Of a stretch of DNA of 64,000 bases, positions 1 through 64,000 are shown in pieces. The stretch lies in the IMG/VR virus record IMGVR_UViG_3300019378_000009, positions 32,001 through 96,000 of that record; one strand, 5' to 3'. How positions within the stretch are numbered: position 1 is the first letter of the stretch; each line of letters opens with the position of its first letter. Source of the stretch: a virus (taxonomy: Duplodnaviria; Caudoviricetes). The notes beneath the pieces were generated by a model. That model saw only the letters and a list, made by a program, of their open reading frames with translations. It was not told the DNA's origin and did not search any database. A program made the translations under genes and the position numbers.

Positions 1-2
1 AT

Positions 3-461
3 GATGAGAAATATAAATGGGTTTATGCAGATGGTTTTGCAGAAGAATGGACTATAGATGTAAACGGATGGAATTACATTCAATTAGTCTCTATACACAA
101 AGATAAAATTTTAGGTTTTATTCAATATCATACAATTCGCAGCAGTAGAAATGTTAATGGACTGACAATTGTCGGATTTGAAAATAATCCTTTGTTTATT
201 AAAGACCTTTTGCAAGCAATAGACGATATTTTTAATAAATACCATTTTCATAAACTATCATTTAGCTCTGCTTTAGATAATCCTTCTGCACGAGTTTATG
301 ATAAATATATTGGAATTTTAGGTGGCAAAATGTACGGAATTAGTAAAGAGCAGTGGCTAATGTCTGATGGTCGTTATCATCATGTTAAGCATTATGAAAT
401 TTTAAACCACAACTATAAGGGTTTAAAAAGTATTCGAGGTAAAAATGAAACAAAAGAATGA
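3..461 (+). CDS. GNAT/RimJ-like acetyltransferase, 5'-truncated by the window edge
   Basis: The frame is open from position 3 (DEKYKWVYADG...ILGFIQY...IFNKYHFHKLSF...DNPSARVYDKY...GG...DGRYHHVKHYEIL). The pattern resembles RimJ/RimL GNAT proteins. Confidence 0.55.
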   Translation, partial: DEKYKWVYADGFAEEWTIDVNGWNYIQLVSIHKDKILGFIQYHTIRSSRNVNGLTIVGFENNPLFIKDLLQAIDDIFNKYHFHKLSFSSALDNPSARVYDKYIGILGGKMYGISKEQWLMSDGRYHHVKHYEILNHNYKGLKSIRGKNETKE

Positions 462-624
462 TGAAAATCAAGAAATAAGATGGGCAGATTGGTGTGAATA
501 TTGGTTACATGAAATTTGTCCAATGACACAAACGAAATGCCCTTGGAGCGATCTTGGAGGTTATCCAATCAATCAAGAATGTCAATTTTATAAAAATAAG
601 CATAAAAACTTGACAAATACCTAA
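445..624 (+). CDS. small Cys/Trp-rich hypothetical protein (59 aa)
   Basis: GAGGT SD, ATG at 445, TAA at 622-624; below the ORF-track length cutoff. Confidence 0.45.
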   Translation: MKQKNDENQEIRWADWCEYWLHEICPMTQTKCPWSDLGGYPINQECQFYKNKHKNLTNT

Positions 625-638
625 AAATATGTTATAAT
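610..638 (+). promoter_or_regulatory. sigma70/sigmaA promoter
   Basis: TTGACA-N17-TATAAT with extended -10 TG. Confidence 0.8.
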
Positions 639-666
639 ATTTTTAGAAGAGAAGAGAAGAGAGCAA

Positions 667-855
667 ATGTATAATAATTTAGAATTTTTAGATTTTCTTT
701 CTATTATTTCTTTCATTATGCAAATAACCCAAATAGAAAATAGTAATCATCATATGCAAGAAATTGAAAACAAATTAGATTATATTATTCACAAACTTGA
801 TTTGGTTGATGATAAAGTATTACAATCTTTAACAGAAAGGTACGGAAATAAATAA
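667..855 (+). CDS. hypothetical protein
   Basis: Lies downstream of the promoter and a purine-rich SD; its stop overlaps the ligase start. Confidence 0.55.
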   Translation: MYNNLEFLDFLSIISFIMQITQIENSNHHMQEIENKLDYIIHKLDLVDDKVLQSLTERYGNK

Positions 856-1925
856 TGATAAATAATTTCGAAAAATTTTACACAATGACACCAATGAAAT
901 ATTATGATTGCGGTGGAGATTTTTCCAAAGCAAAAGCACAAGCGATGCTTACGAATGAAGGTAAGGCATATATTGCAACCAGAAAAAATGACGGTGAATG
1001 GTGCAGAATAATTAAAGATGCAGAAGGAAATATAAAAGCACAAAGCAGAAGCATAAGTAAGGTAACTGGTGAATACGGTGATAAAACGGAACACATTCCT
1101 CATATAATAGATGAAATGCATTCTTATCCTTGCGAAACAGTATTAATCGGAGAACTTTGTTTTGAAGATATTACTAAAACAAGCAAAGATGTGGGTAGCA
1201 TACTTCGTTGTAAGCCTGATAAAGCAGTTGCGCGCCAAAAAGATATAAAGTTAGTATTTAAAGTTTTTGATTGTCTTGCTTTTGCCGGTATAGATTTAAT
1301 GGAAAAACCATATTGGGAAAGATTTGCAAATGCACGCGATGCAGTAGTGGATTTTGGATATTATATGTCTATGACAGATGCAGTAGAATGTGGAGATTTT
1401 GAAGAATTTTTACAAGAAATACTTGCAGCGGGCGGAGAGGGTATTGTTATACATCGTAAAGACGCAAAATATAAACCCGGTGCCAGAACTGCTTGGGACA
1501 CACTTAAAGTTAAAAAAATTGTAGAAGAACTTGAACTTCCTATTGTTAGCTTTATAGCACCAAATAAGGCTTATTGCGGAGAAGATGCCAGCATTTGGAA
1601 ATATTGGGTTGGCACCAAATCAGACGAAACAGAAGTTAGAAGTTTGGGTAGTCCGGACTCTACTATTGATGTGATAAAATGGGAGCCAGTAACTAAACCT
1701 TACTGGATGGACTGGTATAATGGAGTTATAGTAAATAATCAAGGAACTTTAGTACGAGTAACTAGCGGTCTGACAGATGAAGATAGAGAGTGGTTGGCAA
1801 CAGAAGAGGCAAAGAAATTACTTGATGAAGGAAGTCTTGTTGCTACTGTTAGTGCTATGGAAATAGATAAAGACAGTGGTAGTTTAAGACATCCTCGTCT
1901 TATTAGAATACGTACGGAGGCATAA
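855..1925 (+). CDS. ATP-dependent DNA ligase
   Basis: Motif I KNDG, then GEL, FDCL, EGIV, LKVK and a C-terminal OB motif SLRHPRLIRIR. Confidence 0.9.
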   Translation: MINNFEKFYTMTPMKYYDCGGDFSKAKAQAMLTNEGKAYIATRKNDGEWCRIIKDAEGNIKAQSRSISKVTGEYGDKTEHIPHIIDEMHSYPCETVLIGELCFEDITKTSKDVGSILRCKPDKAVARQKDIKLVFKVFDCLAFAGIDLMEKPYWERFANARDAVVDFGYYMSMTDAVECGDFEEFLQEILAAGGEGIVIHRKDAKYKPGARTAWDTLKVKKIVEELELPIVSFIAPNKAYCGEDASIWKYWVGTKSDETEVRSLGSPDSTIDVIKWEPVTKPYWMDWYNGVIVNNQGTLVRVTSGLTDEDREWLATEEAKKLLDEGSLVATVSAMEIDKDSGSLRHPRLIRIRTEA

Positions 1926-1926
1926 T

Positions 1927-2133
1927 ATGACTATTGAAATGTATAAAAAAGCAGTAACAAATAGATTGCTAGATATTATATGTATTTGTAATAATAGAGA
2001 AGACGTAGACATAAGATGTAGAAAAGTAGCATGCACTACTGCAGATTTAATTAAAGATTTAATTAACGATGATGTCAATTTATATTATGCTTTAACCGAG
2101 CAGGTATCAGAAAATGGAAATACAGTCGAGTAA
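1927..2133 (+). CDS. hypothetical protein
   Basis: GGAGG SD; operon-like spacing. Confidence 0.55.
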   Translation: MTIEMYKKAVTNRLLDIICICNNREDVDIRCRKVACTTADLIKDLINDDVNLYYALTEQVSENGNTVE

Positions 2134-2320
2134 TATAAATACAGAGAATGTAGAAGTTTGGAACATTCACGATCCATTTATGCCTACACAATATGAATTT
2201 AGAGGCTATCTTGATAGTTGGAAGCAATGTAGATGCGGCCGGACCTGCAATATGCGTGATAGATATTGTGGAACTTGCGGACAAAAATTAGGTTTTCCTG
2301 ATTTTCCTGAAGAAAAATAA
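2114..2320 (+). CDS. small Zn-ribbon protein
   Basis: CRCG...YCGTCGQKL motif. Confidence 0.6.
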   Translation: MEIQSSNINTENVEVWNIHDPFMPTQYEFRGYLDSWKQCRCGRTCNMRDRYCGTCGQKLGFPDFPEEK

Positions 2321-2337
2321 AAATTTTGAGCCAAAAC

Positions 2338-2366
2338 TTGATTTTTGGCTCTTTTTATGTTATAAT
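2338..2366 (+). promoter_or_regulatory. sigmaA promoter of the topoisomerase operon
   Basis: TTGATT-N17-TATAAT with TG. Confidence 0.65.
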
Positions 2367-2399
2367 TATTATAGAAAAGAACCGAGAAAGGAGTTTTCA

Positions 2400-2723
2400 G
2401 TGAAAAACAAAAAAGAATTTTGTGTTTCTGTGATTAGAAGTTATTTACGAACTAAAAAAATTTCTTTTAAAGAAATTGAAGCAAACAGTGGTACAATGTA
2501 TTTCAGATTGTTGTTGCCAACTTCTGCGCCATGTTTGAGATTAGCGGACCACCCTTGCGGTAAGAGTAAACCTAGTGTAACAATTTATTGGATGGTCGGC
2601 ACAAATGCTAAAAACAAACATTTAAAGCGTAGAATTGAAATGACAATTGATAAGATGATACGAATTTCAAAAATCGGAACAACTTTAGGAACAATAAACA
2701 GATTGGAGAATATGCATGGATAA
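2400..2723 (+). CDS. hypothetical basic protein
   Basis: AAGGAG SD and GTG start; overlaps the next gene. Confidence 0.6.
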   Translation: MKNKKEFCVSVIRSYLRTKKISFKEIEANSGTMYFRLLLPTSAPCLRLADHPCGKSKPSVTIYWMVGTNAKNKHLKRRIEMTIDKMIRISKIGTTLGTINRLENMHG

Positions 2724-4581
2724 ACAAAATATAAACTATGGCGCAGAAGACATAGTAAGCTTATCTGCAGGCAGAGCATTTAGAGAAAAAATAGGAATGT
2801 ATCTAAGTGCCGATCGACAAGAAGCAATAAATCTTGGCTTGCGCGAATTAATTGTTAATGTACAAGACGAATATGAAGTGTTTAAGCCAAAAAATCCGTT
2901 ATTGAAAATAACTTTGGATACCAAAACTCACACTATTAGCGTAGAAGATAATATGCGTGGCATACCAGTAGGTATAAGAAAAGATGGCATGAATTCCCTT
3001 ACTGCTGCGTTTTTGATTCCTCACTCTGGCGGTAAGCATAGTGAGGGAGCATATTCTAGTGCAGTTGGTATTAATGGAGAAGGAAATAAGGTTGTATGTC
3101 ACACAGCCAAGTGGCTCGAAGTTACTGTTAAGCGAGACGGCAAAGTGTATAAACAACGCTTTGAGAGCGACAATGAAGGCGCCAAAGCAATTACAGGAGT
3201 AATAGAGGCCAAGGGTGATAATACTACCGGCACATATATTATATATAAACCAGATCCAGAAGTATATGGAGATTGTTTTATAGATATTGAATCTTTGCGC
3301 GATATGTTAACAGAAATTTCTTATTTTACAATAGGACTGAAGATTATTCTTGTAGTTGATGGAAAAGAGGAAATTTTCTTGTGTAAAAATGGTTTGGTTG
3401 ACGGACTAAATCATCCCAATCCCGTTTCCAAACCGTTTTCATACTTTTACGAAACAGATGATTGTAAAGTAGAGTTAGCTTTGCAGTGGGTAAGCAAAAA
3501 AGGCGAAATTAGAGGTTATGCAAATGGTTTGTATATGCCAGATGGAGGCGCATTTATTACTGGTTTTAAAACATCGCTTACAAAAGTGTTTAATAATTTA
3601 AGCGGTGAAAAATTCACAGGAGAACAAATCAGAGATGTGTTAGATGGTTTTGTATCTGTAAAAGTGCGCATGGGTCAATTTTCCAATCAGGCTAAAACAG
3701 CTCTTGCAAATCCCGAAGCGCGCACAGCAGCCTCAACTGCAATCACAAATGCAATAAAAGATTTTGCATCAAAAAATGCGGCAGATTTTAATAAAGTTGT
3801 AGAATTATTAAATAAGGTTGTTAAAGCAGAAGTTGCGGCAGAAAATGCTCGAAAGAAAGTTTTAGAGTCAACAAAAGAAATAGAAAGAAATCAAAAACGC
3901 AAAGTATTTGCGAGCGACAAATTGAAGGATGCAGAATTTTTAGGTGAAAATAGTACTCTTCTTATTGTAGAAGGTGACTCGGCTTTGGGTGGAATTGCTC
4001 AAGCAAGAGATTACACAAAGTATGGAATACTTGCGATACGCGGAAAAATTATAAATTGCCTTGCTAATAAAGAAGAAGATATTTTTGATAATGAAGAAAT
4101 TAAGTTGCTATTAAGTGCAATGAATATTATACCGGGAGCATACAATAATAAAAAGCTAAGGTATGGTAAAATAGGAATTTGTGTGGACGCTGATAGCGAT
4201 GGCGGTCATATAGCATTACTTATTATGGCAGCACTCTATCATTTGGCGCCCGATTTTATCAAAGAAGGAAGATTATGTTGGCTACATTCTCCCCTATATA
4301 TAGTAACTAATGGCACTAAAGAGTCATATTATTATACAGACGAAGAGTTTGATAAAGTACGCAGTAAAATTACAGGAACAGTTACTCGTGCTAAAGGTTT
4401 GGGTGAACTTTCATCTGAAACAGCAAAGGCATCTATGTTTACTGCTCCCCAACAACGCTTGGAAGTGTTATCTTATTCAACTGCTGGTGTAGAACTATTA
4501 AGTGAATTAATGGGTGACGACTCTGAGTTGCGTAGAAATTATATAGTAAAAAATATTGATTTTAGTACGATAAGGGAGTAA
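2716..4581 (+). CDS. gyrB: type IIA topoisomerase subunit B (GyrB/ParE-like)
   Basis: GHKL motifs (ELIVNVQDE, DNMRGIP, HSGGK, GINGEG) and TOPRIM motifs (EGDSA, IRGKIIN, DADSDGGHI, KGLGE). Gyrase versus topo IV cannot be resolved by eye. Confidence 0.93.
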   Translation: MDKQNINYGAEDIVSLSAGRAFREKIGMYLSADRQEAINLGLRELIVNVQDEYEVFKPKNPLLKITLDTKTHTISVEDNMRGIPVGIRKDGMNSLTAAFLIPHSGGKHSEGAYSSAVGINGEGNKVVCHTAKWLEVTVKRDGKVYKQRFESDNEGAKAITGVIEAKGDNTTGTYIIYKPDPEVYGDCFIDIESLRDMLTEISYFTIGLKIILVVDGKEEIFLCKNGLVDGLNHPNPVSKPFSYFYETDDCKVELALQWVSKKGEIRGYANGLYMPDGGAFITGFKTSLTKVFNNLSGEKFTGEQIRDVLDGFVSVKVRMGQFSNQAKTALANPEARTAASTAITNAIKDFASKNAADFNKVVELLNKVVKAEVAAENARKKVLESTKEIERNQKRKVFASDKLKDAEFLGENSTLLIVEGDSALGGIAQARDYTKYGILAIRGKIINCLANKEEDIFDNEEIKLLLSAMNIIPGAYNNKKLRYGKIGICVDADSDGGHIALLIMAALYHLAPDFIKEGRLCWLHSPLYIVTNGTKESYYYTDEEFDKVRSKITGTVTRAKGLGELSSETAKASMFTAPQQRLEVLSYSTAGVELLSELMGDDSELRRNYIVKNIDFSTIRE

Positions 4582-4587
4582 ATAAAT

Positions 4588-4833
4588 ATGATTGTTTTGT
4601 ATTATAATCCGCAAGATTATAAAAATGTGGGTTATGAAGAATTAAATAATTTATATCATTATATATGTAAAATTGCTATAAAAGAAAATAAAGATAATCA
4701 AAATATAATTCTAATGCCAAAACATTTGGAATTAAGAGAATTAAATAATCAAGAACTTGTTGAATGGTATAAACAACTAAAAGACACTATAAAAACAGTA
4801 GAAAGGGAGCTGGGCGACAGATGGGAGAATTAA
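4588..4833 (+). CDS. hypothetical protein between the topoisomerase subunits
   Basis: GGGAG SD; overlaps the subunit A start. Confidence 0.55.
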   Translation: MIVLYYNPQDYKNVGYEELNNLYHYICKIAIKENKDNQNIILMPKHLELRELNNQELVEWYKQLKDTIKTVERELGDRWEN

Positions 4834-7052
4834 AACCAATTATAGAACAAAGTTTTAATCAATACGCAGGAGCGGTTTTACAATCAAGAGCGCTCATAGA
4901 CTCTAGAGATTGTATTAAACCTTCTGCGCGACAGATTTTATATTCTATGCATGAACGAAAACTTGTGCATAATAAACCCCACAAGAAAACTGCAAATGCA
5001 GTTGGTATGGCAATGGCGGATTATTATATACATGGCGATGCTTCTTGTGAGGGTATTATCATGCGCGCAGGTCAAACATTTTCTATGCGCTATCCACTTA
5101 CAGATGTTAAAGGTAACGCAGGTTCTTTAATTAAAAGCGGCAACTGGGCAGCAATGCGTTATACAGAAAGTCGTACTTCGGCACTTATGGAGGAAATATT
5201 TGGAGATATAGAAAAAAATACCATAGACGATTGGCGCAATAACTATGATAATACTAAGCAATATCCAGGAGTGCTACCTTCAAAAGGATTTTATAATATA
5301 TGCAATGGTAGTTTTGGAATAGGTATAGGCATGAGCAGCTCCATTCCACAATTTAATCTTAAAGAAATAAATGCGGCTTTGGAGAAGTTATTACTAAATC
5401 CGAATATTCCAGATGACGACATTATTGTTATGCCTGATTTTGCAACTGGCGCTTGTCTACTCAACCCGTCAGAAGTAAAAGAAAGTTTGAAAAATGGTAA
5501 TGGCAAATCTTGCCTTTTGCGTTCAGTTATTAACTACGATGCGAAAGAAAACTGTTTGGTTGTTACAGAAATACCTTATTCCGTTTATACAAATACTATT
5601 AATGCAGAACTTGACGCAATACTTGAAGATGAACATAATCCCGGTATTGATAGATATAACGATTTAACTGGTAAAACACCACTTATAAAAATATATTTAA
5701 ACAAGGGCGCAAATCCTCAAAGTATTTTGAAATATTTATATAAAAACACTTCTCTCCAATATTGGTATGCAATTAATTTGACTATGCTTGAAAATGGTCG
5801 ATACCCCAAGTTATTTACTTGGAAAGAAGCTCTTCAATCACACATAGATCATGAAAAAGTTGTATATCGTCGCGGTTTTGAATATGATAAAAATAAGGCA
5901 GAAGATAGACTTCACATAGTTGAAGGATTACTTATTGCTCTTGCAAATATAGATGAAGTAGTTCATACAATTAAAACTTCTTCTTCTGTTGCCGTTGCAA
6001 ATGAACTATTGCGGAAAAAATTTATTTTAACCGAAACTCAAACAAAAGCAATTTTGGATATGAAATTGAGTCGTTTGGCACATTTGGAAGTAGAAAAGTT
6101 AGAAAAAGAAAAAGTTGAATTGCTTTATACAATTAATCAAATTTTATTAATTTTAAATAGTGAAGAATTATTTAATGAGCAAATCATTAAAGGATGGCGT
6201 GAAGTTTCTAGAAAATTTGGAGATGAGCGCAGAACAAAAATTACGCCAATGGAAGAAGAAGAAGCACCAAAGCTCAATAATAAAAATGTAGTAGTAATGA
6301 TTACAGATACAAATGAAGTAATTGTTACAGAACCTTTTGATAAAATTAATGCTAGTGTCAAAACTCATGAATGGTATAAAAAGAAATTTAAAACTGGTTG
6401 TATGTGTAAACTTTTAGATACTATTTACTCCTATGGCGCAGATGGAAAAATATATAATATCAATCCTTTTAAAACAACAGATGTAACTGATTGTGTGGGC
6501 TTGTTTAGAACAGACGAAAAGAAATATATTATTCATGTAACGAACAAGGGAACAGTAAAGAAGTCGCTAATTACAGAATATAATGGTTTTAAACGCAATC
6601 CCGTAGTTGGTAAATTGCGTGATGGAGAGTCAGTAGTATTTGTTGGAGCAGCAAACGATGAAGATTATCTTTTGATGCTTGGTGTCAATGGTAAGGTAAG
6701 TAAGATATTAGTTTCTGATTTTACTACTACTGGACGCAACACAATTGGAGTAAAAGGTATGGCTGTTGGAGTAGTATCTGCATGCATAGCAAGTGAAAAC
6801 GATCATATTGGTTGTATTAGTGATGAAAAGTATAAAATTACTGTCTGCTCTGATTATTCCATAAGCGGCAAAAATGCTTTGGGTTATGCTATTGCTGAAA
6901 ATACGATTGCGCTGACTACAATCCCAAAGAAAGAATTTTATCTAATAGAAAACGGCGTTAAAATAACACATTTTGGAGCTTCTGAATACACTCCTAAAGG
7001 CAAATCTGCGCAAGGAAATAAAACAACAAAGGATGCAAAATTTATATGGTAA
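4821..7052 (+). CDS. gyrA: type IIA topoisomerase subunit A (GyrA/ParC-like)
   Basis: DCIKPSARQILY, HGDAS, catalytic AAMRYTE, PDFATG; C-terminal pinwheel-like repeats (GRNTIGVKGM). Confidence 0.93.
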   Translation: MGELKPIIEQSFNQYAGAVLQSRALIDSRDCIKPSARQILYSMHERKLVHNKPHKKTANAVGMAMADYYIHGDASCEGIIMRAGQTFSMRYPLTDVKGNAGSLIKSGNWAAMRYTESRTSALMEEIFGDIEKNTIDDWRNNYDNTKQYPGVLPSKGFYNICNGSFGIGIGMSSSIPQFNLKEINAALEKLLLNPNIPDDDIIVMPDFATGACLLNPSEVKESLKNGNGKSCLLRSVINYDAKENCLVVTEIPYSVYTNTINAELDAILEDEHNPGIDRYNDLTGKTPLIKIYLNKGANPQSILKYLYKNTSLQYWYAINLTMLENGRYPKLFTWKEALQSHIDHEKVVYRRGFEYDKNKAEDRLHIVEGLLIALANIDEVVHTIKTSSSVAVANELLRKKFILTETQTKAILDMKLSRLAHLEVEKLEKEKVELLYTINQILLILNSEELFNEQIIKGWREVSRKFGDERRTKITPMEEEEAPKLNNKNVVVMITDTNEVIVTEPFDKINASVKTHEWYKKKFKTGCMCKLLDTIYSYGADGKIYNINPFKTTDVTDCVGLFRTDEKKYIIHVTNKGTVKKSLITEYNGFKRNPVVGKLRDGESVVFVGAANDEDYLLMLGVNGKVSKILVSDFTTTGRNTIGVKGMAVGVVSACIASENDHIGCISDEKYKITVCSDYSISGKNALGYAIAENTIALTTIPKKEFYLIENGVKITHFGASEYTPKGKSAQGNKTTKDAKFIW

Positions 7053-7213
7053 AACACAGATATGAAAATTTATGTAAAAAATATGACATTACCGTTGAAG
7101 AAATAGATGCGGCAATAGAGCAAATTAATTTTGGTGCTATTGCCTGCGATGGAATAGTATTAGTTGCTTTATGTGAATTAATTGTTTCGGGGGATATACC
7201 AGATGGCAAGTAA
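7046..7213 (+). CDS. small hypothetical protein (55 aa)
   Basis: ATG 7046 to TAA 7213 fills the gap between gyrA and the MTase, overlapping both. Confidence 0.4.
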   Translation: MVKHRYENLCKKYDITVEEIDAAIEQINFGAIACDGIVLVALCELIVSGDIPDGK

Positions 7214-7778
7214 ACGCAGTCCGTATGATTTTTATCCAACGCCTCAAAGTGCAATTGATGCATTATTGGAAAATTTAAGAAAATATAATATAAATTTGGG
7301 TGACAGGGTTTTAGAACCCTGTGCCGGCGATGGCGCTCTAATAGAGAGAATGAGTATGTATTATCCAGATAGTGAAATTCAGGCTTATGATATAGATGAA
7401 AGTCATTTGCCGTTTTTACAGAAATTGTGTGAAAGAGGAGATATACTTTGTTATGGTACGCACGATGTTTTAGATTTAACCCCAAGTGAAATCAACGCTT
7501 TTGATACTATTATAACCAACCCTCCTTTTTCTATTTCTCAAGAAATAGTAGAGCATATACTAGAACATAAAAAGCCGCAAACAACTTTTATAATTTTGCA
7601 AAGACTTGGATTTTTAGGTTCTCAAAAACGTCATGAAATGTGGAATAAGTATCCGCCAGACGCTGTTTGGGCCTTAAGTAAGCGACCAAGTTTTACCGGC
7701 TCTGGAACAGATGCACATGAATATGGTTGGTTTATTTGGGGCGATATTAAGAAAGCGCCGCCAGTTATTGCAATTTGA
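7203..7778 (+). CDS. orphan DNA amino-methyltransferase (m6A/m4C type)
   Basis: DFYPTP, motif I VLEPCAGDG, motif IV TNPPF, and C-terminal YGWFIW. Likely start is ATG 7203. Confidence 0.85.
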   Translation: MASKRSPYDFYPTPQSAIDALLENLRKYNINLGDRVLEPCAGDGALIERMSMYYPDSEIQAYDIDESHLPFLQKLCERGDILCYGTHDVLDLTPSEINAFDTIITNPPFSISQEIVEHILEHKKPQTTFIILQRLGFLGSQKRHEMWNKYPPDAVWALSKRPSFTGSGTDAHEYGWFIWGDIKKAPPVIAI

Positions 7779-7858
7779 AATTTGACAAGTTTGAAAATTT
7801 GCTTTTTCAAGAAAAATGCGTTATAATATTTATAGAAAAGATGAAAGCGAGAAAAAAA

Positions 7859-8155
7859 ATGAAAATTATTGCACGACCGCAATGCACTGGCAAAACAAAA
7901 GAAATCCTTCAACTTTCTATTGATACAGATACGCCAATTTGGTGTCTATCTGAAAGTAAGCGCAAAAGTCTTGAAGAAAAATCTCTTACTTATTTTGGTA
8001 AAATGGCAGAAGTAATATGCGGAAGCGAGCTTTTGCATGCAGAAGTGTCTGCTGTAATTATTGATGATGTAGAAAAGATGATTGGTTTTCTTGTTAATGA
8101 TTATTCTTATTCACCAGTAGAAGTGGCGGCTGTTTCCATAACAACGGAAAATTGA
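7859..8155 (+). CDS. small P-loop-like protein
   Basis: RPQCTGKT (Walker A-like) and VIIDD (Walker B-like); own promoter TTGCTT-N17-TATAAT at 7799-7827. Confidence 0.55.
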   Translation: MKIIARPQCTGKTKEILQLSIDTDTPIWCLSESKRKSLEEKSLTYFGKMAEVICGSELLHAEVSAVIIDDVEKMIGFLVNDYSYSPVEVAAVSITTEN

Positions 8156-8182
8156 TTTTCAAAATTAGACAGCTTTGGAAGT

Positions 8183-8211
8183 TTGACTTTTATTAAAATT
8201 TATGATATAAT
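8183..8211 (+). promoter_or_regulatory. sigmaA promoter of the replication operon
   Basis: TTGACT-N17-TATAAT with TG. Confidence 0.8.
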
Positions 8212-8307
8212 ATTTATAGAAAAAACACGAGAGATTTGCCCACTCTCTGTGAAATAAAACAAATAAAATAAACAAACAATTTTTAAAATTAAAGGAGAAT
8301 ATTTAAA

Positions 8308-8595
8308 ATGGCAGATATTAAGATTACAGAGAGACCCCTTAGTGAGAACGCAAAAGTTGTTCTTGCTTATTTGAAGGCAAATGACAATGGAGAAGTTGGT
8401 TACTTTGGTAACGAGATTGCAGAGGCTTGTGGTATGAGCCCTGTTGGTATTCAGGGTACCCTTAATTCTCTTGTAAAGAGAGAGCTTGTTGGTAAGGGTC
8501 AGAGAGAGAAGGAATTCTCTAACAAGGCTGGTTCTGGTGTTAAGCCCTATACTACCTACTTCATTACTGATGCAGGTCGCGCTTACGAGGCTTAA
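8308..8595 (+). CDS. winged-helix DNA-binding protein
   Basis: EIAEACGMSPVGIQGTLNSLVKRELV...YFITDAG wHTH pattern; strong SD. Confidence 0.75.
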   Translation: MADIKITERPLSENAKVVLAYLKANDNGEVGYFGNEIAEACGMSPVGIQGTLNSLVKRELVGKGQREKEFSNKAGSGVKPYTTYFITDAGRAYEA

Positions 8596-8734
8596 TTTAA
8601 GCTGTAAGCTACAACAAATTAACTAACTAACTTGTATTGATAAGAATTGGCGCTACGGGCTTAGCGCCTTTTATTTTCAAAATGGGTAAGAATATGAACA
8701 TTACAAGATTTTAATATTTAATGGAGAAAAACAA

Positions 8735-9628
8735 ATGATTAAGAAGAATGATGTATTTATTATCGGTGAAGTTGTAGAAGTAAAGACTGATGTTCGTATT
8801 TCTAGCGAAAACAAAAAGTACATTAGCGGAAAGGTTTCTGTTAAGGTAAACGATAATGGCGTAGAAAATATTATTGATGTTTCTATTTTTGCGTATGAAA
8901 AGACCAAGAATGGAACAGACAATAAATTGTTTAAGTCTTACACTACTCTCGAGAGTATGCTTAATAAGAGAGTTCGTGTAACTGGCTCTCTTGGTGAGGG
9001 CAGCATAGTAGATGAAAGCTCTGGAGATGTAAGACATTTCAATCAGATTAATGGCAAGTTTATTAACCTTGCTTACAATACTGACACAGAAGATAAGGCA
9101 ACATTTGAGTTCTCTGGTTTTGTAACCAGGCCTATTTATGAGCGTAAGGATAAGGAAGACAATCTTCTCGGCTACCGCATCGAGGTTGCTCAGGCAAATT
9201 ACAATGATACCGGTCTGTTTGTTATTCGTTTCGATGTGAATAAGAATGATGTAGATAAAGCTCGTGTTATCGAAGCTAATTATCTTACTAAATCAACCGT
9301 AGAATTTTCTGGAACACTTGGTTCTATTACTTCAGTAGAGACCAAAACTGTTCCCGCAGATTTTGGTGAACCCCTTGTAAAGACTTTTGTTAAGACTGAG
9401 AAGACTTATACTATTCAGTCTGGCACCAATCCTCTCGCAGAAGATGATGAAAATGCATATAGTGAAGAGATGATTAAGAAGCTCGTTGCCGCATATAAGC
9501 AGGCAGACGCAGAGAGAGTAGAAAAGGCAAGAAATGCAGCAACTGAAACTGCATCTGTTCCTACTATGAATGCTGCAGCAGCCGCTATGGGCGCTATTAC
9601 TCGTAGCGCAACAGCTTCTCTTATATAA
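8735..9628 (+). CDS. ssb: single-stranded DNA-binding protein (tandem OB-fold-like)
   Basis: Two OB-like beta repeats (VFIIGEV...VRVTGSL; FEFSGFV...VEFSGTL); lies next to the Sak4-like ATPase. Confidence 0.6.
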   Translation: MIKKNDVFIIGEVVEVKTDVRISSENKKYISGKVSVKVNDNGVENIIDVSIFAYEKTKNGTDNKLFKSYTTLESMLNKRVRVTGSLGEGSIVDESSGDVRHFNQINGKFINLAYNTDTEDKATFEFSGFVTRPIYERKDKEDNLLGYRIEVAQANYNDTGLFVIRFDVNKNDVDKARVIEANYLTKSTVEFSGTLGSITSVETKTVPADFGEPLVKTFVKTEKTYTIQSGTNPLAEDDENAYSEEMIKKLVAAYKQADAERVEKARNAATETASVPTMNAAAAAMGAITRSATASLI

Positions 9629-9641
9629 GAGGTGAACGGGT

Positions 9642-10646
9642 ATGGCAATCAATCTTGATGATGTAAAACCTAATGTGGTTACTGCCGACCCTGTGAGTAA
9701 AATTTGGTTGTTTTATGGAGAGATGGGCACAAGAAAGACTTCTGTAGCTTGTGCCTTCCCCAACCATTTGCTTATCGCTTATGATATTGGATATAAGTTT
9801 ATTAATGGCGCTAATGCTCTTCCAGTACAGAACTGGAATGATTTTAAGAGTGTTACAAAGCAGTTAGATTTACAAAAGAATAAAGATAGATTTTCTACCG
9901 TTATTATTGATACTGCCGGTAAGTGTTATCAAGCTTGTTACAAGTATATGTGTAACCAGATGGGAGTTAGTGATCCCACAGAAGCAGGTAAGTATGGTAT
10001 TGGTTGGAAGAAAATTCGTGATGAATTTGAAACCACTATCTATTCTATTGCACAAAAAGGTTATGGTGTAATTCTTCTTGCTCATTCAGATGAGGTGGAA
10101 AAGGAAGATTCTACAACAAAACAGAAATATATCCAAACAAAAATTGATACAGATAGACGACCAGAAATTATCATAAAACAGATGTCAGACTTTGTGTTTT
10201 ATTTGCACAAAGAAATAAAACCAGAAACAAATGAGCCTACAGTATATGCTTACACCAACTTGGTTCAAATTGATACAAAAACGCGTAGCCGTTATTTCTC
10301 ACCCAAATTTGAGTTTACATATGAAAATTTGTGTGCCGAACTAGAAAATGCGGTGGCAAAGCAGTACGAAATGGAGAATTTGGCACGTCCTGAAAACTAT
10401 GTAGAAATAAATCCTTATGTTAAAGAAGCGGTTAATTTTGCAGAATTAAAAGCAAAAGTAATTAGTTTGGCACAAGATTTGCTGGGTTGTGGAAATATTT
10501 CAGCTGAAAATGATACAACCACATTGCTATCTAATATGTTTAAGGGAGTGCCCGTCAGTCAGGTGGAAGAATCACCCGCAATGATAGAAACCCTACAAGT
10601 TGCTTGTACCTCTCTTGAGGAAATAAAGGAGCGTTATAGTGTGTGA
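9642..10646 (+). CDS. Sak4-like / AAA_24 ATPase (ssDNA-annealing recombinase)
   Basis: FYGEMGTRKT P-loop, VIIDT Walker B, YGIGW, VILLAHS. Confidence 0.75.
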   Translation: MAINLDDVKPNVVTADPVSKIWLFYGEMGTRKTSVACAFPNHLLIAYDIGYKFINGANALPVQNWNDFKSVTKQLDLQKNKDRFSTVIIDTAGKCYQACYKYMCNQMGVSDPTEAGKYGIGWKKIRDEFETTIYSIAQKGYGVILLAHSDEVEKEDSTTKQKYIQTKIDTDRRPEIIIKQMSDFVFYLHKEIKPETNEPTVYAYTNLVQIDTKTRSRYFSPKFEFTYENLCAELENAVAKQYEMENLARPENYVEINPYVKEAVNFAELKAKVISLAQDLLGCGNISAENDTTTLLSNMFKGVPVSQVEESPAMIETLQVACTSLEEIKERYSV

Positions 10647-11037
10647 AAAACCGTATTCAAGAGCAGAGCTTGAACAATTGATTAAAGATTTGCTTGATAT
10701 TACGGAGCTTCCATTTCAAATTAAACGACAAATAAGAGATTTTACTGAGCGCGGGTTTACCTACAAAGGCATAGCCCGTGCTCTTTGTTATTTGATAGAT
10801 GCTAAAGGTTTTAATTTTAGAGCATCATATCAACAATATGGAATTGGAATTGTAAAAACCGTATATATAGAAGCGCAGAACTTTTTTGAAAAGTTAAGAC
10901 AAGAAAAAGAAAAGCAAGCTCAAAGACAACAAGAAATCATTTTAGCCGCAAACAACAGTTCGCAGACAATTTATTGCGGCGTTGGTGATATAAAAAAGAA
11001 AGTAAGAAAAAAAGGCATAGATATTTCAAGTTTATAA
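10639..11037 (+). CDS. hypothetical protein upstream of the helicase
   Basis: AAGGAG SD; GIGIV..Y.EA..F pattern; position in the replication operon. Confidence 0.6.
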   Translation: MCEKPYSRAELEQLIKDLLDITELPFQIKRQIRDFTERGFTYKGIARALCYLIDAKGFNFRASYQQYGIGIVKTVYIEAQNFFEKLRQEKEKQAQRQQEIILAANNSSQTIYCGVGDIKKKVRKKGIDISSL

Positions 11038-11053
11038 TGGAGTTTAAGGACTA

Positions 11054-12592
11054 ATGAGTATAATTAAAAATGAAGATTTATTTAGCACAGAGGCAGCCAT
11101 GTATGTATGTGGTTGCATTATGCGCAAACCAAGTTTATTGTTGGAAACGGATAGATATATACTCACAGTCCGTGATTTTCCACATAGAATTTTTAAAATC
11201 ATTTTCTCTTGTTTATATAATATGGCATATGAGGGTGTTACTGAAGTAGACCCAGTATCTTTTATTACATATTTACAGCGCACTGAAGTTCAATTTGAAG
11301 TATTCAAAAGTGCAAATGGTGAAATGCTATTAAATATGGTATATGAAAATGCTGCAAATTGGAATGAATCTAATTTTGAAGCAAATTATATGTGGTTGAA
11401 AAAGCTATCTACTTTAAGAGATTTGCAGGAAAATGGTTTTTCTATTGATGATTTTATTAAAGATGATGCACTTTCTCGTGCGGAAAGTTTTGAAAAATTA
11501 AACCACACTACAATTCCAGAAATTATACAAAAAGTAAAGAATAAGTTACAAATAGTTGAAAATAATAACTATAAATCGCAAGAGGTAACTGGTAGTGCCG
11601 CATCCGTAGGAGTCAGAGAACTTCTAGAAGAATTGAAGAATATCCCTGAAGTTGGTATTCCTATTGAAGGAGATATATTAAATTATACAACCAGAGGATG
11701 TCGTAAAGGTAAGATGTATATGTATTCTGCTCCTTCTGGATTTGGTAAGACGAGATGTATGGTAGGTAATGCTTGTCCTATAGCTTTTCCTAAAATTGAA
11801 AGAGGAAAAATATTATCACGCCCAGATTTAAGCAAAGTGTTGTTTATTGCAACAGAAATGCAAAAAGATGAAATACAAACTCTTATTTTAGCTTGGATTA
11901 GTGGCGTAAATGAAGAGCATATTTTGTTGAACACTTGTTCACCAGAAGAAAAAAGATTGCTCAATATAGCCGTTAATATTATGGAGAAGTATCAAGACAA
12001 TTTTATAATTGAAATTGTTACAGATCCTGGTGTAGCTAAATTAAAGCGTATGATAACAAACTATATAATTGAACAAGATGTACAATATGTATTTTATGAC
12101 TATATATTTACTTCACCCTCTCTTATGGCTGAATTTCCTAGTGTTAGAGAAGATGTAGCGTTGATGATGTTATCAAATACTTTAAAAGAAATTGCGGCAG
12201 AATATAATATATTTATAATGACTGGCTCTCAGCTGAACGGAGAATGGCAGAAAACAACAGTACGAAATGCAAATCTTTTACGTGGTGCTAAGGCATTGGC
12301 GGATAAGATAGACGTTGGTATTATTGGTGTATTAGCCACTCCAGAAGAGTTGGAAAATATTGCTGATGTATTGACAACCATGCATTATCAAAAACCTAAT
12401 GTAGTTATGGATATTTATAAAAATCGTCGCGGCAAGATGTGCAATATAAAAATATTTAGATATTTTGATTATGGTACATGTCGTAGCCAAGATATTATAG
12501 CAACACATCAAGATTACAGCGGATTGGGAGATTTGCCAATCTTAAAATATGCAACAACAGAAGAGGAAATGAGTGCTTATGACATTAACTGA
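11054..12592 (+). CDS. dnaB: DnaB-like replicative helicase
   Basis: SGFGKT Walker A, ATEM, FYDYI, SQLN, LRGAKALADKID, YKNRRG. Confidence 0.9.
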   Translation: MSIIKNEDLFSTEAAMYVCGCIMRKPSLLLETDRYILTVRDFPHRIFKIIFSCLYNMAYEGVTEVDPVSFITYLQRTEVQFEVFKSANGEMLLNMVYENAANWNESNFEANYMWLKKLSTLRDLQENGFSIDDFIKDDALSRAESFEKLNHTTIPEIIQKVKNKLQIVENNNYKSQEVTGSAASVGVRELLEELKNIPEVGIPIEGDILNYTTRGCRKGKMYMYSAPSGFGKTRCMVGNACPIAFPKIERGKILSRPDLSKVLFIATEMQKDEIQTLILAWISGVNEEHILLNTCSPEEKRLLNIAVNIMEKYQDNFIIEIVTDPGVAKLKRMITNYIIEQDVQYVFYDYIFTSPSLMAEFPSVREDVALMMLSNTLKEIAAEYNIFIMTGSQLNGEWQKTTVRNANLLRGAKALADKIDVGIIGVLATPEELENIADVLTTMHYQKPNVVMDIYKNRRGKMCNIKIFRYFDYGTCRSQDIIATHQDYSGLGDLPILKYATTEEEMSAYDIN

Positions 12593-13640
12593 AATTAGAC
12601 AATCTCTATCTGCGGACAATATTATGCAAATATTGTCCAAGTATAATGTTTATCCAGTAATGCAAACTGAAAGCGCTATTATTTTCCCTACTTGTTGTCA
12701 CAATGCAGTCGGCGGCTCAGCTAAATTGTATTACTATATGGATTCGTGCTTATTTCACTGTTATACAGAATGTAATGCTAGTTTTGATATTTTTGAATTA
12801 ATTATCAAAATTGAAAAGTTGCGCGGCAAAGATATTGTTTTATGGCAGGCATTGGATATTGCGGGAATTAATCCTCGTAGTGTTCAAGATATGAGTAATG
12901 ATACTGAATATCAAAAAGCAGTTGATTATATGTATCAGTTTACAAAGTCTATTTATAAAACTATGGATTTGCCGCCCATTGATGAGTCGGTGTTAAAGGC
13001 ATCTATTTTTAATACTGATGTTTTGTCCATATGGGAAATGGAGGGTATTACTCTATCAACTATGAAAAAATATAGTATAGGATATGACCCGATTGCAAAC
13101 TGTATTACAATACCAATTTTTGACGACAAAGGAAAGTTAATTAGTGTAAGAGGTAGATATTTGGCAGAAGAAGAAAATGTTAAATATAAGCCAATTACAT
13201 TTGGAAATAAAATTTTATCCGCGCCAAGTTCGCAAATATTATTCGGTTTAAATCAAACCATAAACGCAATTAAAAACACTAAAACTGCTGTTATATTTGA
13301 GTCAGAAAAGTCCGTGTTGATGATGGACAGCTATTTTGGAAAAAACAATAATAGCGTAGCGACACTTGGTAAAAATATTTCTAATCAGCATATACTTTTA
13401 TTAAAAAATGCTGGGGCAGAGGAAGTTATTTTGGCTTATGACGCGGATTATCGGACAGAAAAAGAAACAAAAAATAAATTTGAAGAATATAAAAAGATTG
13501 CAAAAACTTTAGCGCCATTTTTTAGTACGAGCGTTCTTATGGATTGGTCACATTTGTTACCATATAAAGCTTCGCCTATTGATTGTGGCAAAGAAATTTT
13601 TAATAAGTTATTGGAGAGTAGATATTATGTTAAATTTTAA
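12573..13640 (+). CDS. dnaG: DNA primase (Zn finger + TOPRIM)
   Basis: CCHN...CYTEC Zn finger, IPI.D..G.LISVRGR, LFGLN, FESEKS, AYDAD. Confidence 0.85.
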   Translation: MLMTLTEIRQSLSADNIMQILSKYNVYPVMQTESAIIFPTCCHNAVGGSAKLYYYMDSCLFHCYTECNASFDIFELIIKIEKLRGKDIVLWQALDIAGINPRSVQDMSNDTEYQKAVDYMYQFTKSIYKTMDLPPIDESVLKASIFNTDVLSIWEMEGITLSTMKKYSIGYDPIANCITIPIFDDKGKLISVRGRYLAEEENVKYKPITFGNKILSAPSSQILFGLNQTINAIKNTKTAVIFESEKSVLMMDSYFGKNNNSVATLGKNISNQHILLLKNAGAEEVILAYDADYRTEKETKNKFEEYKKIAKTLAPFFSTSVLMDWSHLLPYKASPIDCGKEIFNKLLESRYYVKF

Positions 13641-15384
13641 ATTAAATCCTAATGCAATTGATAGTAATTCTACTGCGCCTTTGGCTGATTATTTGCGCTC
13701 ATTGGGTATAGAAGCAGTAGAAGAATTTATGAAAGTTCCAAATAGATCAAATGAACTTGATGGGGAACTTTTAGAAAATGCTTTACATACAGTAGCTTGG
13801 TTAAATAAATTATTTACTGAAAATAAGAAATTCTTTTTAATTGTAGACTGCGACACTGACGGTTTTACATCCTCTGCAATATTTTATAATTATTTTAAAA
13901 AGCTGTTTCCGGATGCGGACATACAATGGATGTTACACGAAGAGAAGCAGCATGGTATAGAATTGGATAAAATACCAGAAGATAGGGAAGTTATTATAGT
14001 ACCAGATGCAGGTAGCAATCAGTTACATGAAATGGAAGTTCTAAATGCGCAGGGTAAATATGTATTTATTATGGATCACCACCAAGTAGAGAAGCCTATT
14101 CCCGTAGGCATGGAGTATATAACTGTGGTTAATAATCAGACGTCTGATTTATTTTCCAATAAGGCCTTAAGTGGTGCTGGAGTGACATTTAAAATTGTAC
14201 AACTATATGATAAAGTATATAATTGGCATGGTGCTAATGAACTGTATGATCTAGCAGCTTTGGGAATTATTGCAGACTGTATGGATAGCAGAACATTAGA
14301 TAATAATTATATTATCTACAGAGGATTAAACAATGTGGTTAATCCAATGTTTAAGGCACTTTTAGATAAGCAAGCGTATTCTATTGAAGGTGATATTCCT
14401 ACCAAAATTGATGTTGCATTTTATATTGCACCCCTGATTAATGGTACGATTAGGATGGGAACAATGGAAGAGAAAGAACTTCTGTTCCGTGGTTTTATTG
14501 AAACAAAACATACTGAATTTTATCCGCACGAATGGCGCGGCACCACTACGATGGAAGACTTTTATCATCGTTCTGCTCGTATAGCCTATAATGTAAAGAA
14601 CGAACAAAACAGGCTAAAGATGAAATGCTTGGAGTTTCTTCAGAAGCGTGTGGAAGAAAATGGTTTAAATAATAACCAAATTATTGCTGTTGTTGTATCA
14701 GATGATGACGAGGTAGTTGTTCCAAAAACCATTACCGGACTTGTGGCTATGGAATTGTTAAGACTATATGGTAAGCCATCACTAGTATTAAGACCGGTTA
14801 TCGACGCAGAAGGCAATAAAACTTTTGCAGGAAGCGGAAGAAGTTATAGTTATGAGCAACTTCCTTCATTTTTGCAGTTTGTACGCGACCAAGAAGAAAG
14901 CGTATACGCTCAAGGACATTCATGCGCGTTCGGTGCCTCTATTAAGGCGGAAGAGTTTGAACATTTTATTGAAACTTGTAATGAAAAAATGTCACATATT
15001 GATTTTTCCAACAATGCGATTATGGTAGACGCTATATTTGAGAATAATATAAACCCATTATTGATATACGAATTTGCTCAGGGAAAAGCCATATATGGCA
15101 ATAGCATACCACAACCGCAAATAGCAGTTCGCGCCAGAGTCAATAAAAATGATATTCGTATTATGGGAAAAGATGCAAGTAGCATTAGAATTACAATTAA
15201 AAACATTCCATTTGTAAAATTTAAAGACGCTGAACTGGCAAAAAAATTACAAAGCGCATCTAATTTTATAGTTACTGTTATAGGTAAGCCTGCTCTTAAT
15301 ACATATAATGGAGCGACTACCTCTCAAGTAAAAATTACTGATATAGAAGTTGAACCAATAGCTAATACTGGAGGATTATTTTAA
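13627..15384 (+). CDS. recJ: RecJ-like ssDNA exonuclease (DHH family)
   Basis: DCDTDG, PDAG, DHH, LSGAGV, APLING, GSGRS, GHSCAFG. Likely start is ATG 13627. Confidence 0.9.
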   Translation: MLNFKLNPNAIDSNSTAPLADYLRSLGIEAVEEFMKVPNRSNELDGELLENALHTVAWLNKLFTENKKFFLIVDCDTDGFTSSAIFYNYFKKLFPDADIQWMLHEEKQHGIELDKIPEDREVIIVPDAGSNQLHEMEVLNAQGKYVFIMDHHQVEKPIPVGMEYITVVNNQTSDLFSNKALSGAGVTFKIVQLYDKVYNWHGANELYDLAALGIIADCMDSRTLDNNYIIYRGLNNVVNPMFKALLDKQAYSIEGDIPTKIDVAFYIAPLINGTIRMGTMEEKELLFRGFIETKHTEFYPHEWRGTTTMEDFYHRSARIAYNVKNEQNRLKMKCLEFLQKRVEENGLNNNQIIAVVVSDDDEVVVPKTITGLVAMELLRLYGKPSLVLRPVIDAEGNKTFAGSGRSYSYEQLPSFLQFVRDQEESVYAQGHSCAFGASIKAEEFEHFIETCNEKMSHIDFSNNAIMVDAIFENNINPLLIYEFAQGKAIYGNSIPQPQIAVRARVNKNDIRIMGKDASSIRITIKNIPFVKFKDAELAKKLQSASNFIVTVIGKPALNTYNGATTSQVKITDIEVEPIANTGGLF

Positions 15385-15773
15385 TGGATACTTGGTATAA
15401 ATATAAAAACACTAGTTTTAAAATAGATTTAAACAAAGTTAATATTTCAAAACAAATTTGTTATGGGAACTTTTTATTGGCATCAATTTTGTGGAAAACA
15501 ATAAAGAGCAAGCCTTCACAGTCTATGTTCAATAAGTTTTTCTCTAATGCTGCTATTGTTCTTCAAGCAACAGTTGCGCAAAAGGGCTTTAACAACAAAG
15601 AAATTGGCGATGCTTATAATTATATTGATAAGATTACTAAGGATTTAATTGCAAATAGCAATAGCGCGGAAGATTATGCATTGATGCTTGGAAATATTTC
15701 CGAGTTCGATGATATGAACTACACTTTCACGGAATTGATTGCTTTTGTGCGGGCAATTGCGACAAAAATTTGA
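15384..15773 (+). CDS. hypothetical protein
   Basis: GGAGG SD; translationally coupled to recJ. Confidence 0.6.
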   Translation: MDTWYKYKNTSFKIDLNKVNISKQICYGNFLLASILWKTIKSKPSQSMFNKFFSNAAIVLQATVAQKGFNNKEIGDAYNYIDKITKDLIANSNSAEDYALMLGNISEFDDMNYTFTELIAFVRAIATKI

Positions 15774-15798
15774 TTTTTTGTGAATTTTGTGTTATAAT
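15770..15798 (+). promoter_or_regulatory. sigmaA promoter of dnaE
   Basis: TTGATT-N17-TATAAT with TG. Confidence 0.65.
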
Positions 15799-15828
15799 AT
15801 TAATAGAAAATAATAAAAGGAGAGTTTT

Positions 15829-18800
15829 ATGAATATTAATACATATGCAAGCTTGCATAATCATTCAGAGATCTCCAATCTGAAGTTAATAGATAGCATA
15901 AACAAAATTGAAGATTTAATCCAATATGCCGTGGATTTAGGATTGGCAGGAGTGGCTATAACAGACCACGACTCTGTTGGCGGCCATGTTCGTGCATGGA
16001 ATTATTACAACAGCCTGCCAGAAGAAGTAAGAAATAATTTTAAACTTATTCTTGGAAATGAGATTTATCTTTGTCGCAGTGACTTGACTGCAGAGACTCA
16101 TCAAAAAGGCGAAAAATTTTATCATCTTATTCTAATCGCTCTTGATGATATTGGTCACGAGCAAATTAGAGAATTAAGTACACGCGCTTGGTCTCGTTCT
16201 TATATGAAAGCAATTATGAGAACGCCAACTTATAGTGAAGACTTGTTTGATATTATTGGCGCAAACCCGGGGCATGTTATAGCAACAACTGCTTGTCTTG
16301 GTGGATATTGTGGCTCGAAATATGCGCTCAGAGAATATGAAGCAATTGAAAGACATCTTGGTATGATGGAAGAGCTGTTTGGTAAAGAGAACTTTTTTAT
16401 TGAACTACAACCCTCCAAACAATCTGACCAGTTGATGTATAATAAATATATGGCTGCGACATATTGGGATAGATATAATTTTATTTGCACAACAGACTCG
16501 CACTATTTGAAAAAAGATGATGCAGCAATTCATAAAGTATTCTTAAATTCTAAAAGCAGTGGTGACAGAGAAGTAGACAGTTTCTATGCCTCCGCTTATA
16601 TGATGGGATTTAAAGAAATACAAGAATATTTTGATAATGCTAATATGCATGACGAATTTATGCAAATGGCGGCAAATACACTTTCTATTTGCGAAAGAGT
16701 GCAAGGATATAATTTAAAACAAAACTCAATTATACCTAAAATTAAATATGAAAATAATTCAGAATCTGTATTGGCAGTTAATTCTTTTATAGAATGGGCA
16801 CAAACCATCACTTCTGATGTAGATTATATTCTTAAAATGTTTACGGAAGTTAATCCCGCAGATGTTTATATGCTTTATCTTGTTTCTCAAGGTTGGCACA
16901 AAATTAAAGACCTACCAAATCAAGAAAAATATATTGTAGAGTTAAACTACGAATGTGAACAATTATATAAAATTAGCAAGCAACTTGAACAAAGTATGAG
17001 CGACTATTTCATCACAATGGCAAAGATGATTGACATTATGTGGGAAGAAGCTGGTACACTTGTTGGTCCGGCTCGTGGTTCCGCAGGTAGTAGTTTGATT
17101 GCATATTTACTGGGTATTACACAGATTAATCCTCTTACTCAACCAGTAGAACTCCCATTCTGGCGCTTCCTACACGCAGAGAGACCTGGTCTTCCTGATA
17201 TTGATATAGATACAGAAGCCGATAAGCGAGTTGCTGTATTTAATAAGGTAAGAGATTATTTCCAGTCTCTTGGTGGAGATATGATACACGTATGTACATA
17301 CGGAACAGAAGGTAGTAAGTCTGCTATTAAAACCGCGGCAAGAGGTTTGGGTATAGATGATGATGTGGTTTCATATTTTAGTTCTATGATACCAAATGAA
17401 CGTGGTTTTGACTGGACATTGAAACAATGTTATCTTGGAGACGATGACCATCGCGCTATCCCCGCATTTAAAGCAGAAATGGATAAATATCCTATGTTGT
17501 GGAAAGTAGCAAGTGCCATTGAGGGCATGATAACTAGATTAGGTTGTCATGCTTCTGGTGTATTAGCTCTTAACCAACCTATTTGGAAAAATAACGCAGC
17601 GATGAAAACCAGCAAAGGCATTCTGGTAACCGCGTATGACCTGGAAGATACCGAGCAGTTAGGTGGAGTTAAATATGACTATCTTACTGTACAAGCACTG
17701 GATAAAATACATGTATGTATGAACTGGTTGCTTGAAGATAAGCATATAGAATGGCAAGGAGACTTGCGAAAAACATATACTAAATATATTTCACCTGATG
17801 CTATCAATTATACTGATAAAGGTATGTGGGATAGCTTGTGTAACAAAGAAATTCCTAGTACGTTCCAGTTTGATACGGCACAGGGAGGACAGGCAGTTAA
17901 TCTTATTCAGCCGCATAGTTTACTCGAGTTGTTAACAGGAAACTCTGTCATGAGACTTATGGCTCAAGATGGTGGTGAGTTACCTTTGGAGATATACGCA
18001 AAACATAAGGCAGACATTAATATTTGGTATAGAAAAATGCGCGAAGCAAACTTAAACGATGTAGAAATTCAAATTCTTGAATCACATTTGCTTCCCGTTT
18101 ATGGTGTTGCGGCGTCGCAGGAGTCAATGATGAAGTTGGCTATGGATGACAAGATTGCGGGCTTTACTATTGGTGAAGCGAACATTCTTCGTAAGGCAGT
18201 AGCAAAGAAAAAGAGAGATTTGCTTGAAAAAGGTAAAAATCTTTTCTATCAAAAAGGATTGGAAAGAGGAACCAGACTTGAGTTATTGGATTATGTATGG
18301 AATGTACAAATTATGACGCAGGCTGGTTATTCATTCAGTGACATTCACACAACTGCATATTCATATATAGCAATTCAGGAAATGAATTTGTGTTATTTTT
18401 ATCCTGATATTTATTGGAAAACTGCTTGTCTTTCTACAGATGCAGGCGCAATTAATGCAGAAGATTTTTATAACTTAAATGAGCAGAATATTGTAACGGC
18501 AACAGAAGAAGAAGATAAGCGTGAACAAAATAAGGTTCAATACGGTAAAATGGCAAGTGCCATTATTAAATTACAGGAATTTACTGAAGTTGCTCTGCCA
18601 GACATTAACAGCGCACGATTTGGTTTTACACCAAATGAACAAGACAATAGCGTAATGTTTGGGTTGAGAGGAATTTCTCGCGTTGGAGAGCCAATTATTC
18701 AAGCAATATTAGCCAAAAGACCTTTCACGTCTTTGGAAGACTTTTGTGAAAGAATGGTTGATGAAGATGGTAAGAAACAAATTAGTAAAGATAGGGTTGT

Positions 18801-19758
18801 TAATTTAATTAAGGCTGGTGCATTTAACCATATAGAAAATAAAGCAAGAGCAGAAATCTTATCTGATTATTTGCATAAAACTTGTGAGCCAAAAAGTCGT
18901 TTGACATTACAGAATTTTGCTATGTTAATTGCACATAACCTTATTCCGCAAGAATATAGTTATCAAATTAGAGTATATAATTTTACCAAATATATTCGCA
19001 AACAAAAGTTAGCAAGCAGTTATATTTTGGACTCAGTTGCGATGGATTTTTATATGGAAAATAACTATCCAATGACTTTTGTAAAACAAATGACCAATAC
19101 AGATGGCATGATTGTAAATACAATTTCTAAAACTACTTGGGACAGCATATATGAAAGTGAAATGAATAAAGTTCGCGCTTTTATAAAAAGCAATCATGAT
19201 GTTCTATTGAATAACTTAAATGAACAGTTGTTCGCGGCTGAGTGGAATAAGTATGCTAGCGGCGATGAGTTAAAATGGGAGCTTGATTCTATGAGTTTCT
19301 ATTATAGCGGACATCCACTAACTAAGGTAGAATTGCCTATTGAAATTTCTGGAGTAAAAGACTTGGTTGAGAACGAGTTTGATGGCTTTTGGACAATCAA
19401 AGGTAAGCAAGTGCCTAAATATAGATTGAGAACCATTATTGGCGCGGTTATTGATAAAGATACCACTAAAGGTACATTTACTTTGTCGTGTCCAGACGGA
19501 GTAATTAATGTTAAGGTATTTAAGCAACAATTTGCTCGATATGCGCACACTCTTTCTGAAACAGATGAAGAAGGAAATAAGACAGTGTTAGAAAATAGTT
19601 TCTTTGATAAGGGCACTTTTTTGGCTGTTACAGGCATTTTAAAAGGTGACACTTTTATGCCTAAAACTTATAGAAGCACTGGTTTTGATCCAATATTAAA
19701 AATTGTATTACAAGAAGATGGTTCATTAGATTATCTTATGCGCAAGGCGGAAGAATGA
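15829..19758 (+). CDS. dnaE: DNA polymerase III alpha subunit (family C, DnaE-like)
   Basis: PHP domain (LHNHS, TDHD, DSHY), RGSAGSSLIAYLLGIT, PDIDID, HASGV, KYDYL, YSFS..H. Confidence 0.95.
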   Translation: MNINTYASLHNHSEISNLKLIDSINKIEDLIQYAVDLGLAGVAITDHDSVGGHVRAWNYYNSLPEEVRNNFKLILGNEIYLCRSDLTAETHQKGEKFYHLILIALDDIGHEQIRELSTRAWSRSYMKAIMRTPTYSEDLFDIIGANPGHVIATTACLGGYCGSKYALREYEAIERHLGMMEELFGKENFFIELQPSKQSDQLMYNKYMAATYWDRYNFICTTDSHYLKKDDAAIHKVFLNSKSSGDREVDSFYASAYMMGFKEIQEYFDNANMHDEFMQMAANTLSICERVQGYNLKQNSIIPKIKYENNSESVLAVNSFIEWAQTITSDVDYILKMFTEVNPADVYMLYLVSQGWHKIKDLPNQEKYIVELNYECEQLYKISKQLEQSMSDYFITMAKMIDIMWEEAGTLVGPARGSAGSSLIAYLLGITQINPLTQPVELPFWRFLHAERPGLPDIDIDTEADKRVAVFNKVRDYFQSLGGDMIHVCTYGTEGSKSAIKTAARGLGIDDDVVSYFSSMIPNERGFDWTLKQCYLGDDDHRAIPAFKAEMDKYPMLWKVASAIEGMITRLGCHASGVLALNQPIWKNNAAMKTSKGILVTAYDLEDTEQLGGVKYDYLTVQALDKIHVCMNWLLEDKHIEWQGDLRKTYTKYISPDAINYTDKGMWDSLCNKEIPSTFQFDTAQGGQAVNLIQPHSLLELLTGNSVMRLMAQDGGELPLEIYAKHKADINIWYRKMREANLNDVEIQILESHLLPVYGVAASQESMMKLAMDDKIAGFTIGEANILRKAVAKKKRDLLEKGKNLFYQKGLERGTRLELLDYVWNVQIMTQAGYSFSDIHTTAYSYIAIQEMNLCYFYPDIYWKTACLSTDAGAINAEDFYNLNEQNIVTATEEEDKREQNKVQYGKMASAIIKLQEFTEVALPDINSARFGFTPNEQDNSVMFGLRGISRVGEPIIQAILAKRPFTSLEDFCERMVDEDGKKQISKDRVVNLIKAGAFNHIENKARAEILSDYLHKTCEPKSRLTLQNFAMLIAHNLIPQEYSYQIRVYNFTKYIRKQKLASSYILDSVAMDFYMENNYPMTFVKQMTNTDGMIVNTISKTTWDSIYESEMNKVRAFIKSNHDVLLNNLNEQLFAAEWNKYASGDELKWELDSMSFYYSGHPLTKVELPIEISGVKDLVENEFDGFWTIKGKQVPKYRLRTIIGAVIDKDTTKGTFTLSCPDGVINVKVFKQQFARYAHTLSETDEEGNKTVLENSFFDKGTFLAVTGILKGDTFMPKTYRSTGFDPILKIVLQEDGSLDYLMRKAEE

Positions 19759-20888
19759 TGATAGTTTTAATTTTAGATTTAGATTGGATATTTGATAAAA
19801 GCGAATTACCAAATGTAGATTGTATGAAGCTGTCGTCATTTCACAAGCAGCGCAAAGACACTGTATATTTTGTAGGAGATATGTCTGAGCTAACCATGAC
19901 ATATGATAGATTGTATGTATTCGGTGAATCGGACAGCACTCCCACGATGAGTTCAAAAATTTTAAATGATGAACGCACAGTATTATTTGGAAAAAGATTT
20001 GAGTTATGTGGTGCTAAAAAGTTGGGTACGGTAGTTATGGGATGTCGCCCTGATTATTTGCTTTATGATGTAACAGATGAAAAAAGTAACTCATATATAA
20101 AAGCTAATTTTGTAACTTTTTATACTGATTGCGGCGAAAAAATACAAAAGCGACAATCTTGGAAAAATACAAAAAAGGGTGTAAAGCGTACTATAGTTAC
20201 TGATACTACTTTATGGCGGCAAAAACCAGAAGAAATTGAACAGTGTTTTGAAGAATTAAAAGGCGAAAAAAATATTGTTTTTTTAGCACCAATTTCCATT
20301 AAATTTTTAATCGACAACAGAAGTGTTCAAGAAAAATTTTTTAGATTACATTTCTCAAAAGGTACAAAATTTAAGTGGAGAAATGATATTGGTAGCGACG
20401 AACAATCAGCACAAAAAATTGTGTCATTTTTAAATGATTTTCGTAAACATACAAAAAGCAACATTGGTGCAATCCCAATTCGCGCTATAGAACAGGGCGA
20501 AGTAGAATTGGAAAGTTTAAAACGACTTATTAAAGTTTTTGCCATATTTAAACAAAATAAAATTAAATGCTTTTTGCCGCCAATAGAACATTTGGAGCGT
20601 ATTACATTTCAATGGTTGCGTTCTTGGTGTGAAAAAGGATTTGAAAACAGTTTTATTGAGGAAATGGTATTTTTTGCTTCTGCTTCAAAAGGCACTAGAT
20701 GGTTTCATATTATAAATGAGCCAAAATATTGGGGTACGCAAAAAACGAAGTTTTTAATTAACTTATTGTGTTTTAATGAATGGAGAGAACTATTGCCACA
20801 AATGAGCGTACAATGGGGCAATAATAGCATTGACTGTTCTTGTATAGACTTCAATATAATAGACAAATACGCATTTTCATTAATATAG
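19755..20888 (+). CDS. hypothetical protein with an N-terminus like phage radical-SAM proteins but no CxxxCxxC
   Basis: LDLD...PNVDCMKLSSFHKQRKDTV...PDYLLY; no Fe-S motif seen. Confidence 0.5.
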   Translation: MMIVLILDLDWIFDKSELPNVDCMKLSSFHKQRKDTVYFVGDMSELTMTYDRLYVFGESDSTPTMSSKILNDERTVLFGKRFELCGAKKLGTVVMGCRPDYLLYDVTDEKSNSYIKANFVTFYTDCGEKIQKRQSWKNTKKGVKRTIVTDTTLWRQKPEEIEQCFEELKGEKNIVFLAPISIKFLIDNRSVQEKFFRLHFSKGTKFKWRNDIGSDEQSAQKIVSFLNDFRKHTKSNIGAIPIRAIEQGEVELESLKRLIKVFAIFKQNKIKCFLPPIEHLERITFQWLRSWCEKGFENSFIEEMVFFASASKGTRWFHIINEPKYWGTQKTKFLINLLCFNEWRELLPQMSVQWGNNSIDCSCIDFNIIDKYAFSLI

Positions 20889-20896
20889 GAGAATTT

Positions 20897-21457
20897 ATGA
20901 AGCAATTATTTTTAGATATAGAAACGACAGGTTTTAGCAGAGATTGGAATGAAATTATAGAACTTGCGGCAGTTTTATATGATGATCAAAAGAAAGAAAT
21001 GATAGATAGTTTCCATATGTATGCAAGACCGATTAAAGGCATTCCCGCTAATATTACCGAACTAACCGGTATTACTAATGAACAGGTAGCTAATTGTGGG
21101 CCAGAGTGGGATATGTTATTAGACTTTTGTGATTGGTATGATAACCATAGTGCAGAACAAATTATAGGTCATAATTGCAAAGCTTTTGATTTACAATTTA
21201 TAAAAGCTAAGTGTGATAAATATCATTTAACTTGGAAGGGTGAAACTGTGCCAATTGTAGATACCTTATCCTATGCAAGACAATTGAAGAAGAAAGGTTT
21301 GCTTAATACCGAAAATCTTAAACAGACAACCATTGGTGCGCATTTTGGAATTAACTATGAAGCGCATTCAGCATTATCAGATGTAAGAGCCTTAATTAAA
21401 ATTTATCAAAAAATGTTAGAATGTGAAACTCCCAATCGTGCAAATTTGGGATTTTAA
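20897..21457 (+). CDS. DEDDh 3'-5' exonuclease (DnaQ/epsilon-like)
   Basis: LDIETTG, EIIELAA, GHN..FD, VDTL, HSALSD; SD-supported ATG at 20897. Confidence 0.9.
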   Translation: MKQLFLDIETTGFSRDWNEIIELAAVLYDDQKKEMIDSFHMYARPIKGIPANITELTGITNEQVANCGPEWDMLLDFCDWYDNHSAEQIIGHNCKAFDLQFIKAKCDKYHLTWKGETVPIVDTLSYARQLKKKGLLNTENLKQTTIGAHFGINYEAHSALSDVRALIKIYQKMLECETPNRANLGF

Positions 21458-21469
21458 GAGGTGAATAAA

Positions 21470-21622
21470 ATGAATAAAGACTTATCTGCTTTTAGCACAG
21501 AAGAATTGGAAAACATGTACGAACAATGTCGCGTAGAAATGAGTAAAATGATTTTTAATCCAGATTTTGTTCTTATGTGTGCGGCAATAGAACAAGAATT
21601 AGATAAAAGAGGAAAACAATGA
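21470..21622 (+). CDS. small hypothetical protein (50 aa)
   Basis: GAGGTG SD; ATGA overlap with the next gene. Confidence 0.5.
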   Translation: MNKDLSAFSTEELENMYEQCRVEMSKMIFNPDFVLMCAAIEQELDKRGKQ

Positions 21623-22323
21623 GTATTTCAAGAAACTCTGTTCTTGAAACTTTGACGCAAAAAGGTTTTAAATGCACTAATATACAAGAGTATAAAACTT
21701 TAGATACTGTACTACAATTAGAGTGTTCTGTTGGACATAAAATTTGTGCAGACTTTCGTACTGCGCGAGACGATAGATTTTATTGTCCCATATGCGAGGG
21801 TAAGAAAAGTTTAGGCACGCTTGTGTTTCATAAAGAACCACCAAAGAAAAATGGCAAGCGTATTGTTGCCATTGATAATGCAACCAAACATGCAGGCGTG
21901 GCAGTATTTGACAATGGTAAATTAGTACATTATGAATTGAAAGAGTTCGAAGGCGAACTAATTGATAGACTGCTTGCAAATCGTAACTACATACGAGATG
22001 TAGTAATTAAGGGTTGGCAAGCTGATTTAATTGTATTGGAAGATATACAATTGCAGAAAAATGTTACTATCTTTAAGACCTTATCTATGTTGAGAGGCAG
22101 TTCTATGGTTGCTATTAGAGAGTGCGGAATCACTTGTGAGGTTGTTCCTAGCGCCACTTGGAGGTCTCATTTTATGATTAAGGGTGATCGAATTGCGGAA
22201 AAGGCTCAAGCAATAGATAAAGTTATGGATATGTATGGCGTTAAGGTTGTAGACGATATTGCAGAAGCGATATTGTTAGGTAAATATTCTGCTGACGCAG
22301 CAAAAGTTACCAAGTTGTTTTAA
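21619..22323 (+). CDS. ruvC: RuvC-like Holliday junction resolvase with an N-terminal Zn-binding segment
   Basis: IVAID.A...G.AVF, VLED, PSATWR, DDIAEAILLG; N-terminal C..GH...CPIC. Confidence 0.75.
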   Translation: MSISRNSVLETLTQKGFKCTNIQEYKTLDTVLQLECSVGHKICADFRTARDDRFYCPICEGKKSLGTLVFHKEPPKKNGKRIVAIDNATKHAGVAVFDNGKLVHYELKEFEGELIDRLLANRNYIRDVVIKGWQADLIVLEDIQLQKNVTIFKTLSMLRGSSMVAIRECGITCEVVPSATWRSHFMIKGDRIAEKAQAIDKVMDMYGVKVVDDIAEAILLGKYSADAAKVTKLF

Positions 22324-22325
22324 TG

Positions 22326-22360
22326 AAAAAAGGACAGTATAATTACTGTCCTTTTCTTTT
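22326..22360. terminator. bidirectional intrinsic terminator between the convergent modules
   Basis: AAAAGGACAGTA-TAAT-TACTGTCCTTTT with A and T tracts on both sides. Confidence 0.85.
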
Positions 22361-24967
22361 TTATATAGATTTAATTAATTTTGCCAATATGCTTTGGTAA
22401 CGACTAGGTTGTTCTACTGTTACTGTATCTTTTAGGGGCTCTCGTAATATTCTATTAATACCAACTACCCGTATCTCGTCAGTGAAAATTTTATCTAAGA
22501 TTTCAGCAGCAGTAACTGAAGTTTCTTTATCTATATTATTAATATATTTATAATAATCTACTAGTTCTTCTTGTAAGTTTTCTAAGTCCCCCTCTAATTG
22601 AGCAAGTTGTTCTTTTTGACCTTGTTTAAGAGCGTACTCATAAAGTGCCGTTGCTTTTTCTATTCTATTAGTAATATAATTATAAGGAATGGCATTTAAA
22701 CTATCTTTATTATAAACTTGTATTACGCTACCAACAGAAAGTCGAGGTAAGGCAATGCGTTCTAACATACCAATATCTAACACTGTTAAAGAATGTGATT
22801 CTTTTATTTTATTTATGTCTGCAAAATGAGTTACTGCTTGATTATATAAGCTAATTGAATTTAATTCATCTGTATTACTATAAGTTTGCTCATAAATATA
22901 TTGTCCATAATTTTGATACAAAATTTTAAAGACTTGTTGATTAATTTGTGTTTGTATTGTGTCGAACTTATTTTTAATACCATTAGAACTGATTGTTTCT
23001 GGTTTAGGTGCATATTTATTTATTAAAGAGACAATTAATTCATATGCTCCTGGCGCAAAATCTCTATTGATTTTAAAAGAGAAACGAGAACATAAAGTTT
23101 GAGCAGTTTTAATTAGTCCTGTATAATATACATACTCTTCATTAAAATTATCGCCGTCTTCCACAGAATACAATTCTAAAATTTTGCTTTGATACATATT
23201 AATGTGTTCTTGAGTATCATTTATAAGTTTTAAGAAATAACTACTAAAAACAGAAGAGTTATTAGGTATATCTAATTCATCAGAATAACCTAATTTTTGT
23301 ATAATATCAAAATATTTAGAATTTTTAATAACATTTTCTAAATCAAGCATAGTTTTACTGATATTATTTAAATAAGTATCCCAGGATGTGTCTCTAGCCT
23401 TTTTATTAGAATTTAATTCTTCCTCATAAGCAGAGCAAGCAGCTGCATAATTTTCTGCATAACTAATAAACATTTGTCGCAATTTGAACAATTTTCCTGT
23501 ATAAGTATATAATTCTTCAGAATAATACTGAAGCTGTATGTTTAAATTACGATATGTTGTGTGTATTAATGAGTTTAAATACTCCCAATCATTTATACTC
23601 ATTTTTCCACGAAAAGGAGAAAAATCTATTAAAAATTGTCCTAAATAGTCATTCTTTTGTGTTATAGAAAAAAATTCTTTTAATTCATTTTCTATTTGCG
23701 TTTTTACTTTTTGCCGATATTCTACTATATCTGTGTTATTTTGATAAATGGTTGCAGAAATATTATTACTATCTAATTGTCCATTAAGATAGTATTGTAA
23801 TTCTACATCATATAAGGTATTATTATTCACTACATACCCTTCTACTCCAAAAGGATTATTTGCCTCTGGATTAATTGGAAATGTATACAAATGATAAGAA
23901 GAATTTGTTTTGGAGACAGTCTCAAATGAAATTTCTCCAAGATATTGTCCTTTAGTATCATTATAGCGGACAATATATGTTGCTTTATCCATTAATTCTG
24001 TTTCTTTATTTGCGCCAATTGTGCATCGAACAATAGGAACAAAAGCGGCAGAAGGAGTATAATTTTTTATCATATCACTAACCGCGCCTTCAATATCATT
24101 CCAATTTGCAAATTGCCCTCCGTTTGATATTGTATCTGCTATATATCTTTTTACAAAGGTCGGCAAAGGAGGTACCATAGTAATTTGTTTTTCATCTGCA
24201 TCTGTTCCTCCAGATACGTGTAATATAGTAGTTAATTCTGTACCCTCATAAGAGGACGTGTAATTATGCAAGTTGTATTCCGGAGCATAACGATAACCTG
24301 AAAAAGTTTTATTTTTATAATCAACAAAATCTAACAGCCTTGTGTTATAATTTACAATTAATTCTGCACCTACTATATTGCAAGCTTCTATGATGGCGTT
24401 ATAAGGATTACTATTGTTTATTTCAAAAGTAAATTTTTTAGATGGCAAAGTTAAATCTTGAGTTTGAGAGGTTACAGACCATTTGTAATCTAAAAAGTTA
24501 TCTTTTAAAATTTCTCGCGTAATTTGATAAATATTTTTAGGTTGTAATAAATCTGAGTTAGATGCATTAATAGTCGAATAACTATAATTTATATTGTGCT
24601 TTGCCCATAAATATGTTATTTCATCTTCTGCAGTAATGTTTAATATAGAATTAAGTTCAGAATTTTCTGGTTGTATGTCTTTTATAATTAGTTCTATTTT
24701 TTTTTGTTGGTCTATAATTATATACATGCGGGCGCCGATAAAATAATACGACAACAAAGGATTACTAGATAAAATATTTACGCCAGAAGCTTCATCTTTA
24801 AGCATTTGTTTAGCAACTAAAGAAAAATTTAAGGTATATTGGCTATGTTTACCTTCATTTAATTGCTCATTATAAGTTGAAAATTGTAAAGTTTCATTAT
24901 TGTTTATGGGAGAGGAGACTGGTATCCAATCTCCTCCTACATCTAAAAATATAGTAAACTCTCTCAT
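22361..24967 (-). CDS. minor tail / tail-tip protein
   Basis: 868 aa; lies downstream of the TMP and Dit-like genes; N-terminal Tal/hub-like pattern. Confidence 0.55.
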   Translation of the reverse strand: MREFTIFLDVGGDWIPVSSPINNNETLQFSTYNEQLNEGKHSQYTLNFSLVAKQMLKDEASGVNILSSNPLLSYYFIGARMYIIIDQQKKIELIIKDIQPENSELNSILNITAEDEITYLWAKHNINYSYSTINASNSDLLQPKNIYQITREILKDNFLDYKWSVTSQTQDLTLPSKKFTFEINNSNPYNAIIEACNIVGAELIVNYNTRLLDFVDYKNKTFSGYRYAPEYNLHNYTSSYEGTELTTILHVSGGTDADEKQITMVPPLPTFVKRYIADTISNGGQFANWNDIEGAVSDMIKNYTPSAAFVPIVRCTIGANKETELMDKATYIVRYNDTKGQYLGEISFETVSKTNSSYHLYTFPINPEANNPFGVEGYVVNNNTLYDVELQYYLNGQLDSNNISATIYQNNTDIVEYRQKVKTQIENELKEFFSITQKNDYLGQFLIDFSPFRGKMSINDWEYLNSLIHTTYRNLNIQLQYYSEELYTYTGKLFKLRQMFISYAENYAAACSAYEEELNSNKKARDTSWDTYLNNISKTMLDLENVIKNSKYFDIIQKLGYSDELDIPNNSSVFSSYFLKLINDTQEHINMYQSKILELYSVEDGDNFNEEYVYYTGLIKTAQTLCSRFSFKINRDFAPGAYELIVSLINKYAPKPETISSNGIKNKFDTIQTQINQQVFKILYQNYGQYIYEQTYSNTDELNSISLYNQAVTHFADINKIKESHSLTVLDIGMLERIALPRLSVGSVIQVYNKDSLNAIPYNYITNRIEKATALYEYALKQGQKEQLAQLEGDLENLQEELVDYYKYINNIDKETSVTAAEILDKIFTDEIRVVGINRILREPLKDTVTVEQPSRYQSILAKLIKSI

Positions 24968-24973
24968 TTTCGT

Positions 24974-26044
24974 TTACTCCTCTTCTTGAATATCGGATTG
25001 TGAAGTATTATTAATATTATTATTATGTAAAAAGTACACCTCACATCTTAAATCTCCACCAGAAATATTGGAAATATCCGCAGTTATTGTGAATGTTTCC
25101 TCTCCAGTATTTGGATCTATGTCTTTTGCCCAAGAAAAAGCAACAAATGCTGATATAAAGGGATTAACCGCTTCTTCGCCTGGAGTATCTTCTGACGGAG
25201 GTTCTTGGTAAAACCAATTAATTTGAGGCGAAGAAAGATTATCTACTGCAGATATAGGTCCAATTATAATCGTCCATTGATTTCCTTCCTTGCTGGATTT
25301 ATCATTTGTGGCTTCAGATAACAGAAAGGTATTGAAACTTCCCATACCAATGGTAGGCAATTTATATTCAAGAAGAGATTTCTTTCTAAACCAATCTACA
25401 TAATTTTGTTTATCAAATTGTAATAAATAAGGTTCATCCCTTGGCATTATGGGAGTATAATATTCATTAGATGAAGGATATTTCTTAAAATTAATAGTCA
25501 AGTTGTCGCCATAAATAGAACCAAATTCTGGTACTGGAACTATCAAATCACCACGCACAAAATTTTCAAATATCGAATCGAAAGGGCTTTCTTGTTTGTC
25601 GGCAAGGTCTTCATAATTAATTTCAGATTGATAATCGTTATCAAAACCCACCACATATGCACCAACAAAAGTTGGTATAGCAGGTCGCCATGAAGATTCT
25701 GGTACTGCGGATAAATAATATGTCTTAGATGGAGTCGTAATTACGCTTTCCCGAATTGAATTGTCCTTCTTATAATAACGCAATATATAAGATCCTGTCG
25801 GAAGTGTAACTCCATTTTCTGTTATTTCCTTCGACAGACAACTAATTATTACAAAATATTGTTCTTCATCAACTTTAATATACGGAACATTGGCGCCTAT
25901 TAAATACTGGAGAGTATTCATATTATTATAAATCTTGTTTATTTCATCTCCAATAATATTAAAATTTTGATTAACGGCTCTTCCCCAGTTTCCACTTTGC
26001 CCAATAATTGGCAACTGTAGGCCTATTTTATTAATTGATGCCAT
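24974..26044 (-). CDS. putative minor tail protein
   Basis: N-terminal GLQLP....WG..VNQNF..I motif typical of tail fibre/baseplate N-termini. Confidence 0.5.
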   Translation of the reverse strand: MASINKIGLQLPIIGQSGNWGRAVNQNFNIIGDEINKIYNNMNTLQYLIGANVPYIKVDEEQYFVIISCLSKEITENGVTLPTGSYILRYYKKDNSIRESVITTPSKTYYLSAVPESSWRPAIPTFVGAYVVGFDNDYQSEINYEDLADKQESPFDSIFENFVRGDLIVPVPEFGSIYGDNLTINFKKYPSSNEYYTPIMPRDEPYLLQFDKQNYVDWFRKKSLLEYKLPTIGMGSFNTFLLSEATNDKSSKEGNQWTIIIGPISAVDNLSSPQINWFYQEPPSEDTPGEEAVNPFISAFVAFSWAKDIDPNTGEETFTITADISNISGGDLRCEVYFLHNNNINNTSQSDIQEEE

Positions 26045-27409
26045 TTATATAACCTCCGTATATTGTCTAATAGTTAAAGTGCCTTGAAAATTAGGCGTAT
26101 AATTAGCACTTTCTTCTGCTGTTTCAATACTATTTAAAGTATTATACACATCTAGTATTGAAGGTATTACATAATATTCACAACCATGTTCAATAACAAC
26201 TTCTGAATAAAAACCAAAATAACATTCCTCACTACCAATAACATCTGTATAAGAAAAATCTTCAGTACATTCCGTGTCATATAAAATAAAACAATTAGAT
26301 GTTTGTGTTGGATAAGGATTAATTGCTTTAAAATCACCGATGTTTGAAAAATATTGAGTATTACTATCAAAAGTTCCAGGTTTACATAAAAACCAATTAT
26401 AAGCAGTAGAAACCAACTGCTTAAAGTGTTCTTCTCCTTCAATTAAAATTGGCTTTCCAGGAGACTGCAATACTAAAGGAGAATAATTATATTGATTATT
26501 TATAACTTTCATTAAACCATTAAAATTAGCTTGTTGTGGCAATATATTATTGATAAAAAATAAATTAGAAGGGCTATTATATTGAATAACCTGTCTATCT
26601 CTAATTGAATTTTCTTTTAGTGTAAAAGATAGTGTGCTTATAAAATCATAACCTATTTTATCTTGTTTTATATCTAAGTTTAATTTATACAATCCTGCTA
26701 TATAATTTTCCTTTTCATCAGAGCCATATGATACTCTATAATAAAATTCCGCCGAATCATCCCCTAAAAAATTAATTCTATAATGATAAGTTGTTTTTTT
26801 ATCTGTAGTAACTCTATCATAAAGGACTACAGAAGGTAAAACAAGATTATTATTAAAAGCACCATCACAATTTTCTATCAATGCAAATTGATTTTCTTCA
26901 AGTTCTTGTTCTTTTAAATAAAATTCATTTTGAGCTGAATCAAAGTCTAATATAGCATCCATAGCATTACGTGCATAAGGAGAGGTTGTAGTAATAAAAG
27001 TAATTTCAAAACTTGCCACAAAAGTGTTATTATCTTGCTCATAAAGATTTGGATCTGAAACGCTATTAATTACAACATCAAATTCCCAATCTTGTGTAAA
27101 ATCCATTTTAAAATTACCTTGCGCGCCAGCTTTAAGCCAATGCATCATATTTATTATTTGTGCTCTTGTTAAACCCGAGGCCATTAACACGAGCGGGAAC
27201 TCACGCTGGGGGCGTGTAACCCCCAAAACGTGCTGTCCTTTTTGATATTGAGAAGAAACTAAATCAACTTGCGCACCAGTAGAAACATATAGTTTTAAAT
27301 CATCAATATCGTTTTGAATAACTAAGTTGTATTCAGATGAATGTATATTATCAAAAGTGAAAAACATATATTCGTCATAATAGAAAAAATCATTTCTTGG
27401 TGTTAACAT
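26045..27409 (-). CDS. distal tail protein (Dit-like)
   Basis: FTFDNIHSSEYNL...REFPL...WL...F...SPYA; directly follows the TMP. Confidence 0.7.
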   Translation of the reverse strand: MLTPRNDFFYYDEYMFFTFDNIHSSEYNLVIQNDIDDLKLYVSTGAQVDLVSSQYQKGQHVLGVTRPQREFPLVLMASGLTRAQIINMMHWLKAGAQGNFKMDFTQDWEFDVVINSVSDPNLYEQDNNTFVASFEITFITTTSPYARNAMDAILDFDSAQNEFYLKEQELEENQFALIENCDGAFNNNLVLPSVVLYDRVTTDKKTTYHYRINFLGDDSAEFYYRVSYGSDEKENYIAGLYKLNLDIKQDKIGYDFISTLSFTLKENSIRDRQVIQYNSPSNLFFINNILPQQANFNGLMKVINNQYNYSPLVLQSPGKPILIEGEEHFKQLVSTAYNWFLCKPGTFDSNTQYFSNIGDFKAINPYPTQTSNCFILYDTECTEDFSYTDVIGSEECYFGFYSEVVIEHGCEYYVIPSILDVYNTLNSIETAEESANYTPNFQGTLTIRQYTEVI

Positions 27410-30400
27410 TTAATCCCCTCTCTTGAATTACTTTAGCAAACTCTTGCGCTAAAATACTTCCGGCTTTCTTAAAGTCTTGATTATTATTTAAATTATTGGT
27501 TTGTATAACAATTGAACCAATAGAAATAGAATTGGAGTCGCCATCAATGTTTTGCATAGCTTTTGTAGGAGAATATGCAAGTCCATCTAGCATATGTCGT
27601 ATTAATAAAGTATCATCTGCACTTAAGAACGCTTCTGGTTTAGATGGAGTTCCATCTACCCAAGCAAGACCTGTATAGTTCACCAATCCACCAGATGCAT
27701 TTTGAGTTGTTTCACCCAAGTCAATATATTTATCAACATTAAAATTAGGATCATTTACAATTGTATCAATCATTGTATCAATGTGAGTAATTTTATCTTC
27801 AATCGTTTTTAATGCTTTATCTCGTATCTCTTGCTTCCGAGCATCTGCTGCTTCCTCATCCAGTTCAGATAATTGTTGCAATAAGTCTTTCTGCATGCTC
27901 TTAGTAGAGCTTCCAAAACCACTGCTTAATGCTGCAATTTGTTTTACTAAAGATTCTCGTTTGGTTTCACGCTCTTGCTCTTCTTGTAAAGCATCCAGTT
28001 TATCAAAATAATTAGAATAATTATTTGACATTTTTTCAAGCAAATCTTTCTCTTGTTCATAGTAATCTTGCAGTACCTGTTTCTGTCCTTCGATTGCATT
28101 TTCACTATATTCAGATGCCTTTTTAAGAAGATCAATATTGGTATCATACCATGCAACAATACTGCTATCAATGACACCCTTTTCTGCTGCCGCTACCATT
28201 GCCGCTCTATCTTCTATCCAGTTACCTTCTGCATCCTGGAACAACAAACCGTTCTCTGTAAGAACTTTATATTCAGACTGCTGAGTAAAAGCCTCTAGTT
28301 GTTTCTTTTGTTTTTCATATAACATTAACAACTCTTGAGCATCTTCAAGTTCTAGCTGGTCTGCGGCTGCGATTGCATCTTGTACTTTTTGAATTTCTTT
28401 TTGCAACTTCAATTGCTCAAGTTCTTCTTTGGTAAGTGCTGCCGCATCTTTCCATGCCTGTGAATTATATAGCCAGGCATATTTCATAAGCTCCTGTTGC
28501 TGTTTTAAATACTCCAATTCAGCTTGCGCCATGCGTCGTTTTTCATCAGTATCAGCAAGCTCTAATGCACCTTGAACTTTTTGCATTTCAAATTGCCAGT
28601 CTTTTAATGCTTTTTCTGTAGCCTTTGTAGTTAAATCATCTCTGTTTAAAGTGCCCGCAAAAAATGCCTTAACATTATCAGGATCTTGAAAAAACTCTGC
28701 ATTTTCTCTTTGTAGGGCGGCTAAATCAATGTTACTTAATTCACCCATAGCATATTTTTTGGAAGCTTCTATGATGTCATCATAAGAAGAATACTCTCTT
28801 ACATAGTCTTCAAGCACATCTTGAGGAGTGGAGCCGATTATATCCATTAATAAATTAATAACATCTTGCTTTTTAAACTCATCATTGGATGCTGCAAGTG
28901 CCAACATGAAACTGTCTGCTGTTCCATCAGAAGAGGCGAAAGCGTTTGCTAACAATTGTTTGGTTTGATCTTCTGTCATCTTATGTTGTTCTAGCATGTA
29001 GTTGTATAATTCACCAAGCTCTACGCCAGTAAAGCCCCAATCAGACATGACACCAAGAGCCGCATCGCCTTTTTGACCCAACATGCCCATTAAATCAGCT
29101 ACACGTTCATATTCTGCATAAACAGCATTAAAAGCTTTCTTGGCAGACTCTGGAATTTCCTTAACGGCATCATTGTATGCATCCATTTGCTCTTGTAAGC
29201 CTTCGCCATTTGCCTTAATCATTTTTAACACGCCTTCTTGCAATTCCCCTATGTTATCTTCTGATGCGGCAAAGGATCTAAATTCCGCCTCTTCCATAGT
29301 GTTTATAGTAGATTCTATAGCGTTTGCGGCGTTTTGTAATTGTACGGCAGTATAATTGGCACTTTCTTTTTCTAGCTCCATAAAAGCCTTATCTATATAA
29401 GCGGCTTTAATACTATCATTATAATCGCCTTTTTGTATACTTGTCTGTGCCTGTGTAAAAGCTTCATTTGTTAAATTTGCTATATCTTCGGCAGCTTGCT
29501 TTGCTTCTGCGGTGACTTTAGTCCAATTAACCGAGCCGTCTTCGTTCATGTAGTTATTTTCATCAGTAGATAAAGAAGAAATTTCTCCAGCAAGTTCTTC
29601 TAAGCGCTTATAATCTTCTTCAGTTTTATAAGTTTTTGAACTTAATAATTGATATTCTTTTGATATAGCAGAAAGATTTTGCTCTTTTACTTTAGCATCA
29701 TATAGTTTCTCTTGTTTGTGTTCTAGCTGTCGTTGTCTACCCGCTTCGGTTTTATTGTCGCGCTCTTCTCTTCTGCGCATACGTCTATCTTCTCGACTTC
29801 GTTTACGTCGTTCTCGGTCTGCTTGTCTGTCTGCTTTTCTTTCTGCGGCTTTCTCGGTATTTCCAGTAAGCCTTTTTATAGTATTAGCAAGCCACGGAAT
29901 AGTATCTTGGAGCCAGTTCATAAATCTTTCTCCAATTTCTTGAGTGTCAGCAAGATATTCATTAAAAACACGAAAACCATCTGCTAATTCTTGTAAAAAC
30001 TCTGCTGCAACCTGTAAGCCAGGACTCAATCTTTTAAATATATTAAAATAATTAAGAACTCCACCTACAAGATTAATTAGATTAGCAACAAAATTAATTG
30101 CTTCAAAAATTATATCTATAATTGGCGGCAAAAATTTCATAACTGCGCCAAATATCCATGTTATTGCTTCTACAATTAGACCAAGTGCTGGATTCACTGC
30201 AAGCACAATGCGAATTATATCGGAAAAAGCATCAAATATTTTTCCAAGAAAAACCAAAAGCTTTGGAATTAAAGACAAATAATCTTTTAATGAACCGCCC
30301 ATATCTTTGAAATGAGAAAATGCTCGTTCAAGAAGATAAAACACAGCTTCTATAATTAAACCAATCCATGTTAAAGAACTTTGTGCGGCTTTCAAAATAC

Positions 30401-33149
30401 CTTTAAAAATGCCTTTGAATCCTGCTTCAGCTCCCTCTTTAAGTGTTTTACCAAAAAGCTTAGGAAAGAATTTACCAAAAATTTTAGTAATCCATTCTGC
30501 AATATCATCCCATAGTTTACCAAAAATATTTTTAGTAGTTTTAGTAACTTTTTTACCACCTTTAGCAATATCTACTAATACATCGTCAACAACTTGTGCA
30601 GGAGCCGACAACGACGCTTGAGGTTTTACTTTTGCTTTTATTTTAAATGAACGATTGGCCTGTTTTTTAATAATAGATTTAGAGGCCTGCTCTACAATCT
30701 CTTCGCTGCTCTCTTTATTAATAAGAGAGGCAGTGCTAGAAGCAGTAATTACTGAAGTATTAGAACCTACATTTAAACCAGCACTTTGTTTCTGTGCTGC
30801 TTGCAACTTTCTCTCTGCTGCTATTTTACGCTCAGTATTTCTTAAATAATCATCTGTTTCTTTATCATGTACATTACCAACGTCGACCATAATATCGCCA
30901 GTTTCTGCAATTCCTTGTTGCAACTGATTTTCTGCGACTTGCTCTTTGGCAATATTTTCAGTTATTACAACTTGTGTTTCTGTAGACGCTTTTTGCTTTT
31001 CTTTCTCGGTTTTAATTTCTTTTTTGCCAACAACTATCTTGCTTTTAATTAGTTCAACAACTTTAGAAATATTTGTGCCCCATTCTGCTAACTTTGAAGT
31101 AATTTGCATTGCAAAGATGGGTGTCAAAACCGCTCCTATGCCCACAACAACTGCACCCAAGATTTCAGTGTGGTTACTTACATATTCTAAACCAGAAGAT
31201 ATTTTATCTAAAGTGTCTATAAATACATCGCTATTAGTAACAGTAGTAATCAATTGCTGGAAACTAGTAGTCAATCTGGTGCTAGCAGCTTCCAAACCTT
31301 CCATATACTTTCTATGTTGGGCCATAGTTGCGCCTGCAGAAGTCATTGAAATGTTTAACAATTCTTCCGTACGGCCAAAATCTTGCATCATTGCAATTAA
31401 ACGCGACTGTTGACGTGTACCAGCCAATGCCACAGTAACATTTGCTTGTTGGTTTCTATTTAAATCATCCCATTTGTGTCCAACTTCGGTCAAAACAAGC
31501 TCCAAATCTCTGAATTGACCATTTTGATCCATCAAAGAAACACCTATATTGTCTAAAGCTTTTTGTACTCGGTTTACATCTACGCCATCTTCTAAAGTTG
31601 CACCATAGTCAGTTAATTCTCTCATACGAGAAATAACTGTCTTCAACGCTGTACCGATGGTTTCCGGTGCTTCCTGTGTTACTTCTATGCCTTTTGCAAG
31701 CAATCCAAGAGTAAAGTCCATAGACATGCCGGCAAGATTGGCCTGAGCCGCGACCTTACTTAAAGCCACAGCTAGTCCTTCATAGTCAGTAGCAGATGCA
31801 GCCGCAAGCGCCGCAAACTTATCAGAAACTTCCATAGCCTGTTCCGCAGACATTTGGAAACCGTTCATGGCATTGGTCAACAACTCTATAGAACGAGTAC
31901 CATCAATACCTGCGATTCTAGCAGCCTTTGCTGCCGCCTCAGTTAATACAAGAGCATCCTGTAAAGTTTTACCCTGTTGCAAATACTTTGTTGTCATATC
32001 TGCAATCTGAGTTGTGGTCATACCAGTTTGCTTTGCAAGATCTTGTAGTGTACCAACAAGTTGCCACGCCTGTTCACGCGACAACGATGTAACGACAGTC
32101 ATATCAGTCAATGCTTTATCCATTTCCGTAATGGTTGCTTTAACTTGATTAACTACTCGTTTAAAACCGTTTAAAATTACACGATAAGATATAAAATTTA
32201 ATGCTGCTTTGGTAATTACATTACCATTTCTTCCCAAGGCTTCATTAAACTCATCTAGTGCCTGTTTATTTTCTTCTGTTTCTATTTTTGCCTTTTTAGC
32301 TTCTGCAACATTGGCTTTTGTGGCACTAGTGTGCTTTTTAAGATCGTCAATTGCCTCAGTCATGGGTAATAGATAAGATGGCGCTCTTTCATTGCTACTT
32401 GAGAGCGTCTCTTTTCTTGTTTCTTTTAAAACTGCTACTTGTTTTTGTAGTTCACTATATGCTTTTTGTTCTTTTTGTAATTTTTGAACTACTTCCGCAC
32501 TTTCTGTTTCTACTAAATCTGTATAAGTTTTATAAACTTTCGCAATAGCTTCCCATTCTGTTCCTGCAATCTTTGCAGGAGCCTGAGACATGGCAGCAGT
32601 TATGGTAGCCGCAGAAGATACATTCTTACCAGTTAATGGATTAAGAACAGAGCCTCCATGCTGCTCTACTGCTTTGGTCATTAGATTTTTACTTGTTTTT
32701 GCCGTAGGTGTGTAACCACCATCAGCTTGTTTGTTCCAACCACGAACCAAATCTCGTTGTTTTTGAATACTTATGCTTACTTTCTTTTGTAAATCATCGT
32801 ATTTTTTATCAATGGCATCTAGTTCAGATTGTAATGCGCCAGATATGGTTTTAGAGGTAAAAATTCTACCAAGTTCCTTAATTTGAGAAACTACGCCTGT
32901 TAAGGTTTTGCCTAATACCGCATACTCTTTTTCACTAACTTCTCCCGTTGCAGACATTTTAGATTGCATATCTCCCAACAGGCCGTCGATGGTTTTTAAG
33001 ACTGCGGCTAGTTTATTTGCCTCTGCTCCTTCTAACTTAACTTCTCCGCCATTTTGTATTTGTTTAAAAATGCCAGCAACTTTTTGCAAGTCTTGCATTT
33101 CGGCGGAAATTTTAACTTTTATTTCTTTTTTAGTAGTGTTCGCTGACAT
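27390..33149 (-). CDS. tail tape measure protein
   Basis: 1919 aa helical protein with a TP901-type core (MDKALTDM...IGTALKTVISR...AGTRQQSRL), a hydrophobic middle region and C-terminal ASGG...AWVDGT..KPEAFL. Confidence 0.92.
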   Translation of the reverse strand: MSANTTKKEIKVKISAEMQDLQKVAGIFKQIQNGGEVKLEGAEANKLAAVLKTIDGLLGDMQSKMSATGEVSEKEYAVLGKTLTGVVSQIKELGRIFTSKTISGALQSELDAIDKKYDDLQKKVSISIQKQRDLVRGWNKQADGGYTPTAKTSKNLMTKAVEQHGGSVLNPLTGKNVSSAATITAAMSQAPAKIAGTEWEAIAKVYKTYTDLVETESAEVVQKLQKEQKAYSELQKQVAVLKETRKETLSSSNERAPSYLLPMTEAIDDLKKHTSATKANVAEAKKAKIETEENKQALDEFNEALGRNGNVITKAALNFISYRVILNGFKRVVNQVKATITEMDKALTDMTVVTSLSREQAWQLVGTLQDLAKQTGMTTTQIADMTTKYLQQGKTLQDALVLTEAAAKAARIAGIDGTRSIELLTNAMNGFQMSAEQAMEVSDKFAALAAASATDYEGLAVALSKVAAQANLAGMSMDFTLGLLAKGIEVTQEAPETIGTALKTVISRMRELTDYGATLEDGVDVNRVQKALDNIGVSLMDQNGQFRDLELVLTEVGHKWDDLNRNQQANVTVALAGTRQQSRLIAMMQDFGRTEELLNISMTSAGATMAQHRKYMEGLEAASTRLTTSFQQLITTVTNSDVFIDTLDKISSGLEYVSNHTEILGAVVVGIGAVLTPIFAMQITSKLAEWGTNISKVVELIKSKIVVGKKEIKTEKEKQKASTETQVVITENIAKEQVAENQLQQGIAETGDIMVDVGNVHDKETDDYLRNTERKIAAERKLQAAQKQSAGLNVGSNTSVITASSTASLINKESSEEIVEQASKSIIKKQANRSFKIKAKVKPQASLSAPAQVVDDVLVDIAKGGKKVTKTTKNIFGKLWDDIAEWITKIFGKFFPKLFGKTLKEGAEAGFKGIFKGILKAAQSSLTWIGLIIEAVFYLLERAFSHFKDMGGSLKDYLSLIPKLLVFLGKIFDAFSDIIRIVLAVNPALGLIVEAITWIFGAVMKFLPPIIDIIFEAINFVANLINLVGGVLNYFNIFKRLSPGLQVAAEFLQELADGFRVFNEYLADTQEIGERFMNWLQDTIPWLANTIKRLTGNTEKAAERKADRQADRERRKRSREDRRMRRREERDNKTEAGRQRQLEHKQEKLYDAKVKEQNLSAISKEYQLLSSKTYKTEEDYKRLEELAGEISSLSTDENNYMNEDGSVNWTKVTAEAKQAAEDIANLTNEAFTQAQTSIQKGDYNDSIKAAYIDKAFMELEKESANYTAVQLQNAANAIESTINTMEEAEFRSFAASEDNIGELQEGVLKMIKANGEGLQEQMDAYNDAVKEIPESAKKAFNAVYAEYERVADLMGMLGQKGDAALGVMSDWGFTGVELGELYNYMLEQHKMTEDQTKQLLANAFASSDGTADSFMLALAASNDEFKKQDVINLLMDIIGSTPQDVLEDYVREYSSYDDIIEASKKYAMGELSNIDLAALQRENAEFFQDPDNVKAFFAGTLNRDDLTTKATEKALKDWQFEMQKVQGALELADTDEKRRMAQAELEYLKQQQELMKYAWLYNSQAWKDAAALTKEELEQLKLQKEIQKVQDAIAAADQLELEDAQELLMLYEKQKKQLEAFTQQSEYKVLTENGLLFQDAEGNWIEDRAAMVAAAEKGVIDSSIVAWYDTNIDLLKKASEYSENAIEGQKQVLQDYYEQEKDLLEKMSNNYSNYFDKLDALQEEQERETKRESLVKQIAALSSGFGSSTKSMQKDLLQQLSELDEEAADARKQEIRDKALKTIEDKITHIDTMIDTIVNDPNFNVDKYIDLGETTQNASGGLVNYTGLAWVDGTPSKPEAFLSADDTLLIRHMLDGLAYSPTKAMQNIDGDSNSISIGSIVIQTNNLNNNQDFKKAGSILAQEFAKVIQERGLNVNTKK

Positions 33150-33157
33150 TTGTCACC

Positions 33158-33568
33158 TCACTTTTTCAAACTCTCCTGAAAGCTTGTAAGAATAGATTTA
33201 AATTCATTTTGTAAATCAGGAAGTTCTACTTCTTGCATTTGTTCTGCTATATATGTTGAAAAATTTTCAATTAAATCTTTAATCGACTCTTCGTCTATGC
33301 TTAAGATTATATCTGTTATTACACTACCTAGAATTCCATAGTTACCCTTAGAAAATTCACTAAATAAGGTAGAATTGCCCATACGAGAAATAGCAGTCAA
33401 TCCTTCTAAACAGTAGGCTAAATACAACTTCTGTAAAGACATATGTGTAGTTTTGTAAAATTGTGATTTTTTATAATTCTTTTTCTGTTGTTTAAGAAAG
33501 ACAGTTCTTTCCAAACAATCCATATTGTTGGCTTTTGCCAACATTTCTTTAATTTCTAAATTTGTCAT
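33158..33568 (-). CDS. hypothetical protein, possible tail assembly chaperone
   Basis: AAGGAG SD supports ATG at 33568; immediately upstream of the TMP. Confidence 0.5.
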   Translation of the reverse strand: MTNLEIKEMLAKANNMDCLERTVFLKQQKKNYKKSQFYKTTHMSLQKLYLAYCLEGLTAISRMGNSTLFSEFSKGNYGILGSVITDIILSIDEESIKDLIENFSTYIAEQMQEVELPDLQNEFKSILTSFQESLKK

Positions 33569-33578
33569 AAGCTTCTCC

Positions 33579-34298
33579 TTATTTATCTGTAATGTACTTA
33601 ATCTTTTTCTTCGACATGATTTGTCGTTTTTGTATATCATAGCCAATAATTTTTGGCACAAATTTAGTTAATGCTTGAATATGAAAATAATTCATATTAA
33701 ATAATTCATCAAATGTATAACCAAGCTCATAATTTAATGGCATAATAATTTTTAACAGTTCTTCATATTGACTATTATTACTAGTTTGCTTTTTATTGCC
33801 ATTTTTTATACGCTGTATTTCTGCTTCTTTATCAATTAACCATTGCGGTTTATATGCTTGAAATTGACTTTGATCATTAAACTTTTTTAAACCCGCGGAT
33901 ACTAATGCTATTTCGCATATACGTTCAAATAAAATTTGATCAATTTCTATACGTTTAATACTCCATATGCCATTATTATCTTCAAATTGTTCTTGCAATA
34001 AAAAACATAAAAAATATTTAATATTGCGTACCAAAATATTCTCCTTATTAAATTTATATAATTTTAACATTTCCCACAAGCTCGAATACTGATTATGAGT
34101 TTTATTCCTCCAATCCGCAGAGCTCATGTGACATAAAGCTAATGCATTTTGTATATAAGGATTAATAAAACTGTCTTTTAAATTAATTAAGCGCATATGA
34201 AAATCAAAATTATCTTTTAAATTGGCATCCGAGATATAAAAAGTAACAGGCTCTTCCGCAATTAACAAGATTTCAGAAAAATTATCTTGAAATTTCAT
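33579..34298 (-). CDS. putative tail assembly chaperone
   Basis: Position in the module; C-terminal YTFDELFNMNYFHI pattern. Confidence 0.5.
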   Translation of the reverse strand: MKFQDNFSEILLIAEEPVTFYISDANLKDNFDFHMRLINLKDSFINPYIQNALALCHMSSADWRNKTHNQYSSLWEMLKLYKFNKENILVRNIKYFLCFLLQEQFEDNNGIWSIKRIEIDQILFERICEIALVSAGLKKFNDQSQFQAYKPQWLIDKEAEIQRIKNGNKKQTSNNSQYEELLKIIMPLNYELGYTFDELFNMNYFHIQALTKFVPKIIGYDIQKRQIMSKKKIKYITDK

Positions 34299-34310
34299 GA
34301 TAGCTCCTTA

Positions 34311-36125
34311 TTATATAGATAAAGTTCTTATATTATTCATTTTAATACGATACATTATAGATAAAGAAGGCATTTTTTTATTAGTAATACTGCCATTATT
34401 AGATAAAATATTAAATGCTCTTCCGTATATTAATTTATAATCAGGTTTTTTCCCATGATTATTTAAAAAATCTTCCCATAACTTGCTAATAAGCAAATCT
34501 ATTTGTGTTTGCAAAAATTGAACCTGAGAATAGCTACTATAAGAAATCTGTCGTGCAGGATTGGACATCACTATTAAAAAATCCTTAATCTTAGCAGGAG
34601 TGATTTCTTTTAATTTTTCTAATATATCTGCAGTATTATGAATTGAACCAATACTTTCTAAAGCCATGGCTAACTGTTGATTATGTCCATCTTTTGGATT
34701 GCCAACAATTTTAGTACATATTTCCAACCAGGCTAAATAATAAATAATAGAATTATTAAAACGAATAAAACTTCTCATATTACTAGAAGGAATCGCCCCA
34801 GCATTGTTATAAACATATCTAATCAAACTGTTAATTTTATTTTGATTTTCTTTATAACTTTCTGAACCAACATGCTTGTTGATTTCATTAAAATTTAAAT
34901 TTGCAGAAGAGGCATTAGCTGAAAATAAATCTTCTGTCGTAACAGTTACTATATTATTATTTTGAGATATATTTTTAACCGCCATAGATAATTTAACACT
35001 TGAAGGGATATTAATAATAATATCTCCCACTGAAATAGAAAGAATTAAATCAGCTTTATTTATCTTATTGTCTAAACCGCCTTTTTGACCATAAGACTCA
35101 CCGCTTGCTAGAGTATGATACGCTCCTTTATTCAAACCAATATTTTGAGAAATAATATTAAAAACATTAGTTTCAAAAGAATTAATAATATCGTCTTGAT
35201 AGGCATTGATTATAGCGTTTTCAGATTTAGTAGATAATTCAAATTCAGTAATCTTGCCTAGTTCTTTACTATTGGGTTTTAATGTTTTCTGTACCTCTAT
35301 ACTCGCTCCGTAAATGCTCTTAGTAGATGCATCATTTTTAAAACTTTCTAGCCAATCTCTTACACGATCGTCTCCAATAAACTCAGCACGCATTTGTTCT
35401 GCTATTGCTTTAAAAACTTTTTGTAATTCTTTAATTTGTGGAGTGGTTTTAATATCTTTACACAGCATAGATTGTGCTGTTTTCTTATCTATAATATGAG
35501 CATGCAGTAGTCTTCCAACATAGTCTTCATATGATTCGCGGCCAAAATGATAATCAAGAGCAGAGGCGGCGCTTTGCGCCATTTTATAATTAAGTATTGA
35601 TTTTAAATTTGCAGATTGACCAATCTGTTCCAAATCATTATAATAATGTATAAAGTCTTCCCAAGTTTGTATATTAACATTATTTCCCATTTTGTGTTCT
35701 TCTTCGTTAATTTTATCAAACACTTGGGTTTTCCACAAATTATTAATTTGAATAATTCTAGTTCCTATAACACCCTTTTGCTCAGCTACTAGCTCCTCTA
35801 GCATTCGGCGCATAGAAACTTCAGCAGTATGTAAACCAGTAGACCAAGTTTTTTGGTGGGAGTGTATATAAGTATAGTGACCATTATTATTACCACCTAA
35901 AATATAAACCAAATTTGGATTTTTCAATTCTTGTATGGCATATTTAGAAACAGTATATTTATTTCTTTTGTTGTTTGCCTTAGACAAAGCCTCAAGCATT
36001 TTTTTATTTTCTTCTTGTTCTGCTTTTGCTTTGGTTTTAGCTTCTTGTTTTAATCTTTTTTGCTCTTTATCTTCTGTGGTATTTTTTTTATTACTTTTTC
36101 CCTTATTTAGTGCCATATTATTCAC
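34311..36125 (-). CDS. hypothetical protein (604 aa)
   Basis: Long ORF with a Lys-rich N-terminus; possible nuclease-like motif KADL...SVK. Confidence 0.6.
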   Translation of the reverse strand: MNNMALNKGKSNKKNTTEDKEQKRLKQEAKTKAKAEQEENKKMLEALSKANNKRNKYTVSKYAIQELKNPNLVYILGGNNNGHYTYIHSHQKTWSTGLHTAEVSMRRMLEELVAEQKGVIGTRIIQINNLWKTQVFDKINEEEHKMGNNVNIQTWEDFIHYYNDLEQIGQSANLKSILNYKMAQSAASALDYHFGRESYEDYVGRLLHAHIIDKKTAQSMLCKDIKTTPQIKELQKVFKAIAEQMRAEFIGDDRVRDWLESFKNDASTKSIYGASIEVQKTLKPNSKELGKITEFELSTKSENAIINAYQDDIINSFETNVFNIISQNIGLNKGAYHTLASGESYGQKGGLDNKINKADLILSISVGDIIINIPSSVKLSMAVKNISQNNNIVTVTTEDLFSANASSANLNFNEINKHVGSESYKENQNKINSLIRYVYNNAGAIPSSNMRSFIRFNNSIIYYLAWLEICTKIVGNPKDGHNQQLAMALESIGSIHNTADILEKLKEITPAKIKDFLIVMSNPARQISYSSYSQVQFLQTQIDLLISKLWEDFLNNHGKKPDYKLIYGRAFNILSNNGSITNKKMPSLSIMYRIKMNNIRTLSI

Positions 36126-36819
36126 CTATATGAAAATAGCTTTGTTCTTGTCCTCTGTGTATAATTTGCCATTGCAAAGGTGCGTGCAAAATAGTGCCAG
36201 ACACAAAATCAAATACTGGGATAGACATTAAAGAAGCTGCAGGAATTTTAATAAATAAACGATCACTGATCTTATTATTATTTCCTTTTGCAAAAATTTC
36301 TAAAGTAAAGTATCCATAATGAGGAGTATCAAAAGCAAAACAATCATTAGTAGATATAAAATCATAAAATACTAAATAAGACTGCCCCTCTTCAAAATCT
36401 CCAATTAGTTTACCCTCTTGAATTGTAAAATCAATCACTAAGTCATGATTTTCATTATAAACCCACGCATTAAAAATCTGTTCTGAATGAGGTAAAAAAA
36501 TTTGACCACCATCTGCTTCACAATAGCAAAAATTAGACAACATCTTTTTACCTTGTTTGTCAGCTACTAAGCTCATTACCTTATCATTTAATGCTACTTT
36601 ACTAATTGAAATATAATCTGGCAAACCATCTCTCGCCGCAATCACTTGATTTTTTGCAGAACTGTCTGAATTCGTAATGCGATATGATAAATTTACAATA
36701 ACATTTTCTAAAATAGTGTAAGGTTCACCAGCACTATATTTTTTACCACCAATAATGCGGTCAGAATTGCAGCGAATAATTACATCGCATAAATCTCCAT
36801 ATTCATATAAATTGTTCAT
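36118..36819 (-). CDS. hypothetical protein (possible tail component)
   Basis: GGAGGGG SD; first gene after the internal promoter. Confidence 0.6.
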   Translation of the reverse strand: MNNLYEYGDLCDVIIRCNSDRIIGGKKYSAGEPYTILENVIVNLSYRITNSDSSAKNQVIAARDGLPDYISISKVALNDKVMSLVADKQGKKMLSNFCYCEADGGQIFLPHSEQIFNAWVYNENHDLVIDFTIQEGKLIGDFEEGQSYLVFYDFISTNDCFAFDTPHYGYFTLEIFAKGNNNKISDRLFIKIPAASLMSIPVFDFVSGTILHAPLQWQIIHRGQEQSYFHIGE

Positions 36820-36842
36820 AATTATTCCCCTCCATTTATTAT

Positions 36843-36871
36843 ATTATAACACAAAGTAGTATAATTGTCAA
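36843..36871 (-). promoter_or_regulatory. consensus sigmaA promoter inside the tail module
   Basis: Minus strand TTGACA-N17-TATAAT with TG. Confidence 0.8.
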
Positions 36872-36877
36872 ATTCGG

Positions 36878-36905
36878 AAAAGAAAACCCGGAATTACTTC
36901 CGGGC
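36878..36905 (-). terminator. intrinsic terminator
   Basis: Minus strand CCCGGAA-GTAA-TTCCGGG followed by TTTTCTTTT. Confidence 0.75.
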
Positions 36906-37058
36906 ATCTTATTGTGCTTCCATTTTCAATCTTTTGTATATAAATTCCAAATTTCCGTCATTACAGTAGATTACAACTAATCTGTTTTAAATTATTATAT
37001 TACGCTGTCGTAGTTCTAAAATAATTTGCTGTTTTCTAAATCTTATTTTCAAAATAAA

Positions 37059-37988
37059 CTATTTAAGAGTGCTATAGTTTAATGCTAAGATACTATCTCC
37101 ACCAAAAACTATCCTTTGTAATTTATCTTGTCCAAAGAAGGAGTTTTCACCAATTTTAACAATTGTTGAAGGAATATAAATATTTTCAATTTTTATATTA
37201 TTATCCGCAAAAGCTCCATCTGTAATATACATAACTTTTTTACCCAAATGCCAAGCAGGAATAACAACATCACCGGTGTACACACTATCAGTTAATCCAA
37301 CAATGCTATAAGTTAAATTATCACTATTTAATTGATAATTTAAATTTTTATTAATCATATAACCAAATCTCAGCCAAGGTTTTTCCGCGATATGATAAAA
37401 TATATCATGCCCATTAAGATGTGCGTCATCCTTAATCTTTACAATTCCAACGTTACCACTACAATCAAATACAGCGGCATCGCCTTCTGCATCTTGTGTT
37501 AAATTTAAAACGCCATTTGGAATAAAACATGGAATAAAAATCCATACTTTTTTCTTTTGGCCAGTTTTTTGATCAATAAAAAATGTCTCACCTTCAATAG
37601 CAAAAGGACTAGGGAACTTATCGGTAACAGATAATATTCCCCTTTCTTCATCGTAATCACATCCGAAGAAAGTTTTTAAAACTTCTGCACTTCCCAATGC
37701 ATTTTGCATTTCCAGAGTCATTGTTTTTCCATATTTTAACAATGGATTTGCGTATCGTCCACCAGTAATAATCTTAGTAGGACCCTCTTGTGTTAAATTT
37801 GCTATTTTAAGAGTATCTATATATAAATGCGTACATTCAAAATCAAAAGGGGTTAAAGCACTGCCACTGGTTTTATGTACGCATCCACTTTTTACATTAT
37901 AAGAAGCTCCTGGCGCCAATTTATAAATGCAAGCATTCATAACAGTTACAACACCAAAGCCTTTCATTAAATCTTGAAAAGAAATCAT
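37059..37988 (-). CDS. major tail protein paralog with a C-terminal BspA-type LRR segment
   Basis: The first ~200 aa are highly similar to 38042-38767; the C-terminus reads VIP....KKV..I...AF.....I.IPSTIVKIGENSF. Confidence 0.75.
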   Translation of the reverse strand: MISFQDLMKGFGVVTVMNACIYKLAPGASYNVKSGCVHKTSGSALTPFDFECTHLYIDTLKIANLTQEGPTKIITGGRYANPLLKYGKTMTLEMQNALGSAEVLKTFFGCDYDEERGILSVTDKFPSPFAIEGETFFIDQKTGQKKKVWIFIPCFIPNGVLNLTQDAEGDAAVFDCSGNVGIVKIKDDAHLNGHDIFYHIAEKPWLRFGYMINKNLNYQLNSDNLTYSIVGLTDSVYTGDVVIPAWHLGKKVMYITDGAFADNNIKIENIYIPSTIVKIGENSFFGQDKLQRIVFGGDSILALNYSTLK

Positions 37989-37995
37989 TTATTTT

Positions 37996-38033
37996 CCTCT
38001 CTTTTAGAAAACCCTCCCGCCTAAACGGGAGGG
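37996..38033 (-). terminator. terminator/attenuator between the tail tube paralogs
   Basis: Minus strand CCCTCCCG-TTTAGG-CGGGAGGG-TTTTCT. Confidence 0.7.
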
Positions 38034-38041
38034 AATGTTAA

Positions 38042-38767
38042 TTATTCACCTGTTTGTTCTGTTTGCTCTGTTTCAGTGTGATAATCCTTATTCGGAGTAC
38101 CAGTAGCTTGAGCTTGATCTGCACCTGCAAACCAAGATTCGCTACGAATCTGATAAAATACTTCTTTAGTATTTGTATCGTCATCTGCACCTTCCCAAGG
38201 AGAGGCATCAGTTCTAATTTTAGTTACGCTTACAGTACCGTTAAGATCAAATACTGCAGCATCGCCCTCTGCATCCTGAGTAAGAGTAAGAATTGCATCA
38301 GGGAGGAACTGAGGAATAAAGATTTTTACATCTACTTTGTCTCCGCTCTTTTGATCTATAAAGAAAGTATCTCCTTCAATAGCAAAAGCGCCAGGGAATT
38401 TATCAGTTACAGAAAGAACTCCGTCTTCATAGTCGCAACCAAAAAATTCAGTTAATACAGCTTCTCTACCAAGCGCATCCTGCATCTCCATTGTCATAGT
38501 TTTACCATACTTAAGAAGAGGGTTAGCATATTGACCACCAGTAATAGTCTTAGTAGGACCTTCTTGTGTAAGATTTGCTATTTTAAGAGTGTCCAAATAA
38601 AGGCCAGTACATTCAAAATCATCGGGCGCCAATGCACCTGCATTGCTAGTACCATGTGCGCAAGAACCACGTCCAACATAAGTGACACCTTCCTTAAGCT
38701 TATAAATGCAAGCATTCATAACGGTTACGACACCAAAACCCTTCATTAAATCAGCAAAAGTTGCCAT
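38042..38767 (-). CDS. major tail (tube) protein
   Basis: Follows the head-tail genes; highly expressed codon style; LDTLK...GG..NP.L...MQDAL pattern. Confidence 0.7.
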   Translation of the reverse strand: MATFADLMKGFGVVTVMNACIYKLKEGVTYVGRGSCAHGTSNAGALAPDDFECTGLYLDTLKIANLTQEGPTKTITGGQYANPLLKYGKTMTMEMQDALGREAVLTEFFGCDYEDGVLSVTDKFPGAFAIEGDTFFIDQKSGDKVDVKIFIPQFLPDAILTLTQDAEGDAAVFDLNGTVSVTKIRTDASPWEGADDDTNTKEVFYQIRSESWFAGADQAQATGTPNKDYHTETEQTEQTGE

Positions 38768-38782
38768 TATAATTTTACCTCG

Positions 38783-39274
38783 TTAAAATTTATCAATTTT
38801 TCCGCTACCATCTGTAACTTCAAATAGTAACGCGTATCCAAACAATTTCTTACTGATAATTAAATCAGTCATTGTATCAAATACTAATTTGTTTGAAGCT
38901 GCAAACTTATGGTTATTTACCAATTTAATAATTCTATTACAAATTTGAATTGGTCTAATTTTTAAGTCTACAAGCTCCCATTTATCTTCGTTACATACCA
39001 CATTAATCTGAATGACTCCATCTAGTTTCTTAGTTTCGTCACCAGGTATAATTTGTGTGGTATAAATATTAATTACGCTATTTTTTGCATATTCTTCCTT
39101 ATTTTCAAAATCAAACACAGGTTTTAAAGTAATATAATCTTCTACCAATTGCGGCAAGGGTGCCAACATATTCAAAGCATTGTTAGAGTCATTAAACAAT
39201 AACTTCCTAATCAACTCATCCGCAAGCAATTTGTTCTTAATTCCTGCCAAAGTTTCTTCAATTTTTTCTAACAT
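38783..39274 (-). CDS. putative tail terminator/completion protein
   Basis: Size and position just upstream of the tail tube gene. Confidence 0.5.
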   Translation of the reverse strand: MLEKIEETLAGIKNKLLADELIRKLLFNDSNNALNMLAPLPQLVEDYITLKPVFDFENKEEYAKNSVINIYTTQIIPGDETKKLDGVIQINVVCNEDKWELVDLKIRPIQICNRIIKLVNNHKFAASNKLVFDTMTDLIISKKLFGYALLFEVTDGSGKIDKF

Positions 39275-40090
39275 TTATACTACCACCTTGTATGTTTTAC
39301 TAATAATTCCAGCATCATTTTTCACACTAATTTCAATTTCTTTTAAGCCATATGGTATCTCAAATACTACTTCATTTTCTTTGCGCGATTTTATGTTAAG
39401 GGGAGAAGAAGAATTAAAAAATCCTTGCAAAGTTCCGAATGTATAATTAATACCTGCCTTCAGTTCATCGCAATTGTGATACTCAATAACATCAGAGCTT
39501 TTAGAAAAGAAATCTCTTTCTAAAGAAGCATATACAATTCCTGGATTAGTAATTGCGTCATAATCAATTACTTTCCACGGTTTCTCGCCAATAATAACTT
39601 TAACACCATTTTTAATCCACTCTTGACGCGGCAAAATTAAAATGGGTTTTTCTTTATCTGAAACATTCAATTTTTGTTGAAATTCAGTATCTACATACGT
39701 TCTCAAAGATGAAATGAAATATCCACCACATTCAGTATAACTATCCATCACTTGAACTTTTGCGTTACATTGGTAAGCTTTTTGTTTTATATAAGACACT
39801 TCTCGCGGAATAATAACATCCTCATAAACAAAGAACATTTTATTATCCCAAGTGTAATAATCAGTTTTAAGAAGATTTTGTTTTAAATCTTGTTGCTTTG
39901 GTGTAAATACAATTGCCGTATCGGGACCCTCGGTATCTGTAAACACCATCGTTGCATCCCGGTCTATATCTAAGCGCACTATATGAATAATAATTGGAGA
40001 CGCACCTTCTGTAATAAAGCGTGTTTCAAATTTTTTTCTACACTCTGCTTCATTATTCATTCTTGTGCGAAACAAATCAAAATTACTCAT
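39275..40090 (-). CDS. putative head closure / neck protein
   Basis: Position in the head-tail joining block. Confidence 0.45.
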   Translation of the reverse strand: MSNFDLFRTRMNNEAECRKKFETRFITEGASPIIIHIVRLDIDRDATMVFTDTEGPDTAIVFTPKQQDLKQNLLKTDYYTWDNKMFFVYEDVIIPREVSYIKQKAYQCNAKVQVMDSYTECGGYFISSLRTYVDTEFQQKLNVSDKEKPILILPRQEWIKNGVKVIIGEKPWKVIDYDAITNPGIVYASLERDFFSKSSDVIEYHNCDELKAGINYTFGTLQGFFNSSSPLNIKSRKENEVVFEIPYGLKEIEISVKNDAGIISKTYKVVV

Positions 40091-40535
40091 CTGCGTTTAC
40101 ATCTCCTATCGTCGGAGTTCCATTATAGCTTCTATAATAAAACTCCTCTGTTTTGCGAGCCTGCGTAGTAAATGCCTCTAAGGCTTTCACTATACTTGCA
40201 ATCAAATTACCACTAGAAAATGCTTTAACGTCTTTGTCCGCATAAAGATTTTCATAATTTCTCTCCTTTGAAAGTTGGTATTCTAACCAAAGTACTTTCA
40301 TCCAGCACAAAATTACTTCAAGTTCTGACATAGTAATATTATTTACAAAACTACCTTCGCCATTTTCATTAATTATATATGCTAAATCAATGCGCGGAAA
40401 ACGAAACCGAGCAATGGCACGCACTGCAAATTCATTCAGTGCCTGCTCAAGCTCTTCGTTCGTATAAGACGCTAAAGTACAACTACTCAGCGTAGATAAA
40501 AACAGGGGAAATAAAAACTTATTCCATTGACGCAT
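40083..40535 (-). CDS. putative head-tail adaptor
   Basis: Small helical protein with E..IL..M...WL...DVKAFS; position after the capsid genes. Confidence 0.55.
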   Translation of the reverse strand: MRQWNKFLFPLFLSTLSSCTLASYTNEELEQALNEFAVRAIARFRFPRIDLAYIINENGEGSFVNNITMSELEVILCWMKVLWLEYQLSKERNYENLYADKDVKAFSSGNLIASIVKALEAFTTQARKTEEFYYRSYNGTPTIGDVNADE

Positions 40536-41001
40536 CTTCTACCTGCAACTCAACGCCGAGAATTTTATTCAAATCGTCGATCATTGACAAGGGAAGTTCA
40601 TTGATATGTTCTCTTGCAAGTATAATAACATTATCCCGATTTACATCGTTACCTTGTATAAATTCACGGATAGCTTTTCTATTGCCCTGTTTTAAAGCCA
40701 AAGTAATTTCCTCTTCTGAAGCCGCAACAACTTTATCTTCAACTGGGAAGAAAATTTCAGCAACCTCTGCTTCAAACTGTTTGACGGGTTCTATCTTAAA
40801 CTTTCCTTGTTTATACATCCTTTCAAGAGTAGGATTTGTAAAAATTCCAAGAGCAAAAGTACGAGGAATTCTTACTTTTTTTATATTGTAAGGAATAACA
40901 ACCAAACGCTCAGGCGTAGTCATATCATATGAAGGCATTCTTAAACTAAGTCCGCCCTTACAATTCTTTACAATATCATAAAAATTTAACTGTTCTGCCA
41001 T
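40519..41001 (-). CDS. hypothetical protein downstream of the major capsid gene
   Basis: AAAGGA SD; in the head operon. Confidence 0.6.
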   Translation of the reverse strand: MAEQLNFYDIVKNCKGGLSLRMPSYDMTTPERLVVIPYNIKKVRIPRTFALGIFTNPTLERMYKQGKFKIEPVKQFEAEVAEIFFPVEDKVVAASEEEITLALKQGNRKAIREFIQGNDVNRDNVIILAREHINELPLSMIDDLNKILGVELQVEDASME

Positions 41002-41071
41002 TTATCTAAAATCCTTTCGTTAAGGGGTGGGTTTTCCACCCCAAATATATATTTAACAATTATTTCCTATA

Positions 41072-42100
41072 TTAAACAGCGCCTTCGCCGTCAACAATGT
41101 CTTCGTCAGTATAAACGCAAACATCATTAACAAGAGTAAGACCAACACCCACTATACGATGTGCATTCTGTTCAACCGAACCACTTGGATGAGCATCCTC
41201 AACAATAACAAGGTCACCCTTCATAGCTACCTTAACGGGCTTAGAAGTTGCAGGAAGAATGAACATATCACCCTCCTTGAATACCCAGTTAGTATTATTT
41301 TCATCTGCAAGATAGTTAGGAAGCTCAACTACAGGAATACCCTTATACATAGTTACAAAACCACGATTGCGGATATCATCTGCATCAGCAGTTGTATGAT
41401 TAGGAACAGTTGCCCAACCTGCACCATTGTCAATCTTAGAAATTGCAGGTCTAAAGCCCATAATGATAGCATCGCCATACTGATTAGCAATAGAAATAAG
41501 TCTATCAACAGTTGCCTTAACGAAACCATTACCAGCATCGATGTTAGCTGCAGGTGCATGAGTCTTAGCAGTTCTAAGCGCCTGTACTGCTGCAATATAA
41601 ATCTTCTCTACAAAACCATCGCGAATATTAGCCATCAATTCTGCAAGAGAATAGTTACCAAGAAGGATATCCTCAAGAGTAACAAATACCTTTACGGTCC
41701 AAGTCTTAGTAGTAACCTGGAAGCTCTTATTATCAAGACGTCTTGCCTTATAGATACCACCACGAGAACCTTCAATAATACCAAGTCTAGCTCTACGCTT
41801 ACCAATTCCTCTAATTTCAAAGATTGGCTCTGCATCACGAGCAAATGTCTTAACTTCTGTAAAACCACCTACAATATCAGTGATTGCTTTTGGAAGCTGT
41901 TCCTGAATAACCTCTTCAAGCATAGCAAAAATTTCAGCCTTGTGAGCGCGAATTTCACGAGCGGAAGCATTCTCCAAACCATATGTTTCAAGAATTGCAT
42001 TAACTGCAGCCTCATTTGCATCTACTGCGGAAAACTTAGAAGGATCTGCAGGAGCTATAGCTGCTCTAAAAAGTGTTTTAAGTTCTTGTTTAGTTGCCAT
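41072..42100 (-). CDS. major capsid protein
   Basis: 342 aa, strongly biased codons, G....YKGIPVVELPN motif, followed by a hairpin at ~41023-41042. Confidence 0.8.
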   Translation of the reverse strand: MATKQELKTLFRAAIAPADPSKFSAVDANEAAVNAILETYGLENASAREIRAHKAEIFAMLEEVIQEQLPKAITDIVGGFTEVKTFARDAEPIFEIRGIGKRRARLGIIEGSRGGIYKARRLDNKSFQVTTKTWTVKVFVTLEDILLGNYSLAELMANIRDGFVEKIYIAAVQALRTAKTHAPAANIDAGNGFVKATVDRLISIANQYGDAIIMGFRPAISKIDNGAGWATVPNHTTADADDIRNRGFVTMYKGIPVVELPNYLADENNTNWVFKEGDMFILPATSKPVKVAMKGDLVIVEDAHPSGSVEQNAHRIVGVGLTLVNDVCVYTDEDIVDGEGAV

Positions 42101-42629
42101 CTTCAGTCACCTCTTCTTCAATTGCCTCTATTACACCAAGATAAAGGAATTCGTATGCTTCGCTTCCGTCAGGAAGAGTAGAAGCAGTAGCCTTAAACAT
42201 AGCGCCCTCAGCATCTGCCTGAAGTGTAAGAACACCATCAGTTACCTTTGCATAACCATTACCTTCAATTTCGCCAGTGTAGTTGTTAGTAGTGAAAGTA
42301 TCACCAACATAAAGTCCGATACAACGAGGATAAACAACACCATCTACAACAGGCTCAGCAAAAAGTCTAAGCTCATTGAAGTAAGTAAGAAGCTCTTCAG
42401 TATAATGTACGAAAGGCACGGTGTGCTTCGAAGGATCGTAATTACTTACAGTACCCTCAGCATCGAGACCAAGAATGATACCATTTTCAATGTAATCGTT
42501 GCCACCTACGGTTACCTTAGCAATGCTTTCCATATCTGCGGGCATATTAGCCAGAATATGACCATTGCGCAAACCGCAAAGGTTGTTCATTTCGAATACC
42601 TTGAATGTAGGAAGGAAACTCATAATCAT
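42090..42629 (-). CDS. putative head decoration protein
   Basis: Between the protease/scaffold and capsid genes; IENG...L.VGDTFTTN. Confidence 0.55.
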   Translation of the reverse strand: MIMSFLPTFKVFEMNNLCGLRNGHILANMPADMESIAKVTVGGNDYIENGIILGLDAEGTVSNYDPSKHTVPFVHYTEELLTYFNELRLFAEPVVDGVVYPRCIGLYVGDTFTTNNYTGEIEGNGYAKVTDGVLTLQADAEGAMFKATASTLPDGSEAYEFLYLGVIEAIEEEVTEDGN

Positions 42630-44074
42630 TAGTTTTTACCTCTATTCATATTTTTATATTTTTGAACAACTGCTGCCTCATCACACTCGTTGTAGTCACT
42701 TGGCACGTTGTCTATATTTGATATTTCAAATATCACTGAATCTGTATTGGTTTGTGTTGCCGCATACGCGTCAGCTAAACCATTGACTAATTCTTCAACT
42801 GTATATTCGCCGTTTCTAAACTTTTCTATCGTTTCTGCATCAAGCAAATGAGAATAACAGGTAAGAATATTGTCTTTATAAATTATTTGCAATGAAGCAA
42901 ATCTTTCTTGTGCTTCATTAGATGACTGAGTGAGAATTTCAATAGAAGCAGTTAATTCAGAAACTGTAGCTTCAAGACGCTCGCAATTGCTTCGTAAAGC
43001 TTGGAATTCTTCATCTTCTTCTTTTGACTTTCCGTCGTTGTCTTCTGAGAACTTGTCATCTTTGTTTTTGTTTTTGTCTTCTGGGTCGATTGTTGTTGCA
43101 TTTGTGTCTGTTCCACCATCAACAAATGCGGGGGTACTATCGCCCTCGTTTGTTTCTGTTCCAACAACTGGCTCAGTTTGTGTTTGATTACCATCTTCAA
43201 AAATCTCAGTAGTGCCTTTCTTTGCGTTCGTTAGAACTTCAATTTCTTCATCGCTTAAATAACGATTGCGAACACTGCACTCCAAAGTAAGTTGCAACGA
43301 ACCATCTGTATCGCGGCTCATTTGATAGCGGTTATAAATTCCATAATCGCTGCAAACTACAACATAATTCTCTGGCTTATGCTCACAAACATAACCATAA
43401 ATGCGCTGGGACTCTAAAGTTCTATAAATTTCAGTTACAACTTCTTCAGCCGTAGGCTCTACATTGAACATAGCGCTGAATAACGCCTGATACTTACTCT
43501 TGTTTTCGTCTGTAATAAAATCAGGAAGTTCAACAGCACTAAAGAATTCAGAACCGGTAAATGCAGGAGTGTCATTGTCTCCAAGAACACTAAGTCCAAT
43601 AAGTTCGCCGTCGGTAAACTCAAGGTTCTTAAAATTGCCCGCACTATCGCGATTGATTTTGTACTGAACAGAATTGGGGTCAAGCTCTAAAGAATGTTGT
43701 TTGCCAATAATCTTAGAAGCAATAACACCAGTATCATCAGGTCTTCCTGTGTACAAGATAATGTCAGTTACAGCAAATGTAACACCCTGTGCGGCATCTT
43801 CTACATATTCTAAAGTAGCACTTTCTGGTACTAAACCATAAATATTTTGAACATTGTTGTGACCAACAAAATCTTCATCAGCTACCGAATAAAAGCCAAC
43901 AACAGGAGTGTAAGCAATAGAAGAAAGCAACTTATCAGAAAATTCTTTGGTAAACAATCTCTTGTCTACTGTTTCTCCAATATAGTAAATCTTCAACTTT
44001 GCTTTTGAATATTTAGCATTTGCCGCATCTGGAGTAAGCTCCTCAACAAAAGCCGGAATACTAAACTTATTCAT
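42629..44074 (-). CDS. prohead protease / scaffold protein
   Basis: N-terminal protease-like domain (TPVVG, HSLEL, GLSVLG..PAF) plus an acidic coiled-coil C-terminus. Confidence 0.7.
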   Translation of the reverse strand: MNKFSIPAFVEELTPDAANAKYSKAKLKIYYIGETVDKRLFTKEFSDKLLSSIAYTPVVGFYSVADEDFVGHNNVQNIYGLVPESATLEYVEDAAQGVTFAVTDIILYTGRPDDTGVIASKIIGKQHSLELDPNSVQYKINRDSAGNFKNLEFTDGELIGLSVLGDNDTPAFTGSEFFSAVELPDFITDENKSKYQALFSAMFNVEPTAEEVVTEIYRTLESQRIYGYVCEHKPENYVVVCSDYGIYNRYQMSRDTDGSLQLTLECSVRNRYLSDEEIEVLTNAKKGTTEIFEDGNQTQTEPVVGTETNEGDSTPAFVDGGTDTNATTIDPEDKNKNKDDKFSEDNDGKSKEEDEEFQALRSNCERLEATVSELTASIEILTQSSNEAQERFASLQIIYKDNILTCYSHLLDAETIEKFRNGEYTVEELVNGLADAYAATQTNTDSVIFEISNIDNVPSDYNECDEAAVVQKYKNMNRGKN

Positions 44075-44094
44075 TTTGTACCTCAGTTGTGTTT

Positions 44095-45618
44095 TTATTT
44101 TTCTTCTTCTTCTTCTACGGGTACATCTTCTTTTGCGGAGTCAGGTTTGGTTTCTGTTTCAGTTTTTTCTTCTATCTTGTTAACCATTCCTGCCGCATTA
44201 GCGCCGCCAGTATAAGAAGTAGATAACGGAGTTAATTCATTCAATTTCAAGAAATCTTCAAGTTCAACCTTGCTTGGGATGTCTACTTGCTTTGTACCCA
44301 AACCAACGACATACTCTAGCTTAGAAGCACCTAAGGTAGCGCCCTCTTTATATTGCAGAAGCATATTGCTAAAGTTATATACGGATAATGGCAACATATT
44401 AAGACTACATTGATAACCCTTGAAATTAAATTGATTGTTTATTGTTAAATTATAAAACGCAACCAAATCTTGTACATACTGCCATACAATAGATTCTTTA
44501 CGGCGAAGAGAAAATTCTAACGACTCTTTTGAAGTTCCACTATATAAATTCTCATTTTCACCATCAACATTGTAAATAGCTGCATATGCATTAGAAAGCG
44601 TTTTATTTTCTTTTGTTTGATCTTCGCCAATAGACAAAACATCTAAATCACCAAAAGTAGTAAGCATACGCACATACTTATTTCTTGTAAGTGTTTTACT
44701 CATACTCTTGTGTAAAGCTGTCATTTCGGGAATTTCAACTACTAATTTATCTTCCCAAGTAGGCATCTTGTGCGCAATAATCTTAACAAGTTGCTGTTCA
44801 TTGCGCTCCAATTCATTAGCTCTGTATTGGTCATATTGTATAATAGCGCCAAGAGAGCGTAAATATGAAGGAAAAGTCTTGTCATTTAAAACAAAGCCCG
44901 CAGAAAACTTAGGACTAAGTTTTTGCCAACGAAGATTTGCGTCCTCTTTATATGCATCATACATCGCCTTCATTTCGGAGGGATACATTGGGAACAAAAG
45001 GTCTAACTGTTCTTTTGTAAAACCTTGGTCATCAAAATAACCAAAATCAAACTGGAACACATTAGTGCCAAATTGTGTTGTGCCTGTAATTCTACAGCGC
45101 TCTGGCGGTAAAACAATAGTTGAAATTGTTTTAGAACCAGTTCTTTTTACAGTAGTTACAAACAAGGCACCGTCTATAAATAATTTACCCAACAAATGCG
45201 GAAAAGTTGTTTCGATAGACAATCCATCAACAACCTCCGCCATGTTAAAATAAATTTCTTCATAATCGGCAGTCTTTTGTTTTTCTTTTACTAGGCGAGG
45301 ATAAAAGGTATAACGCCAGTAAAACATATTTTTCAAACTATCAATAAGAGTTGCATAAATTGGATAAAAAGTATATGCTTCTCTAGAATATTGTCTAACA
45401 ACAGAAAGGTTATTAACATTATAATAGTTTGTATTAAAAGAATCAACAGTAAGAGAGCCTATTGATGTTGATTCATTGCGATTTTGGTTTACATTTCGAC
45501 CAATACTCGCATCATCTTTATACATCTCTTCTATTGCGCTACGAGTTATTTTAAACTTCGTAGCAAGAGAAGTTGCAGTTTTTTGCAATTCTTCTGTTTG
45601 TATTGATTTTACTTTCAT
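44095..45618 (-). CDS. portal protein
   Basis: 507 aa directly after the large terminase; ends in PLSTSYT. Confidence 0.7.
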   Translation of the reverse strand: MKVKSIQTEELQKTATSLATKFKITRSAIEEMYKDDASIGRNVNQNRNESTSIGSLTVDSFNTNYYNVNNLSVVRQYSREAYTFYPIYATLIDSLKNMFYWRYTFYPRLVKEKQKTADYEEIYFNMAEVVDGLSIETTFPHLLGKLFIDGALFVTTVKRTGSKTISTIVLPPERCRITGTTQFGTNVFQFDFGYFDDQGFTKEQLDLLFPMYPSEMKAMYDAYKEDANLRWQKLSPKFSAGFVLNDKTFPSYLRSLGAIIQYDQYRANELERNEQQLVKIIAHKMPTWEDKLVVEIPEMTALHKSMSKTLTRNKYVRMLTTFGDLDVLSIGEDQTKENKTLSNAYAAIYNVDGENENLYSGTSKESLEFSLRRKESIVWQYVQDLVAFYNLTINNQFNFKGYQCSLNMLPLSVYNFSNMLLQYKEGATLGASKLEYVVGLGTKQVDIPSKVELEDFLKLNELTPLSTSYTGGANAAGMVNKIEEKTETETKPDSAKEDVPVEEEEEK

Positions 45619-45636
45619 TTGTTTGCCTCACCATTA

Positions 45637-47442
45637 TTAGTTTATCAAAACCGCATCTGCCCAAGAATACGACTTCTTTTGTCTCTTTTTATAATATTCT
45701 TGTTCTATTTGAGTTGATACCGCATAAATTCCGTATTCGGCCGCAGAGAAAAAGTCTTTTTGAATTTTCTTATTGCGTCTATCAATACGAAGTGTGTTAG
45801 ACACATTATCGCTAGTATCAATAATAATGAGGTTTTTAAGTTCTTCTTCCATTAGATCCATATATCTATAGGGTTGAAGTTTTGCACGCTTTGTTGCTTC
45901 AGACGCGCGCAAGAAATTTTTGTTTTGAGAAAATCTGGTCAATGCTTCGTGCATCTTAATCAGACCTCTAACAGAACCATTACTTACACGAGAAAAGAAA
46001 ATTCTGTGTATGTGTTCTCCCTCTTTACCACCTGATTTAATTTCATAACAAAGTGTGCGATATTTAGGATATCTAATTATATCTTTTTCCGCACTCTTGG
46101 GAGGATTGATAATGCCATAACCAGGCAATTCTAATCCAGTATCTCTATCTTTTGTGGGCTTATTTATCCAATCGCGAAGCGCTGCTCCAATACCGTTGGC
46201 GTCATAAACAAACATTCTAGCTTCATAAGTCGCTATAGTCTTTTTTAACTCATTTGCAACTACTTCATAGTCCGTACTATTTATAACAAACAGGTTGACC
46301 ATTTTATAGTTAAACATATGAGGACCAGGAGATACTCTAATTACTATTACCGCAGTATCCGCACTACCATCCTTCGCCATATCAGCAGTTACAATATAAA
46401 ATTCCTCTTTGTCCAATTCCATTGCATGCTCTTCGGCACGTCTAATTTGACGCATCGCCGCAATAACAGAAGGGCCAAATGCTGCTCCAGACTGCGCCCC
46501 GCTCCAACGAGATTTATATTCTCGGTCTAATGATCCTCGATCAAAACTGGGCGAAGAAATAATTTCGCGCATTGTTTGAGCTTCTAGGCGCCCGTGCATA
46601 AGAGGAATAACATAACTTCCGCCCAGTATCATATAATGGTCTGGGTCAAGCGCGCAATAACAAAGAGTTTCTATATTTTTATCATATGCAAATGTACCTT
46701 GAAATCCTGCGGTTGTGATATAAATCTTCTGGCCATGAGGCTCATTAGGATTAACTTCGCCGCGACAGTTAGTACGCTGAGCATTCATAAGGGGTATAAC
46801 TTCTTCATTAACCACTACGGGGTCTTGTTCAATAACTTCCTCGAAAATTCCATGGTGTCTACGCATACCTCTTGGGTGACCGCCAACAACGTCGAACACA
46901 CTACCACTAGTAAATCTAAATTCTGCATAGTCAGTACCCTCTGTATAGGCTGCCTTGATACCACGCTTCTGCATTTCATTTTTCAGAAGCGGAAATTTCA
47001 CCCATAAGTCTTGAATAACTTTTTCTTTTGCAATTTGCGCAGCCTGACTTTTCGTACCAGCAGTAACGAAACCGTTACTACGTGGCACAATCATACTGCT
47101 TGTATATTGCTGGTAAAAAGCCAAGAAAGACTTAGAAAACGCACGAGTGTAAGTTGCAAAGGTTTGACGATGTCGTGCCATACATCTCAACACAATTCGT
47201 TGCGCGAAAAACATAGAAAATCTGCTATTTTTTGGCGTCATTATATCTGCCAAAATATCTGGGTACACTAAAAAGGTGTTTAGTGCATTTGTATATAGTT
47301 CCAAATTGTTCTTCACTCGTTCTTTGCGCAATATTTTAACTTGCGCGCTATTAGAGGAATTCAAAAAGGAAATATAGGCATCAATTTCGGGTTCAAGATA
47401 AGTAGCCTCTTCCAGGGCAGTAGAGAAATTGATATTTTCCAT
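45637..47442 (-). CDS. terL: terminase large subunit
   Basis: RAFSKS (Walker A variant), RG.R, GIFEE, YITTAG, REY.S.W, nuclease motifs ADMA, DANGIG, KDFFSA. Confidence 0.88.
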   Translation of the reverse strand: MENINFSTALEEATYLEPEIDAYISFLNSSNSAQVKILRKERVKNNLELYTNALNTFLVYPDILADIMTPKNSRFSMFFAQRIVLRCMARHRQTFATYTRAFSKSFLAFYQQYTSSMIVPRSNGFVTAGTKSQAAQIAKEKVIQDLWVKFPLLKNEMQKRGIKAAYTEGTDYAEFRFTSGSVFDVVGGHPRGMRRHHGIFEEVIEQDPVVVNEEVIPLMNAQRTNCRGEVNPNEPHGQKIYITTAGFQGTFAYDKNIETLCYCALDPDHYMILGGSYVIPLMHGRLEAQTMREIISSPSFDRGSLDREYKSRWSGAQSGAAFGPSVIAAMRQIRRAEEHAMELDKEEFYIVTADMAKDGSADTAVIVIRVSPGPHMFNYKMVNLFVINSTDYEVVANELKKTIATYEARMFVYDANGIGAALRDWINKPTKDRDTGLELPGYGIINPPKSAEKDIIRYPKYRTLCYEIKSGGKEGEHIHRIFFSRVSNGSVRGLIKMHEALTRFSQNKNFLRASEATKRAKLQPYRYMDLMEEELKNLIIIDTSDNVSNTLRIDRRNKKIQKDFFSAAEYGIYAVSTQIEQEYYKKRQKKSYSWADAVLIN

Positions 47443-47457
47443 AATACTTCCCCCGGA

Positions 47458-48498
47458 TTAGAAATAATCTTCTTCACTCGAACTATTGGTAGAAAAATCA
47501 GCATCTTCAAACAAATCACTCAAGTCAACGTCCTCAGCCGCAAGCTGTGCGTCCAAGTCGCGATTCGCCGCAATAGCGTTGTCATTAATCAAATCTTCCA
47601 AAGATACTTCCGCAAACGCTTCTTCATTTGCATTTTCTTCTACCTTTTGCGCATAGGATTTAGAAATACTTTCAAGTGTCGCCGCAAGCCCAGTACAGTC
47701 TTGCACAAGCACCCTAATATATTCCTTAAAGTCCGCAATAGTTTTATCTACTACGTCTCTTTCTACGCCATCATAATACTTAAACTGTCCGCCACATTGT
47801 TCGATATAATCTCCCAAGTCGCTGACCGTCGAAATAACGTCTTTGTTGCTACTCTGAATTACGTCATCAATTTGCGCAGTTTTAGTAAATGTACTATATG
47901 CGCTCGTCAAATCTTTAATTCCTTTTGCGTCGCCCGCAAGTATAGCTTGGTCCAACTGAATGGAAATTCTAGCTGCTTTTTTAATTGCATCAATTTGAAG
48001 GGGATTGGTTATATCTCCGGCGCGCAATGTGCTTACCAATAGACTATCCAATTGCACATATTCCTCAAAGGAATATTCTCCGCCCCATTTTATTTTCGCT
48101 CGCCGCATGAATTGCTCCTTTACTGGTTCAATTCCTGCAAGCAGCTCCGCAAACGTATTACAACGCTCCCATTCCGCATTAACTTCAGTCCACAGGTCTT
48201 TGGTACGTCCCTCTGCCCACATTACTGGGGTAGCAGGATTTTCATCAGCCCATAACTCCATGTAGGCGGCAAAAATGGTTTTGTTGCTTCCTAAACGCTC
48301 TTGTAGTTCGGTCCATTTGTCTGGCTTAAAGGGGATATTATAGGTGCGGCAAAAAAAGTTTGCCTGTTCGAGATTTTTCGGGTTAATTTGCTTTACTAAA
48401 CAATCCAAGCAAGCGCTACCACTAATTGGATTATTTGTAGGCAATATTTCGGTTAGTTTGCCACAAAGGGCACATTTTCCAATCTTTAAAATACTCAT
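47458..48498 (-). CDS. Zn-finger protein upstream of terL (candidate small terminase)
   Basis: CALC...CLDC. SD AAAGGAGA supports ATG at 48498, shorter than the ORF-track call. Confidence 0.55.
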   Translation of the reverse strand: MSILKIGKCALCGKLTEILPTNNPISGSACLDCLVKQINPKNLEQANFFCRTYNIPFKPDKWTELQERLGSNKTIFAAYMELWADENPATPVMWAEGRTKDLWTEVNAEWERCNTFAELLAGIEPVKEQFMRRAKIKWGGEYSFEEYVQLDSLLVSTLRAGDITNPLQIDAIKKAARISIQLDQAILAGDAKGIKDLTSAYSTFTKTAQIDDVIQSSNKDVISTVSDLGDYIEQCGGQFKYYDGVERDVVDKTIADFKEYIRVLVQDCTGLAATLESISKSYAQKVEENANEEAFAEVSLEDLINDNAIAANRDLDAQLAAEDVDLSDLFEDADFSTNSSSEEDYF

Positions 48499-48522
48499 AG
48501 TCTTTCTATCTCCTTTATATAT

Positions 48523-48551
48523 ATTATACTCCATTTTACCCAAAAAGTCAA
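48523..48551 (-). promoter_or_regulatory. sigmaA promoter of the packaging/head operon
   Basis: Minus strand TTGACT-N17-TATAAT. Confidence 0.75.
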
Positions 48552-48923
48552 TTCTGGAGAATAGGTAATTTGGAAATAGAAATGCAGAATGGATTTAAGA
48601 ATGTTGGAATTGGATTTTGGTTACATGTTGAGATTGGATTTTTCGTTTCATACGATCTTTTTTCCACAACAGGCCCGGGTTGTTCATAATTTCGTAATAT
48701 TTGTCTAACACTCCCCCCCCGTCGTTATGCACAAAAAAAGAGCATACCCGGGCATACTTTTGTGCATATTGCCTAAAGTTTGTTAAAATTTTAACATTAT
48801 TCATATTTGATGCTTTTGTGCATATTGTACAAAAAATTTATTCTTTTTTCTACATAGAAAGTATTGACAAAGATAAAAATATATGGTAAAATAGGGTAGA
48901 AAATAAATCAAGGAGCTTTTCAA

Positions 48924-49328
48924 ATGGATACATTAATACTTGCAAAAATCGACCGTTTTTATGCAAATAACGGACAAGAGGCGGAGCGAGTTTTCCGCTA
49001 CACTTACACGGGCAAGCTTACAAAAGCCGATAACATTAAGCACACCGACGGCGCCGACTGCGACGACATTCAAATCAAGAGCGCGAGAGCAAGCGTCTGC
49101 AAGGGCACAGATATCAATGCATATCTCTCAAATGACAAAGCAAGCCGTTTTGCTTATGTTGTCAAGGATATGAGCATAGCCTACATAATGACAAAGGCAC
49201 TATATATTGAGTTTGTAAATGCTTTCGCTACAATCACAACTGAGAGCGCAAAAAACGGTGGTGCTACAAAGTTAAGGCTTAAAAGCGAAAGCAAGGCGAT
49301 GCTTCAATGGTTAGCGGAGAGGGTGTAA
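48924..49328 (+). CDS. putative PD-(D/E)XK-like nuclease
   Basis: NNGQEAE...GAD...IQIK motif; own promoter and SD; similar to 50433-50915 with the halves in reversed order. Confidence 0.55.
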   Translation: MDTLILAKIDRFYANNGQEAERVFRYTYTGKLTKADNIKHTDGADCDDIQIKSARASVCKGTDINAYLSNDKASRFAYVVKDMSIAYIMTKALYIEFVNAFATITTESAKNGGATKLRLKSESKAMLQWLAERV

Positions 49329-49481
49329 ACCCTCTCCCTTTTGCATTGTTGAAATTTAACGAGCGCGTCCGGGCGCGACCCGGTAACTTGCACAAAAAGT
49401 TGGGGTGCACGCAGTATAAATTTGTGCAAAATTTTTGAGGAAGAGGATTGACTTTTTCAGTGATTTGTGGTATAATATAAG

Positions 49482-49572
49482 TGTCAAGGGGCGAGGGAAA
49501 CCCAAGTTGCAACAGGGTAGTGAACGGAACTTGAAAAAAATTTTTGAAAAATTTTTCAAAAACCCCTTGACA
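49482..49572 (+). ncRNA. ORF-less unit bounded by inverted repeats (candidate sRNA) A
   Basis: Starts just after TATAAT; TGTCAAGGGG...CCCCTTGACA; no SD/ATG ORF. Confidence 0.45.
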
Positions 49573-49599
49573 AATCCACGAAAGTGTGGTATAATATAA

Positions 49600-49857
49600 G
49601 TGTAAGAGGGAAGGACAACAAACTGTACTTGCACCACCGTCACCAAGAGTGTGAGAGCGGAGTGCAAGAGGGGAGAAGTCACCTTGCAAGGCTTCCCTTT
49701 CACAACCGAGGTAATGAGGTCACTCTCCGCAGACTCGCAAAGCCATAAGAGGTGGGAACGCAAGTTGTTCTGTAAGACGAGCCCTCGGTATAGAAATCAG
49801 TAGACCAAAGACAACACTCAACCCTTGAAAGAGTGTGTGGACGGAGCGAGGGTATAT
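49600..49857 (+). ncRNA. structured non-coding RNA / tRNA leader
   Basis: Promoter at 49567, no credible ORF, GC-rich stems (CTTGCAC/GTGCAAG, ACCGAGG/CCTCGGT, ACACTC/GAGTGT). Confidence 0.5.
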
Positions 49858-49962
49858 GAGAGGGTAGCTCAAGGGTAGAGCGGCATCCTGCTAAGATGCG
49901 GCAGACGAGGTCAGTGCACGGACTAGTCCACTGTATGGGTTCGAATCCCATCCCTTTCACCA
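49858..49962 (+). tRNA. atypical tRNA, anticodon GCT (Ser-reading), 35-nt variable region, encoded CCA
   Basis: Acceptor GAGAGGG/CCCTTTC-A-CCA; D arm GCTC-AAGGGTA-GAGC; anticodon arm GCATC-CTGCTAA-GATGC; T arm ATGGG-TTCGAAT-CCCAT. Confidence 0.85.
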
Positions 49963-50090
49963 TAAAGACTTGGCGCGGCCGGTGTCGCGCCGGGCCGCCC
50001 GGGCTGCCGAAAATTTTTTCAGCTTTTTCGCAAAAACACTTGACAAACAAATAGTTTTGTGGTATAATATATACAGAAATAAAGAATGAG

Positions 50091-50282
50091 GTGTCTATTA
50101 TGAAACACGTGGCTTACAATCTTGTCACTCACGAAGTACTTTTTTCCAATCATTCCAATGCTTTAAAGCGCAGAGTTACCCAAATAGAACGTTGGAATAT
50201 AGCTAATGGTTATGGCAAGGGCAAATGGATATTCGCCCACGGCAAGCAGTGTGAATATAAAATTGCTGCCAAGCTCCACTAA
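50091..50282 (+). CDS. hypothetical cassette protein
   Basis: Own promoter at 50040 and GAGG SD (start at 50091 or 50100). Confidence 0.65.
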   Translation: MSIMKHVAYNLVTHEVLFSNHSNALKRRVTQIERWNIANGYGKGKWIFAHGKQCEYKIAAKLH

Positions 50283-50432
50283 AAAGGAGCTAGCGCCCGG
50301 GCGGCCGACTGGGATTGTTAAATTTTTCACAAACAAGCAAGTGGGAAAATTTTAAAAAATTTTTAAAAAAGAGCTTGACAAATCAAAGCTTTTGTGATAT
50401 AATATACTTGTAAGAAAGAGAGGATACAACCA

Positions 50433-50915
50433 ATGTATAGACTTGATAGAATGAGAAAACAATACGAACAATTCACTGCCGCAGAGGGTTACATCATCGG
50501 CTTCCGTGATGGCGACAAGGTGTATGCGGTAGACCTTGATAAAATACCTCGCAGATACACCAGAATACAAAAGGAAAGCAAGAGCAACGGTGGTGGCTAT
50601 GGCTTGTATGTAAAAATCACCGAACCTGCTATCCTGTCCGAGCTACTGCCGAAAGCCTACTATGTATGCGAGCTTGCCGACCTCATAGACAATGACGGAC
50701 ACCTCAACGGCAAGGGCGAACTCAAACACTTTAACAAAGGTGTTATGTTTGAAAAGAAAATATGGGAACTCAACGGTATGGAGTTCAGGGGCAAGGACAG
50801 TGTAAGATTTTACGAAAGTGGTGATATTACCATTGACGGAAAAGAAATACAAATTAAGTTTGAATGGGCAAGAATTTGTTATGACCGCACACTAAAAAGA
50901 CTGACCGCCAAATAA
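50433..50915 (+). CDS. putative PD-(D/E)XK-like nuclease (circularly permuted relative to 48924)
   Basis: NKGVMFE...SGDITIDGKEIQIK near the C-terminus; own promoter and SD. Confidence 0.6.
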   Translation: MYRLDRMRKQYEQFTAAEGYIIGFRDGDKVYAVDLDKIPRRYTRIQKESKSNGGGYGLYVKITEPAILSELLPKAYYVCELADLIDNDGHLNGKGELKHFNKGVMFEKKIWELNGMEFRGKDSVRFYESGDITIDGKEIQIKFEWARICYDRTLKRLTAK

Positions 50916-51020
50916 GGCGGCCGGTCCCGGCCCGGGCGGCCGTTCATAATTTATTTACATTTGAGGGGTTGACTTTTCCCTCTCGGTGTGATATAATATA
51001 TAGAAAGTGAGGACACGAAT

Positions 51021-51164
51021 ATGTTGCAAAAGAATATAGAAAAACAAGAGCGAAAAAATCGCAAAACTTGGCAGGGATATTTCACTCGCAAGACACCAAC
51101 CAAGAAAGAAAAAGAAGAAAAAAATCGTAAAAAATACAAAAAAGGTATTGACAAAGACGATTGA
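51021..51164 (+). CDS. small highly basic protein (47 aa)
   Basis: Promoter at 50969, GAGG SD, MLQKNIEKQERKNRKTWQGYFTRKTPTKKEKEEKNRKKYKKGIDKDD. Confidence 0.6.
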   Translation: MLQKNIEKQERKNRKTWQGYFTRKTPTKKEKEEKNRKKYKKGIDKDD

Positions 51165-51211
51165 ATGTGTTATAATATATATGTAAGAAAAAGAAAGACG
51201 AGGTAATCAAA

Positions 51212-51466
51212 ATGGAAACCACTTACAGTGTAGAAGCAAAGTGCGATAAGACAAGCGGAATGAATGTCGAGTTCAAGGGCATTGACAATTTGGAAAGTGC
51301 GATGGCGTGTGTAACCACTCTTGAGTTGGCATTTCCAAATATCACCGTCATTTGTGAACAGACGGGCGAAATAATGTATCACCGTTTGATGTCGTTTGAG
51401 ATTTTCAATCCCAGTATGGAAATGGGTAAGGCAATCTTCAAGGCAGAGTGTGATATGTACTTTTAA
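51212..51466 (+). CDS. hypothetical cassette protein
   Basis: Promoter at 51148, GAGGT SD, downstream hairpin. Confidence 0.7.
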   Translation: METTYSVEAKCDKTSGMNVEFKGIDNLESAMACVTTLELAFPNITVICEQTGEIMYHRLMSFEIFNPSMEMGKAIFKAECDMYF

Positions 51467-51644
51467 AGGACAAGGCGCGAATCGGTAGTTATATCGGTTC
51501 GCGCCAAACACATTCTTCTCGGTTAGCATATGCTAACTCGTGCCCGGGCGCTTTGTGCACTTTGTACATATTTGGGGCGAAAACTTTTTTATTTTTGTGT
51601 AATTTGACGATTGACTTTTCACTCATTATATGATATAATATTAG

Positions 51645-51745
51645 TGTCAAGAGGGGAAGGGGTATAAACGGTCGCCACTTGCAAGCCTTCCATTGATAAA
51701 GGTGCCGAAAAATTTTTTGAAAAATTTTTCAAAAACCTCTTGACA
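51645..51745 (+). ncRNA. ORF-less unit bounded by inverted repeats (candidate sRNA) B
   Basis: TGTCAAGAGG...CCTCTTGACA following the promoter at 51611. Confidence 0.45.
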
Positions 51746-51773
51746 AACCATAAGTTTTGTGGTATAATATAAA

Positions 51774-51886
51774 TGTCAAGGGGCGGTGTTAAGCAACCGA
51801 GAAGGACACACATAAGCGCAATCGTGTTTGATGAAGTCGGGACTGCCGAAAAAATTTTTGAAAAACTTTTCAAAAACCCCTTGACA
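51774..51886 (+). ncRNA. ORF-less unit bounded by inverted repeats (candidate sRNA) C
   Basis: TGTCAAGGGG...CCCCTTGACA following the promoter at 51740. Confidence 0.45.
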
Positions 51887-51968
51887 AATCACCAAAAGTG
51901 TGATATAATATAAATGTAAATAAGGAGAGCCGACACTCCATTAACAAACGGAGAAAAGGAAGAAAAAT

Positions 51969-52298
51969 ATGGCAACTATCGCATTTATCAACGAAAACGG
52001 AAATGTATCGGCAAAGGTTCGTGAGCGTCTTAAGTCGCAGACTATGACCGCTATCACAAAGGCTATGGACAAGTGCAACCTTGAAACCATAGTCAATGCA
52101 GACAAGGGCTTGTCTATCCCTCTCGGCACTGACAAGACCAACGGTAACCCCATTTACGCACACATCTCGGTTGTGATTTCACAACACAACCCTGCGGAAA
52201 AGACCGCAAAGACCAAGACCAAGACCAAGAAAAAGGTCGCAGACGAGGTCGCTCTCCCCGACATTTTCGGGGCAGTAGACGAGGGTGAGGGAGAGTAA
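51969..52298 (+). CDS. hypothetical protein, paralog family B
   Basis: Paralog of 60154-60504 (F.NE.GNVSAK.R...VNAD.GLSI...LPDIF); Lys-rich tail. Confidence 0.75.
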   Translation: MATIAFINENGNVSAKVRERLKSQTMTAITKAMDKCNLETIVNADKGLSIPLGTDKTNGNPIYAHISVVISQHNPAEKTAKTKTKTKKKVADEVALPDIFGAVDEGEGE

Positions 52299-52443
52299 TC
52301 TCCCTCTCACAAACACCTGTCCGCCATTGGCGGACGGCGCCCGGGCGGCCGGAATTGTGAACAAATTGTTAACTTTTATAAAACTATTGACAAATCAAAA
52401 CAAATGCGATATAATATTAGTGTAAGAAAGAGAGGAAAACAAT

Positions 52444-52683
52444 ATGACAATTAAAGAGTTGCCACTTATTTATAATGTTGATAAGGTTGTAGTGTATAAT
52501 AAAAGAGGTCTTGTATCTTCCTTTTGGAGAAACTCACAATTTAGTCTTGCCGAGCAAGTCGAATATAACCGCACACAGTTAATCGGTGCAGAAAATGTTC
52601 TTAATGAAAAAATTGAGTCAATGAGTATTGGTGTATCGGGTATTGCCGACAATGTGATAACTTTAGAAATTTATTTAAAATAA
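52444..52683 (+). CDS. hypothetical cassette protein
   Basis: Promoter at 52387, GAGG SD. Confidence 0.7.
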   Translation: MTIKELPLIYNVDKVVVYNKRGLVSSFWRNSQFSLAEQVEYNRTQLIGAENVLNEKIESMSIGVSGIADNVITLEIYLK

Positions 52684-52755
52684 ATTTTCCAAAACCCCTT
52701 GACAAATCGGTTTGTTTGTGATATAATATAGGTGTAAGAAAGAGAGGTAACAACT

Positions 52756-53004
52756 ATGATTTCAAGAAAAGAAGCCGAAAGAACTACTGATGCATACTAC
52801 GAGGTTGAAAGAGTACTTGGAGAGGTTGACGATATGATGCTCACCAAAGAAGAAATCTATGCAAGATTTCCGTGTGATTGCGATGGAGTGCCATACATCA
52901 CCATCTCCGCTTTTGAAAATGCTCTCCGCAACCTAATGCATATGCGACACATAGACAGTGTATGCGTAAGGGGTGTTCGCCACTACGGAGCCGTCAGAAG
53001 ATGA
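52756..53004 (+). CDS. small winged-helix-like protein
   Basis: LTKEEIY...ITISAFENALRNL......G...Y; promoter at 52699. Confidence 0.6.
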   Translation: MISRKEAERTTDAYYEVERVLGEVDDMMLTKEEIYARFPCDCDGVPYITISAFENALRNLMHMRHIDSVCVRGVRHYGAVRR

Positions 53005-53141
53005 CGGCTTGGCGGCCCGGGCGCTTTGTGCACTTTGTACACTTTTCCCCGAAAAATTAGTGCATTTTTGTGCAACTTGCCATATTGACAAATGCGGAAA
53101 AATGTGATATAATTATAGTACCAAAGGAAAGAGAGGAACAT

Positions 53142-53594
53142 ATGATGCTTGGAAACACCATTCTTGCACTCAACGACATCAAGGAACTTGAAGTCAAAAT
53201 CTCCGACACCAAGAACGGAGAATGTATCCACCAAACCCAACGAAACGGCATAGGTGCGAAACTCCGTGAAGCACTTGCCAACGATTTCTTGCAGATTTTT
53301 CCCTACTCGGAAAATGCAGAGGACATCGTGGCTTATGTAACGGACGACGGGCTTGTGCTTGAAATTCCCAACCAAAGCGTCAAAGACGGCATTTCCAATG
53401 TGAACGGCAGTGGCGCAATCACTGTGGAACTCGGCTTTACGGTTAAGAACTTGGAATACAATGCACAAGACGAAAGCGAAAGCCACAAGGTCAAGGTTGC
53501 CGAAAAAGAAGCCAAAGCAAAGGAACTTGCCGAAAAGAAGGCAAAGAAAATTGCGAAAGACAATGCGGCTCGCAAGAAGGCAAAGGGAGAGTAA
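53142..53594 (+). CDS. hypothetical protein, paralog family A
   Basis: Paralog of 56707 and 61200 (DG..LE.PN.SV.D.I.N..GSGAI..E..FT.K.LEYNA.D); SD-supported ATG at 53142. Confidence 0.8.
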   Translation: MMLGNTILALNDIKELEVKISDTKNGECIHQTQRNGIGAKLREALANDFLQIFPYSENAEDIVAYVTDDGLVLEIPNQSVKDGISNVNGSGAITVELGFTVKNLEYNAQDESESHKVKVAEKEAKAKELAEKKAKKIAKDNAARKKAKGE

Positions 53595-53734
53595 TCTCCC
53601 TCGCCAAGCCGACCAAATGTAAAGTTTGGTTGGCGCGGCGCCCGGGCCGTTCATAATTTATTTACAATTTAGGTATTGACAAGTCAGTTATTTTATGATA
53701 TAATATATACATCAAGAGAAAGAAGGATAATAAT

Positions 53735-53983
53735 ATGAAATTTCAGCAAATCAGTAGAAGCAAAAGACACGCCAAATTTTATGACGCTTGCACAGGGGAA
53801 ATCTTTTTCGCAAAAGGTTTCACTTATATGAAAACCGATGATAATGATATGGTTAATGCCGTTCAATTAGACGGTATTGAGAGGGGAGAATTAACATTCT
53901 TTGAAGAAGGTGAAGATATTGACATTCTCAAAAGCGAAGTCGTTATCAACTACGAAGCAAACGAGGTGTTGTCGTGGATTTAA
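53735..53983 (+). CDS. hypothetical cassette protein
   Basis: Promoter at 53676, AAGGA SD. Confidence 0.7.
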   Translation: MKFQQISRSKRHAKFYDACTGEIFFAKGFTYMKTDDNDMVNAVQLDGIERGELTFFEEGEDIDILKSEVVINYEANEVLSWI

Positions 53984-54105
53984 CGGAATGCCAACTTTTG
54001 TTGGCACGCCCGGGCGGACGTTCACAAATTGTTTACAATTTGGATATTGACAAATCGTTTTATTTGTGATATAATATATACACAAGGAAAAAGGAGATAA
54101 ACAAA

Positions 54106-54408
54106 ATGAAAGTAAATCTTATGGTAAATTGGGAAGAAAAGGAAATTCTCACTGTCCAGGAACTTGACGAACGCATTGATGCGAGAGTTGACAAGGTGAT
54201 GCTGGACGCCGATGCTTATGACGAGCATCTTGATGACTATATTGACTGTAACTATACCAAGAGAGAACTCTTTGATGCTTTGTCTGGTAGCGATGCAGAG
54301 AGAGAAAGGGTACTTTCCGACATTCGTTCAGGAGTTGGCGAGAGCATTTACGATTGGGTGAATATGGATATCAGTGGCAATTTCCACGATGTAACCATAG
54401 AGGTCTAA
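54106..54408 (+). CDS. acidic hypothetical cassette protein
   Basis: Promoter at 54047, AAGGAG SD; D/E-rich. Confidence 0.7.
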   Translation: MKVNLMVNWEEKEILTVQELDERIDARVDKVMLDADAYDEHLDDYIDCNYTKRELFDALSGSDAERERVLSDIRSGVGESIYDWVNMDISGNFHDVTIEV

Positions 54409-54603
54409 CAAACAAGGCGCGAACTCAAAAAGTTGGGTTCGCGCTTTCTACATAAAATAGATTGTTAAATATTTAACAAGGGCGTGCCCGGGCGGTTCAT
54501 CGTTTTGCACAAAATGAAGTGTCAAACAAATAAAAACTTTGTGCAATATTACTACTTGACTTTCTCATTATTTTATGGTATAATTAGTATGTAAGAAAGA
54601 GAG

Positions 54604-54888
54604 GTGATTGTTATATTACTTGCAACAATGTGGAACTCAATCAAAGATATATTTCAACCGATATACTGTAAGACTTGTAAGTCAAAGCATTACGCGACAA
54701 TCGGTTTCATATGGCACTTATGGAGAAAACACGGTATCAAAATCACAAGGCGAGATTTTAAGTTTTTGGCAAAGTATAACTTAATAACAAGGTTAGTTGT
54801 CGGTGTGTTGTGTGCCGTGTTCTTTGTTCCATTGCTCGTGTTAAAGTTTATCTTGCTTCCGTTGTATTACTTATACAAAATTTTATAA
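54604..54888 (+). CDS. C2H2-like Zn finger plus transmembrane segment
   Basis: CKTC...HLWRKH followed by a hydrophobic C-terminus. Confidence 0.6.
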   Translation: MIVILLATMWNSIKDIFQPIYCKTCKSKHYATIGFIWHLWRKHGIKITRRDFKFLAKYNLITRLVVGVLCAVFFVPLLVLKFILLPLYYLYKIL

Positions 54889-54901
54889 AGGAGAATAAAA
54901 A

Positions 54902-55114
54902 ATGATTACAGTAGAAGTTACCGCAGAAGTCTTATATACTTGCGAACTCACCGCAGAGGACGAAGAAAAGGTAAAGGCATTTGCCGAAGAAAATGATGTT
55001 GAGTTGGCGGTTGCCGTTGGGGAACTCTATTCAGTAGGAGAAATCAATTTATACAAAAATTCCGTTGAAAGCGATTTCAGTACCGAAAGAATTGATGACG
55101 CATACGAAGAGTGA
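54902..55114 (+). CDS. very acidic small protein
   Basis: AAGGAG SD; E/D-rich. Confidence 0.7.
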   Translation: MITVEVTAEVLYTCELTAEDEEKVKAFAEENDVELAVAVGELYSVGEINLYKNSVESDFSTERIDDAYEE

Positions 55115-55266
55115 GTTAGCATATGCTAACTCGCCCGGGCGCATTGTGCATACTGCACAACATATAAGGCGCGGATTGTAAAAAGTTTGTGTATATTGCC
55201 ATATTGACTTTTGGTTTATTATATGATATAATAAGAATGTAAAAAGGAAGAAACGAGGTAAACAAA

Positions 55267-55764
55267 ATGAATTGGTTTGAATTTTCTTTGAGCGGTTTCC
55301 TTGCCGTATTTATCGTGCTTAATATTGTCAATGTAATTATCCAAACTGTCAAGTCTATTGCTACTATCAAGTGCAGTGCTTGGGCGGCAGCAGGTGTTAA
55401 TGCACTTGCCTATGGTTTATATACCATCGTGGTGGTATATATGAACGCAGACGGACTTGGTCTGTTTTGGAAAGCAATAATTATAGGTGTTGCCAACTTG
55501 CTCGGTGTGTATGTTGTCAAAGTTATTGAGCAGAAGAAAAGAAAAGATAAACTTTGGAAAGTTGAAGCAACCGTTGACCGCACCTCTATTACTCGCTTGG
55601 ATAATAACCTTGACGAAGCACACATACCCCATAACTATGTAGTTGCAGGCAAATACGGAATTTTTAATTGCTACTGTGCAACCCAAAAGGAAAGCCTTGT
55701 AGTAAAAGAAATTTTGGATATGTATGGTGCAAAATATTTTGCAAGTGAGAGTAAACCCCTCTAA
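55267..55764 (+). CDS. membrane protein (UPF0316/DUF5698-like)
   Basis: Three hydrophobic helices followed by a soluble C-terminal domain. Confidence 0.6.
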   Translation: MNWFEFSLSGFLAVFIVLNIVNVIIQTVKSIATIKCSAWAAAGVNALAYGLYTIVVVYMNADGLGLFWKAIIIGVANLLGVYVVKVIEQKKRKDKLWKVEATVDRTSITRLDNNLDEAHIPHNYVVAGKYGIFNCYCATQKESLVVKEILDMYGAKYFASESKPL

Positions 55765-55908
55765 ACGAGGGGCTAGCGCCCGGGCGGTTCGTCATTTTGC
55801 ACAATAAACAAATAAGAAATTAAAAAATGTTTGTGCAATATGCCATATTGACTTTTCCATTTGTTTGTGATATAATATATATGTAAGTGAAAGAAAGGAA
55901 CCACTCCA

Positions 55909-56550
55909 ATGATAGTAATTATGTTTGACACCGAAACCACCAACGAAATTGATTGCCCTTTTTGTTACGATTTTGGCTTCTCCGTCCTCGACACCGACAA
56001 GCAAAAAATTCTTGAAAAGCACTCCTATGTTGTAGCAGATATTTTTTGCGACAAATCGCTTATGGCTTCCGCCTATTTTGCAGATAAGATACCGCAATAT
56101 TGGGAAGATATTAAAAGCGGAAAAAGAATGCTCCGCAAATGGTCAACCATTAAAGCAATAGTCAGAGAGGTAATGGCACAATATAACATTGATACCGTAA
56201 TTGCCCATAATGCTCGCTTTGACTACTGTTCAACCGCCACTACGCAAAGATACCTCACCTACTCTAAATACAGATACTTTTTCCCTTATGGCACGAAATT
56301 TGTTTGCACTCTCAAAATGTCAAGAGAGGTATTTGGTAAAGACGAAAATTATATTGCTTTTTGCGAAGAAAATAATTACCTCACCACCTATAACAAACCT
56401 CGCTTTACTGCCGAAATAATTTACCGCTTTCTCACCAACAACACCGATTTTGTTGAAAGCCATACGGGGCTTGAAGATGTGGAAATTGAAACGGAAATTT
56501 ATCTTGAATGTATAAAGAGAATGCCCTCGGTTGACGGACTGCTTTGGTAA
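55909..56550 (+). CDS. DEDDh-family 3'-5' exonuclease
   Basis: FDTETT, AHNARFD, HTGLED. Confidence 0.85.
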   Translation: MIVIMFDTETTNEIDCPFCYDFGFSVLDTDKQKILEKHSYVVADIFCDKSLMASAYFADKIPQYWEDIKSGKRMLRKWSTIKAIVREVMAQYNIDTVIAHNARFDYCSTATTQRYLTYSKYRYFFPYGTKFVCTLKMSREVFGKDENYIAFCEENNYLTTYNKPRFTAEIIYRFLTNNTDFVESHTGLEDVEIETEIYLECIKRMPSVDGLLW

Positions 56551-56706
56551 GTGGTCCGCCAATGGCGGACAGCGCCCGGGCGTTTGTGCACCTTGCACAA
56601 AAACACCGCCCAAAACTTACAAAAATTTGTGCAATATGCCATATTGACTTTTACCCAATTATGTGGTATAATAAGTATGTAAGAAAGAGAAAGAGAGGTA
56701 ACAACT

Positions 56707-57180
56707 ATGCCCAACTTTATTAACACCAACACCGCCCTCAATGCCCTTAAAGGTACTACCGTTAAGGTAAGTCAGACCAAGAATGGCGAGGCTATCCACC
56801 AGACTATGCGAAATAAAATCGGTGCGGTACTGCGTGAGGCTCTTTTTGCAGACCTTAAAGAGATTTTCCCCACCTCTACCAACCCCGAAGATATCGTAGC
56901 ATACCTCACCGCAGACGGAATTATTCTCGAGATTCCTAACGAGAGTGTAAAAGACACTATCACCAATGTAAACGGTAGCGGTGCAATAAGCCTTGAAATC
57001 GGCTTTACTGTTAAAAATCTTGAATACAACGCACAGGACAGTGCAGAGGCATACGAGGTAGACAGAGCCGAAAAAGAGGCGAAAGCCAAAGCCAAAGAAG
57101 AGGCAAAGGCGAAGAAAATCGCCAAAGACGAGGCAGACCGCAAAGCCAAAGCCAAAGCAAAGGCGGAAAAGGGGGCATAG
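56707..57180 (+). CDS. hypothetical protein, paralog family A
   Basis: Close paralog of 53142; K/A/E-rich tail. Confidence 0.8.
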   Translation: MPNFINTNTALNALKGTTVKVSQTKNGEAIHQTMRNKIGAVLREALFADLKEIFPTSTNPEDIVAYLTADGIILEIPNESVKDTITNVNGSGAISLEIGFTVKNLEYNAQDSAEAYEVDRAEKEAKAKAKEEAKAKKIAKDEADRKAKAKAKAEKGA

Positions 57181-57333
57181 TCCCTCTTTTCTTTTGCGGA
57201 AGATTGTTAAAAATTTAACAAGCCGGCCCGGGCCGCGTTCATAAAAAATTCATAAATAAATTTTGAAAAAACTATTGACAAATTGACTTGTTTATGATAT
57301 AATATATACACAAAGGAAAAGGGAGAAAAGAAA

Positions 57334-57651
57334 ATGATTGAAAAAGAATTTGACTTAACCACTCTCACAGATGAAGAACTTGCCGATTTTCATACGGCAT
57401 GGGTAAACGAAGCAAAACGAAGAGATAAACAACGCAGACGAAATGCCGCATTGCTCTTATACGAGGCGGTAGGTCAATTCATTGACACTATGGCGCACTA
57501 TGACTTTGTAAAGTTGGTATCAATGGAGTTTGTCAATGAAGAGGGCGAGGATTGTGAGTTTGATATCAATGTTTTCGGTGAAGAGGTACTTACCAACATT
57601 CGTGAAACTTTGCGGTTAGAGATAGGTCAGTATAGCGGAGAGGACGAGTAA
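57334..57651 (+). CDS. acidic hypothetical cassette protein
   Basis: Promoter at 57275, GGGAG SD. Confidence 0.7.
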   Translation: MIEKEFDLTTLTDEELADFHTAWVNEAKRRDKQRRRNAALLLYEAVGQFIDTMAHYDFVKLVSMEFVNEEGEDCEFDINVFGEEVLTNIRETLRLEIGQYSGEDE

Positions 57652-57818
57652 TCGTCCTTTTCGGCATTTAATTTGTGGCAAAAGTTCTGCCCGGGCATTC
57701 GTCATTTTGCACAAAAATCAGTTCGCGCGGTGTGAAAAGTTTGTGCATTTTGACTATTGACTTTTTACTGATTATGTGGTATAATATGTATGTAAGTAAG
57801 AGAGAGGAGAACATCAAA

Positions 57819-57974
57819 ATGACTTGCCATTATACCGTCAAAGACCTTATTGAATATCTTGAAACCTTACCCAAAGATACCGAACTTAAAATTGAGAGAG
57901 CAAGCGGCAATCTCACGGACGGCTTCGACCTTGAATACGAGGACGGCAACCTTATCCTCTGCAATGCTTATTAA
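57819..57974 (+). CDS. small hypothetical protein
   Basis: GAGGAG SD, ATG at 57819; TVKDLIEYLETLPKD motif common in small phage proteins. Confidence 0.65.
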   Translation: MTCHYTVKDLIEYLETLPKDTELKIERASGNLTDGFDLEYEDGNLILCNAY

Positions 57975-57990
57975 AGAAGGGAGAACGAAA

Positions 57991-58194
57991 ATGATGTATG
58001 TATATCTTGTTTATGAAGAGTGCCACGGTTTGGTAATGGTCTGTGGCTCTGAAATGGGAGCAATCAACAAGGTTAATAGCCTCGCCCCTAACTATGGCAT
58101 TGACCCCGAAACAACACCGCTTGACTATAACTCCCATCACCATTATGGTTGGGAAGGTGCGGTATATTTTGTGAAAGAGGTGGTATTTGACTAA
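57991..58194 (+). CDS. small hypothetical protein
   Basis: GGGAG SD, ATG at 57991 (MMYVYLVYEE...). Confidence 0.6.
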   Translation: MMYVYLVYEECHGLVMVCGSEMGAINKVNSLAPNYGIDPETTPLDYNSHHHYGWEGAVYFVKEVVFD

Positions 58195-58433
58195 TGATAG
58201 TAACAAAATATGAACATCTAATAGACGGCTCTGAATATGACGAAGAAGATGTCAGAGATGTCGCGGCGGAACATATCACGTGGGATAACTTGAACGAGGC
58301 GTTAGACGATTTTGATTTTCATTGGTTGTGGCAACATTTAACCCAAGAGGGACAAATGGAACTATATGACAAAGCAATTGAAACCTACCAAGAAGAATAT
58401 TTTTCCGCCATTGAAGTAGAAGAGGACGAGTAA
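58194..58433 (+). CDS. very acidic small protein
   Basis: TAATG coupling to the previous gene; D/E-rich. Confidence 0.65.
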   Translation: MIVTKYEHLIDGSEYDEEDVRDVAAEHITWDNLNEALDDFDFHWLWQHLTQEGQMELYDKAIETYQEEYFSAIEVEEDE

Positions 58434-58921
58434 ATCGTCCTTTTTCTTTTATCAAAATACAAAAGATAATCCATGGCAGAAATCGTGCCCGGGCTAACAT
58501 GCGCCCGGGCCGCAAATTTGAACAAATCAAGTCTATTTTATTAACAAATTGTAAACTTTTCAATCAGAAGCAACACCTCCCTTCCACAGCTGTACACCGG
58601 ATATCCCATTACCGTTACATGCCTCCCGAGTAATAAACCACCGGTAATAAGCAGCTATAAGCAGCAGCAGCACCACCTGTCCTTTGCCCATAAGCAGCAG
58701 CACAAATTTGACATAATTATTCAAATCCACGAAAAAGCAGCTACAAGAAGCTGCAAAAATTTGAATTTTTATACGATTTATGATATAATATTTATAGAAA
58801 AAGAGGAAAAACAAGAAAAAATTACAAGCATTTCTGGAATATTTACGCATCGCCGCAGTAGGTGATAAAATAATGAATATGTAGATCTGGATATAATTAT
58901 TACGAAAGGGGAAGCAAGAGA

Positions 58922-59167
58922 GTGAAAAATCTGAAAGAGTGGTTTGAAGAGCAGAGTCTATGGATATGCATACTAGGCATTGTAATCTGTCTAATAGTTT
59001 TAGCAGGTTGCATCTTTGGTTGCGCAGCTGTTTTTATGCTGTTGTGGAACTATGCAATAGTTGCAGCGCTGACTATAGCTATGCCTATTGGTTACTGGCA
59101 CGCAGTGTGTATGGTAATTATACCGGCGTTCATATGTTTGCCTGTTGTACGTAAAAATATAAAATAA
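58922..59167 (+). CDS. small membrane protein
   Basis: Hydrophobic; LLWNYA...IGYWHA motif; terminator at ~59182-59210. Confidence 0.6.
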   Translation: MKNLKEWFEEQSLWICILGIVICLIVLAGCIFGCAAVFMLLWNYAIVAALTIAMPIGYWHAVCMVIIPAFICLPVVRKNIK

Positions 59168-59662
59168 GCAGTAGCAGCAGCAAGAGAGGGCTAGTTCCCT
59201 CTCTTTTTTTTGTTGCGGCGACGGGCGTAAATTTGATTTTATTTGTCAAAAGCAGGAGCAGCAGAAAAACAGGCCCACACGTTTTCTTGCTTTTCGCCGC
59301 AAACTGTGATATAATATTAGTACAGAAGCAGGAAAACAAGAGAGAAGAAATTGCTACCAAATTGCATGCGGAAAATTTTTGTTGGATACTTGTTCAGAAC
59401 AGAGAATTTCCATCATAAATTGCCGTTATTTTGGTGATTTTTTGGACGCTTTTTAAAGGTTATGGCTTCTCTTTTTCCAACCTGTTGTTTGCGGGCAAGG
59501 ATGCTCTGGCGCAAAATTGACTTTAAAATTCAAATTTGTGCTCGACAGCATTTTTCGCCGCAAACAATCTACACAAAGCCAAAAATACATTCAGCCGCAC
59601 ATTTGCTTTTTCCCGCAATCTATGATATAATTATTATAGAAAAGAGGAAAGGAAAAAGAATA

Positions 59663-60013
59663 ATGAAAACTATCTACGAAACCCTTGACGGCAAGGTGTT
59701 CCGCGATGCACACGAAGCAGAAATACACGAGAATGAGGTTCTGTCTTGCGTGAATATGTGGAGCTGGGAAAAGGAGCGTACTACCGACACCTCTGAGGCT
59801 CGTGTAGTGCATCTTGTAGGTGATGGCGCAGGTGCCTATTTCAAGGCTATGATGCGTACTAACCCCGACGAAAATTGGGATGACCACGACTTTGACAGCT
59901 GGTTTGATGATGAAGACACCGGCTGGTTCTATTGGGACGAGTATGCGGAAACTTACCGCTACATCGACTCCGAAGTTGTTGACTTGCTCATTCGCGCAAA
60001 TCACGAAATTTAA
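59663..60013 (+). CDS. hypothetical protein
   Basis: Promoter at 59603, SD, ATG at 59663; Y.T.DGKVF....A..HE motif. Confidence 0.7.
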   Translation: MKTIYETLDGKVFRDAHEAEIHENEVLSCVNMWSWEKERTTDTSEARVVHLVGDGAGAYFKAMMRTNPDENWDDHDFDSWFDDEDTGWFYWDEYAETYRYIDSEVVDLLIRANHEI

Positions 60014-60153
60014 AAATGCGACCAATCGCAAACTTGCTTTTTCACAAAATTTATGCTATAATATATATGTAAGAAAGAGAAAAGCAAACTTACTTTGTTC
60101 ATTAAAAAATTATATAGGCGCCGACTGCCAAGTGTCGGAGAAAGAGGTATCTT

Positions 60154-60504
60154 ATGACTACTATTCAATTCACCAACGAGAAGGGCAATGTATCCGCAAA
60201 GGCAAGAAAGCACATTAAGGATTCGGTCATTGCGAAGATCGCTCAGGCTTTCGAGGTGGCTGGTCTTGAGTCCGTAGTAAATGCAGATGGTGGTCTCTCC
60301 ATCGCAGTAGCACAGGACGCAGGAACCGGTAAGACCATTTTCACTCACCTTGCGTTCACTGTATCTGACCGCGATCCTGCTGTAAAGACTGCAAAGTCTA
60401 AGAAGAAGACTAAGGCACCTACCGCAGAGGTAGAGCTTCCTGATATCTTTGCTGAGATTGAGGCAAATGACGAGACCGTAACTGGTTCCACCATCGAGGA
60501 CTAA
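60154..60504 (+). CDS. hypothetical protein, paralog family B
   Basis: Paralog of 51969. Confidence 0.75.
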   Translation: MTTIQFTNEKGNVSAKARKHIKDSVIAKIAQAFEVAGLESVVNADGGLSIAVAQDAGTGKTIFTHLAFTVSDRDPAVKTAKSKKKTKAPTAEVELPDIFAEIEANDETVTGSTIED

Positions 60505-60603
60505 GAGTCCTTTCTTCCCCAGTAGCGAGAGGGACATTAGTGTCCCTCTCTTCTTATATTCCACTACATCACACATTTTAATTAAAGAAAGGACAAACTA
60601 CCT

Positions 60604-61062
60604 ATGACTACTATTCTTACCAAGCTTAAAGAAGCACTCGCCGCACTTCTCCCTCTCATCGACGAAACCCGCATCGCAATCTACGCAGAAGCCAACAAGC
60701 GCAAGCAGGCTCTTATCGCAGCTGTTGCCGACATGCAGGAGGCAAAGGATGCAATGCATGATTTCGTAGATCTTGCTGGTTCATTTGCTGACTGTGCAGA
60801 ATCCAATGCAATAGATATGAATATTTCCGAAGACTATGTGAATGAAATGCTTTCCGATATAAACGTATTTCAGACGCCCATTGAACAGTTTGATGATTAC
60901 TGCGAACAGTGTGGCAAAGAAATGACTCGTGATGAAGAGCAGTACATGGACGAAGACGGAAACGGTTTTATGTGTGAAGCATGCGATAAGCTACTTCATC
61001 CTGAAGCAGAAGCCGGAGACCCTGACCAGATGACCTTTGAAGAATTGGCAGAGTCCATATAA
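60604..61062 (+). CDS. coiled-coil plus Zn-ribbon protein
   Basis: CEQC...CEAC; AAGGA SD. Confidence 0.7.
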   Translation: MTTILTKLKEALAALLPLIDETRIAIYAEANKRKQALIAAVADMQEAKDAMHDFVDLAGSFADCAESNAIDMNISEDYVNEMLSDINVFQTPIEQFDDYCEQCGKEMTRDEEQYMDEDGNGFMCEACDKLLHPEAEAGDPDQMTFEELAESI

Positions 61063-61199
61063 TAAAAACCAACCAGAAGCAGGAAATCCCTGCTTCTTTT
61101 ATTTTGGCTTTGGCGTAAATTTGACAAGCGCATAAATTTGATTTTTGTCGCAATTTATGATATAATATTTATAGAAAATGGATGAAAGGAAAATAGAAA

Positions 61200-61694
61200 A
61201 TGAAACTTACACTTGTCGAAAAAATGTTGCAGGAAATTATGGGTCTTGATATTCCTATTTCTAATACTACTCGTGGAGAACAAATTCAGCAAACTTTCCG
61301 CAATAAGTTAACTGCTCAGCTCAAGGAAGCACTGTTTGAAGATTGTATGGAAGCATTTCCTGCCTCAAAAGAGAATGGAATAATTCCCTATCTTACAAAA
61401 GATGGAGTTATTTTGGAATTGCCCAATGGAAGCGTTGCGGACGGAATTACCAATGATATTGGAAGTGGAGCAATTTCTATTGAGATGAAATTTACCATCA
61501 AGGGCTTGGAATATAATGCTGCCGATGAAAGCGAAGACTATGATTTGCACTTGCTTGAAAAGCAGAAAAAAGCAGAAGAAGCCGAAAAGAAAAAGGCAGA
61601 TAAGATTGCAAGAGACCGTAAAGCAAGAGAAGCAAGAGAACTCAAAAGAGCTAAAATGCTTGAAGCAGCAGGAAGATTTACAGAAGAGGACTAA
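61200..61694 (+). CDS. hypothetical protein, paralog family A
   Basis: Paralog of 53142 and 56707. Confidence 0.8.
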   Translation: MKLTLVEKMLQEIMGLDIPISNTTRGEQIQQTFRNKLTAQLKEALFEDCMEAFPASKENGIIPYLTKDGVILELPNGSVADGITNDIGSGAISIEMKFTIKGLEYNAADESEDYDLHLLEKQKKAEEAEKKKADKIARDRKAREARELKRAKMLEAAGRFTEED

Positions 61695-61732
61695 TGTCCT
61701 CTTTTGTTTTTAAGAAAAGTTGAAAGTAAAAT

Positions 61733-62384
61733 TGACGGATTTCGTCAAATCCGTTAACTAAAAATTTTTTCGTTAACTAATTTATGTTTTCGTTAACCAA
61801 CAGTTGACTTTTTAACGAAATTGCGTTATAATATTTATAGAAACAAAATAGGAGAGAAACAATATGAACGAACCAAAAGGAGTGTTCTTTTTCTTCTCAA
61901 TGCTCGATAACTTTAATATGCTAATGGAACAAGGTCAAGCACAAGCAGCATACGAATATATAAATGCAATAAGAAATTATGCTATTGATGGAATAATTTA
62001 CGAGGGAAATGATTTGTTTGTGCAGTTGTTAATGAATGGTGATATGAAAGTAATGGATAGCGTTCAAGAAAAAAGACAAATGGGTTCAAATGGCGGAAAA
62101 GGTAATTTAGATTTAGATTTAGATGAACGAATTCAAGAAGCAATAAGAGGTTATACTTTTAAAACAAAAGCAGCCATTGTTAAGTTTGTTGAAGGAAAAA
62201 GAACAACTGTTTTAGATCACATTAAAAAAATGGGTTTTGCTGATGAAGATTGGTTAAATCCTTTTCAAGACCAAGAAGTTAGGGAGAAAGTTAATCCGTT
62301 AACGGAAAGTGACGGATTTCGTCAAAAAAATGACGAAAAGTTAACTGACGAATGTCCGACATCTTCGTTAACGAAATCGTTAAC
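61733..62384. repeat. iteron-like repeats (TGACGGATTTCGTCAAA x2; CGTTAAC x6)
   Basis: The 17-mer is at 61733 and 62310; CGTTAAC is at 61752, 61771, 61791, 62297, 62366 and 62378. Confidence 0.8.
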
Positions 62385-62502
62385 ATTTGGACAACTGACG
62401 GAAAGCGATAAAGATAAAGATAGTCGTCAGTCACTCGACACAGAAAGACGCTCTTTAACCATAGCAGAAGCAGTAGCTAAACATCGCAATAGCATTTTGT
62501 GA
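61864..62502 (+). CDS. putative phage replication initiator (DUF6291-like N-terminus) containing iteron-like repeats
   Basis: F.FF.S......L......AI..YA.DG...G..GG N-terminus; internal DNA repeats in a low-complexity linker. Confidence 0.5.
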   Translation: MNEPKGVFFFFSMLDNFNMLMEQGQAQAAYEYINAIRNYAIDGIIYEGNDLFVQLLMNGDMKVMDSVQEKRQMGSNGGKGNLDLDLDERIQEAIRGYTFKTKAAIVKFVEGKRTTVLDHIKKMGFADEDWLNPFQDQEVREKVNPLTESDGFRQKNDEKLTDECPTSSLTKSLTFGQLTESDKDKDSRQSLDTERRSLTIAEAVAKHRNSIL

Positions 62503-62801
62503 CGACAGAAAATTATATTTTTTAAACCATGTTGAGCAGTAAAACGACTGCCGTACTGCTGACTGTTTGCGGCGAGATTTGACAAAAAACCAAAACTGTG
62601 TTATAATATTTATAGAAAAAAGGAAATGTTCCAAAGGCAAAGAGAGAATGATGAGGAGCATAGTCCATACAAACCGAATGGCGGACACGGAGAATGAAGC
62701 AAGTTACAAGAGTTTCTTGTTGTGTTGCGTCAATAGTTTTGCGGCAAGGAGCTTAGCCAACTTCTTGCCGTTTTTTTATAGTAAAACAAGGAGAAACATA
62801 A

Positions 62802-63500
62802 GTGGAAAAGATAGAAAGCAAATGGCTGTTCCCAGTGCGAATGGAGAACAGCAAAAGCATTGAATGGGTAGAAGATATTGTAGAGGCTTTTAGCAAGTTT
62901 AAGGCTCCGATTACGCAGGCAACTTGGGAACATTGTTTGCGGCGAGGGGTAGTAGGTGCAGGCACCCCCGAACACAACAAGTTGCTTAGGGAGTGGTGGA
63001 ACACTGGTTGGCAGGAAATGCCTATCTTGCCCGCAAAGTGGGGAGGAACACCAGTAATGAAGATTACCCAACAAGTACTGGGACAAACTCTGGAATTGAT
63101 ATATCCAACAATAGAAAAGACTTGTGAGGCATTAGGGTGCGGCTTCCGTGCATTTAGAGATATTGCGCAAGGAATACACCCCAACCGCTACTTTGACGGA
63201 GAAGTGCGCCCTCTTAGACAGATTGCGGCAAAAGAGCTTCCCTATCCGCCTTGGACACTTTTCGCCGCAGACGATACTATCATAGGATATTTCCAAACCA
63301 AACAAGAAATGGCGGATTATTTGGGTATTCACCATAAAATAATTGATGTGGCGCATAATAACAATTGGAACAAATTGGCAAGCGGCAAATGGTTTTGGTG
63401 CGAGAGGTGGGGATTTATGCCAATTAGCCCAGATGATGAACCTTTGGGTAGTAATTGGCGTGAAAAATATAGTCCAGATTACTCTCCTGGGGAGATTTGA
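62802..63500 (+). CDS. protein with two NUMOD1/IENR1-like HTH repeats
   Basis: YPTIEKTCEALGC and YFQTKQEMADYLGI; AGGAGA SD, GTG start. Confidence 0.55.
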   Translation: MEKIESKWLFPVRMENSKSIEWVEDIVEAFSKFKAPITQATWEHCLRRGVVGAGTPEHNKLLREWWNTGWQEMPILPAKWGGTPVMKITQQVLGQTLELIYPTIEKTCEALGCGFRAFRDIAQGIHPNRYFDGEVRPLRQIAAKELPYPPWTLFAADDTIIGYFQTKQEMADYLGIHHKIIDVAHNNNWNKLASGKWFWCERWGFMPISPDDEPLGSNWREKYSPDYSPGEI

Positions 63501-63602
63501 CTTTTAGTCCAAAATAGGATATAATATATATAGAAGTTAGAAAGCAATACTATATATTGTTTCTCTTGCTTAATAGTAGTGCGCGCTACTTTATATATAA
63601 TA

Positions 63603-63640
63603 AACGAGAATGGGAATACCTGTTCTCGTTTTTTGTTTTT
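63603..63640 (+). terminator. intrinsic terminator after an ORF-less transcript
   Basis: AACGAGAA-TGGG-AATA-CCTG-TTCTCGTT followed by a T tract. Confidence 0.7.
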
Positions 63641-63651
63641 GGAGGTAAAAT

Positions 63652-64000
63652 ATGGATAGTAATTATTTTATGGGTGCACCCAATACCTATCGCGGATATG
63701 CTCCATCCTACTTATCTGCGATGAACGGTATGCCCTCAAACAGTAACCCAATGGGAGCAAATAACACTAACATAGTATGGGCTATGGGCATGGAAAGTGC
63801 CAAAGCATATCCCGTACTACCCGGCAAGACAGTATTGTTAATGGATAGCGAAGGTCCTCATTTCTTCATCAAAACAGTGGACAACAACGGTTATGCCACT
63901 ATGAAGAGCTATTCTTTCCAAGAAGACATTCCCGTCGTGCCAAATCAGTCTGCGGCAAATTATGTTACTAAAGAACAGTTGGATGAAGTTGTTGCTAAGC
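63652..64000 (+). CDS. conserved hypothetical phage protein, 3'-truncated
   Basis: GGAGG SD; ...IVWAMGMESAKAYPVLPGKTVLLMDSE...YVTKEQLD; open to the window end. Confidence 0.7.
   Translation, partial: MDSNYFMGAPNTYRGYAPSYLSAMNGMPSNSNPMGANNTNIVWAMGMESAKAYPVLPGKTVLLMDSEGPHFFIKTVDNNGYATMKSYSFQEDIPVVPNQSAANYVTKEQLDEVVAK

Follow-up and report, generated by a model that had tools for sequence, protein, structure and literature searches.

An exact palindromic octamer at the joints of early mini-operons in a clade of uncultured phages

Within the 64,000-nucleotide window analyzed here (positions 32,001 to 96,000 of IMG/VR record IMGVR_UViG_3300019378_000009), one eight-base palindrome, GCCCGGGC, recurs between the small genes of a single block. 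This raises the question of whether the word is a recombination site, a docking site for a protein or an element of transcription. The original prediction had proposed an integron-like system of cassette capture and shuffling or, alternatively, an array of protein-bound sites. The block has the look of an immediate-early region of the host-takeover type, in an uncultured phage of ~109 kb whose promoters and ribosome sites are consistent with a Firmicutes-type host. The phage encodes an SPbeta-like DNA polymerase (closest cultured match, the SPbeta polymerase at 39%), a very long tape measure protein and, among recombination genes, Sak4/AAA_24 (a Sak4-type annealase), a RecJ-like exonuclease, a RuvC-like resolvase and a ligase. 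The lack of a visible tyrosine or serine recombinase, noted originally for the window, holds for the complete genome, and the lack of a detectable integrase points to a lytic lifestyle.

Distribution of the octamer

Exact GCCCGGGC copies number 16, all between window positions 49997 and 58510, versus a mean of 0.10 and a maximum of 1 in dinucleotide-preserving shuffles; a scan of the complete 109,428-bp record found none outside the block. One-mismatch copies number five genome-wide, three at the left edge of the array and two, at 10774 and 46590, without the CCGGG core. The genome has 19 CCCGGG hexamers, 18 of them inside the early block. The site counts confirm the initial tally of 16 exact octamers plus three variants in 10 kb, all intergenic, lying in spacers between promoter-gene-hairpin units.

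Sites (no strand assigned):
48673..48680, degenerate site GCCCGGGT (left edge), within the divergent spacer adjoining the minus-strand structural block; CCCGGG core and GTTCATAATTT-type right flank retained
48746..48753, degenerate site ACCCGGGC, one mismatch to GCCCGGGC
49367..49374, degenerate site GTCCGGGC, one mismatch to GCCCGGGC
49997..50004, GCCCGGGC site 1
50295..50302, GCCCGGGC site 2
50930..50937, GCCCGGGC site 3
51542..51549, GCCCGGGC site 4, perfect palindrome GTTAGCATATGCTAAC just before
52339..52346, GCCCGGGC site 5, GTCCGCCATTGGCGGAC just before
53015..53022, GCCCGGGC site 6
53640..53647, GCCCGGGC site 7
54008..54015, GCCCGGGC site 8
54486..54493, GCCCGGGC site 9, TTGTTAAATATTTAACAA just before
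55133..55140, GCCCGGGC site 10, GAGTTAGCATATGCTAACTC just before
55778..55785, GCCCGGGC site 11
56574..56581, GCCCGGGC site 12, GTCCGCCAATGGCGGAC just before
57226..57233, GCCCGGGC site 13, TTGTTAAAAATTTAACAA just before
57689..57696, GCCCGGGC site 14
58487..58510, terminal doublet of sites 15 and 16 (58487, 58503) with an 8-nt spacer, closing the array

The terminal doublet, also predicted at the outset, was confirmed; it folds into a hairpin whose 8 bp are all GC. Doublets with 16–49 bp spacing recur in relatives, several of them, as read off position lists, being the last sites of their arrays.

Organization of the early units

The early block is a row of ~16 self-contained mini-operons separated by GCCCGGGC. 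Upstream hairpins or palindromes are followed by the octamer, operator-like repeats, a promoter, a Shine–Dalgarno sequence and one to three small genes or an RNA. Except for two close pairs of sites, every inter-site interval holds one to three promoters with one to three Shine–Dalgarno-led open reading frames (ORFs) or a tRNA. The promoters match TTGAC[AT]-17-TA[TA]AAT; in all, 21 near-consensus sigma-70-type promoters were located on the plus strand, with scores of 11–12 of 12 and a spacer of always 17 nt. Canonical T-tract terminators occur at some unit ends only; at the other ends stand one or two structures, hairpins or perfect palindromes, with no run of T. The uniform unit grammar claimed earlier therefore stands for promoter, Shine–Dalgarno sequence and ORF or RNA, and its closing hairpin is a T-tract terminator in some units only.

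Units (promoters by the position of the −35 element):
48754..49366, plus, unit 0: promoter 48864; c01 48924–49328 (134 aa); T-tract terminator 49316–49337
49375..49996, plus, unit 1, RNA only: tandem promoters 49448 and 49567; ~260-nt leader; tRNA 49858–49959
50005..50294, plus, unit 2: promoter 50040; c02 50100–50282 (60 aa, basic, ORFan)
50303..50929, plus, unit 3: promoter 50375; c03 50433–50915 (160 aa)
50938..51541, plus, unit 4: promoters 50969 and 51148; c04 51021–51164 (47 aa, very basic); c05 51212–51466 (84 aa, acidic)
51550..52338, plus, unit 5: tandem promoters 51611, 51740 and 51881, the first two followed by short stretches without an ORF; c06 51969–52298 (109 aa)
52347..53014, plus, unit 6: promoters 52387 and 52699; c07 52444–52683; c08 52756–53004
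53023..53639, plus, unit 7: promoter 53085; c09 53142–53594 (150 aa), paralogue of c16
53648..54007, plus, unit 8: promoter 53676; c10 53735–53983 (82 aa, acidic)
54016..54485, plus, unit 9: promoter 54047; c11 54106–54408 (100 aa, acidic)
54494..55132, plus, unit 10: promoter 54556; c12 54604–54888 (hydrophobic); c13 54902–55114 (acidic)
55141..55777, plus, unit 11: promoter 55204; c14 55267–55764 (165 aa, hydrophobic)
55786..56573, plus, unit 12: promoter 55848; c15 55909–56550 (213 aa), DnaQ-like exonuclease
56582..57225, plus, unit 13: promoter 56644; c16 56707–57180 (157 aa), paralogue of c09
57234..57688, plus, unit 14: promoter 57275; c17 57334–57651 (105 aa, acidic); terminator 57636–57663
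57697..58486, plus, unit 15: promoter 57757; c18 57819–57974; c19 57991–58194; c20 58194–58433; terminator 58419–58445

The array proteins are mostly ORFans, and homologues in 80 viral relatives were found for six of 26 query proteins (20 array ORFs and six downstream). Homologues of c14 occur in 34 related loci, and c15, which matches phrog_20187 (E 1e-32) and phrog_192, is by construction of the search the sole cassette common to all related loci. Paralogs and a tRNA, both anticipated, are present: c09 and c16 share 68% identity (E 7e-54), with a third copy outside the array at 61200–61694, and the tRNA at 49858–49959 matches the Rfam tRNA model (56.1 bits, E 3.8e-10). ARAGORN misses this tRNA, which has a 32-nt insertion in the variable region and, read by eye, a GCU anticodon loop. 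The c01 product is a probable PD-(D/E)XK nuclease, with invariant E, D and K residues, a model of pLDDT 92, an Atlas lead to PDDEXK_16 and top fold matches that consist almost entirely of type II restriction endonucleases (NhoI, Z 5.8; HhaI, 5.5; HinP1I, 5.0; MspI, 4.3), although Z values below 8 lie in the range of common arrangements. Its distant homologue c03 (hhalign 95.7%, E 1e-8) has invariant E107, D131, Q140 and K142, and its model gave no fold match with Z > 2.5. A gene of the c01/c03 family lies inside the array or at its edge in all six complete genomes examined.

Arrays in related phages

Across a deep phage clade, GCCCGGGC marks unit joints in the same slot. Four other complete genomes confine it to one block, with 12, 9, 11 and 7 copies, each within 5–12 kb, and phages with core-protein identities of only 25–45% still share it. 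In a sister group, a second exact palindrome, GGCCGGCC, occupies the same slot and is likewise confined to one block in a 181-kb genome. The site type also switched within a shallow clade, where one locus with GGCCGGCC (L050) branches inside a group of GCCCGGGC phages (support 100%). The slot upstream of the exonuclease gene holds 42 exact octamers and 20 one-mismatch copies in relatives, so individual sites decay and are not essential. We found no published description of these palindrome arrays in the literature.

Junctions between relatives

Inside arrays, the comparison yielded 147 distinct intergenic homology ends, of which 30 fall ≤3 bp from the far edge of an octamer, versus 2.8 expected (binomial p ~5e-22); these ends represent not 30 independent events but ~8 distinct ones with at least two junction ends at an octamer, and BLAST extension may shift a nearby true breakpoint onto the conserved word. 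Control motifs gave no comparable excess (TTGAC[AT], 3 versus 5.0 expected; TATAAT, 10 versus 6.1), and about four-fifths (~80%) of intergenic breakpoints lie away from the octamer. Two indels are clean: one of 1.82 kb (L033 versus L028) with GCCCGGGCGC on both sides, and one of 403 bp (L108 versus L029) with octamers on both sides. No inverted cassettes were found among ~160 related loci, though the palindromic site has no direction, and no cassette-sized segment with octamers at both ends had moved between unrelated contexts. An identity of 8–10 bp is very short for homology-driven exchange, and a site-cutting nuclease would be a simpler account of junction precision.

Judged by these junctions, the comparison of relatives shows the octamer as the most favored single point of crossover at which cassettes are inserted, deleted or replaced. 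The few genes that relatives share mostly keep their order. What survives of the proposed capture and shuffling is a set of autonomous, palindrome-bounded units with gain, loss and replacement at the octamer far above chance.

Comparison with known systems

The integron-like capture system itself was not supported. Like an integron, the array is a one-directional row of short cassettes with a recurrent palindromic site between them, and its indels leave one site behind, as circle excision would. Unlike an integron, it has no IntI or any other tyrosine or serine recombinase, no attI and no common promoter Pc; every unit has its own promoter whereas integron cassettes are promoterless, and the site is an 8-bp perfect palindrome rather than a folded attC of 57–141 nt. 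The missing inversions and the predominance of breakpoints elsewhere also speak against it.

Host-takeover modules of similar layout are known from Bacillus phage SPO1, in its terminal redundancy, and from T5, as the pre-early region in the terminal repeat. Like the present block, they span ~10 kb and are made up of numerous short operons, every one with a very strong host-sigma promoter, small ORFan genes and a terminator; they are expressed first, as the present genes probably are. We know of no invariant palindromic joint described in them. The REP/BIME elements of enterobacteria are, as here, GC-rich extragenic palindromes located where transcription units end, but REPs are imperfect palindromes of 20–40 nt, spread chromosome-wide and mobilized by RAYT transposases. 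The array also resembles the ‘linker sequences’ that Susskind and Botstein reportedly put forward, short conserved boundary sequences that would guide module exchange in phage evolution.

Closest in kind are the promoter-early stem-loop (PeSL) cassettes in hyperplastic regions of T4-type phages (Arbiol et al. 2010, PMC2839356; Comeau et al. 2014, PMC4122927). Both systems combine dense rows of strong sigma-70-like early promoters with GC-rich stem-loops in a plastic, ORFan-rich region; the elements flank indels and replacements between close relatives, a dedicated recombinase is absent and each moved gene is accompanied by a promoter and terminator of its own. The present phage belongs to another lineage, as its SPbeta-like polymerase and very long tape measure protein indicate. 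PeSL homology extends over ~100 bp, with exchange proposed in the AT-rich part (PMC2839356; PMC4122927), whereas here one exact GC palindrome of 8–10 bp, not the promoter hexamers, is the favored junction, and GGCCGGCC substitutes for it in the sister lineage.

Candidate functions of the palindrome

We lean, by a little over even odds, towards cassettes of the PeSL kind in which the palindrome probably serves as a protein docking site or boundary mark and, besides, as a crossover point by short homology. The protein-bound site array of the original prediction is plausible and fits several results. Most likely, the octamer would be read as double-stranded DNA by a sequence-specific, probably dimeric protein; no octamer-binding protein was identified. 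We infer such a reader because the octamer lies mostly in little-transcribed spacer 3′ of terminators, has no constant RNA pairing role (in 15 RNA folds it paired with varying partners or stayed open), loses symmetry after 8–10 bp and was swapped for GGCCGGCC in the sister lineage. No dyad symmetry extends beyond the octamer, and flanking bias is limited to positions −2, −1, +1 and +2. Its likely role would be to mark boundaries or co-regulate early promoters. The broad octamer-to-promoter distance (20–70 nt) argues against a classical fixed-position activator; octamer-to-(−35) distances show a weak periodicity of 10–10.5 bp, with a p-value inflated by the non-independence of related sequences. 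Crossovers may resolve at the octamer by annealing or short-homology recombination because it is the only contiguous GC-rich identity common to all spacers, driven by the phage annealase, RecJ-like exonuclease and RuvC-like resolvase, or by host enzymes, with no dedicated integrase.

It is unlikely that a phage enzyme of unrecognized kind, with the small PD-(D/E)XK-type c01 and c03 as candidates, instead cleaves or recombines the palindrome and actively moves promoter-bearing cassettes. Junctions 0–2 bp from the octamer, the two octamer-flanked indels and a roughly tenfold breakpoint enrichment that is absent at promoter motifs would suit such cut-and-join, but the genome has no tyrosine or serine recombinase, inversions are absent despite the lack of polarity, 80% of intergenic breakpoints are off the octamer and no octamer-bounded cassette was found transferred between unrelated contexts. 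The two site variants, with a shallow-clade switch, suggest a co-evolving reader. For c01, the invariant residues, confident model, restriction-endonuclease-like matches, PDDEXK_16 lead and constant placement of its family in or beside the array (6/6 genomes) favor the role; against it stand the low fold Z values, c03 homologues in relatives with 0–1 octamers (L154, L153) and the fact that an early-block nuclease could equally degrade host DNA. If true, this reading would make the array the phage analogue of an integron, but one that lacks an integrase.

We also doubt that the palindrome is part of a terminator or attenuator hairpin, or a GC clamp insulating neighboring strong promoters, and owes its conservation to that role, with recombination incidental. 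The octamer does lie always between one unit's end and the next promoter, many units lack a T-tract terminator, the terminal doublet forms a GC hairpin, doublets recur in relatives, and PeSL stem-loops, often poly-G then poly-C, act as terminators (PMC2839356). However, an 8-bp palindrome that has no loop cannot form a hairpin by itself, pairing is inconstant across the 15 folds, and the octamer lies downstream of canonical T-tract terminators where these are present. Nor would a stem or clamp need an exact word conserved across phages with 25–45% identical core proteins, or explain the clean switch to GGCCGGCC.

Very improbable is a restriction-modification link, in which a restriction or methylation enzyme of host or phage would act on the octamers and so drive recombination or regulation. 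GCCCGGGC (presumably a SrfI-, SmaI- or XmaI-type target) and GGCCGGCC (FseI-type) both belong to the classic type II sites of 8 bp centered on CCGG, close relatives differ in site type, much as restriction specificities differ, an amino-methyltransferase gene is present and several 4-bp palindromes are avoided (observed/expected, GGCC 0.37, GATC 0.43), but phages normally shed restriction targets and here 16 copies sit among probably first-expressed genes, CCGG is only mildly under-represented (0.63), and neither a C5-cytosine methyltransferase nor a cognate endonuclease was found.

For the favored docking or boundary mark, SPbeta offers a precedent in SPBRE, the repeated operator of its master repressor MrpR (Kohm et al. 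2023, PMC10516654). SPBRE is also a short repeated element, present in ~10 early-gene promoter regions; it is a 15-bp motif of a temperate phage, bound by a recombinase-fold repressor (PMC10516654), whereas the present phage has an 8-bp GC palindrome at variable promoter distance, no detected PF00589-type protein and no integrase. By this example, a word repeated between the genes of such phages can be the docking site of a repressor.

An exact palindrome between putative early-gene units

The 8-bp GC palindrome GCCCGGGC (the octamer) occurs 16 times in the window, every copy lying within 49997-58510. Dinucleotide-preserving shuffles gave a mean of 0.10 copies and a maximum of 1, and the complete 109,428-bp record contains no further copy outside the array. 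Five one-mismatch octamers were found genome-wide, three of them at the left edge of the array with the CCGGG core retained, and of the genome's 19 CCCGGG hexamers, 18 fall in the array block. The original prediction had described an intergenic array of 16 exact sites and three variants, with no exact copy seen elsewhere in the window, and had proposed a genome-wide enrichment count; counts, shuffles and the full record bear out that description.

Features of the array and its surroundings (window coordinates)
48673, 48746 and 49367: one-mismatch octamers at the left edge of the array
48924-49328: c01, array ORF, candidate nuclease
49448-49857 and 51611-51880: four near-consensus promoters preceding ORF-free stretches of ~60-260 nt
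49858-49959: tRNA
49997-58510: the 16 exact octamers
50433-50915: c03, array ORF
54500-54560, 55145-55205, 55790-55850, 56585-56645 and 57700-57760: facing repeat pairs downstream of octamers
58560-59300: promoter region right after the terminal octamer doublet

Except for two close pairs of sites, each interval holds one to three promoters together with one to three ORFs preceded by Shine-Dalgarno (SD) sequences, or a tRNA. A promoter scan identified 21 plus-strand promoters scoring 11-12 of 12 (12 perfect). Every one has a 17-nt spacer, and almost every one a TG extension. Most octamers are preceded by hairpins or perfect palindromes, the latter varying between units. Textbook T-tract terminators end only some units, with one or two hairpins or perfect palindromes elsewhere; this is the one correction to the repeated unit plan described earlier. 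The paralogous cargo noted earlier is represented by the ORFs c09 and c16 (68% identity), with a third copy outside the array, and the doubled site noted at the array's end was the only one to form a clean 8-bp GC hairpin among the folded spacers.

Genome context

The record is complete at 109,428 bp, and a 123-bp overlap of its ends indicates a circular assembly.

Selected proteins encoded in the window
Type II topoisomerase, both subunits
DnaB-like helicase, primase and RecJ-like exonuclease
Polymerase III alpha-type enzyme, 1309 aa; best cultured matches, YorL polymerases of SPbeta-group Bacillus phages (39%)
Ligase, Sak4-type (AAA_24) annealing protein, RuvC-like resolvase and amino-methyltransferase
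Tape measure protein, 1919 aa, within a long minus-strand block

The array begins at a divergent junction with this minus-strand block, which we take to be structural genes. As the sequence had first suggested, no tyrosine or serine recombinase is apparent: PF00589 gave no candidate at E <= 1 in the complete genome, with positive controls, and whole-genome profile searches detected no serine recombinase. The lack of a detectable integrase points to a lytic lifestyle. Array cargo has almost no family matches, and this ORFan content and the consensus host-type promoters fit an immediate-early, host-takeover-type block, for which early timing would be expected. In size, content and position, the ~10-kb block at 48600-58510 resembles the long terminal repeats of SPO1 and T5, which carry host-takeover genes. 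Should the assembly have collapsed such a repeat, the physical ends of the genome would lie at the edges of the array.

Several 4-bp palindromes are under-represented across the genome (observed/expected: GGCC 0.37, GATC 0.43, ACGT 0.43, CATG 0.45 and CTAG 0.58), consistent with restriction-site avoidance. Outside the window, a tRNA/RNA island contains three free-standing GIY-YIG homing-type endonuclease genes (genome coordinates 2061-2834, 8092-8730 and 9264-10025) with homologues in all five other complete genomes compared.

RNAs and promoter-side elements

The tRNA, alone in the early array, was detected by Rfam (56 bits). Its anticodon loop reads GCU, and a 32-nt insertion in the variable region probably explains why ARAGORN did not call it. 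The ORF-free stretches, for which Rfam gave no family match, start with GTGTCAAG(A/G)GG in three of four cases, the fourth (49567) starting with GTGTAAGAGGG; three continue into an AT-rich GAAAAATTTTTC-type palindrome and the one at 49567 leads to the tRNA. They may represent small RNAs, leaders or decoy promoters.

On the downstream side of five octamers, a TTGCACAA-type repeat lies close to the octamer and is faced, ~45 bp away, by a TTTGTGCAA(T)AT repeat that immediately precedes the -35 hexamer; other units carry GTTCATAATTTATTTACA in their place. These repeats look like at least two operator classes for early promoters. Right after the terminal doublet, octamers cease, -35 hexamers are weaker and AGCAGC/AAGCAGCAGC repeats flank the promoters, which may form another temporal class that has a separate factor site. 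The slot immediately preceding the octamer contains, in several relatives (L042, with 20 boxes in 12 kb, L048, L039, L046, L013 and L050), a Firmicutes LexA-type box, CGAACATATGTTCG, or the looser GAAC-N4-GTTC. Such boxes are absent from the present array, where the same slot holds other perfect 16-18-bp palindromes (GTTAGCATATGCTAAC, GTCCGCCAWTGGCGGAC and TTGTTAAAWATTTAACAA, each twice). Together, these occupants of one slot point to spacer palindromes being operators for proteins, linked in some phages to the host SOS repressor.

Related arrays and a second word

Using the exonuclease cassette (c15) as query, we gathered 80 viral loci and 80 from metagenomes, many of which contain GCCCGGGC arrays (as many as 18 copies in 20 kb, or 13 in 7.6 kb). 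When the array itself was compared by megablast with 50,697 phage records, nothing matched. Four further complete genomes, of 116-140 kb, have 12, 9, 11 and 7 copies, confined in each case to one block of 5-12 kb. Their core proteins are just 25-45% identical in amino-acid sequence to those of the present phage, and the octamer is therefore an old and maintained mark. In a more distant set, a counterpart palindrome, GGCCGGCC, fills the same slot after the gene-end hairpin, the commonest distance to the -35 hexamer being 22 nt. CCCGGG-type arrays fill one large clade in the exonuclease tree, which also places L050, a GGCCGGCC phage, inside a group of GCCCGGGC phages with full support. The word can therefore change between phages that are rather closely related. 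Three further GC palindromes apparently enriched in some relatives, GCGGCCGC, GGCGCGCC and CCGATCGG, were dropped as analogues because most copies lie in coding sequence.

The 80 viral relatives share only 6 of 26 query proteins (20 array ORFs and six downstream), mostly in the same order across loci. Cargo turnover between relatives is almost complete.

Exchange junctions at the octamer

The original prediction proposed cassette capture and shuffling and suggested examining gain and loss breakpoints in relatives. We compared all loci against each other at >=88% identity and recorded internal homology-block ends in array spacers, collapsing identical contexts. Thirty of 147 spacer ends lay <=3 bp from the far edge of the octamer, where a uniform spread of ends over those spacers would give 2.8 (p about 5e-22, although ends are not independent events), and eight distinct events had at least two junction ends at the octamer. 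The same test on promoter hexamers revealed no excess (-35, 3 versus 5.0 expected; -10, 10 versus 6.1), so the pile-up is not simply alignment extension into a conserved motif. Among the eight events, a 1.82-kb unit present in locus L033 and missing from L028 is flanked on both sides by GCCCGGGCGC, and for a 403-bp unit distinguishing L108 from L029 all four ends lie at distance 0 from the octamer. Chimeric assembly is an unlikely cause because a repeat of 8-10 bp is far below assembler k-mers.

Exchange junctions are strongly enriched at the octamer, which accounts for one fifth of the spacer junctions; the remaining 80% of breakpoints lie away from it. No homology segment was bounded by octamers within 6 bp at both ends in both partners, only five loose cases being found, and for this reason no claim is made that cassettes move freely from one context to another. 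No cassette-sized segment with an octamer at each end was found to have moved into an unrelated context, and there was no inverted cassette at all, although the palindrome has no direction. The observation behind the shuffling proposal is confirmed and its interpretation partly supported: junctions concentrate at a sharply defined joint, but most breakpoints fall elsewhere and the hallmarks of integrons are lacking.

Proposed recognition of the octamer by a protein

RNA folding of 15 spacers gave the octamer no constant partner. Across 434 distinct copies, base bias was confined to positions -2, -1, +1 and +2, with no dyad symmetry beyond the octamer. Its distance to the next -35 hexamer is broad (20-70 nt), with a weak 10-10.5-bp periodicity (Rayleigh p 0.003-0.007, a significance that relatedness among the sequences inflates). 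Upstream of the exonuclease gene, the orthologous slot holds 42 exact and 20 one-mismatch octamers, showing that sites are constrained yet can decay. With no constant RNA partner, broad spacing, the flank bias, site decay and the word swap, reading as double-stranded DNA by a putative compact, sequence-specific protein would fit better than an RNA or purely physical role.

Among six complete genomes, no protein resembling a DNA reader was present in all GCCCGGGC-type genomes and absent from the GGCCGGCC-type one; the candidates were a UvrD-like helicase, a thioredoxin-like protein and a 129-aa unknown, none of them convincing. The phage topoisomerase II was discarded because its gene also occurs in array-less relatives. 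As regards a restriction target, whole-genome profile searches found no C5 methyltransferase; there is one amino-methyltransferase, and c01 is a probable PD-(D/E)XK protein with Z-scores of only 5-5.8.

A candidate nuclease family

The array ORFs c01 and c03 encode distant homologues (hhalign 95.7%, E 1e-8). Both have an E...D...(S/Q)xK core, N-terminal in c01 and C-terminal in c03, and a second shared short motif occurs in the opposite order, which suggests that the two are related by circular permutation. The confident c01 model (pLDDT 92) matched almost exclusively type II restriction endonucleases and their relatives, with modest Z-scores, and a language-model atlas indicated PDDEXK_16; its fold is probably PD-(D/E)XK.

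Best fold matches of the c01 model (Z-score)
NhoI, 5.8
HhaI, 5.5
HinP1I, 5.0
I-Ssp6803I, 4.7
PvuII, 4.4
MspI, 4.3

The c03 model had no fold match above Z 2.5, Foldseek returned nothing for either protein at E <= 0.001, a PDB-sequence profile search with the c01 family gave nothing meaningful, and Pfam and PHROG contain no model for the family.

Each of the six complete genomes checked carries a family member inside its array or next to it, and homologues are likewise found in relatives that have almost no octamers. The protein may be no more than a nuclease acting on host DNA. We consider it unlikely that GCCCGGGC and GGCCGGCC are sites at which a phage nuclease or recombinase, with the c01/c03 family as candidates, cuts and rejoins DNA for integrase-free exchange of host-takeover genes.

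Comparison with known systems

Integrons combine an IntI-type tyrosine recombinase next to the array with promoterless cassettes under a common promoter, and their attC sites, ~57-141 nt in length, are imperfect inverted repeats that have conserved R''/R' cores and fold in single-stranded form. In contrast, the complete genome lacks a PF00589 recombinase, the site is a perfect 8-bp palindrome without conserved or symmetric flanks past 2 nt on each side, and each unit has its own one to three near-consensus promoters. With these three defining features tested and absent, the array is not an integron.

The closest known system is the promoter-early stem-loop (PeSL) cassettes of T4-type phages, which pair strong early promoters with GC-rich stem-loops in ORFan-rich plastic regions; the elements bound indels, and no recombinase is involved (PMC2839356). 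The present array likewise couples strong sigma-70-like early promoters (21) to spacer stem-loops, lies in an ORFan-rich hyperplastic region and shows element-bounded indels and replacements in close relatives. PeSL exchange is proposed to run through ~100 bp of distributed promoter and stem-loop homology, with circular excision products (PMC2839356); junctions here favor an 8-10-bp palindrome over promoter hexamers, with 80% elsewhere in spacers. The array further differs in its phage lineage, in having a single exact palindrome as favored junction and in the second word of its sister lineage.

A repeated intergenic word also serves SPbeta, a polymerase-related phage, as SPBRE, the operator of the repressor MrpR (PMC10516654). 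Motif, lifestyle and, apparently, cognate protein differ from the present case; no PF00589 match to such a recombinase-fold repressor was found, although a divergent fold could escape that profile. Our literature search found no paper on either octamer in phages. The array is a variant of phage regulatory-cassette architecture, new in its exact-palindrome joint.

Significance for phage biology

The array bears on how phages replace host-takeover genes so fast. To our knowledge, PeSL cassettes are the only worked example of such rapid turnover, and there the homology is diffuse. Here, a large, deeply diverged clade of uncultured phages has kept a single 8-base word unchanged where its early-gene units join, and exchanges concentrate there. 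If a protein reads the octamer, early transcription in phages would gain a new regulator or boundary factor; if the octamer is cut, the machinery would be a new type of gene shuffling, and large uncultured phages would own a built-in, integrase-free means of acquiring and exchanging promoter-bearing host-takeover genes. Either way, the octamer provides a precise experimental handle and a simple sequence tag for locating, in metagenomes, the sets of early genes that such phages direct against their hosts.

Follow-up and report, generated by a model that had tools for sequence, protein, structure and literature searches.

Two phage early genes encode circularly permuted paralogues with a predicted PD-(D/E)XK nuclease fold

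At the head of an array of GCCCGGGC octamers in a phage genome lie two small genes, here termed ORF A and ORF B, which raise the questions of whether their products are one protein with its halves in opposite order, what such proteins would do, and whether they act on the octamer beside them. The genes are located in a stretch of 64,000 nucleotides (the window) of a complete 109,428-bp genome, and were described as neighbours by a sequence-only reading of this DNA. Both do begin at 48924 and 50433 of the window, yet they are 1.1 kb apart, and the gap is filled by two promoter units lacking an ORF, a tRNA-like gene and a 60-aa ORF. The tRNA-like gene matches Rfam RF00005 (56.1 bits, E 2.5e-11), ARAGORN reports no tRNA for it, and a family-library scan of the 60-aa ORF returned no match. 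A consensus scan identified 21 promoters at 48.8-58.8 kb of the window, including those of A and B, which form the start of the phage early region and each have their own consensus host-type promoter. All 16 GCCCGGGC sites of the 109-kb genome fall at window positions 49997-58510. The features of the locus are as follows.

48864..48892, plus strand: promoter of ORF A, TTGACA, 17 nt, TAAAAT with an extended -10 TG (consensus scan 11/12)
8 nt upstream of the ATG, plus strand: AAGGAG ribosome-binding site of ORF A
48924..49328, plus strand: ORF A, 134 aa, canonical-order family member with a predicted PD-(D/E)XK-like fold (ORF list)
48966..49103, plus strand: catalytic block of A, residues 15-60 (conservation and model secondary structure)
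49146..49325, plus strand: second-sheet block of A, residues 75-134, with four strands, the ES.KNGG loop and a C-terminal helix
49316..49337, plus strand: terminator-like hairpin at the end of ORF A, a 9-pair stem with 6 GC pairs, followed by the T-run CTTTTGCATT
49858..49959, plus strand: tRNA-like gene between A and B (Rfam RF00005), given for context only
49997..50004, no strand: octamer no. 1, GCCCGGGC, downstream of A, the first of the 16-site array
50100..50282, plus strand: 60-aa ORF in its own cassette between A and B (ORF list)
50295..50302, no strand: octamer no. 2, GCCCGGGC, upstream of the B promoter
50375..50403, plus strand: promoter of ORF B, TTGACA, 17 nt, TATAAT, with TG (consensus scan 12/12)
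50433..50915, plus strand: ORF B, 160 aa, circularly permuted family member (ORF list)
50433..50657, plus strand: second-sheet block of B, residues 1-75, corresponding approximately to A residues 64-134
50733..50882, plus strand: catalytic block of B, residues 101-150 (conservation and alignment to A 14-60)
50930..50937, no strand: octamer no. 3, GCCCGGGC, 15 nt past the B stop codon

ORFs A and B encode homologues related by circular permutation, with B as the permutant. The sequence-only reading had quoted two blocks shared in opposite order; these are present in both ORFs, and profile alignment upholds the swap. Pairwise comparison recovers it weakly, with BLASTP of A against B returning the QIK block at E 0.036 and the ES..NGG block at E 4.3, in opposite order. 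The swapped halves, which were split after the data were seen, reached a summed Smith-Waterman score of 71 compared with 44.7 +/- 5.9 in shuffles, and 0 of 500 shuffles reached 71. In an earlier test with shallower profiles, linear comparison of profile A1 with profile A2 gave two separate matches in swapped order, and A1 aligned in a single run of 107 columns (91%, E 1e-6) to the B-profile cut at residue 84 and rejoined. Using the deep family-A profile A3, built from 104 sequences, hhalign against doubled B produced an alignment of 127 columns (96.8%, E 2.7e-10, score 68.2) in which A 5-134 pairs with B 86-160 and then B 1-72, bearing out the earlier proposal that the two proteins are circular permutations of each other. 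The same profile aligned with linear B over 55 columns only (score 47.6), and controls for doubled B scored 12.1 +/- 2.0 (40 column-shuffled profiles, maximum 16.8) and 11 (reversed). In cross-family HMM searches (A-HMM on B-types, B-HMM on A-types), hits with two stretches had these in swapped order, reciprocally and on many independent family members.

AlphaFold models (pLDDT 97.5 for A and 92.9 for B), compared as lists of elements, contain the same secondary-structure elements in rotated order, and the two orders agree once B is read from residue 76 on and then through 1-75. The A chain is predicted to run from a short N-terminal strand through the catalytic module to a four-stranded second sheet (E75-79, E85-90, E102-106, E115-119) and a C-terminal helix (H124-133). 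B would instead begin with the second sheet and helix (block 1-75: H3-14, E19-26, E29-35, E43-47, E56-61, H65-74), continue with a strand equivalent to the A N-terminus and a variable insertion (81-100), and end with the catalytic module. In the profile alignment, the second-sheet block of B pairs with A 70-134 and its catalytic block with A 14-60. That the resemblance reflects chance or convergence of short motifs, without homology or permutation, is compatible with the non-significant pairwise BLASTP values (E of at least 0.036) but is in effect refuted by the profile-profile match with its clean controls, the reciprocal HMM matches and the rotated agreement of structural elements.

In a tree with 60 A-types, the 10 permuted B-types are monophyletic, and since they form one old clade, the permutation probably happened once. 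We take A as the ancestral topology because it aligns in sequence order with solved nucleases. A fused tandem A-A protein is the intermediate expected if the permutation arose by duplication and deletion; no such fusion was found, and the extensions of longer members (176-296 aa) match neither family profile.

As modelled, A has a PD-(D/E)XK (restriction-endonuclease-like) fold. Nearly all top rows of its fold searches are PD-(D/E)XK nucleases, with restriction endonucleases among the matches, and its neighbours in fold are restriction enzymes whose sites are short GC-rich palindromes; the best Foldseek row is the N-terminal domain of Eco15I (Eco15I-NTD, probability 0.57). An ESM Atlas feature leads to PDDEXK_16 clusters for A and to PDDEXK_14 clusters for B. 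For B, neither Foldseek (PDB and BFVD) nor the VIA wide search returned a usable match, as expected of a permuted protein in fold searches that depend on sequence order. Its assignment to the PD-(D/E)XK fold is supported by its homology to A.

The catalytic block of A places N15, G17 and E21 on a helix (E21 on H16-29 of the model), and D36, D45 and Q50-x-K52 on a tight beta-hairpin, with D45 just ahead of a strand and Q50-x-K52 on E49-52. A thus has the PD-(D/E)XK signature (an acid on the core helix, an Asp at the start of beta2, QxK on beta3) in the Q variant, PD-QXK, seen in the BisI and Mrr families. Across 104 family-A sequences with a mean column identity of 30%, D45 and K52 are 100% conserved, E21 is E in 87% and Q in 13%, D36 is D in 88% and N in 7%, position 50 is Q in 59% and S in 39% and never acidic, S108 is 92% conserved, and N111, G112 and G113 are conserved. 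Some family-A members may be inactive, judging from the substitutions at E21 and D36. The corresponding residues of B, namely N101, G103 and E107 on a helix, D122, D131 and Q140-x-K142, are invariant in 25 close relatives, and 10 B-types, with identities as low as 20%, all keep N101, G103, E107, G130, D131, Q140, K142 and A146. In the second-sheet block of B, Y20, E48, G53 and G54 are invariant in profile A2, and Y31 is kept in 24 of 25 sequences. In the BisI family, published as a PD-QXK subgroup, beta3 carries QXK and alpha1 an essential Glu (PMC11347163), and HhaI has its Asp at the beta2 start and its Lys at the beta3 end (PMC7026639), a placement that matches both the A and B models. The PD-(D/E)XK-type active site proposed from the letters therefore agrees, for A, with the fold searches and this published variant and, for B, with homology to A. 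Both proteins are basic (pI about 9).

Both families are large and known from metagenomes only. A has 95 close relatives and at least 256 cluster representatives at 50% identity, while for B a single-sequence search yields 294 relatives and a profile search 425, and the family comprises more than 400 clusters at 90%. Scans of A and B against Pfam, PHROGs, NCBIfam and PADLOC yielded no match (Pfam, NCBIfam and PADLOC at E up to 1), nor did PDB sequences searched by profile (E up to 10) or GenBank phages searched by tblastn; a DNA search with the A-B region gave merely two trivial short matches, and bacterial genome contigs searched with A contained no relative. Members are the first early genes in a widespread group of 100-200 kb gut and rumen phages, whose hosts are probably Firmicutes. 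Each phage carries 1-3 paralogues in separate self-contained cassettes, and the A-type paralogues are scattered across several tree clades, which suggests repeated duplication and exchange.

Based on these results, we regard A and B, with moderate confidence, as distant paralogues in an uncatalogued PD-(D/E)XK-fold phage family and as putative immediate-early endonucleases. Both are most likely immediate-early nucleases. With a promoter for each gene in the early cassette region, they would be made immediately after infection. Because enzymes of the BisI family cut with the same PD-QXK (Mrr-like) variant of the signature, we infer that A and B are Mg2+-dependent endonucleases acting on DNA, and they could help the phage to take over its host or to compete with other DNA. 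Paralogues within a phage (1-3 copies) may differ in specificity.

The octamer suggests a narrower role, in which A, B or both would act as SrfI-like endonucleases specific for GCCC^GGGC, recognising or cutting this site, the resulting breaks or nicks being repaired or recombined; no finding points to the rejoining of ends by the phage ligase or Sak4 that the sequence-only reading proposed. The SrfI recognition sequence, GCCC^GGGC, is identical to the octamer. The octamer stays strictly the same in phages that share only 32-58% identity between their A proteins, and octamers are present at all A-type loci whose sequence extends about 3 kb or more past the gene. An A- or B-type gene is carried by 7/7 array-bearing genomes that are at least 70% complete, including one with 19 octamer sites, two B-types and no A (G008), and a family member usually lies at or near the array head. 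An IMG/VR scan for octamer pairs returned mostly high-GC phages, in which the octamer occurs by chance, and five low-GC loci that were informative. We rejected a plain terminator stem as the identity of the octamer, which lies 3' of variable hairpins and has no U-tract after it and so needs another explanation. The short, GC-rich palindromic targets of the fold neighbours of A also speak for the SrfI-like role.

The co-occurrence of such genes with octamer arrays has a counter-example in the subclade of the window's B. G001, a 99%-complete 194-kb phage, encodes a B relative 58-62% identical to that of the window, and its genome has no octamer and no A-type gene, with the same promoter-dense early region as the window; in the tree, the window's B also groups with octamer-less relatives. 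The co-occurrence figures are raw counts that ignore kinship, and the genomes behind them may represent one phage lineage, so the link between A/B and GCCCGGGC is a correlation only. The phage itself contains the 16 sites, and its complete genome yielded no match to the methyltransferase families PF00145, PF01555 or PF02086, the three Pfam families that the search covered. Within that scope, the cognate methyltransferase of a type II (SrfI-like) restriction-modification system was not found, and a double-strand octamer cutter would fragment its own early region. Family-library scans also showed no similarity of A or B to a catalogued restriction-enzyme family. Taken together, we consider octamer cutting unlikely. 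A more specific version, which we hold to be quite unlikely, is that A-types and the B-II subclade nick or cut GCCCGGGC at cassette boundaries to create recombinogenic ends, while the window's B (B-I) has escaped this role. When phages co-infect a cell, such cuts could promote the swapping, duplication and reassortment of their early-gene cassettes, and the family would then drive an integron-like, nuclease-dependent shuffling of host-takeover genes.

The scattered A-type clades and the 1-3 copies in self-contained cassettes would also fit selfish homing-type endonucleases, spread by cutting rival phages during co-infection and of no benefit to the infection. This is very unlikely, as every array-bearing genome examined has a family member at a similar position, whereas homing genes are patchy in distribution, and the family's genes lie outside introns and inteins, interrupt no conserved gene and are strongly conserved across wide divergence.

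Alternatively, A and B may bind nucleic acid or a host protein through a nuclease fold that does not cut, acting perhaps as an early-region regulator at the octamer or as an anti-defence decoy. The middle active-site position is Q or S and never acidic, E21 and D36 vary in a minority of members, and many -35 boxes have the octamer at a fixed distance of ~39 or ~70 nt, a spacing that would suit an operator; PD-(D/E)XK domains without activity also exist, RecC being an example (PMC3424549). This reading is nonetheless very unlikely given the complete invariance of D45 and K52, the invariant E, D, Q and K that the two topologies share at 20-30% identity, and the catalytic activity of the same PD-QXK set in the BisI family.

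With the favoured reading of A and B as putative immediate-early endonucleases, two large families that are invisible to Pfam, PHROGs, NCBIfam and PADLOC acquire a predicted fold and a probable chemistry, and the pair constitutes a tidy natural case of circular permutation. If the octamer link were causal, the family would provide an enzyme for the modular shuffling of early-gene cassettes; we know of no enzyme for the analogous PeSL cassettes of T4-type phages.

Among known systems, the BisI family (NhoI and the N-terminal domain of Eco15I; PDB 8q5n, 8rpx, 8q5o) comprises the nearest fold neighbours of A. The likeness of A and B to BisI, NhoI and Eco15I is structural only, with 15-17% identity in structural alignment, and sequence homology to the BisI family was not detected in Pfam, NCBIfam, PADLOC or PDB sequences. 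BisI enzymes serve bacterial defence and cleave methylated GCNGC, whereas A and B are phage early genes, and the permuted topology of B has not been reported for BisI. HhaI, HinP1I and MspI are monomeric type IIP enzymes of about 240-260 aa, roughly twice the size of A and B, and adjoin a cognate methyltransferase, unlike the phage, which lacks one from the three Pfam families searched. The HhaI motif is SD-X11-EAK, whereas A and B use QxK, a motif that HinP1I presumably shares. With SrfI, the common element is the octamer as a site, and nothing found ties A or B to that enzyme.

The genomic context has an analogue in the PeSL cassettes of T4-type phages, in which small early genes are bracketed by a conserved stem-loop and an early promoter, motifs thought to mediate modular shuffling (PMC2839356, PMC4122927). 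This analogy is one of context only, and the window's cassettes differ in the exact octamer kept across phages with very divergent proteins. PeSLs have, to our knowledge, neither an invariant GC-rich palindrome nor a dedicated nuclease. Circular permutation of core elements has already been documented in the PD-(D/E)XK superfamily, in the Hef nuclease (PDB 1j22; Steczkiewicz et al. 2012, PMC3424549). In Hef, the first core helix alone has moved to the C-terminus, whereas the breakpoint that separates A from B lies at the junction of the catalytic module and the second sheet and leaves the whole helix-hairpin active-site module C-terminal in B, and both topologies occur as paralogues in one genome with sequence similarity that is still detectable.

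ORFs A and B are best read, from sequence and structure models together, as a pair of predicted immediate-early nucleases of the PD-QXK type, A in canonical chain order and B circularly permuted. The window covers bases 32001-96000 of a complete virus record (109,428 bp, with direct terminal repeats). Its large terminase shares 30-37% identity with the terminases of Geobacillus, Alicyclobacillus, Enterococcus and Brevibacillus phages with genomes of 120-141 kb; the source contig of one ORF B relative was binned as Ruminococcus sp. A consensus scan located 21 near-perfect TTGACA-17-TATAAT promoters on the plus strand between 48.86 and 58.8 kb of the window, most with an extended -10 TG and most with a small ORF behind them. 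The genes of this promoter-dense region begin with ORF A, and ORF B is the third coding cassette (promoter plus small gene).

45637-47442, minus strand: large terminase
48924-49328, plus strand: ORF A, 134 aa
49448-49476 and 49567-49595, plus strand: consensus-type promoters with no ORF behind them
49858-49959, plus strand: tRNA-like gene, 102 nt, Rfam tRNA match at 56 bits
50433-50915, plus strand: ORF B, 160 aa
55909-56550, plus strand: cassette protein, 213 aa

The ORF-less stretch 49448-49860 holds two promoters whose products are probably short non-coding RNAs extending into the tRNA-like gene; these predicted RNAs have no Rfam match. The tRNA-like gene itself lies in the early region directly ahead of the first GCCCGGGC octamer, has an anticodon loop CUGCUAA, and hence anticodon GCU (Ser), and carries an unusually long variable arm (~33 nt); ARAGORN makes no call for it. 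For the 213-aa cassette protein there is a match to phrog_20187 at E 1e-32 and a weaker one to phrog_192 'DNA polymerase exonuclease subunit' at E 2.4e-8; the other nine cassette proteins tested gave no informative match.

Both ORFs and the motif blocks quoted for them in the sequence-only reading are present at the positions it gave, and the circular permutation it proposed is borne out by rotated and doubled profile alignments and by the rotated element order of the models. Pairwise BLASTP of A against B returned only short, non-significant matches in opposite order, and the swapped halves gave a summed local score of 71, a value attained by none of 500 shuffles (44.7 +/- 5.9). All relatives are metagenome proteins without a name. 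A word search gave 95 for family A, and an exhaustive profile search 256 cluster representatives at 50% identity; for family B the counts were 294 from a single-sequence search and 425 from a profile search. Judged on profiles, the relationship is clear: when the two are compared linearly, the catalytic and second blocks match separately with their order swapped, and rotating B yields a single 107-column alignment with A (91%, E 1e-6). A 104-sequence family-A profile compared with a doubled family-B profile (hhalign) aligned over 127 columns (96.8%, E 2.7e-10, score 68.2), pairing A 5-134 with B 86-160 and then B 1-72, versus 12.1 +/- 2.0 (max 16.8) for 40 column-shuffled controls and 11 for a reversed one. 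Among the fetched loci, wherever the family-A HMM on a B-type protein, or the family-B HMM on an A-type, reported two stretches, these were in swapped order.

Confident AlphaFold2 models of A (pLDDT 97.5, pTM 0.90, from 104 sequences) and B (pLDDT 92.9, pTM 0.85, from 25 sequences) comprise the following strands (E) and helices (H).

A: E2-5, H16-29, E46/49-52, E57-60, H64-69, E75-79, E85-90, H91-101, E102-106, E115-119, H124-133
B: H3-14, E19-26, E29-35, E43-47, E56-61, H65-74, E76-80, variable insertion, H102-113, E132-134, E137-143, E145-150, H151-159

Compared as secondary-structure lists, B reproduces the element order of A once the list is started at residue 76 and continued from residue 1; the termini of B map to the short helix 64-69 of A and its loop, and those of A are directly joined in B at residues 74-76. 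Each model places a Glu on the core helix, an invariant Asp at a strand start and Q-x-K on the next strand. The nuclease fold suggested from sequence is supported, and NhoI and Eco15I are among the best structural neighbours of A. These BisI-family enzymes belong to PD-QXK, an Mrr-like subgroup defined by Gln replacing the second acid, with QXK on beta3, and lose activity on mutation of each tested active-site residue, helix Glu included (PMC11347163); in HhaI, the Asp is found where beta2 starts and the Lys where beta3 ends (PMC7026639). Across 104 family-A sequences (30% mean column identity), D45 and K52 are 100% conserved, G17 99% and N15 89%, with D at position 36 in 88%, E or Q at 21 (87% and 13%) and Q or S at 50 (59% and 39%). 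In 10 B-type proteins, N101, G103, E107, G130, D131, Q140, K142 and A146 are invariant down to 20% identity. Given this residue placement and conservation, the PD-QXK precedent in the BisI family and the basic character of both proteins (pI about 9), we infer that A and B are active metal-dependent nucleases.

Phages of this group carry one to three family members each in separate cassettes, and tandem duplicates are therefore common: A plus A occurs at 15 or more loci, and A plus B in the window, L001, L004, L020, L021, L022, L045 and L052. Locus L013 has three family-A copies (7169-10402), and two or three per phage also occur at L003, L006, L008, L011, L012, L015, L018, L024, L026, L028 and L033, 0.5-3.4 kb apart with one cassette each; other phages have a B-type gene at the second position in place of another A. 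Such duplicates would be raw material for permutation via duplication and trimming; a fused intermediate was looked for and none was found. A retains the older topology and B is derived, since the A model aligns in chain order with solved enzymes. When 60 A-types were placed in one tree with 10 B-types rotated into A order, the B-types grouped as a single clade split into two subclades, and the permutation was probably a single event.

All 16 copies of GCCCGGGC in the genome fall within 49997-58510 (0.1 expected by chance), a few bases 3' of variable hairpins, with no U-tract following, and about 39 or about 70 nt ahead of many -35 boxes. The exact octamer is a conserved motif of an intergenic module, kept where family-A proteins are only ~32-58% identical (window; L001-L008, L011-L052, G003-G008). 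In a set of 50 loci retrieved by way of A or B, the octamer accompanies every A-type gene that has ~3 kb or more of sequence beyond it, including those whose product shares just 32-38% identity with the A of the window; loci lacking the octamer are either short contigs or place A at the edge of the contig.

Reverse searching by octamer pairs recovered further low-GC phages, among them G008 (locus L096, 73282-84142), whose complete 120-kb genome contains 19 octamers and two B-type genes but lacks an A-type gene; one of the B-types ends 33 nt short of the first octamer. Because G008 holds B-types, all seven array-bearing genomes at least 70% complete (G000, G003 to G008) have a family member. 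However, G001 (194 kb, 99% complete) is a counter-example: it encodes a B protein 58-62% identical to that of the window and shares the promoter-dense layout, with about 30 closely spaced consensus promoters and small genes (L009, 4000-18000), but neither GCCCGGGC nor an A-type gene was found anywhere in the genome, so that it can serve as a natural control for the role of the octamer. The association is real but could be explained by common descent alone. That A or B cuts GCCCGGGC is improbable overall, and less likely for the window's B, which falls in the G001 subclade of the tree, than for A. The complete phage genome encodes no PF00145, PF01555 or PF02086 methyltransferase, so its own 16 sites would be unprotected from such a cutter; cutting followed by rejoining of the ends is speculation.

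In context, the octamer module resembles the PeSL promoter-terminator motifs of T4-type phages (PMC2839356, PMC4122927). Circular permutation is already recorded in the superfamily for Hef (1j22), whose first core helix is C-terminal (PMC3424549). Whereas that helix is what moved in Hef, the cut that relates A and B separates the catalytic module from the second sheet. The pair adds one new topological variant and two new families to a known superfamily, rather than a new kind of system.

Follow-up and report, generated by a model that had tools for sequence, protein, structure and literature searches.

A tRNA-shaped gene of 105 nt, with an encoded CCA and the anticodon GCU, lies on the plus strand at positions 49858 to 49962 of the 64,000-nt stretch of phage DNA analysed here (the window, bases 32001 to 96000 of the virus record). 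The gene is genuine and built like its sibling tRNAs. Its anticodon is that of a serine tRNA and its acceptor stem carries the main mark of an alanine tRNA, and most likely it is not a bulk decoder. We tentatively favor the reading that it encodes a non-decoding tRNA mimic, which RNase P would release and which would serve either as a decoy or as a handle for the 3' end of the preceding leader RNA. Because the evidence comes from one lineage and from sequence alone, this reading is put forward as a lead and not as a result. The record is 109,428 bp long, with direct terminal repeats and 36.9% GC, and near-identical DNA occurs in many metagenome runs from animal faeces and gut.

Architecture of the gene and its variable region

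The acceptor stem is formed by GAGAGGG (G1 A2 G3 A4 G5 G6 G7; 49858-49864) and CCCTTTC (49952-49958), followed by A73 (49959) and CCA (49960-49962); as tabulated from the sequence, pairs 1:72 to 7:66 are GC, AT, GT, AT, GC, GC, and GC. The third of these, G3:U70 (G49860 with T49956), is the sole G:U in stems that are otherwise intact. U8 (T49865) and A9 join the acceptor stem to a D arm of the class I type (49867-49881), supported by the Rfam alignment, in which a 4-bp stem (GCTC, 49867-49870, with GAGC, 49878-49881) closes the 7-nt loop AAGGGTA, containing A14, A15, G18, G19, and A21. The anticodon arm (49883-49899), likewise placed by the Rfam alignment, has a 5-bp stem (GCATC, 49883-49887, with GATGC, 49895-49899) and the 7-nt loop CTGCTAA, with GCT at 49890-49892 next to U33 and A37. 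In the T arm (49935-49951), ATGGG (49935-49939) pairs with CCCAT (49947-49951) around the loop TTCGAAT, which fits UUCRANY. The tertiary set is complete (T49865 as U8, A49871 as A14, the D-loop G18 G19, A49877 as A21, and T49889 as U33), and the R15:Y48 pair is supplied by A15 and T49934 (U48). The first-pass annotation of this DNA had described four arms, a CCA, the anticodon GCT, A73, a 35-nt variable region, and a 4-bp class I-like D stem; all are present where it had placed them.

The Rfam tRNA model (RF00005, gathering score 29 bits) matches the gene over its full length (model positions 1-71) with 56.1 bits (E = 2e-9 for the window) and accommodates about 32 nt of the variable loop as inserted sequence. 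ARAGORN, which the annotation had named as a check, called no tRNA in the window; it called the gene, with the anticodon GCU and identical ends, once at least 8 nt had been cut in silico from the variable region, so the miss reflects a length limit. A selenocysteine tRNA would be marked by a match to RF01852, an 8/5 branch, and a UCA anticodon, none of which is found in this gene; the RF01852 model (gathering score 47) gave only 16.7 bits, and that on the opposite strand. The branch consists of a 7-bp acceptor stem and a 5-bp T stem; T8 is unable to pair with T65, and neither the 8/4 nor the 9/3 arrangement of allo-tRNAs is present.

The 35-nt variable region (49900-49934) comprises G44 and G45, 10 unpaired nt, a hairpin, and U48, as given by a constrained fold. 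The hairpin pairs CAGTG (49912-49916) with CACTG (49929-49933), followed inward by a C.C mismatch and two further pairs, and is flanked by 12 unpaired nt on its 5' side and by U48 alone on its 3' side. With the four arms held in place, no other fold of the insert scores better, and its CAGTG/CACTG stem is the pairing that had been noticed earlier. The cloverleaf with this hairpin has a predicted energy of -33.5 kcal/mol versus -34.2 for the unconstrained minimum, a gap of 0.7 kcal/mol; folded alone, the insert is no more stable than shuffled sequence (z = +0.64), and covariation lends it no backing because there is no homologue beyond this phage lineage.

Several interpretations of the insert were rejected. 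Its motifs GGACTAGTCC and CAGTGCAC are found at no other position in the genome, which rules out a repeat or binding-site family; pairing between insert and leader is ruled out because it is weaker than that obtained with shuffled inserts; and inspection by eye revealed no 5-bp stem with a 7-nt loop that could form a pseudo-anticodon arm within the variable region. The proposal that the insert is removable finds no support, as DNA contigs of other runs include no insert-free form. To our knowledge, no splicing system exists in bacteria for a 30-nt insert at this position of the variable region.

Within the DNA searched, the 35-nt variable region is unique. IMG/VR yielded no match to any of five DNA patterns, four of them (exact or degenerate) describing the tRNA or the leader and the fifth a leader hairpin; blastn against 50,697 phage records returned generic T-arm matches only; and pattern scans of IMG/VR, JGI metagenomes, and 185,579 species genomes found no homologue. 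The gene is a singleton, specific to one lineage. The scan of the 185,579 species genomes, with a specified D arm, recovered 22 GCU tRNAs with class I bodies, all with short variable loops and several resembling Asn tRNAs with an altered anticodon; the metagenome scan recovered a single class I GCU tRNA (L030), which is unrelated and whose acceptor stem is poor. These tRNAs (L034-L055 and L030) are scattered over unrelated bacteria, some with Asn-type acceptor stems and G73 and others with badly paired acceptor stems. Such class I-sized GCU tRNAs may be anticodon mutants or integration-site fragments.

Transcription unit and variation among samples

The gene lies within an array of small cassettes, each with a consensus promoter (TTGACA-17-TATAAT) and a terminator. 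Its own sigma-70-type promoter (49567-49595, plus strand) has this form with a TG extension and matches the consensus at 12 of 12 positions, with a predicted transcription start near 49601-49603; promoters of like type head the neighboring cassettes (48864, 49448, 50040, and 50375). Between the start and G1 of the tRNA, which it directly abuts, is an ORF-less leader of about 255-260 nt on the plus strand (49601-49857) with a GC content of about 0.5 versus 0.37 for the genome; it has no family match in Rfam. Upstream, a second promoter (11/12) in 49448-49566 precedes an ORF-less unit of about 90 nt, which ends in an AT-rich palindrome that continues into the -35 box of the tRNA unit's promoter.

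Downstream, GC-rich hairpins (GGCGCG..CGCGCC), the palindrome GCCCGGGC (49997-50004), and then AAAATTTTTT occupy 49972-50019, the probable end of the transcription unit; a scan flagged this hairpin on the minus strand only, and its plus-strand role and T run are read from the letters. All 16 copies of GCCCGGGC in the genome fall between genome positions 81997 and 90503 (window 49997-58510), an 8.5-kb tract of small cassettes; the first copy directly follows the tRNA, and the next consensus promoter begins at 50040. The small proteins flanking the tRNA have no match in Pfam or PHROGs. Three relatives of a 361-aa neighboring protein (41-45% identity) were found, with no tRNA near any of them, and no relatives were found of a 134-aa neighbor. 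A circular permutation linking the ORFs at 48924 and 50433 was considered and set aside, as BLASTP gave it no support. The Rfam ROOL model had no match in the genome, and its control search was likewise without a match, so this negative carries no information.

Contigs from two further runs, belonging to other studies, cover the tRNA with one or two substitutions in 105 nt, so the DNA is not an assembly artefact. A 2,375-nt contig from one of them (X15) spans 49704-50100; within the tRNA it carries two changes: C49931T replaces a G-C pair of the insert hairpin by G-U, and G49937A puts an A.C mismatch into the T stem. In the same contig the leader differs at three positions over 154 nt, and the 138 nt downstream of the tRNA differ by about 14 changes plus indels. 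In the other run (X17), a contig over 49821-49961 carries C49931T alone, and the leader hairpin 49814-49819/49831-49836 keeps its pairing through the paired changes T49818A and A49832T. Another X17 contig fuses 49853 to 49972 through 13 different letters, so an allele without the tRNA appears to exist; the indication is a weak one, coming from a single contig whose shorter side measures 30 nt. The leader's 3' half (about 49705-49853) recurs across many variant contigs, and in X17 its depth (49720-49842; about 49705-49850) is far above that over the tRNA. This pattern of variants in X15 and X17 suggests that the leader is a structured RNA in its own right and that the tRNA is an optional module behind it.

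These data also bear on the possibility that the gene is a young pseudo-tRNA, a class I copy that acquired an anticodon change and a 30-nt insertion within a promoter cassette and is now neutral or decaying. Its isolation in the pattern scans of IMG/VR, JGI metagenomes, and species genomes, the chance-level folding of the insert, the apparent absence of the gene from one variant, the T-stem mismatch in another, and the sporadic occurrence of class I-bodied GCU tRNAs in bacterial genomes, several with poor acceptor stems, are all consistent with such an origin. We nevertheless consider it unlikely: the stems are unbroken and include just one G:U, the conserved tertiary nucleotides are all kept, the promoter is perfect, the CCA is encoded, and the tRNA has accumulated one or two changes per 105 nt against some 14 plus indels in the adjacent 138 nt of the same contig.

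Identity elements and the phage tRNA set

Rfam finds 26 tRNA matches in the phage genome: 24 in an island at genome positions 1-12 kb, one Leu tRNA at 100.5 kb, and the gene at 49858-49962. An 88-nt tRNA-Tyr is an additional gene, called by ARAGORN and without an Rfam match. A CCA is encoded in all 24 of the phage tRNAs called by ARAGORN. The island contains a canonical class II tRNA-Ser(GCU) (genome 4808-4898; 91 nt, with a regular 6-bp extra arm), together with tRNA-Ser(UGA) and tRNA-Tyr; a close paralogue of the odd GCU gene was sought among the remaining phage tRNAs, and there is none. All three tRNA-Leu genes of the phage (genome 1024-1100, 5759-5835, and 100567-100643, the last corresponding to 68567-68643 in window numbering, beyond the window) are 77 nt long and have A73, a short variable loop, and a D arm with a 3-bp stem and an 11-nt loop. 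Bacteria seldom have tRNA-Leu of this type I form, for which Streptomyces coelicolor is a described case (PMC6614811). Long variable regions are also found on tRNAs with class I-family anticodons, Thr(UGU) and Cys(GCA), each of 86 nt (genome 5671-5756 and 6258-6343).

A relative of the phage (G001; 123.6 kb, about 42% protein identity) has 42 tRNA matches, none longer than about 90 nt, and shows parallel features, with short-armed Leu tRNAs and long-armed Cys and His tRNAs. Its tRNA-Leu genes (L032: 5451-5527, 5659-5735, and 6024-6101) are 77-78 nt long, type I, with a 3-bp stem and 11-nt loop in the D arm and with A73, and two genes with long variable regions encode His(GUG) of 88 nt and Cys(GCA) of 84 nt (L032: 487-574 and 6501-6584). 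ARAGORN called 40 tRNAs in G001, including the long-armed Cys and His tRNAs and a tRNA-Tyr; no tRNA-Ser was found. The odd gene and its neighbors point to a phage lineage that freely remodels tRNA variable regions (short-armed Leu; long-armed Thr, Cys, and His), and standard tRNA finders overlook or mislabel tRNAs remodeled in this way.

G1:C72 and G2:C71 are conserved in most bacterial tRNA-Ser, and SerRS reads the size of a proper extra arm, rather than its sequence, along with tertiary structure (PMC9976931). Both Ser tRNAs of the phage have G1:C72, G2:C71, G73, and regular class II arms. The odd gene has G1:C72, A2:U71, G3:U70, A4:U69, and A73; of the SerRS features it thus shares G1:C72, with A:U in place of G2:C71 and A at 49959 in place of G73. 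A regular class II extra arm and a class II core are likewise absent, with 12 unpaired nt, a mismatched hairpin, and a 4-bp class I D stem in their place. The earlier conclusion that this is not a normal tRNA-Ser is borne out by A2:U71, A73, the class I D arm, and the irregular hairpin when set against the canonical Ser tRNAs of the same phage.

The other half of that interpretation, a Ser/Leu chimera in which A73 and the long arm were taken as Leu features, does not hold for this phage. E. coli LeuRS depends on A73, A15:U48, G18 G19, and A20a and needs neither the anticodon nor a long arm (PMC9976931). Of these the odd gene has A73, A15:U48, and G18 G19 and lacks A20a, as well as the D arm with a 3-bp stem and 11-nt loop that marks the phage's three Leu tRNAs. 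It also has neither the 77-nt length nor the short variable loop of those tRNAs, and the chimera picture fails locally because they are without a long arm. In sum, the view that the gene is not a normal tRNA-Ser stands, the Leu-like part of the interpretation does not fit this genome, and the removable-insert part is unsupported.

To judge from its nucleotides, the combination of G3:U70 and A73, which the first-pass annotation had passed over, is the stronger identity signal. G3:U70 is the major, transplantable determinant of AlaRS, with G2:C71, G4:C69, and G20 as minor elements, and tRNAs into which it has been moved, including a class II tRNA-Tyr, accept alanine (PMC9976931). Besides G3:U70, the odd gene has A73 and G1:C72; at the sites of the minor elements it has A:U at both 2:71 and 4:69, and its position 20 cannot be read as a clear G. 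A comparison with 64 other tRNAs, drawn from the phage and G001, showed G3:U70 in each of the three Ala tRNAs and elsewhere only in a long-armed tRNA-Cys of G001. This tRNA-Cys has the first three acceptor pairs of the odd GCU gene (G1:C72, A2:U71, and G3:U70) but U73. By its identity nucleotides, therefore, the odd gene falls short of the Ser set, fits Leu in part, and carries the main Ala mark.

The phage itself reads AGY as serine. In 100 long phage ORFs, 40% of serines are encoded by AGT or AGC. When phage proteins were aligned with G001 by tblastn (12,562 aligned codons), AGY codons fell opposite Ser in 25% of cases and Ala in 6.4%, and TCN codons in 33% and 6.7%, respectively. Reassignment of AGY is excluded by the frequency of these codons and by their alignment in G001 with Ser and not with Ala. 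An efficient Ala-inserting decoder would thus harm the proteins of the phage, since its AGY codons mean Ser. Neither a synthetase core of the AlaRS or class IIa type nor a CCA-adding enzyme is encoded by the phage.

These results weigh on a mistranslating decoder, charged by host AlaRS through G3:U70 and A73 and delivered by EF-Tu to insert Ala at AGC and AGU, which we hold to be less likely again than a pseudo-tRNA. The gene is equipped for it: G3:U70 is accompanied by A73 and G1:C72 and is otherwise nearly confined to the Ala tRNAs in the set of 64 (3/3, plus one other), AlaRS recognition does not involve the anticodon, the loop around GCU has the canonical form, and transplants of G3:U70 have conferred alanine acceptance even on a class II tRNA-Tyr (PMC9976931). 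In E. coli, Ala was inserted by natural allo-tRNAs that have G3:U70 and a long V-arm (PMC7609411), and tRNAs whose V-arms had been enlarged were still active in translation (PMC7609411, PMC7590224). Such a decoder, however, would damage the phage's own proteins, in which 40% of serines use AGY codons that behave as Ser against the relative; it would compete with the phage-encoded canonical tRNA-Ser(GCU), and it has A2:U71 and A4:U69 in place of the minor AlaRS elements G2:C71 and G4:C69.

Improbable, and further down the scale than a mistranslator, is an unusual working tRNA-Ser(GCU), whose long region SerRS would tolerate and which would add AGY decoding capacity or serve as a nuclease-resistant spare. 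Its loop, CU-GCU-AA, is of the type found in the canonical copy, C11:G24 is present, and serine identity rests mainly on the size of the extra arm and not on its sequence (PMC9976931). Set against this are the lack of the G2:C71 and G73 kept by both phage Ser tRNAs, the class I D arm, the 12 unpaired nt ahead of a hairpin with an internal mismatch, and G3:U70, which would attract AlaRS; moreover, a single bulge in the V-arm stem, one nucleotide being enough to block SerRS, abolished serylation of an allo-tRNA (PMC7590224). Very improbable is charging by LeuRS (A73, A15:U48, and G18 G19) or ArgRS (C35, U36, and A73), giving Ser-to-Leu or Ser-to-Arg misreading: E. coli LeuRS is independent of anticodon and long arm, and C35 and U36 are among the ArgRS determinants (Table 1 of PMC9976931), but A20a and the major ArgRS element A20 are both absent, the D arm is unlike that of the phage's Leu tRNAs, and the misreading would harm the phage, which uses AGY as Ser.

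Possible roles and relation to known systems

We infer a non-decoding role for the gene because SerRS marks are absent, AlaRS marks are present, a canonical tRNA-Ser(GCU) is encoded elsewhere in the genome, and AGY means Ser. It is a genuine accessory phage gene with a class I core, a 7/5 branch, and an appendage of about 31 nt where class II arms emerge. Under the favored reading, a tRNA mimic, its consensus promoter would drive its transcription jointly with the structured leader of about 260 nt, RNase P would part leader from tRNA by cutting at G1, and 3' trimming would expose the encoded CCA. The product would offer an anticodon arm that copies tRNA-Ser(GCU), without the SerRS features of the phage's own Ser tRNAs and with the AlaRS marks G3:U70 and A73. 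It might then act as a decoy or sponge for a host factor that chooses tRNA-Ser(GCU) or long-armed tRNAs, candidate targets being an anticodon nuclease or a 3'-end-modifying toxin, or it might serve as a 3'-end processing handle for the upstream RNA.

Several observations support the mimic reading. The gene has a full-length model match and a cloverleaf nearly isoenergetic with the unconstrained minimum, and its unit has a consensus promoter (49567-49595), a GC-rich hairpin/T-run end, and an encoded CCA like those of its siblings. Further support comes from the presence of a canonical tRNA-Ser(GCU), the missing Ser identity marks, and the use of AGY as Ser; from the lack, in the phage genome, of an AlaRS-type or class IIa synthetase core and of a CCA-adding enzyme; and from the setting in a cassette array, the tRNA-less X17 variant, and the near-invariance of the tRNA elsewhere. 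V-arm hairpins can act as protein-binding tags (PMC7590224), and the toxin MenT3 picks tRNA-Ser by its long variable loop, so that a tRNA-Ala given that loop becomes a substrate (PMC11162799).

Other observations count against a mimic. The gene has no homologue outside its lineage, and its insert folds no better than shuffled sequence; the intact 7-nt anticodon loop with U33 and A37 suits a decoder and would be superfluous for a mere handle; the A.C mismatch in the T stem of X15 could mean relaxed constraint; and the tRNA-less joint is a single contig with a shorter side of 30 nt. In addition, we know of no host defence aimed at tRNA-Ser(GCU) that this phage faces.

Two narrower ideas may be distinguished from the mimic as such. 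The discriminator base of a tRNA covaries with its T-box, and A73 would be expected to mismatch a Ser T-box, so a T-box decoy is the less likely variant. It is somewhat doubtful that the gene is a selected phage weapon or shield, that is, an Ala-charged misreader of AGY or a decoy that soaks up a defence enzyme recognizing the long arm of tRNA-Ser; in the latter case, MenT/AbiEii-type nucleotidyltransferases or a GCU-specific anticodon nuclease would be bound by the oversized arm and free CCA. If the gene is a decoy, it would represent a third phage counter to tRNA-targeting defences, besides replacement tRNAs and anticodon-loop escape variants.

As far as its letters tell, the gene belongs with non-canonical, identity-conflicted tRNAs and with phage tRNA-like RNAs. 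A natural tRNA that pairs a Ser anticodon with an Ala acceptor stem would make it possible to ask directly how far identity conflict is tolerated or exploited by cells and phages. Nematode nev-tRNAs are natural mistranslating tRNAs, as is the tRNA-ProX family (PMC10404621); like them, the odd gene shows disagreement between anticodon and identity set in a natural gene, but they are conserved, experimentally backed families, whereas it is single, lineage-specific, and known from its DNA. Allo-tRNAs (Mukai et al. 2017, reviewed in PMC7609411) are likewise natural and bacterial, with long variable arms and a mismatch between anticodon and identity, some having G3:U70 and inserting Ala in E. coli. 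In contrast to their 8/4 or 9/3 branch and regular long V-arm stem, the odd gene has a 7/5 branch, a D arm of class I, and a hairpin that is irregular and loosely attached, and is a phage-borne singleton. Engineered aptamer-tagged tRNAs (Mukai 2020, PMC7590224) resemble it in combining Ala or another identity with a V-arm unacceptable to SerRS and a hairpin capable of binding protein; they were built in the laboratory from an allo-tRNA chassis and carry defined aptamers, unlike the predicted hairpin of this gene.

In eukaryotes, mascRNA is the tRNA-like 3'-end processing module of MALAT1 and is without a proper anticodon loop. The phage gene resembles that arrangement in placing a tRNA-shaped element directly behind a non-coding RNA, for which reason RNase P would set both ends, and differs from mascRNA in retaining a canonical anticodon loop. 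The canonical class II tRNA-Ser(GCU) shares with the odd gene its anticodon, loop type, extra region between positions 45 and 48, and encoded CCA, and differs in having G2:C71, G73, and a 6-bp arm in 91 nt, as against A2:U71, G3:U70, A73, a 4-bp D stem, and a 35-nt region.

Follow-up and report, generated by a model that had tools for sequence, protein, structure and literature searches.

T4-type phages carry composite terminator/promoter cassettes known as promoter-early stem-loops (PeSLs; Arbiol et al., 2010, PMC2839356; Comeau et al., 2014, PMC4122927), and excised mini-circles with a single chimeric motif are a further mark of these modules. A large temperate Firmicutes phage has about ten intergenic or promoter regions with the SPbeta repeated element (SPBRE), a 15-bp motif bound there by the master repressor MrpR/YopR (PMC10516654). 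Here these systems are compared with an array of early-gene cassettes in a 109,428-bp gut phage genome, of which a stretch of 64,000 nt (the window) was analysed. Other arrangements also bear on the comparison. In integrons, most cassettes lack a promoter of their own and are expressed from a shared one, Pc. In mycobacteriophages (stoperators, the L5 gp71 sites) and in phiC31 (conserved inverted repeats), a single short site recurs many times in the narrow gaps between early genes, frequently close to terminators; these phages are temperate with an identified repressor, and stoperators are asymmetric and orientation-dependent.

The array (Table 1) contains 16 copies of the 8-base palindrome GCCCGGGC, whereas 0.10 copies are expected in the window from dinucleotide shuffles, none of which (0 of 100) reached 16. 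Every copy is intergenic, the whole genome holds no copies beyond these, and the octamer marks nearly all boundaries between small early genes with their own promoter. It is the sole invariant, all-G+C stretch within an A+T-rich spacer, and its flanks are weakly symmetric (Y at -1, R at +1) with T-rich positions -4 to -1. On recheck, all junction coordinates and sequences given in an earlier note on this DNA were correct.

Table 1. Octamer junctions of the early-gene cassette array, with the motifs on the left (L) and right (R) side.
Feature	Position	Strand	L side	R side	Promoter	Remarks
Array	49997..58510	+				early-gene cassettes; ~19 small ORFs, 18 consensus sigma-70 promoters, 16 GCCCGGGC
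Octamer 1	49997..50004		tRNA-like gene, GC hairpin 49972-49991	A/T tract	50040-50068	
Octamer 2	50295..50302		L3 (GCTAGC, weak)	R4 (GGCCG.., weak)	50375-50403	
Octamer 3	50930..50937		unique hairpin CCGCC..GGCGG	R2 (GTTCATAATTTATTTACA)	50969-50997	
Octamer 4	51542..51549		L1 (GTTAGCATATGCTAACTC, 51522-51539)	R1 (GCTTTGTGCACTTTGTACA)	51611-51639	promoter drives unit without ORF
Octamer 5	52339..52346		L2 (GTCCGCCATTGGCGGAC, 52319-52335)	R4	52387-52415	left end of deletion in bovine-gut contig
Octamer 6	53015..53022		unique hairpin GCCGTCA..TGACGGC	R1	53085-53113	right end of that deletion
Octamer 7	53640..53647		unique hairpin CCAACCAAA..TTTGGTTGG	R2	53676-53704	
Octamer 8	54008..54015		unique hairpin TGCCAAC..GTTGGCA	R2	54047-54075	X18 contig homology stops at 54015
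Octamer 9	54486..54493		L4 (TTGTTAAATATTTAACAA, 54462-54479)	R3 (GGTTCATCGTTTTGCACAA)	54556-54584	
Octamer 10	55133..55140		L1 (55115-55132)	R1-like hairpin TTGTGCATACTGCACAA	55204-55232	
Octamer 11	55778..55785		hairpin CCCCTC..GAGGGG and GCTAGC (L3)	R3	55848-55876	promoter of exonuclease-like gene 55909-56550; X18 homology resumes at 55789
Octamer 12	56574..56581		L2 (56554-56570)	R1 (GTTTGTGCACCTTGCACAAA)	56644-56672	promoter serves gene 56707-57180, paralogous (68%) to gene 53142-53594
Octamer 13	57226..57233		L4 (57204-57221)	weak R2-like	57275-57303	
Octamer 14	57689..57696		no adjacent hairpin	R3	57757-57785	canonical terminator 57636-57663, 26 nt upstream
Octamers 15 and 16	58487..58510					starts 58487 and 58503, 8 nt apart; array end, facing convergent - strand gene

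The junctions share one order, in which an upstream gene is followed by a short hairpin (L), the octamer, a second motif (R) and a consensus sigma-70 promoter that precedes the next gene; cassettes hold one to three genes. An A/T tract stands between R and the -35/-10 elements, and a hairpin in R is optional. All 18 promoters lie on the + strand and agree with the consensus at 11-12 of 12 positions, and most have a TG extension; the distance from octamer to -35 is 20-80 nt (median 44), without fixed phase. In the window, L hairpins end 0-8 nt upstream of the octamer and upstream of the A/T tract, unlike those of most PeSL subclasses. Hairpins adjoining octamers have 0-4 T behind them, before GCCCGGGC begins. 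This is short of the canonical terminator pattern (G+C-rich hairpin, then at least 5 T), which occurs at only three intergenic + strand sites of the array (57171, 57636 and 58419).

Many PeSL features recur here: a stem-loop together with a strong early promoter of sigma-70 type whose upstream region is A/T-rich, repetition in a hyperplastic region (one 8.5-kb array) whose small genes are ORFans, a promoter and terminator of its own for each mobile gene, and a motif that bounds indels or replacements between close relatives. The phage differs in lineage and host type. Its DNA polymerase has its best cultured matches in SPbeta-like Bacillus phages (39% identity), which does not place it among T4-like myoviruses, and its promoters and ribosome-binding sites are Gram-positive in style. 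Because the polymerase is nearest to SPbeta-like Firmicutes phages, the array would work like PeSLs rather than belong to the T4-family element set. Also different are the invariant all-G+C palindrome of 8 bp at the module centre, separate from the variable hairpin and swapped lineage-wide for GGCCGGCC, and the hairpins themselves, which form a common vocabulary of distinct palindromic words. The array is probably the Firmicutes-phage counterpart of T4-type PeSL modules in function and evolutionary behaviour.

When 20 ORFs (19 from the array and g48924 just upstream, one of the 20 entered out of frame) were used as tblastn queries, 14 had no match in 80 related loci. The 11 array ORFs scanned against profile libraries (10 against Pfam, 10 against PHROGs) gave no match. 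Judged from these searches, the cassette content is ORFan, with high turnover.

The octamer array is kept in many IMG/VR phages, with up to 30 copies. Among 15 whole related genomes, each with 2-30 copies, totals equalled the counts inside the ±10-kb loci wherever compared. Octamers form one cluster per genome in G003, G005, G008, G009, G011 and G014, for which coordinates were listed; one 180-kb genome, for example, packs 30 octamers into 19 kb. The reversed word, used as a control, appears 0-1 times in related genomes. Phages with proteins only 40-65% identical have exactly the same octamer. Of 133 oriented octamers in relatives, 78 have a hairpin of at least 6 bp in the 36 nt preceding them, against about 8% of random 36-mers, and the gap to the octamer is mostly 0-8 nt. 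Other lineages have 10-16 copies of GGCCGGCC at the same position as GCCCGGGC, and some, including close relatives, have the same promoter arrays but no palindrome.

The earlier note had sorted the flanks into types L1-L4 and R1-R4 and had read their varying pairings as reassortment across the octamer, a crossover signature. These pairings cover eight junctions; six others have unique L flanks. To assess the families, local-alignment scores of 40-nt flanks were set against a shuffled null (99th percentile 10-11, maximum 12-13). L1 (51542/55133, score 18), L2 (52339/56574, 16), L4 (54486/57226, 20), R2 (50930/53640/54008, 17-25) and R3 (54486/55778/57689, 15-19) exceeded chance, as did R1 for 51542/53015 (22), with 56574 weaker (13) and 55133 at just 9-10. 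L3 and R4, both scoring 12, did not exceed chance.

The reassortment itself was confirmed. L and R similarity are uncorrelated in the window (Spearman -0.06), where none of the three L-similar pairs is also R-similar; in ten related phage loci plus the window, just 5 of 21 L-similar junction pairs are. Homology also switches at the octamer as proposed: in octamer-anchored comparison, the L2 pair is identical from -20 to the right edge of the octamer and unrelated past it, and the R1 and R3 pairs are identical rightwards from the octamer and unrelated leftwards. The tracts shared within the window are only 17-28 bp long, however, and each ends on its outer side too, while in distant phages the same palindromic words turn up on either side of the octamer. 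The shared tracts are short islands of motif sequence and not products of recombination, and because they are short, doubly bounded and built from words that recur on both sides, the window pattern alone is no crossover signature.

Comparison of close relatives provides evidence from longer tracts, whose homology often ends exactly at the octamer. L025 and L030 differ by a 1.8-kb indel with GCCCGGGCGC at both sides, homology between L005 and L008 stops inside the octamer, and a bovine-gut contig (X15 record 11, about 96.5% identical) joins window position 52336 to 53014 and is without the two cassettes between octamers 52339 and 53015; L040/L041 is a further motif-bounded case. Octamer edges coincided with 14 of 152 homology (HSP) ends, against 1.3 for randomly placed octamers (permutation) and 3 for promoter edges as a control, although the independent exchange events are few (about 8-10, from a few lineages) and any conserved island attracts nearby break points, which 'snap' to it during BLAST extension. 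The promoter control speaks against snapping as the whole cause of the excess.

Cassette gain and loss among relatives thus breaks often, not solely, at the octamer. Other breaks lie at the left foot of the L1 hairpin before octamer 10 (55112, in two assembled metagenome contigs from two runs), in the A/T tract upstream of -35 (50360; position 1991 of L025 versus L030, 12 nt right of the octamer) and inside or after promoters (52717, 57312 and 51659). According to the earlier note, scattering of breaks away from the core would speak against the octamer as exchange point; since hairpin foot, A/T tract and promoter are also hit, that objection applies in part, and the excess of homology ends and the exact indels stand against many breaks elsewhere. 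The octamer is a preferred boundary of homology, and the reading of it as exchange point in the earlier note is partly supported.

The explanation that we favour, with some reservation, is that the junctions are PeSL-like composite terminator/promoter modules in which the octamer is a preferred short-homology crossover point. The region would be a hyperplastic early ('host-takeover'-type) gene array of a large gut Firmicutes phage, in whose junctions L goes with the 3' end and R with the promoter. Both would be drawn from a small clade-wide vocabulary of palindromic words, and would therefore assort independently. Cassettes would be gained, lost and replaced via recombination within the common junction motifs, the octamer being the single most used crossover or annealing point, with hairpin foot, A/T tract and promoter used too. 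Such exchange would be driven by homology or microhomology and not targeted by an enzyme; because no tyrosine or serine recombinase was found and the nuclease candidate discussed below is unsupported, the octamer would be a hotspot of short-homology exchange rather than a dedicated crossover site. Because it is conserved exactly and is switched to GGCCGGCC across whole lineages, the octamer may also act in a sequence-specific way, most likely by serving a putative dimeric DNA-binding protein as its site.

Some observations sit uneasily with this explanation. The few bases between L and R are the only place for an exchange that leaves both modules whole, so selection on viable products could place breaks at the octamer, which then is not necessarily the mechanistic site. 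Exact conservation and lineage-wide replacement exceed the needs of passive microhomology, and RecA, RecT and ERF were not recognised in the phage.

A purely regulatory or structural octamer, with no mechanistic part in exchange, is unlikely but deserves serious consideration. A dimeric DNA-binding protein of phage or host could use it as operator, as with SPBRE/MrpR or stoperators, or it could be a G+C 'clamp' enhancing short-U hairpin terminators, and L/R independence would then reflect two separate functional modules flanking it. A perfect, exactly conserved palindrome with weakly symmetric flanks agrees with this, as do its place just after a hairpin and a T-rich stretch, the strong hairpin that the double octamer provides between convergent units, the concerted switch of other lineages to GGCCGGCC, and shared tracts that are islands bounded on both sides. 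Like stoperators and the phiC31 repeats, GCCCGGGC is one short site in many copies in early-region intergenic spaces; a repressor, as known for those, was not recognised here. SPBRE is likewise a short conserved motif repeated intergenically, in the phage whose polymerase represents the nearest cultured relative, and as a repressor site it demonstrates that a single phage protein can bind repeats of this kind (PMC10516654). The motif here differs in being an 8-bp palindrome confined to one array at variable distance from the promoter: at 20-80 nt from -35 it is neither at nor overlapping promoters, as SPBRE-type sites are, nor placed like a classical operator. A YopR (MrpR) homologue was not found in the phage at E <= 0.1, nor an integrase-fold match, though an unrelated binding protein may be encoded. 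Furthermore, close relatives with the same promoter arrays have no such palindrome, which is therefore dispensable for promoter/terminator function, and an extra explanation would be needed for indels that run from octamer to octamer with single-base precision and for homology ends being in 10-fold excess at octamers.

The octamer might instead be the target of a dedicated enzyme, with cassette exchange as an encoded function, through either a site-specific recombinase (integron-like) or a sequence-specific endonuclease (homing-like) making double-strand breaks for which a co-infecting genome is the repair template. As in integrons, tandem single-gene cassettes are split by variable imperfect palindromes beside a short conserved core, at which cassettes are gained and lost. 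Base-precise junctions, the excess of homology ends over other conserved junction motifs, and lineage-specific palindromes, as expected for co-evolving specificity, point in the same direction. However, each cassette has its own consensus promoter instead of a common Pc, the hairpins span 15-25 bp compared with 57-141 bp for attC sites, the core is a perfect palindrome, and breaks also fall outside it. No IntI-like tyrosine recombinase adjoins the array: PF00589 (controls matched in 14 of 14 genomes) and PF00239, the serine recombinases, had no match in the complete genome, and neither C5 (cytosine) nor N4/N6 methyltransferases were detected there. A palindromic core gives no polarity, yet inverted homology within arrays was limited to one tract of 103 bp (L029 versus L074). 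The nuclease candidate comes from the g48924/g50433 family around the array head, whose invariant E..D..E-x-Q-x-K is compatible with a PD-(D/E)XK site; its structure model is confident, without a PDB match. Proteins of the g48924 family occur in 7 of 16 octamer-bearing genomes and 0 of 15 others, but are absent from the complete octamer-rich genomes G004, G005, G009 and G014, and the closest g50433 homologue (L038, 57%) lies in a locus without octamers. We therefore consider a dedicated enzyme improbable. That GCCCGGGC or GGCCGGCC is the recognition site of a phage enzyme or DNA-binding protein driving cassette exchange between co-infecting phages seems equally doubtful; if so, this fast-evolving family would supply the first candidate proteins, and the array would be a promoter-carrying, integrase-free integron analogue for diversifying host-takeover genes.

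Within large phage genomes, no part changes faster or is less well understood than the early 'host-takeover' genes. The signature described here, an 8-bp G+C palindrome with a hairpin on one side and a consensus promoter on the other and restricted to one array, is simple to search for and delimits cassettes across a clade of gut and rumen Firmicutes phages, with cassette turnover focused there. It extends the PeSL concept beyond T4-type phages, offers a ready way to enumerate mobile early genes, including candidate anti-defence or takeover factors, and prompts the question whether some protein recognises the palindrome of each lineage. At the array end, octamers 15 and 16 fold jointly into a perfect 8-bp G+C stem, and a terminal double octamer also closes the arrays of L010, L026 and L042, and, with GGCCGGCC, that of L047.

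The octamer GCCCGGGC, an 8-base palindrome, has 16 copies from 49997 to 58510, against 0.10 expected from dinucleotide shuffles (0 of 100 reached 16), and is found nowhere else in the whole 109,428-bp IMG/VR phage genome, of which the window is bases 32001-96000. The array contains about 19 small ORFs on the plus strand and 18 promoters with 11-12 of 12 matches to TTGACA-17-TATAAT; most of them also carry a TG extension. Its junctions have a stop codon, a near-perfect L palindrome or hairpin, 0-6 nt, the octamer, an A/T tract, the -35 and -10 boxes, a Shine-Dalgarno sequence and a start codon, in that order. At some junctions a canonical terminator precedes L and the stop codon lies within the terminator loop, and a second hairpin, R1 (TTGTGCA..TGCACAA), is frequent between octamer and A/T tract. 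The companion of the octamer is the 3' hairpin and not the promoter, since the four promoters that lack an upstream octamer (51148, 51740, 51881 and 52699) are also at junctions without an L hairpin. In RNA folding, the octamer at some sites formed 4-6-bp mini-hairpins with a CCGG loop, with no consistent partner. CCGG is mildly under-represented genome-wide (0.63), which is equally compatible with competing readings.

The earlier note had grouped the sequences left (L) and right (R) of the octamer into families that reassort across it, and took this as a crossover signature with the octamer as the exchange point. Its coordinates and sequences were all correct on rechecking. Comparison of 40-nt flanks by local-alignment score with a shuffled null supported families L1 (18), L2 (16) and L4 (20) as well as R1, R2 (17-25) and R3 (15-19), but L3, a 6-mer, and R4 both scored 12, the null maximum. 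Within R1, the pair 51542/53015 scored 22, with lower values for 56574 (13) and 55133 (9-10); six junctions have unique L flanks. Similarity on the L side did not correlate with that on the R side among the window junctions (Spearman -0.06), and in an octamer-anchored comparison the octamer edge was where homology stopped for the L2 pair and started for the R1 and R3 groups. The reassortment of flanks was thus confirmed. The in-window pattern alone is not a crossover signature, since the shared tracts are just 17-28 bp long and end on the outer side too, with unrelated gene 3' ends before the L words and unrelated sequence after R1. The tracts in the window are short motif islands rather than long recombinant tracts.

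Independence of the two sides extends to relatives: in the window and ten related loci, 21 pairs were similar in L and 64 in R, with 5 similar on both sides. Several break points among related IMG/VR loci (L numbers) lie at or near the octamer. A 1.8-kb segment of L030 with GCCCGGGCGC at either end is missing from L025 (about 91-95% identity between the two), and the junction is exact. Homology between L005 and L008 ends inside the octamer, the replacement that distinguishes L040 and L041 runs from the octamer (+18 nt) to a degenerate aCCCGGGC, and L039, L042 and L045 have the exonuclease cassette in common from the octamer rightwards, with unrelated hairpins and genes leftward. A bovine-gut contig of 920 nt from Logan (about 96.5% identical) joins 52336 to 53014, a deletion in which the two cassettes bounded by octamers 52339 and 53015 are lost and an L2-R1 junction is formed. 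In another Logan run homology stops with the final base of octamer 8 (54015) and resumes at 55789, 3 nt past octamer 11. Short-sided joints (20-34 nt) between promoter regions in Logan contigs were set aside as repeat artefacts.

Within arrays, 14 of 152 non-redundant HSP ends were within 3 bp of an outer edge of the octamer, where random relocation of octamers gave 1.3 on average and never more than 6 (2000 trials); promoters, as ubiquitous as octamers, collected only 3. The octamer-bounded indels and this excess partly support the exchange-point reading, with the octamer as a preferred point of exchange, but many break points lie elsewhere in the junction, i.e., at the left foot of the L1 hairpin (55112, two runs), in the A/T tract (50360), in or after promoters (52717, 57312 and 51659), and 12 nt right of the octamer at one L025/L030 junction, with further clusters between -20 and -40 and between +33 and +58. 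The independent exchange events number only about 8-10, and selection that keeps the L and R modules whole would likewise favour the few bases separating them. A single inverted homology tract, of 103 bp, was found within arrays.

The most economical mechanism would be recombination between short conserved junction motifs, similar to that of the promoter-early stem-loop (PeSL) cassettes of T4-type phages. The octamer would be the favoured point because it is the only invariant all-G+C stretch in an A+T-rich spacer and could serve as the best annealing nucleus. PeSL is the closest known system, and all its testable functional features are found here (PMC2839356, PMC4122927); the array differs in belonging to another phage lineage and in its invariant palindromic core with lineage-specific alternatives, which is new. 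A putative additional sequence-specific reader of the octamer is suggested by its exact conservation and its lineage-wide replacement by GGCCGGCC. The nearest precedent for a protein-read repeat is SPBRE/MrpR of SPbeta (PMC10516654), but membership of the window array in that system is unsupported, and the complete genome gave no match to SPbeta YopR/MrpR. The array is not an integron, since no integrase was found and every cassette carries a promoter of its own. The complete genome gave no match to tyrosine or serine recombinases (PF00589, PF00239), C5 or N4/N6 methyltransferases (PF00145, PF01555), or RecA, RecT and ERF (PF00154, PF03837, PF04404), and in the literature library searched no paper connects GCCCGGGC to phage biology; the two papers that contain both terms treat no element of this sort.

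Two genes around the head of the array, g50433 (50433-50915) and g48924 (48924-49328), were considered as PD-(D/E)XK nucleases. Gene product g50433 has invariant residues E107, D131, E138, Q140 and K142 and a confident AlphaFold model (pLDDT 93), but Foldseek returned no PDB match at E <= 0.001, and the BLASTP match between the two proteins is weak (E 0.036 over 15 residues, with only the segment D..IQIK in common); the nuclease assignment is possible but unsupported. The top match in a wide structure search was to a HamA region (Z 2.0). Metagenomes contain 294 homologues of g50433, some 91-99% identical; one comes from a Ruminococcus-labelled MAG, and the closest homologue is in a locus without octamers. 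A Firmicute of the Ruminococcus type is the probable host of the phage. An IMG/VR search for relatives of g50433 gave none. The g48924 family occurs in 7 of 16 octamer-bearing genomes and 0 of 15 others, and is missing from several complete octamer-rich genomes.

With the exonuclease-like gene 55909-56550 as query, 80 IMG/VR loci were collected, many of which have the same octamer in the same context of hairpin and promoter, at densities of up to 14 copies per 20 kb. Fifteen whole genomes carry 2-30 octamers each, and totals equal the counts in the ±10-kb loci wherever compared; the six genomes with listed coordinates have a single cluster each, e.g., 30 copies in 19 kb of a 180-kb genome. A reversed control word occurs 0-1 times in whole related genomes. 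More distant lineages have GGCCGGCC at the same position (10-16 copies), including the terminal double site, and RCCCGGGY forms are mixed in one lineage. In other close lineages, the same promoter arrays occur with hairpins that run straight into the A/T tract and without any G+C palindrome; the octamer is thus dispensable for basic promoter and terminator function.

Among 133 oriented sites, 59% have a perfect hairpin of at least 6 bp within 36 nt upstream, versus about 8% of random 36-mers. Hairpin and octamer are mostly 0-8 nt apart, the bases from -4 to -1 are T-rich, with Y at -1 and R at +1, and the distance to the -35 box is 20-80 nt, unphased. Distant phages have a common hairpin vocabulary on either side of the octamer: (A)GTTAG..CTAAC(T), TTGTTAA..TTAACAA, ACTTTA..TAAAGT and CGAAC-N4-GTTCG. 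The last, the Gram-positive LexA (Cheo) box consensus, is present in 81 copies in about 1.3 Mb of related loci versus about 1 expected, mostly as the octamer-adjoining hairpin (L039, with 14 copies alone, L036, L045, L042, L010, L046, L026 and L047), and is absent from the window's own array. In L061 and relatives (L057-L073), GGCCGGCC directly follows the -10 box and opens a GGCCG..CGGCC 5' stem-loop of the transcript, a use of this palindrome distinct from that at the junctions. The words CCGATCGG, GCGGCCGC and GGCGCGCC, enriched in some loci, are mostly within genes or at transcript starts and were rejected as different elements.

The array is closed by two octamers 8 nt apart, opposite a convergent gene, which fold into a perfect 8-bp G+C stem. 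In relatives too, the array always closes with such a pair: two copies of the lineage's own palindrome (GCCCGGGC or GGCCGGCC), 8-20 nt apart, form a perfect 8-bp G+C hairpin opposite either a convergent gene or a promoter directed leftward. This double palindrome probably acts as a terminator in both directions or as an insulator. Many IMG/VR contigs end within 0.1-5 kb of the exonuclease cassette; either assemblies frequently break at the array, or the true end of the genome adjoins it. One sample yielded several contigs of about 190-197 kb that may be concatemers.

Terminal double palindromes and loci with the exonuclease cassette near a contig end
Feature	Locus	Position
Terminal double palindrome	window	58487-58510
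Terminal double palindrome	L010	14350-14379
Terminal double palindrome	L026	12741-12776
Terminal double palindrome	L042	11824-11852
Terminal double palindrome	L047	14379-14412
Contig-end loci	L008, L009, L012, L015, L017, L021, L024, L025, L030, L033, L035, L038, L048, L058, L062, L063, L075	

The phage encodes topoisomerase II subunits, a DnaB-like helicase, a RecJ-like exonuclease, a portal protein and a 1309-aa DNA polymerase, the nearest cultured relatives of which are in SPbeta-like Bacillus phages (39% identity). Megablast of the region against INPHARED phages gave zero matches, and the search for genomes related to G014, the one with 30 octamers, recovered just G014 itself. The DNA is present in animal faecal and bovine gut metagenomes, and a scan of JGI metagenomes gave 7 short loci, one of them with octamers.

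The cassette genes are ORFans: of 20 ORFs tested, 19 in the array and g48924 immediately upstream of it, 14 lack a homologue in the 80 related loci, and the 11 array ORFs scanned matched neither Pfam nor PHROGs. Genes 53142-53594 and 56707-57180 are paralogs (68% identical) with a common R1 leader and different flanking hairpins; the duplicated stretch extends from the octamer/R1 leader to before the downstream hairpin, and both proteins have lysine/alanine-rich tails. Directly upstream of octamer 1 lies a tRNA-like gene (49858-49959) with GCT in the anticodon loop and a very long variable region, which Rfam scores as tRNA (56 bits, E 3.7e-10), its only match in 48000-59500, and for which ARAGORN makes no call. 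Promoters 51611, 51740 and 51881 are consecutive and all consensus (51611-51960). The first two drive ORF-less units of about 60-90 nt ending in ..TGCCGAAAAATTTTTT, which may be small RNAs, and a comparable promoter unit without a gene is found in L041.
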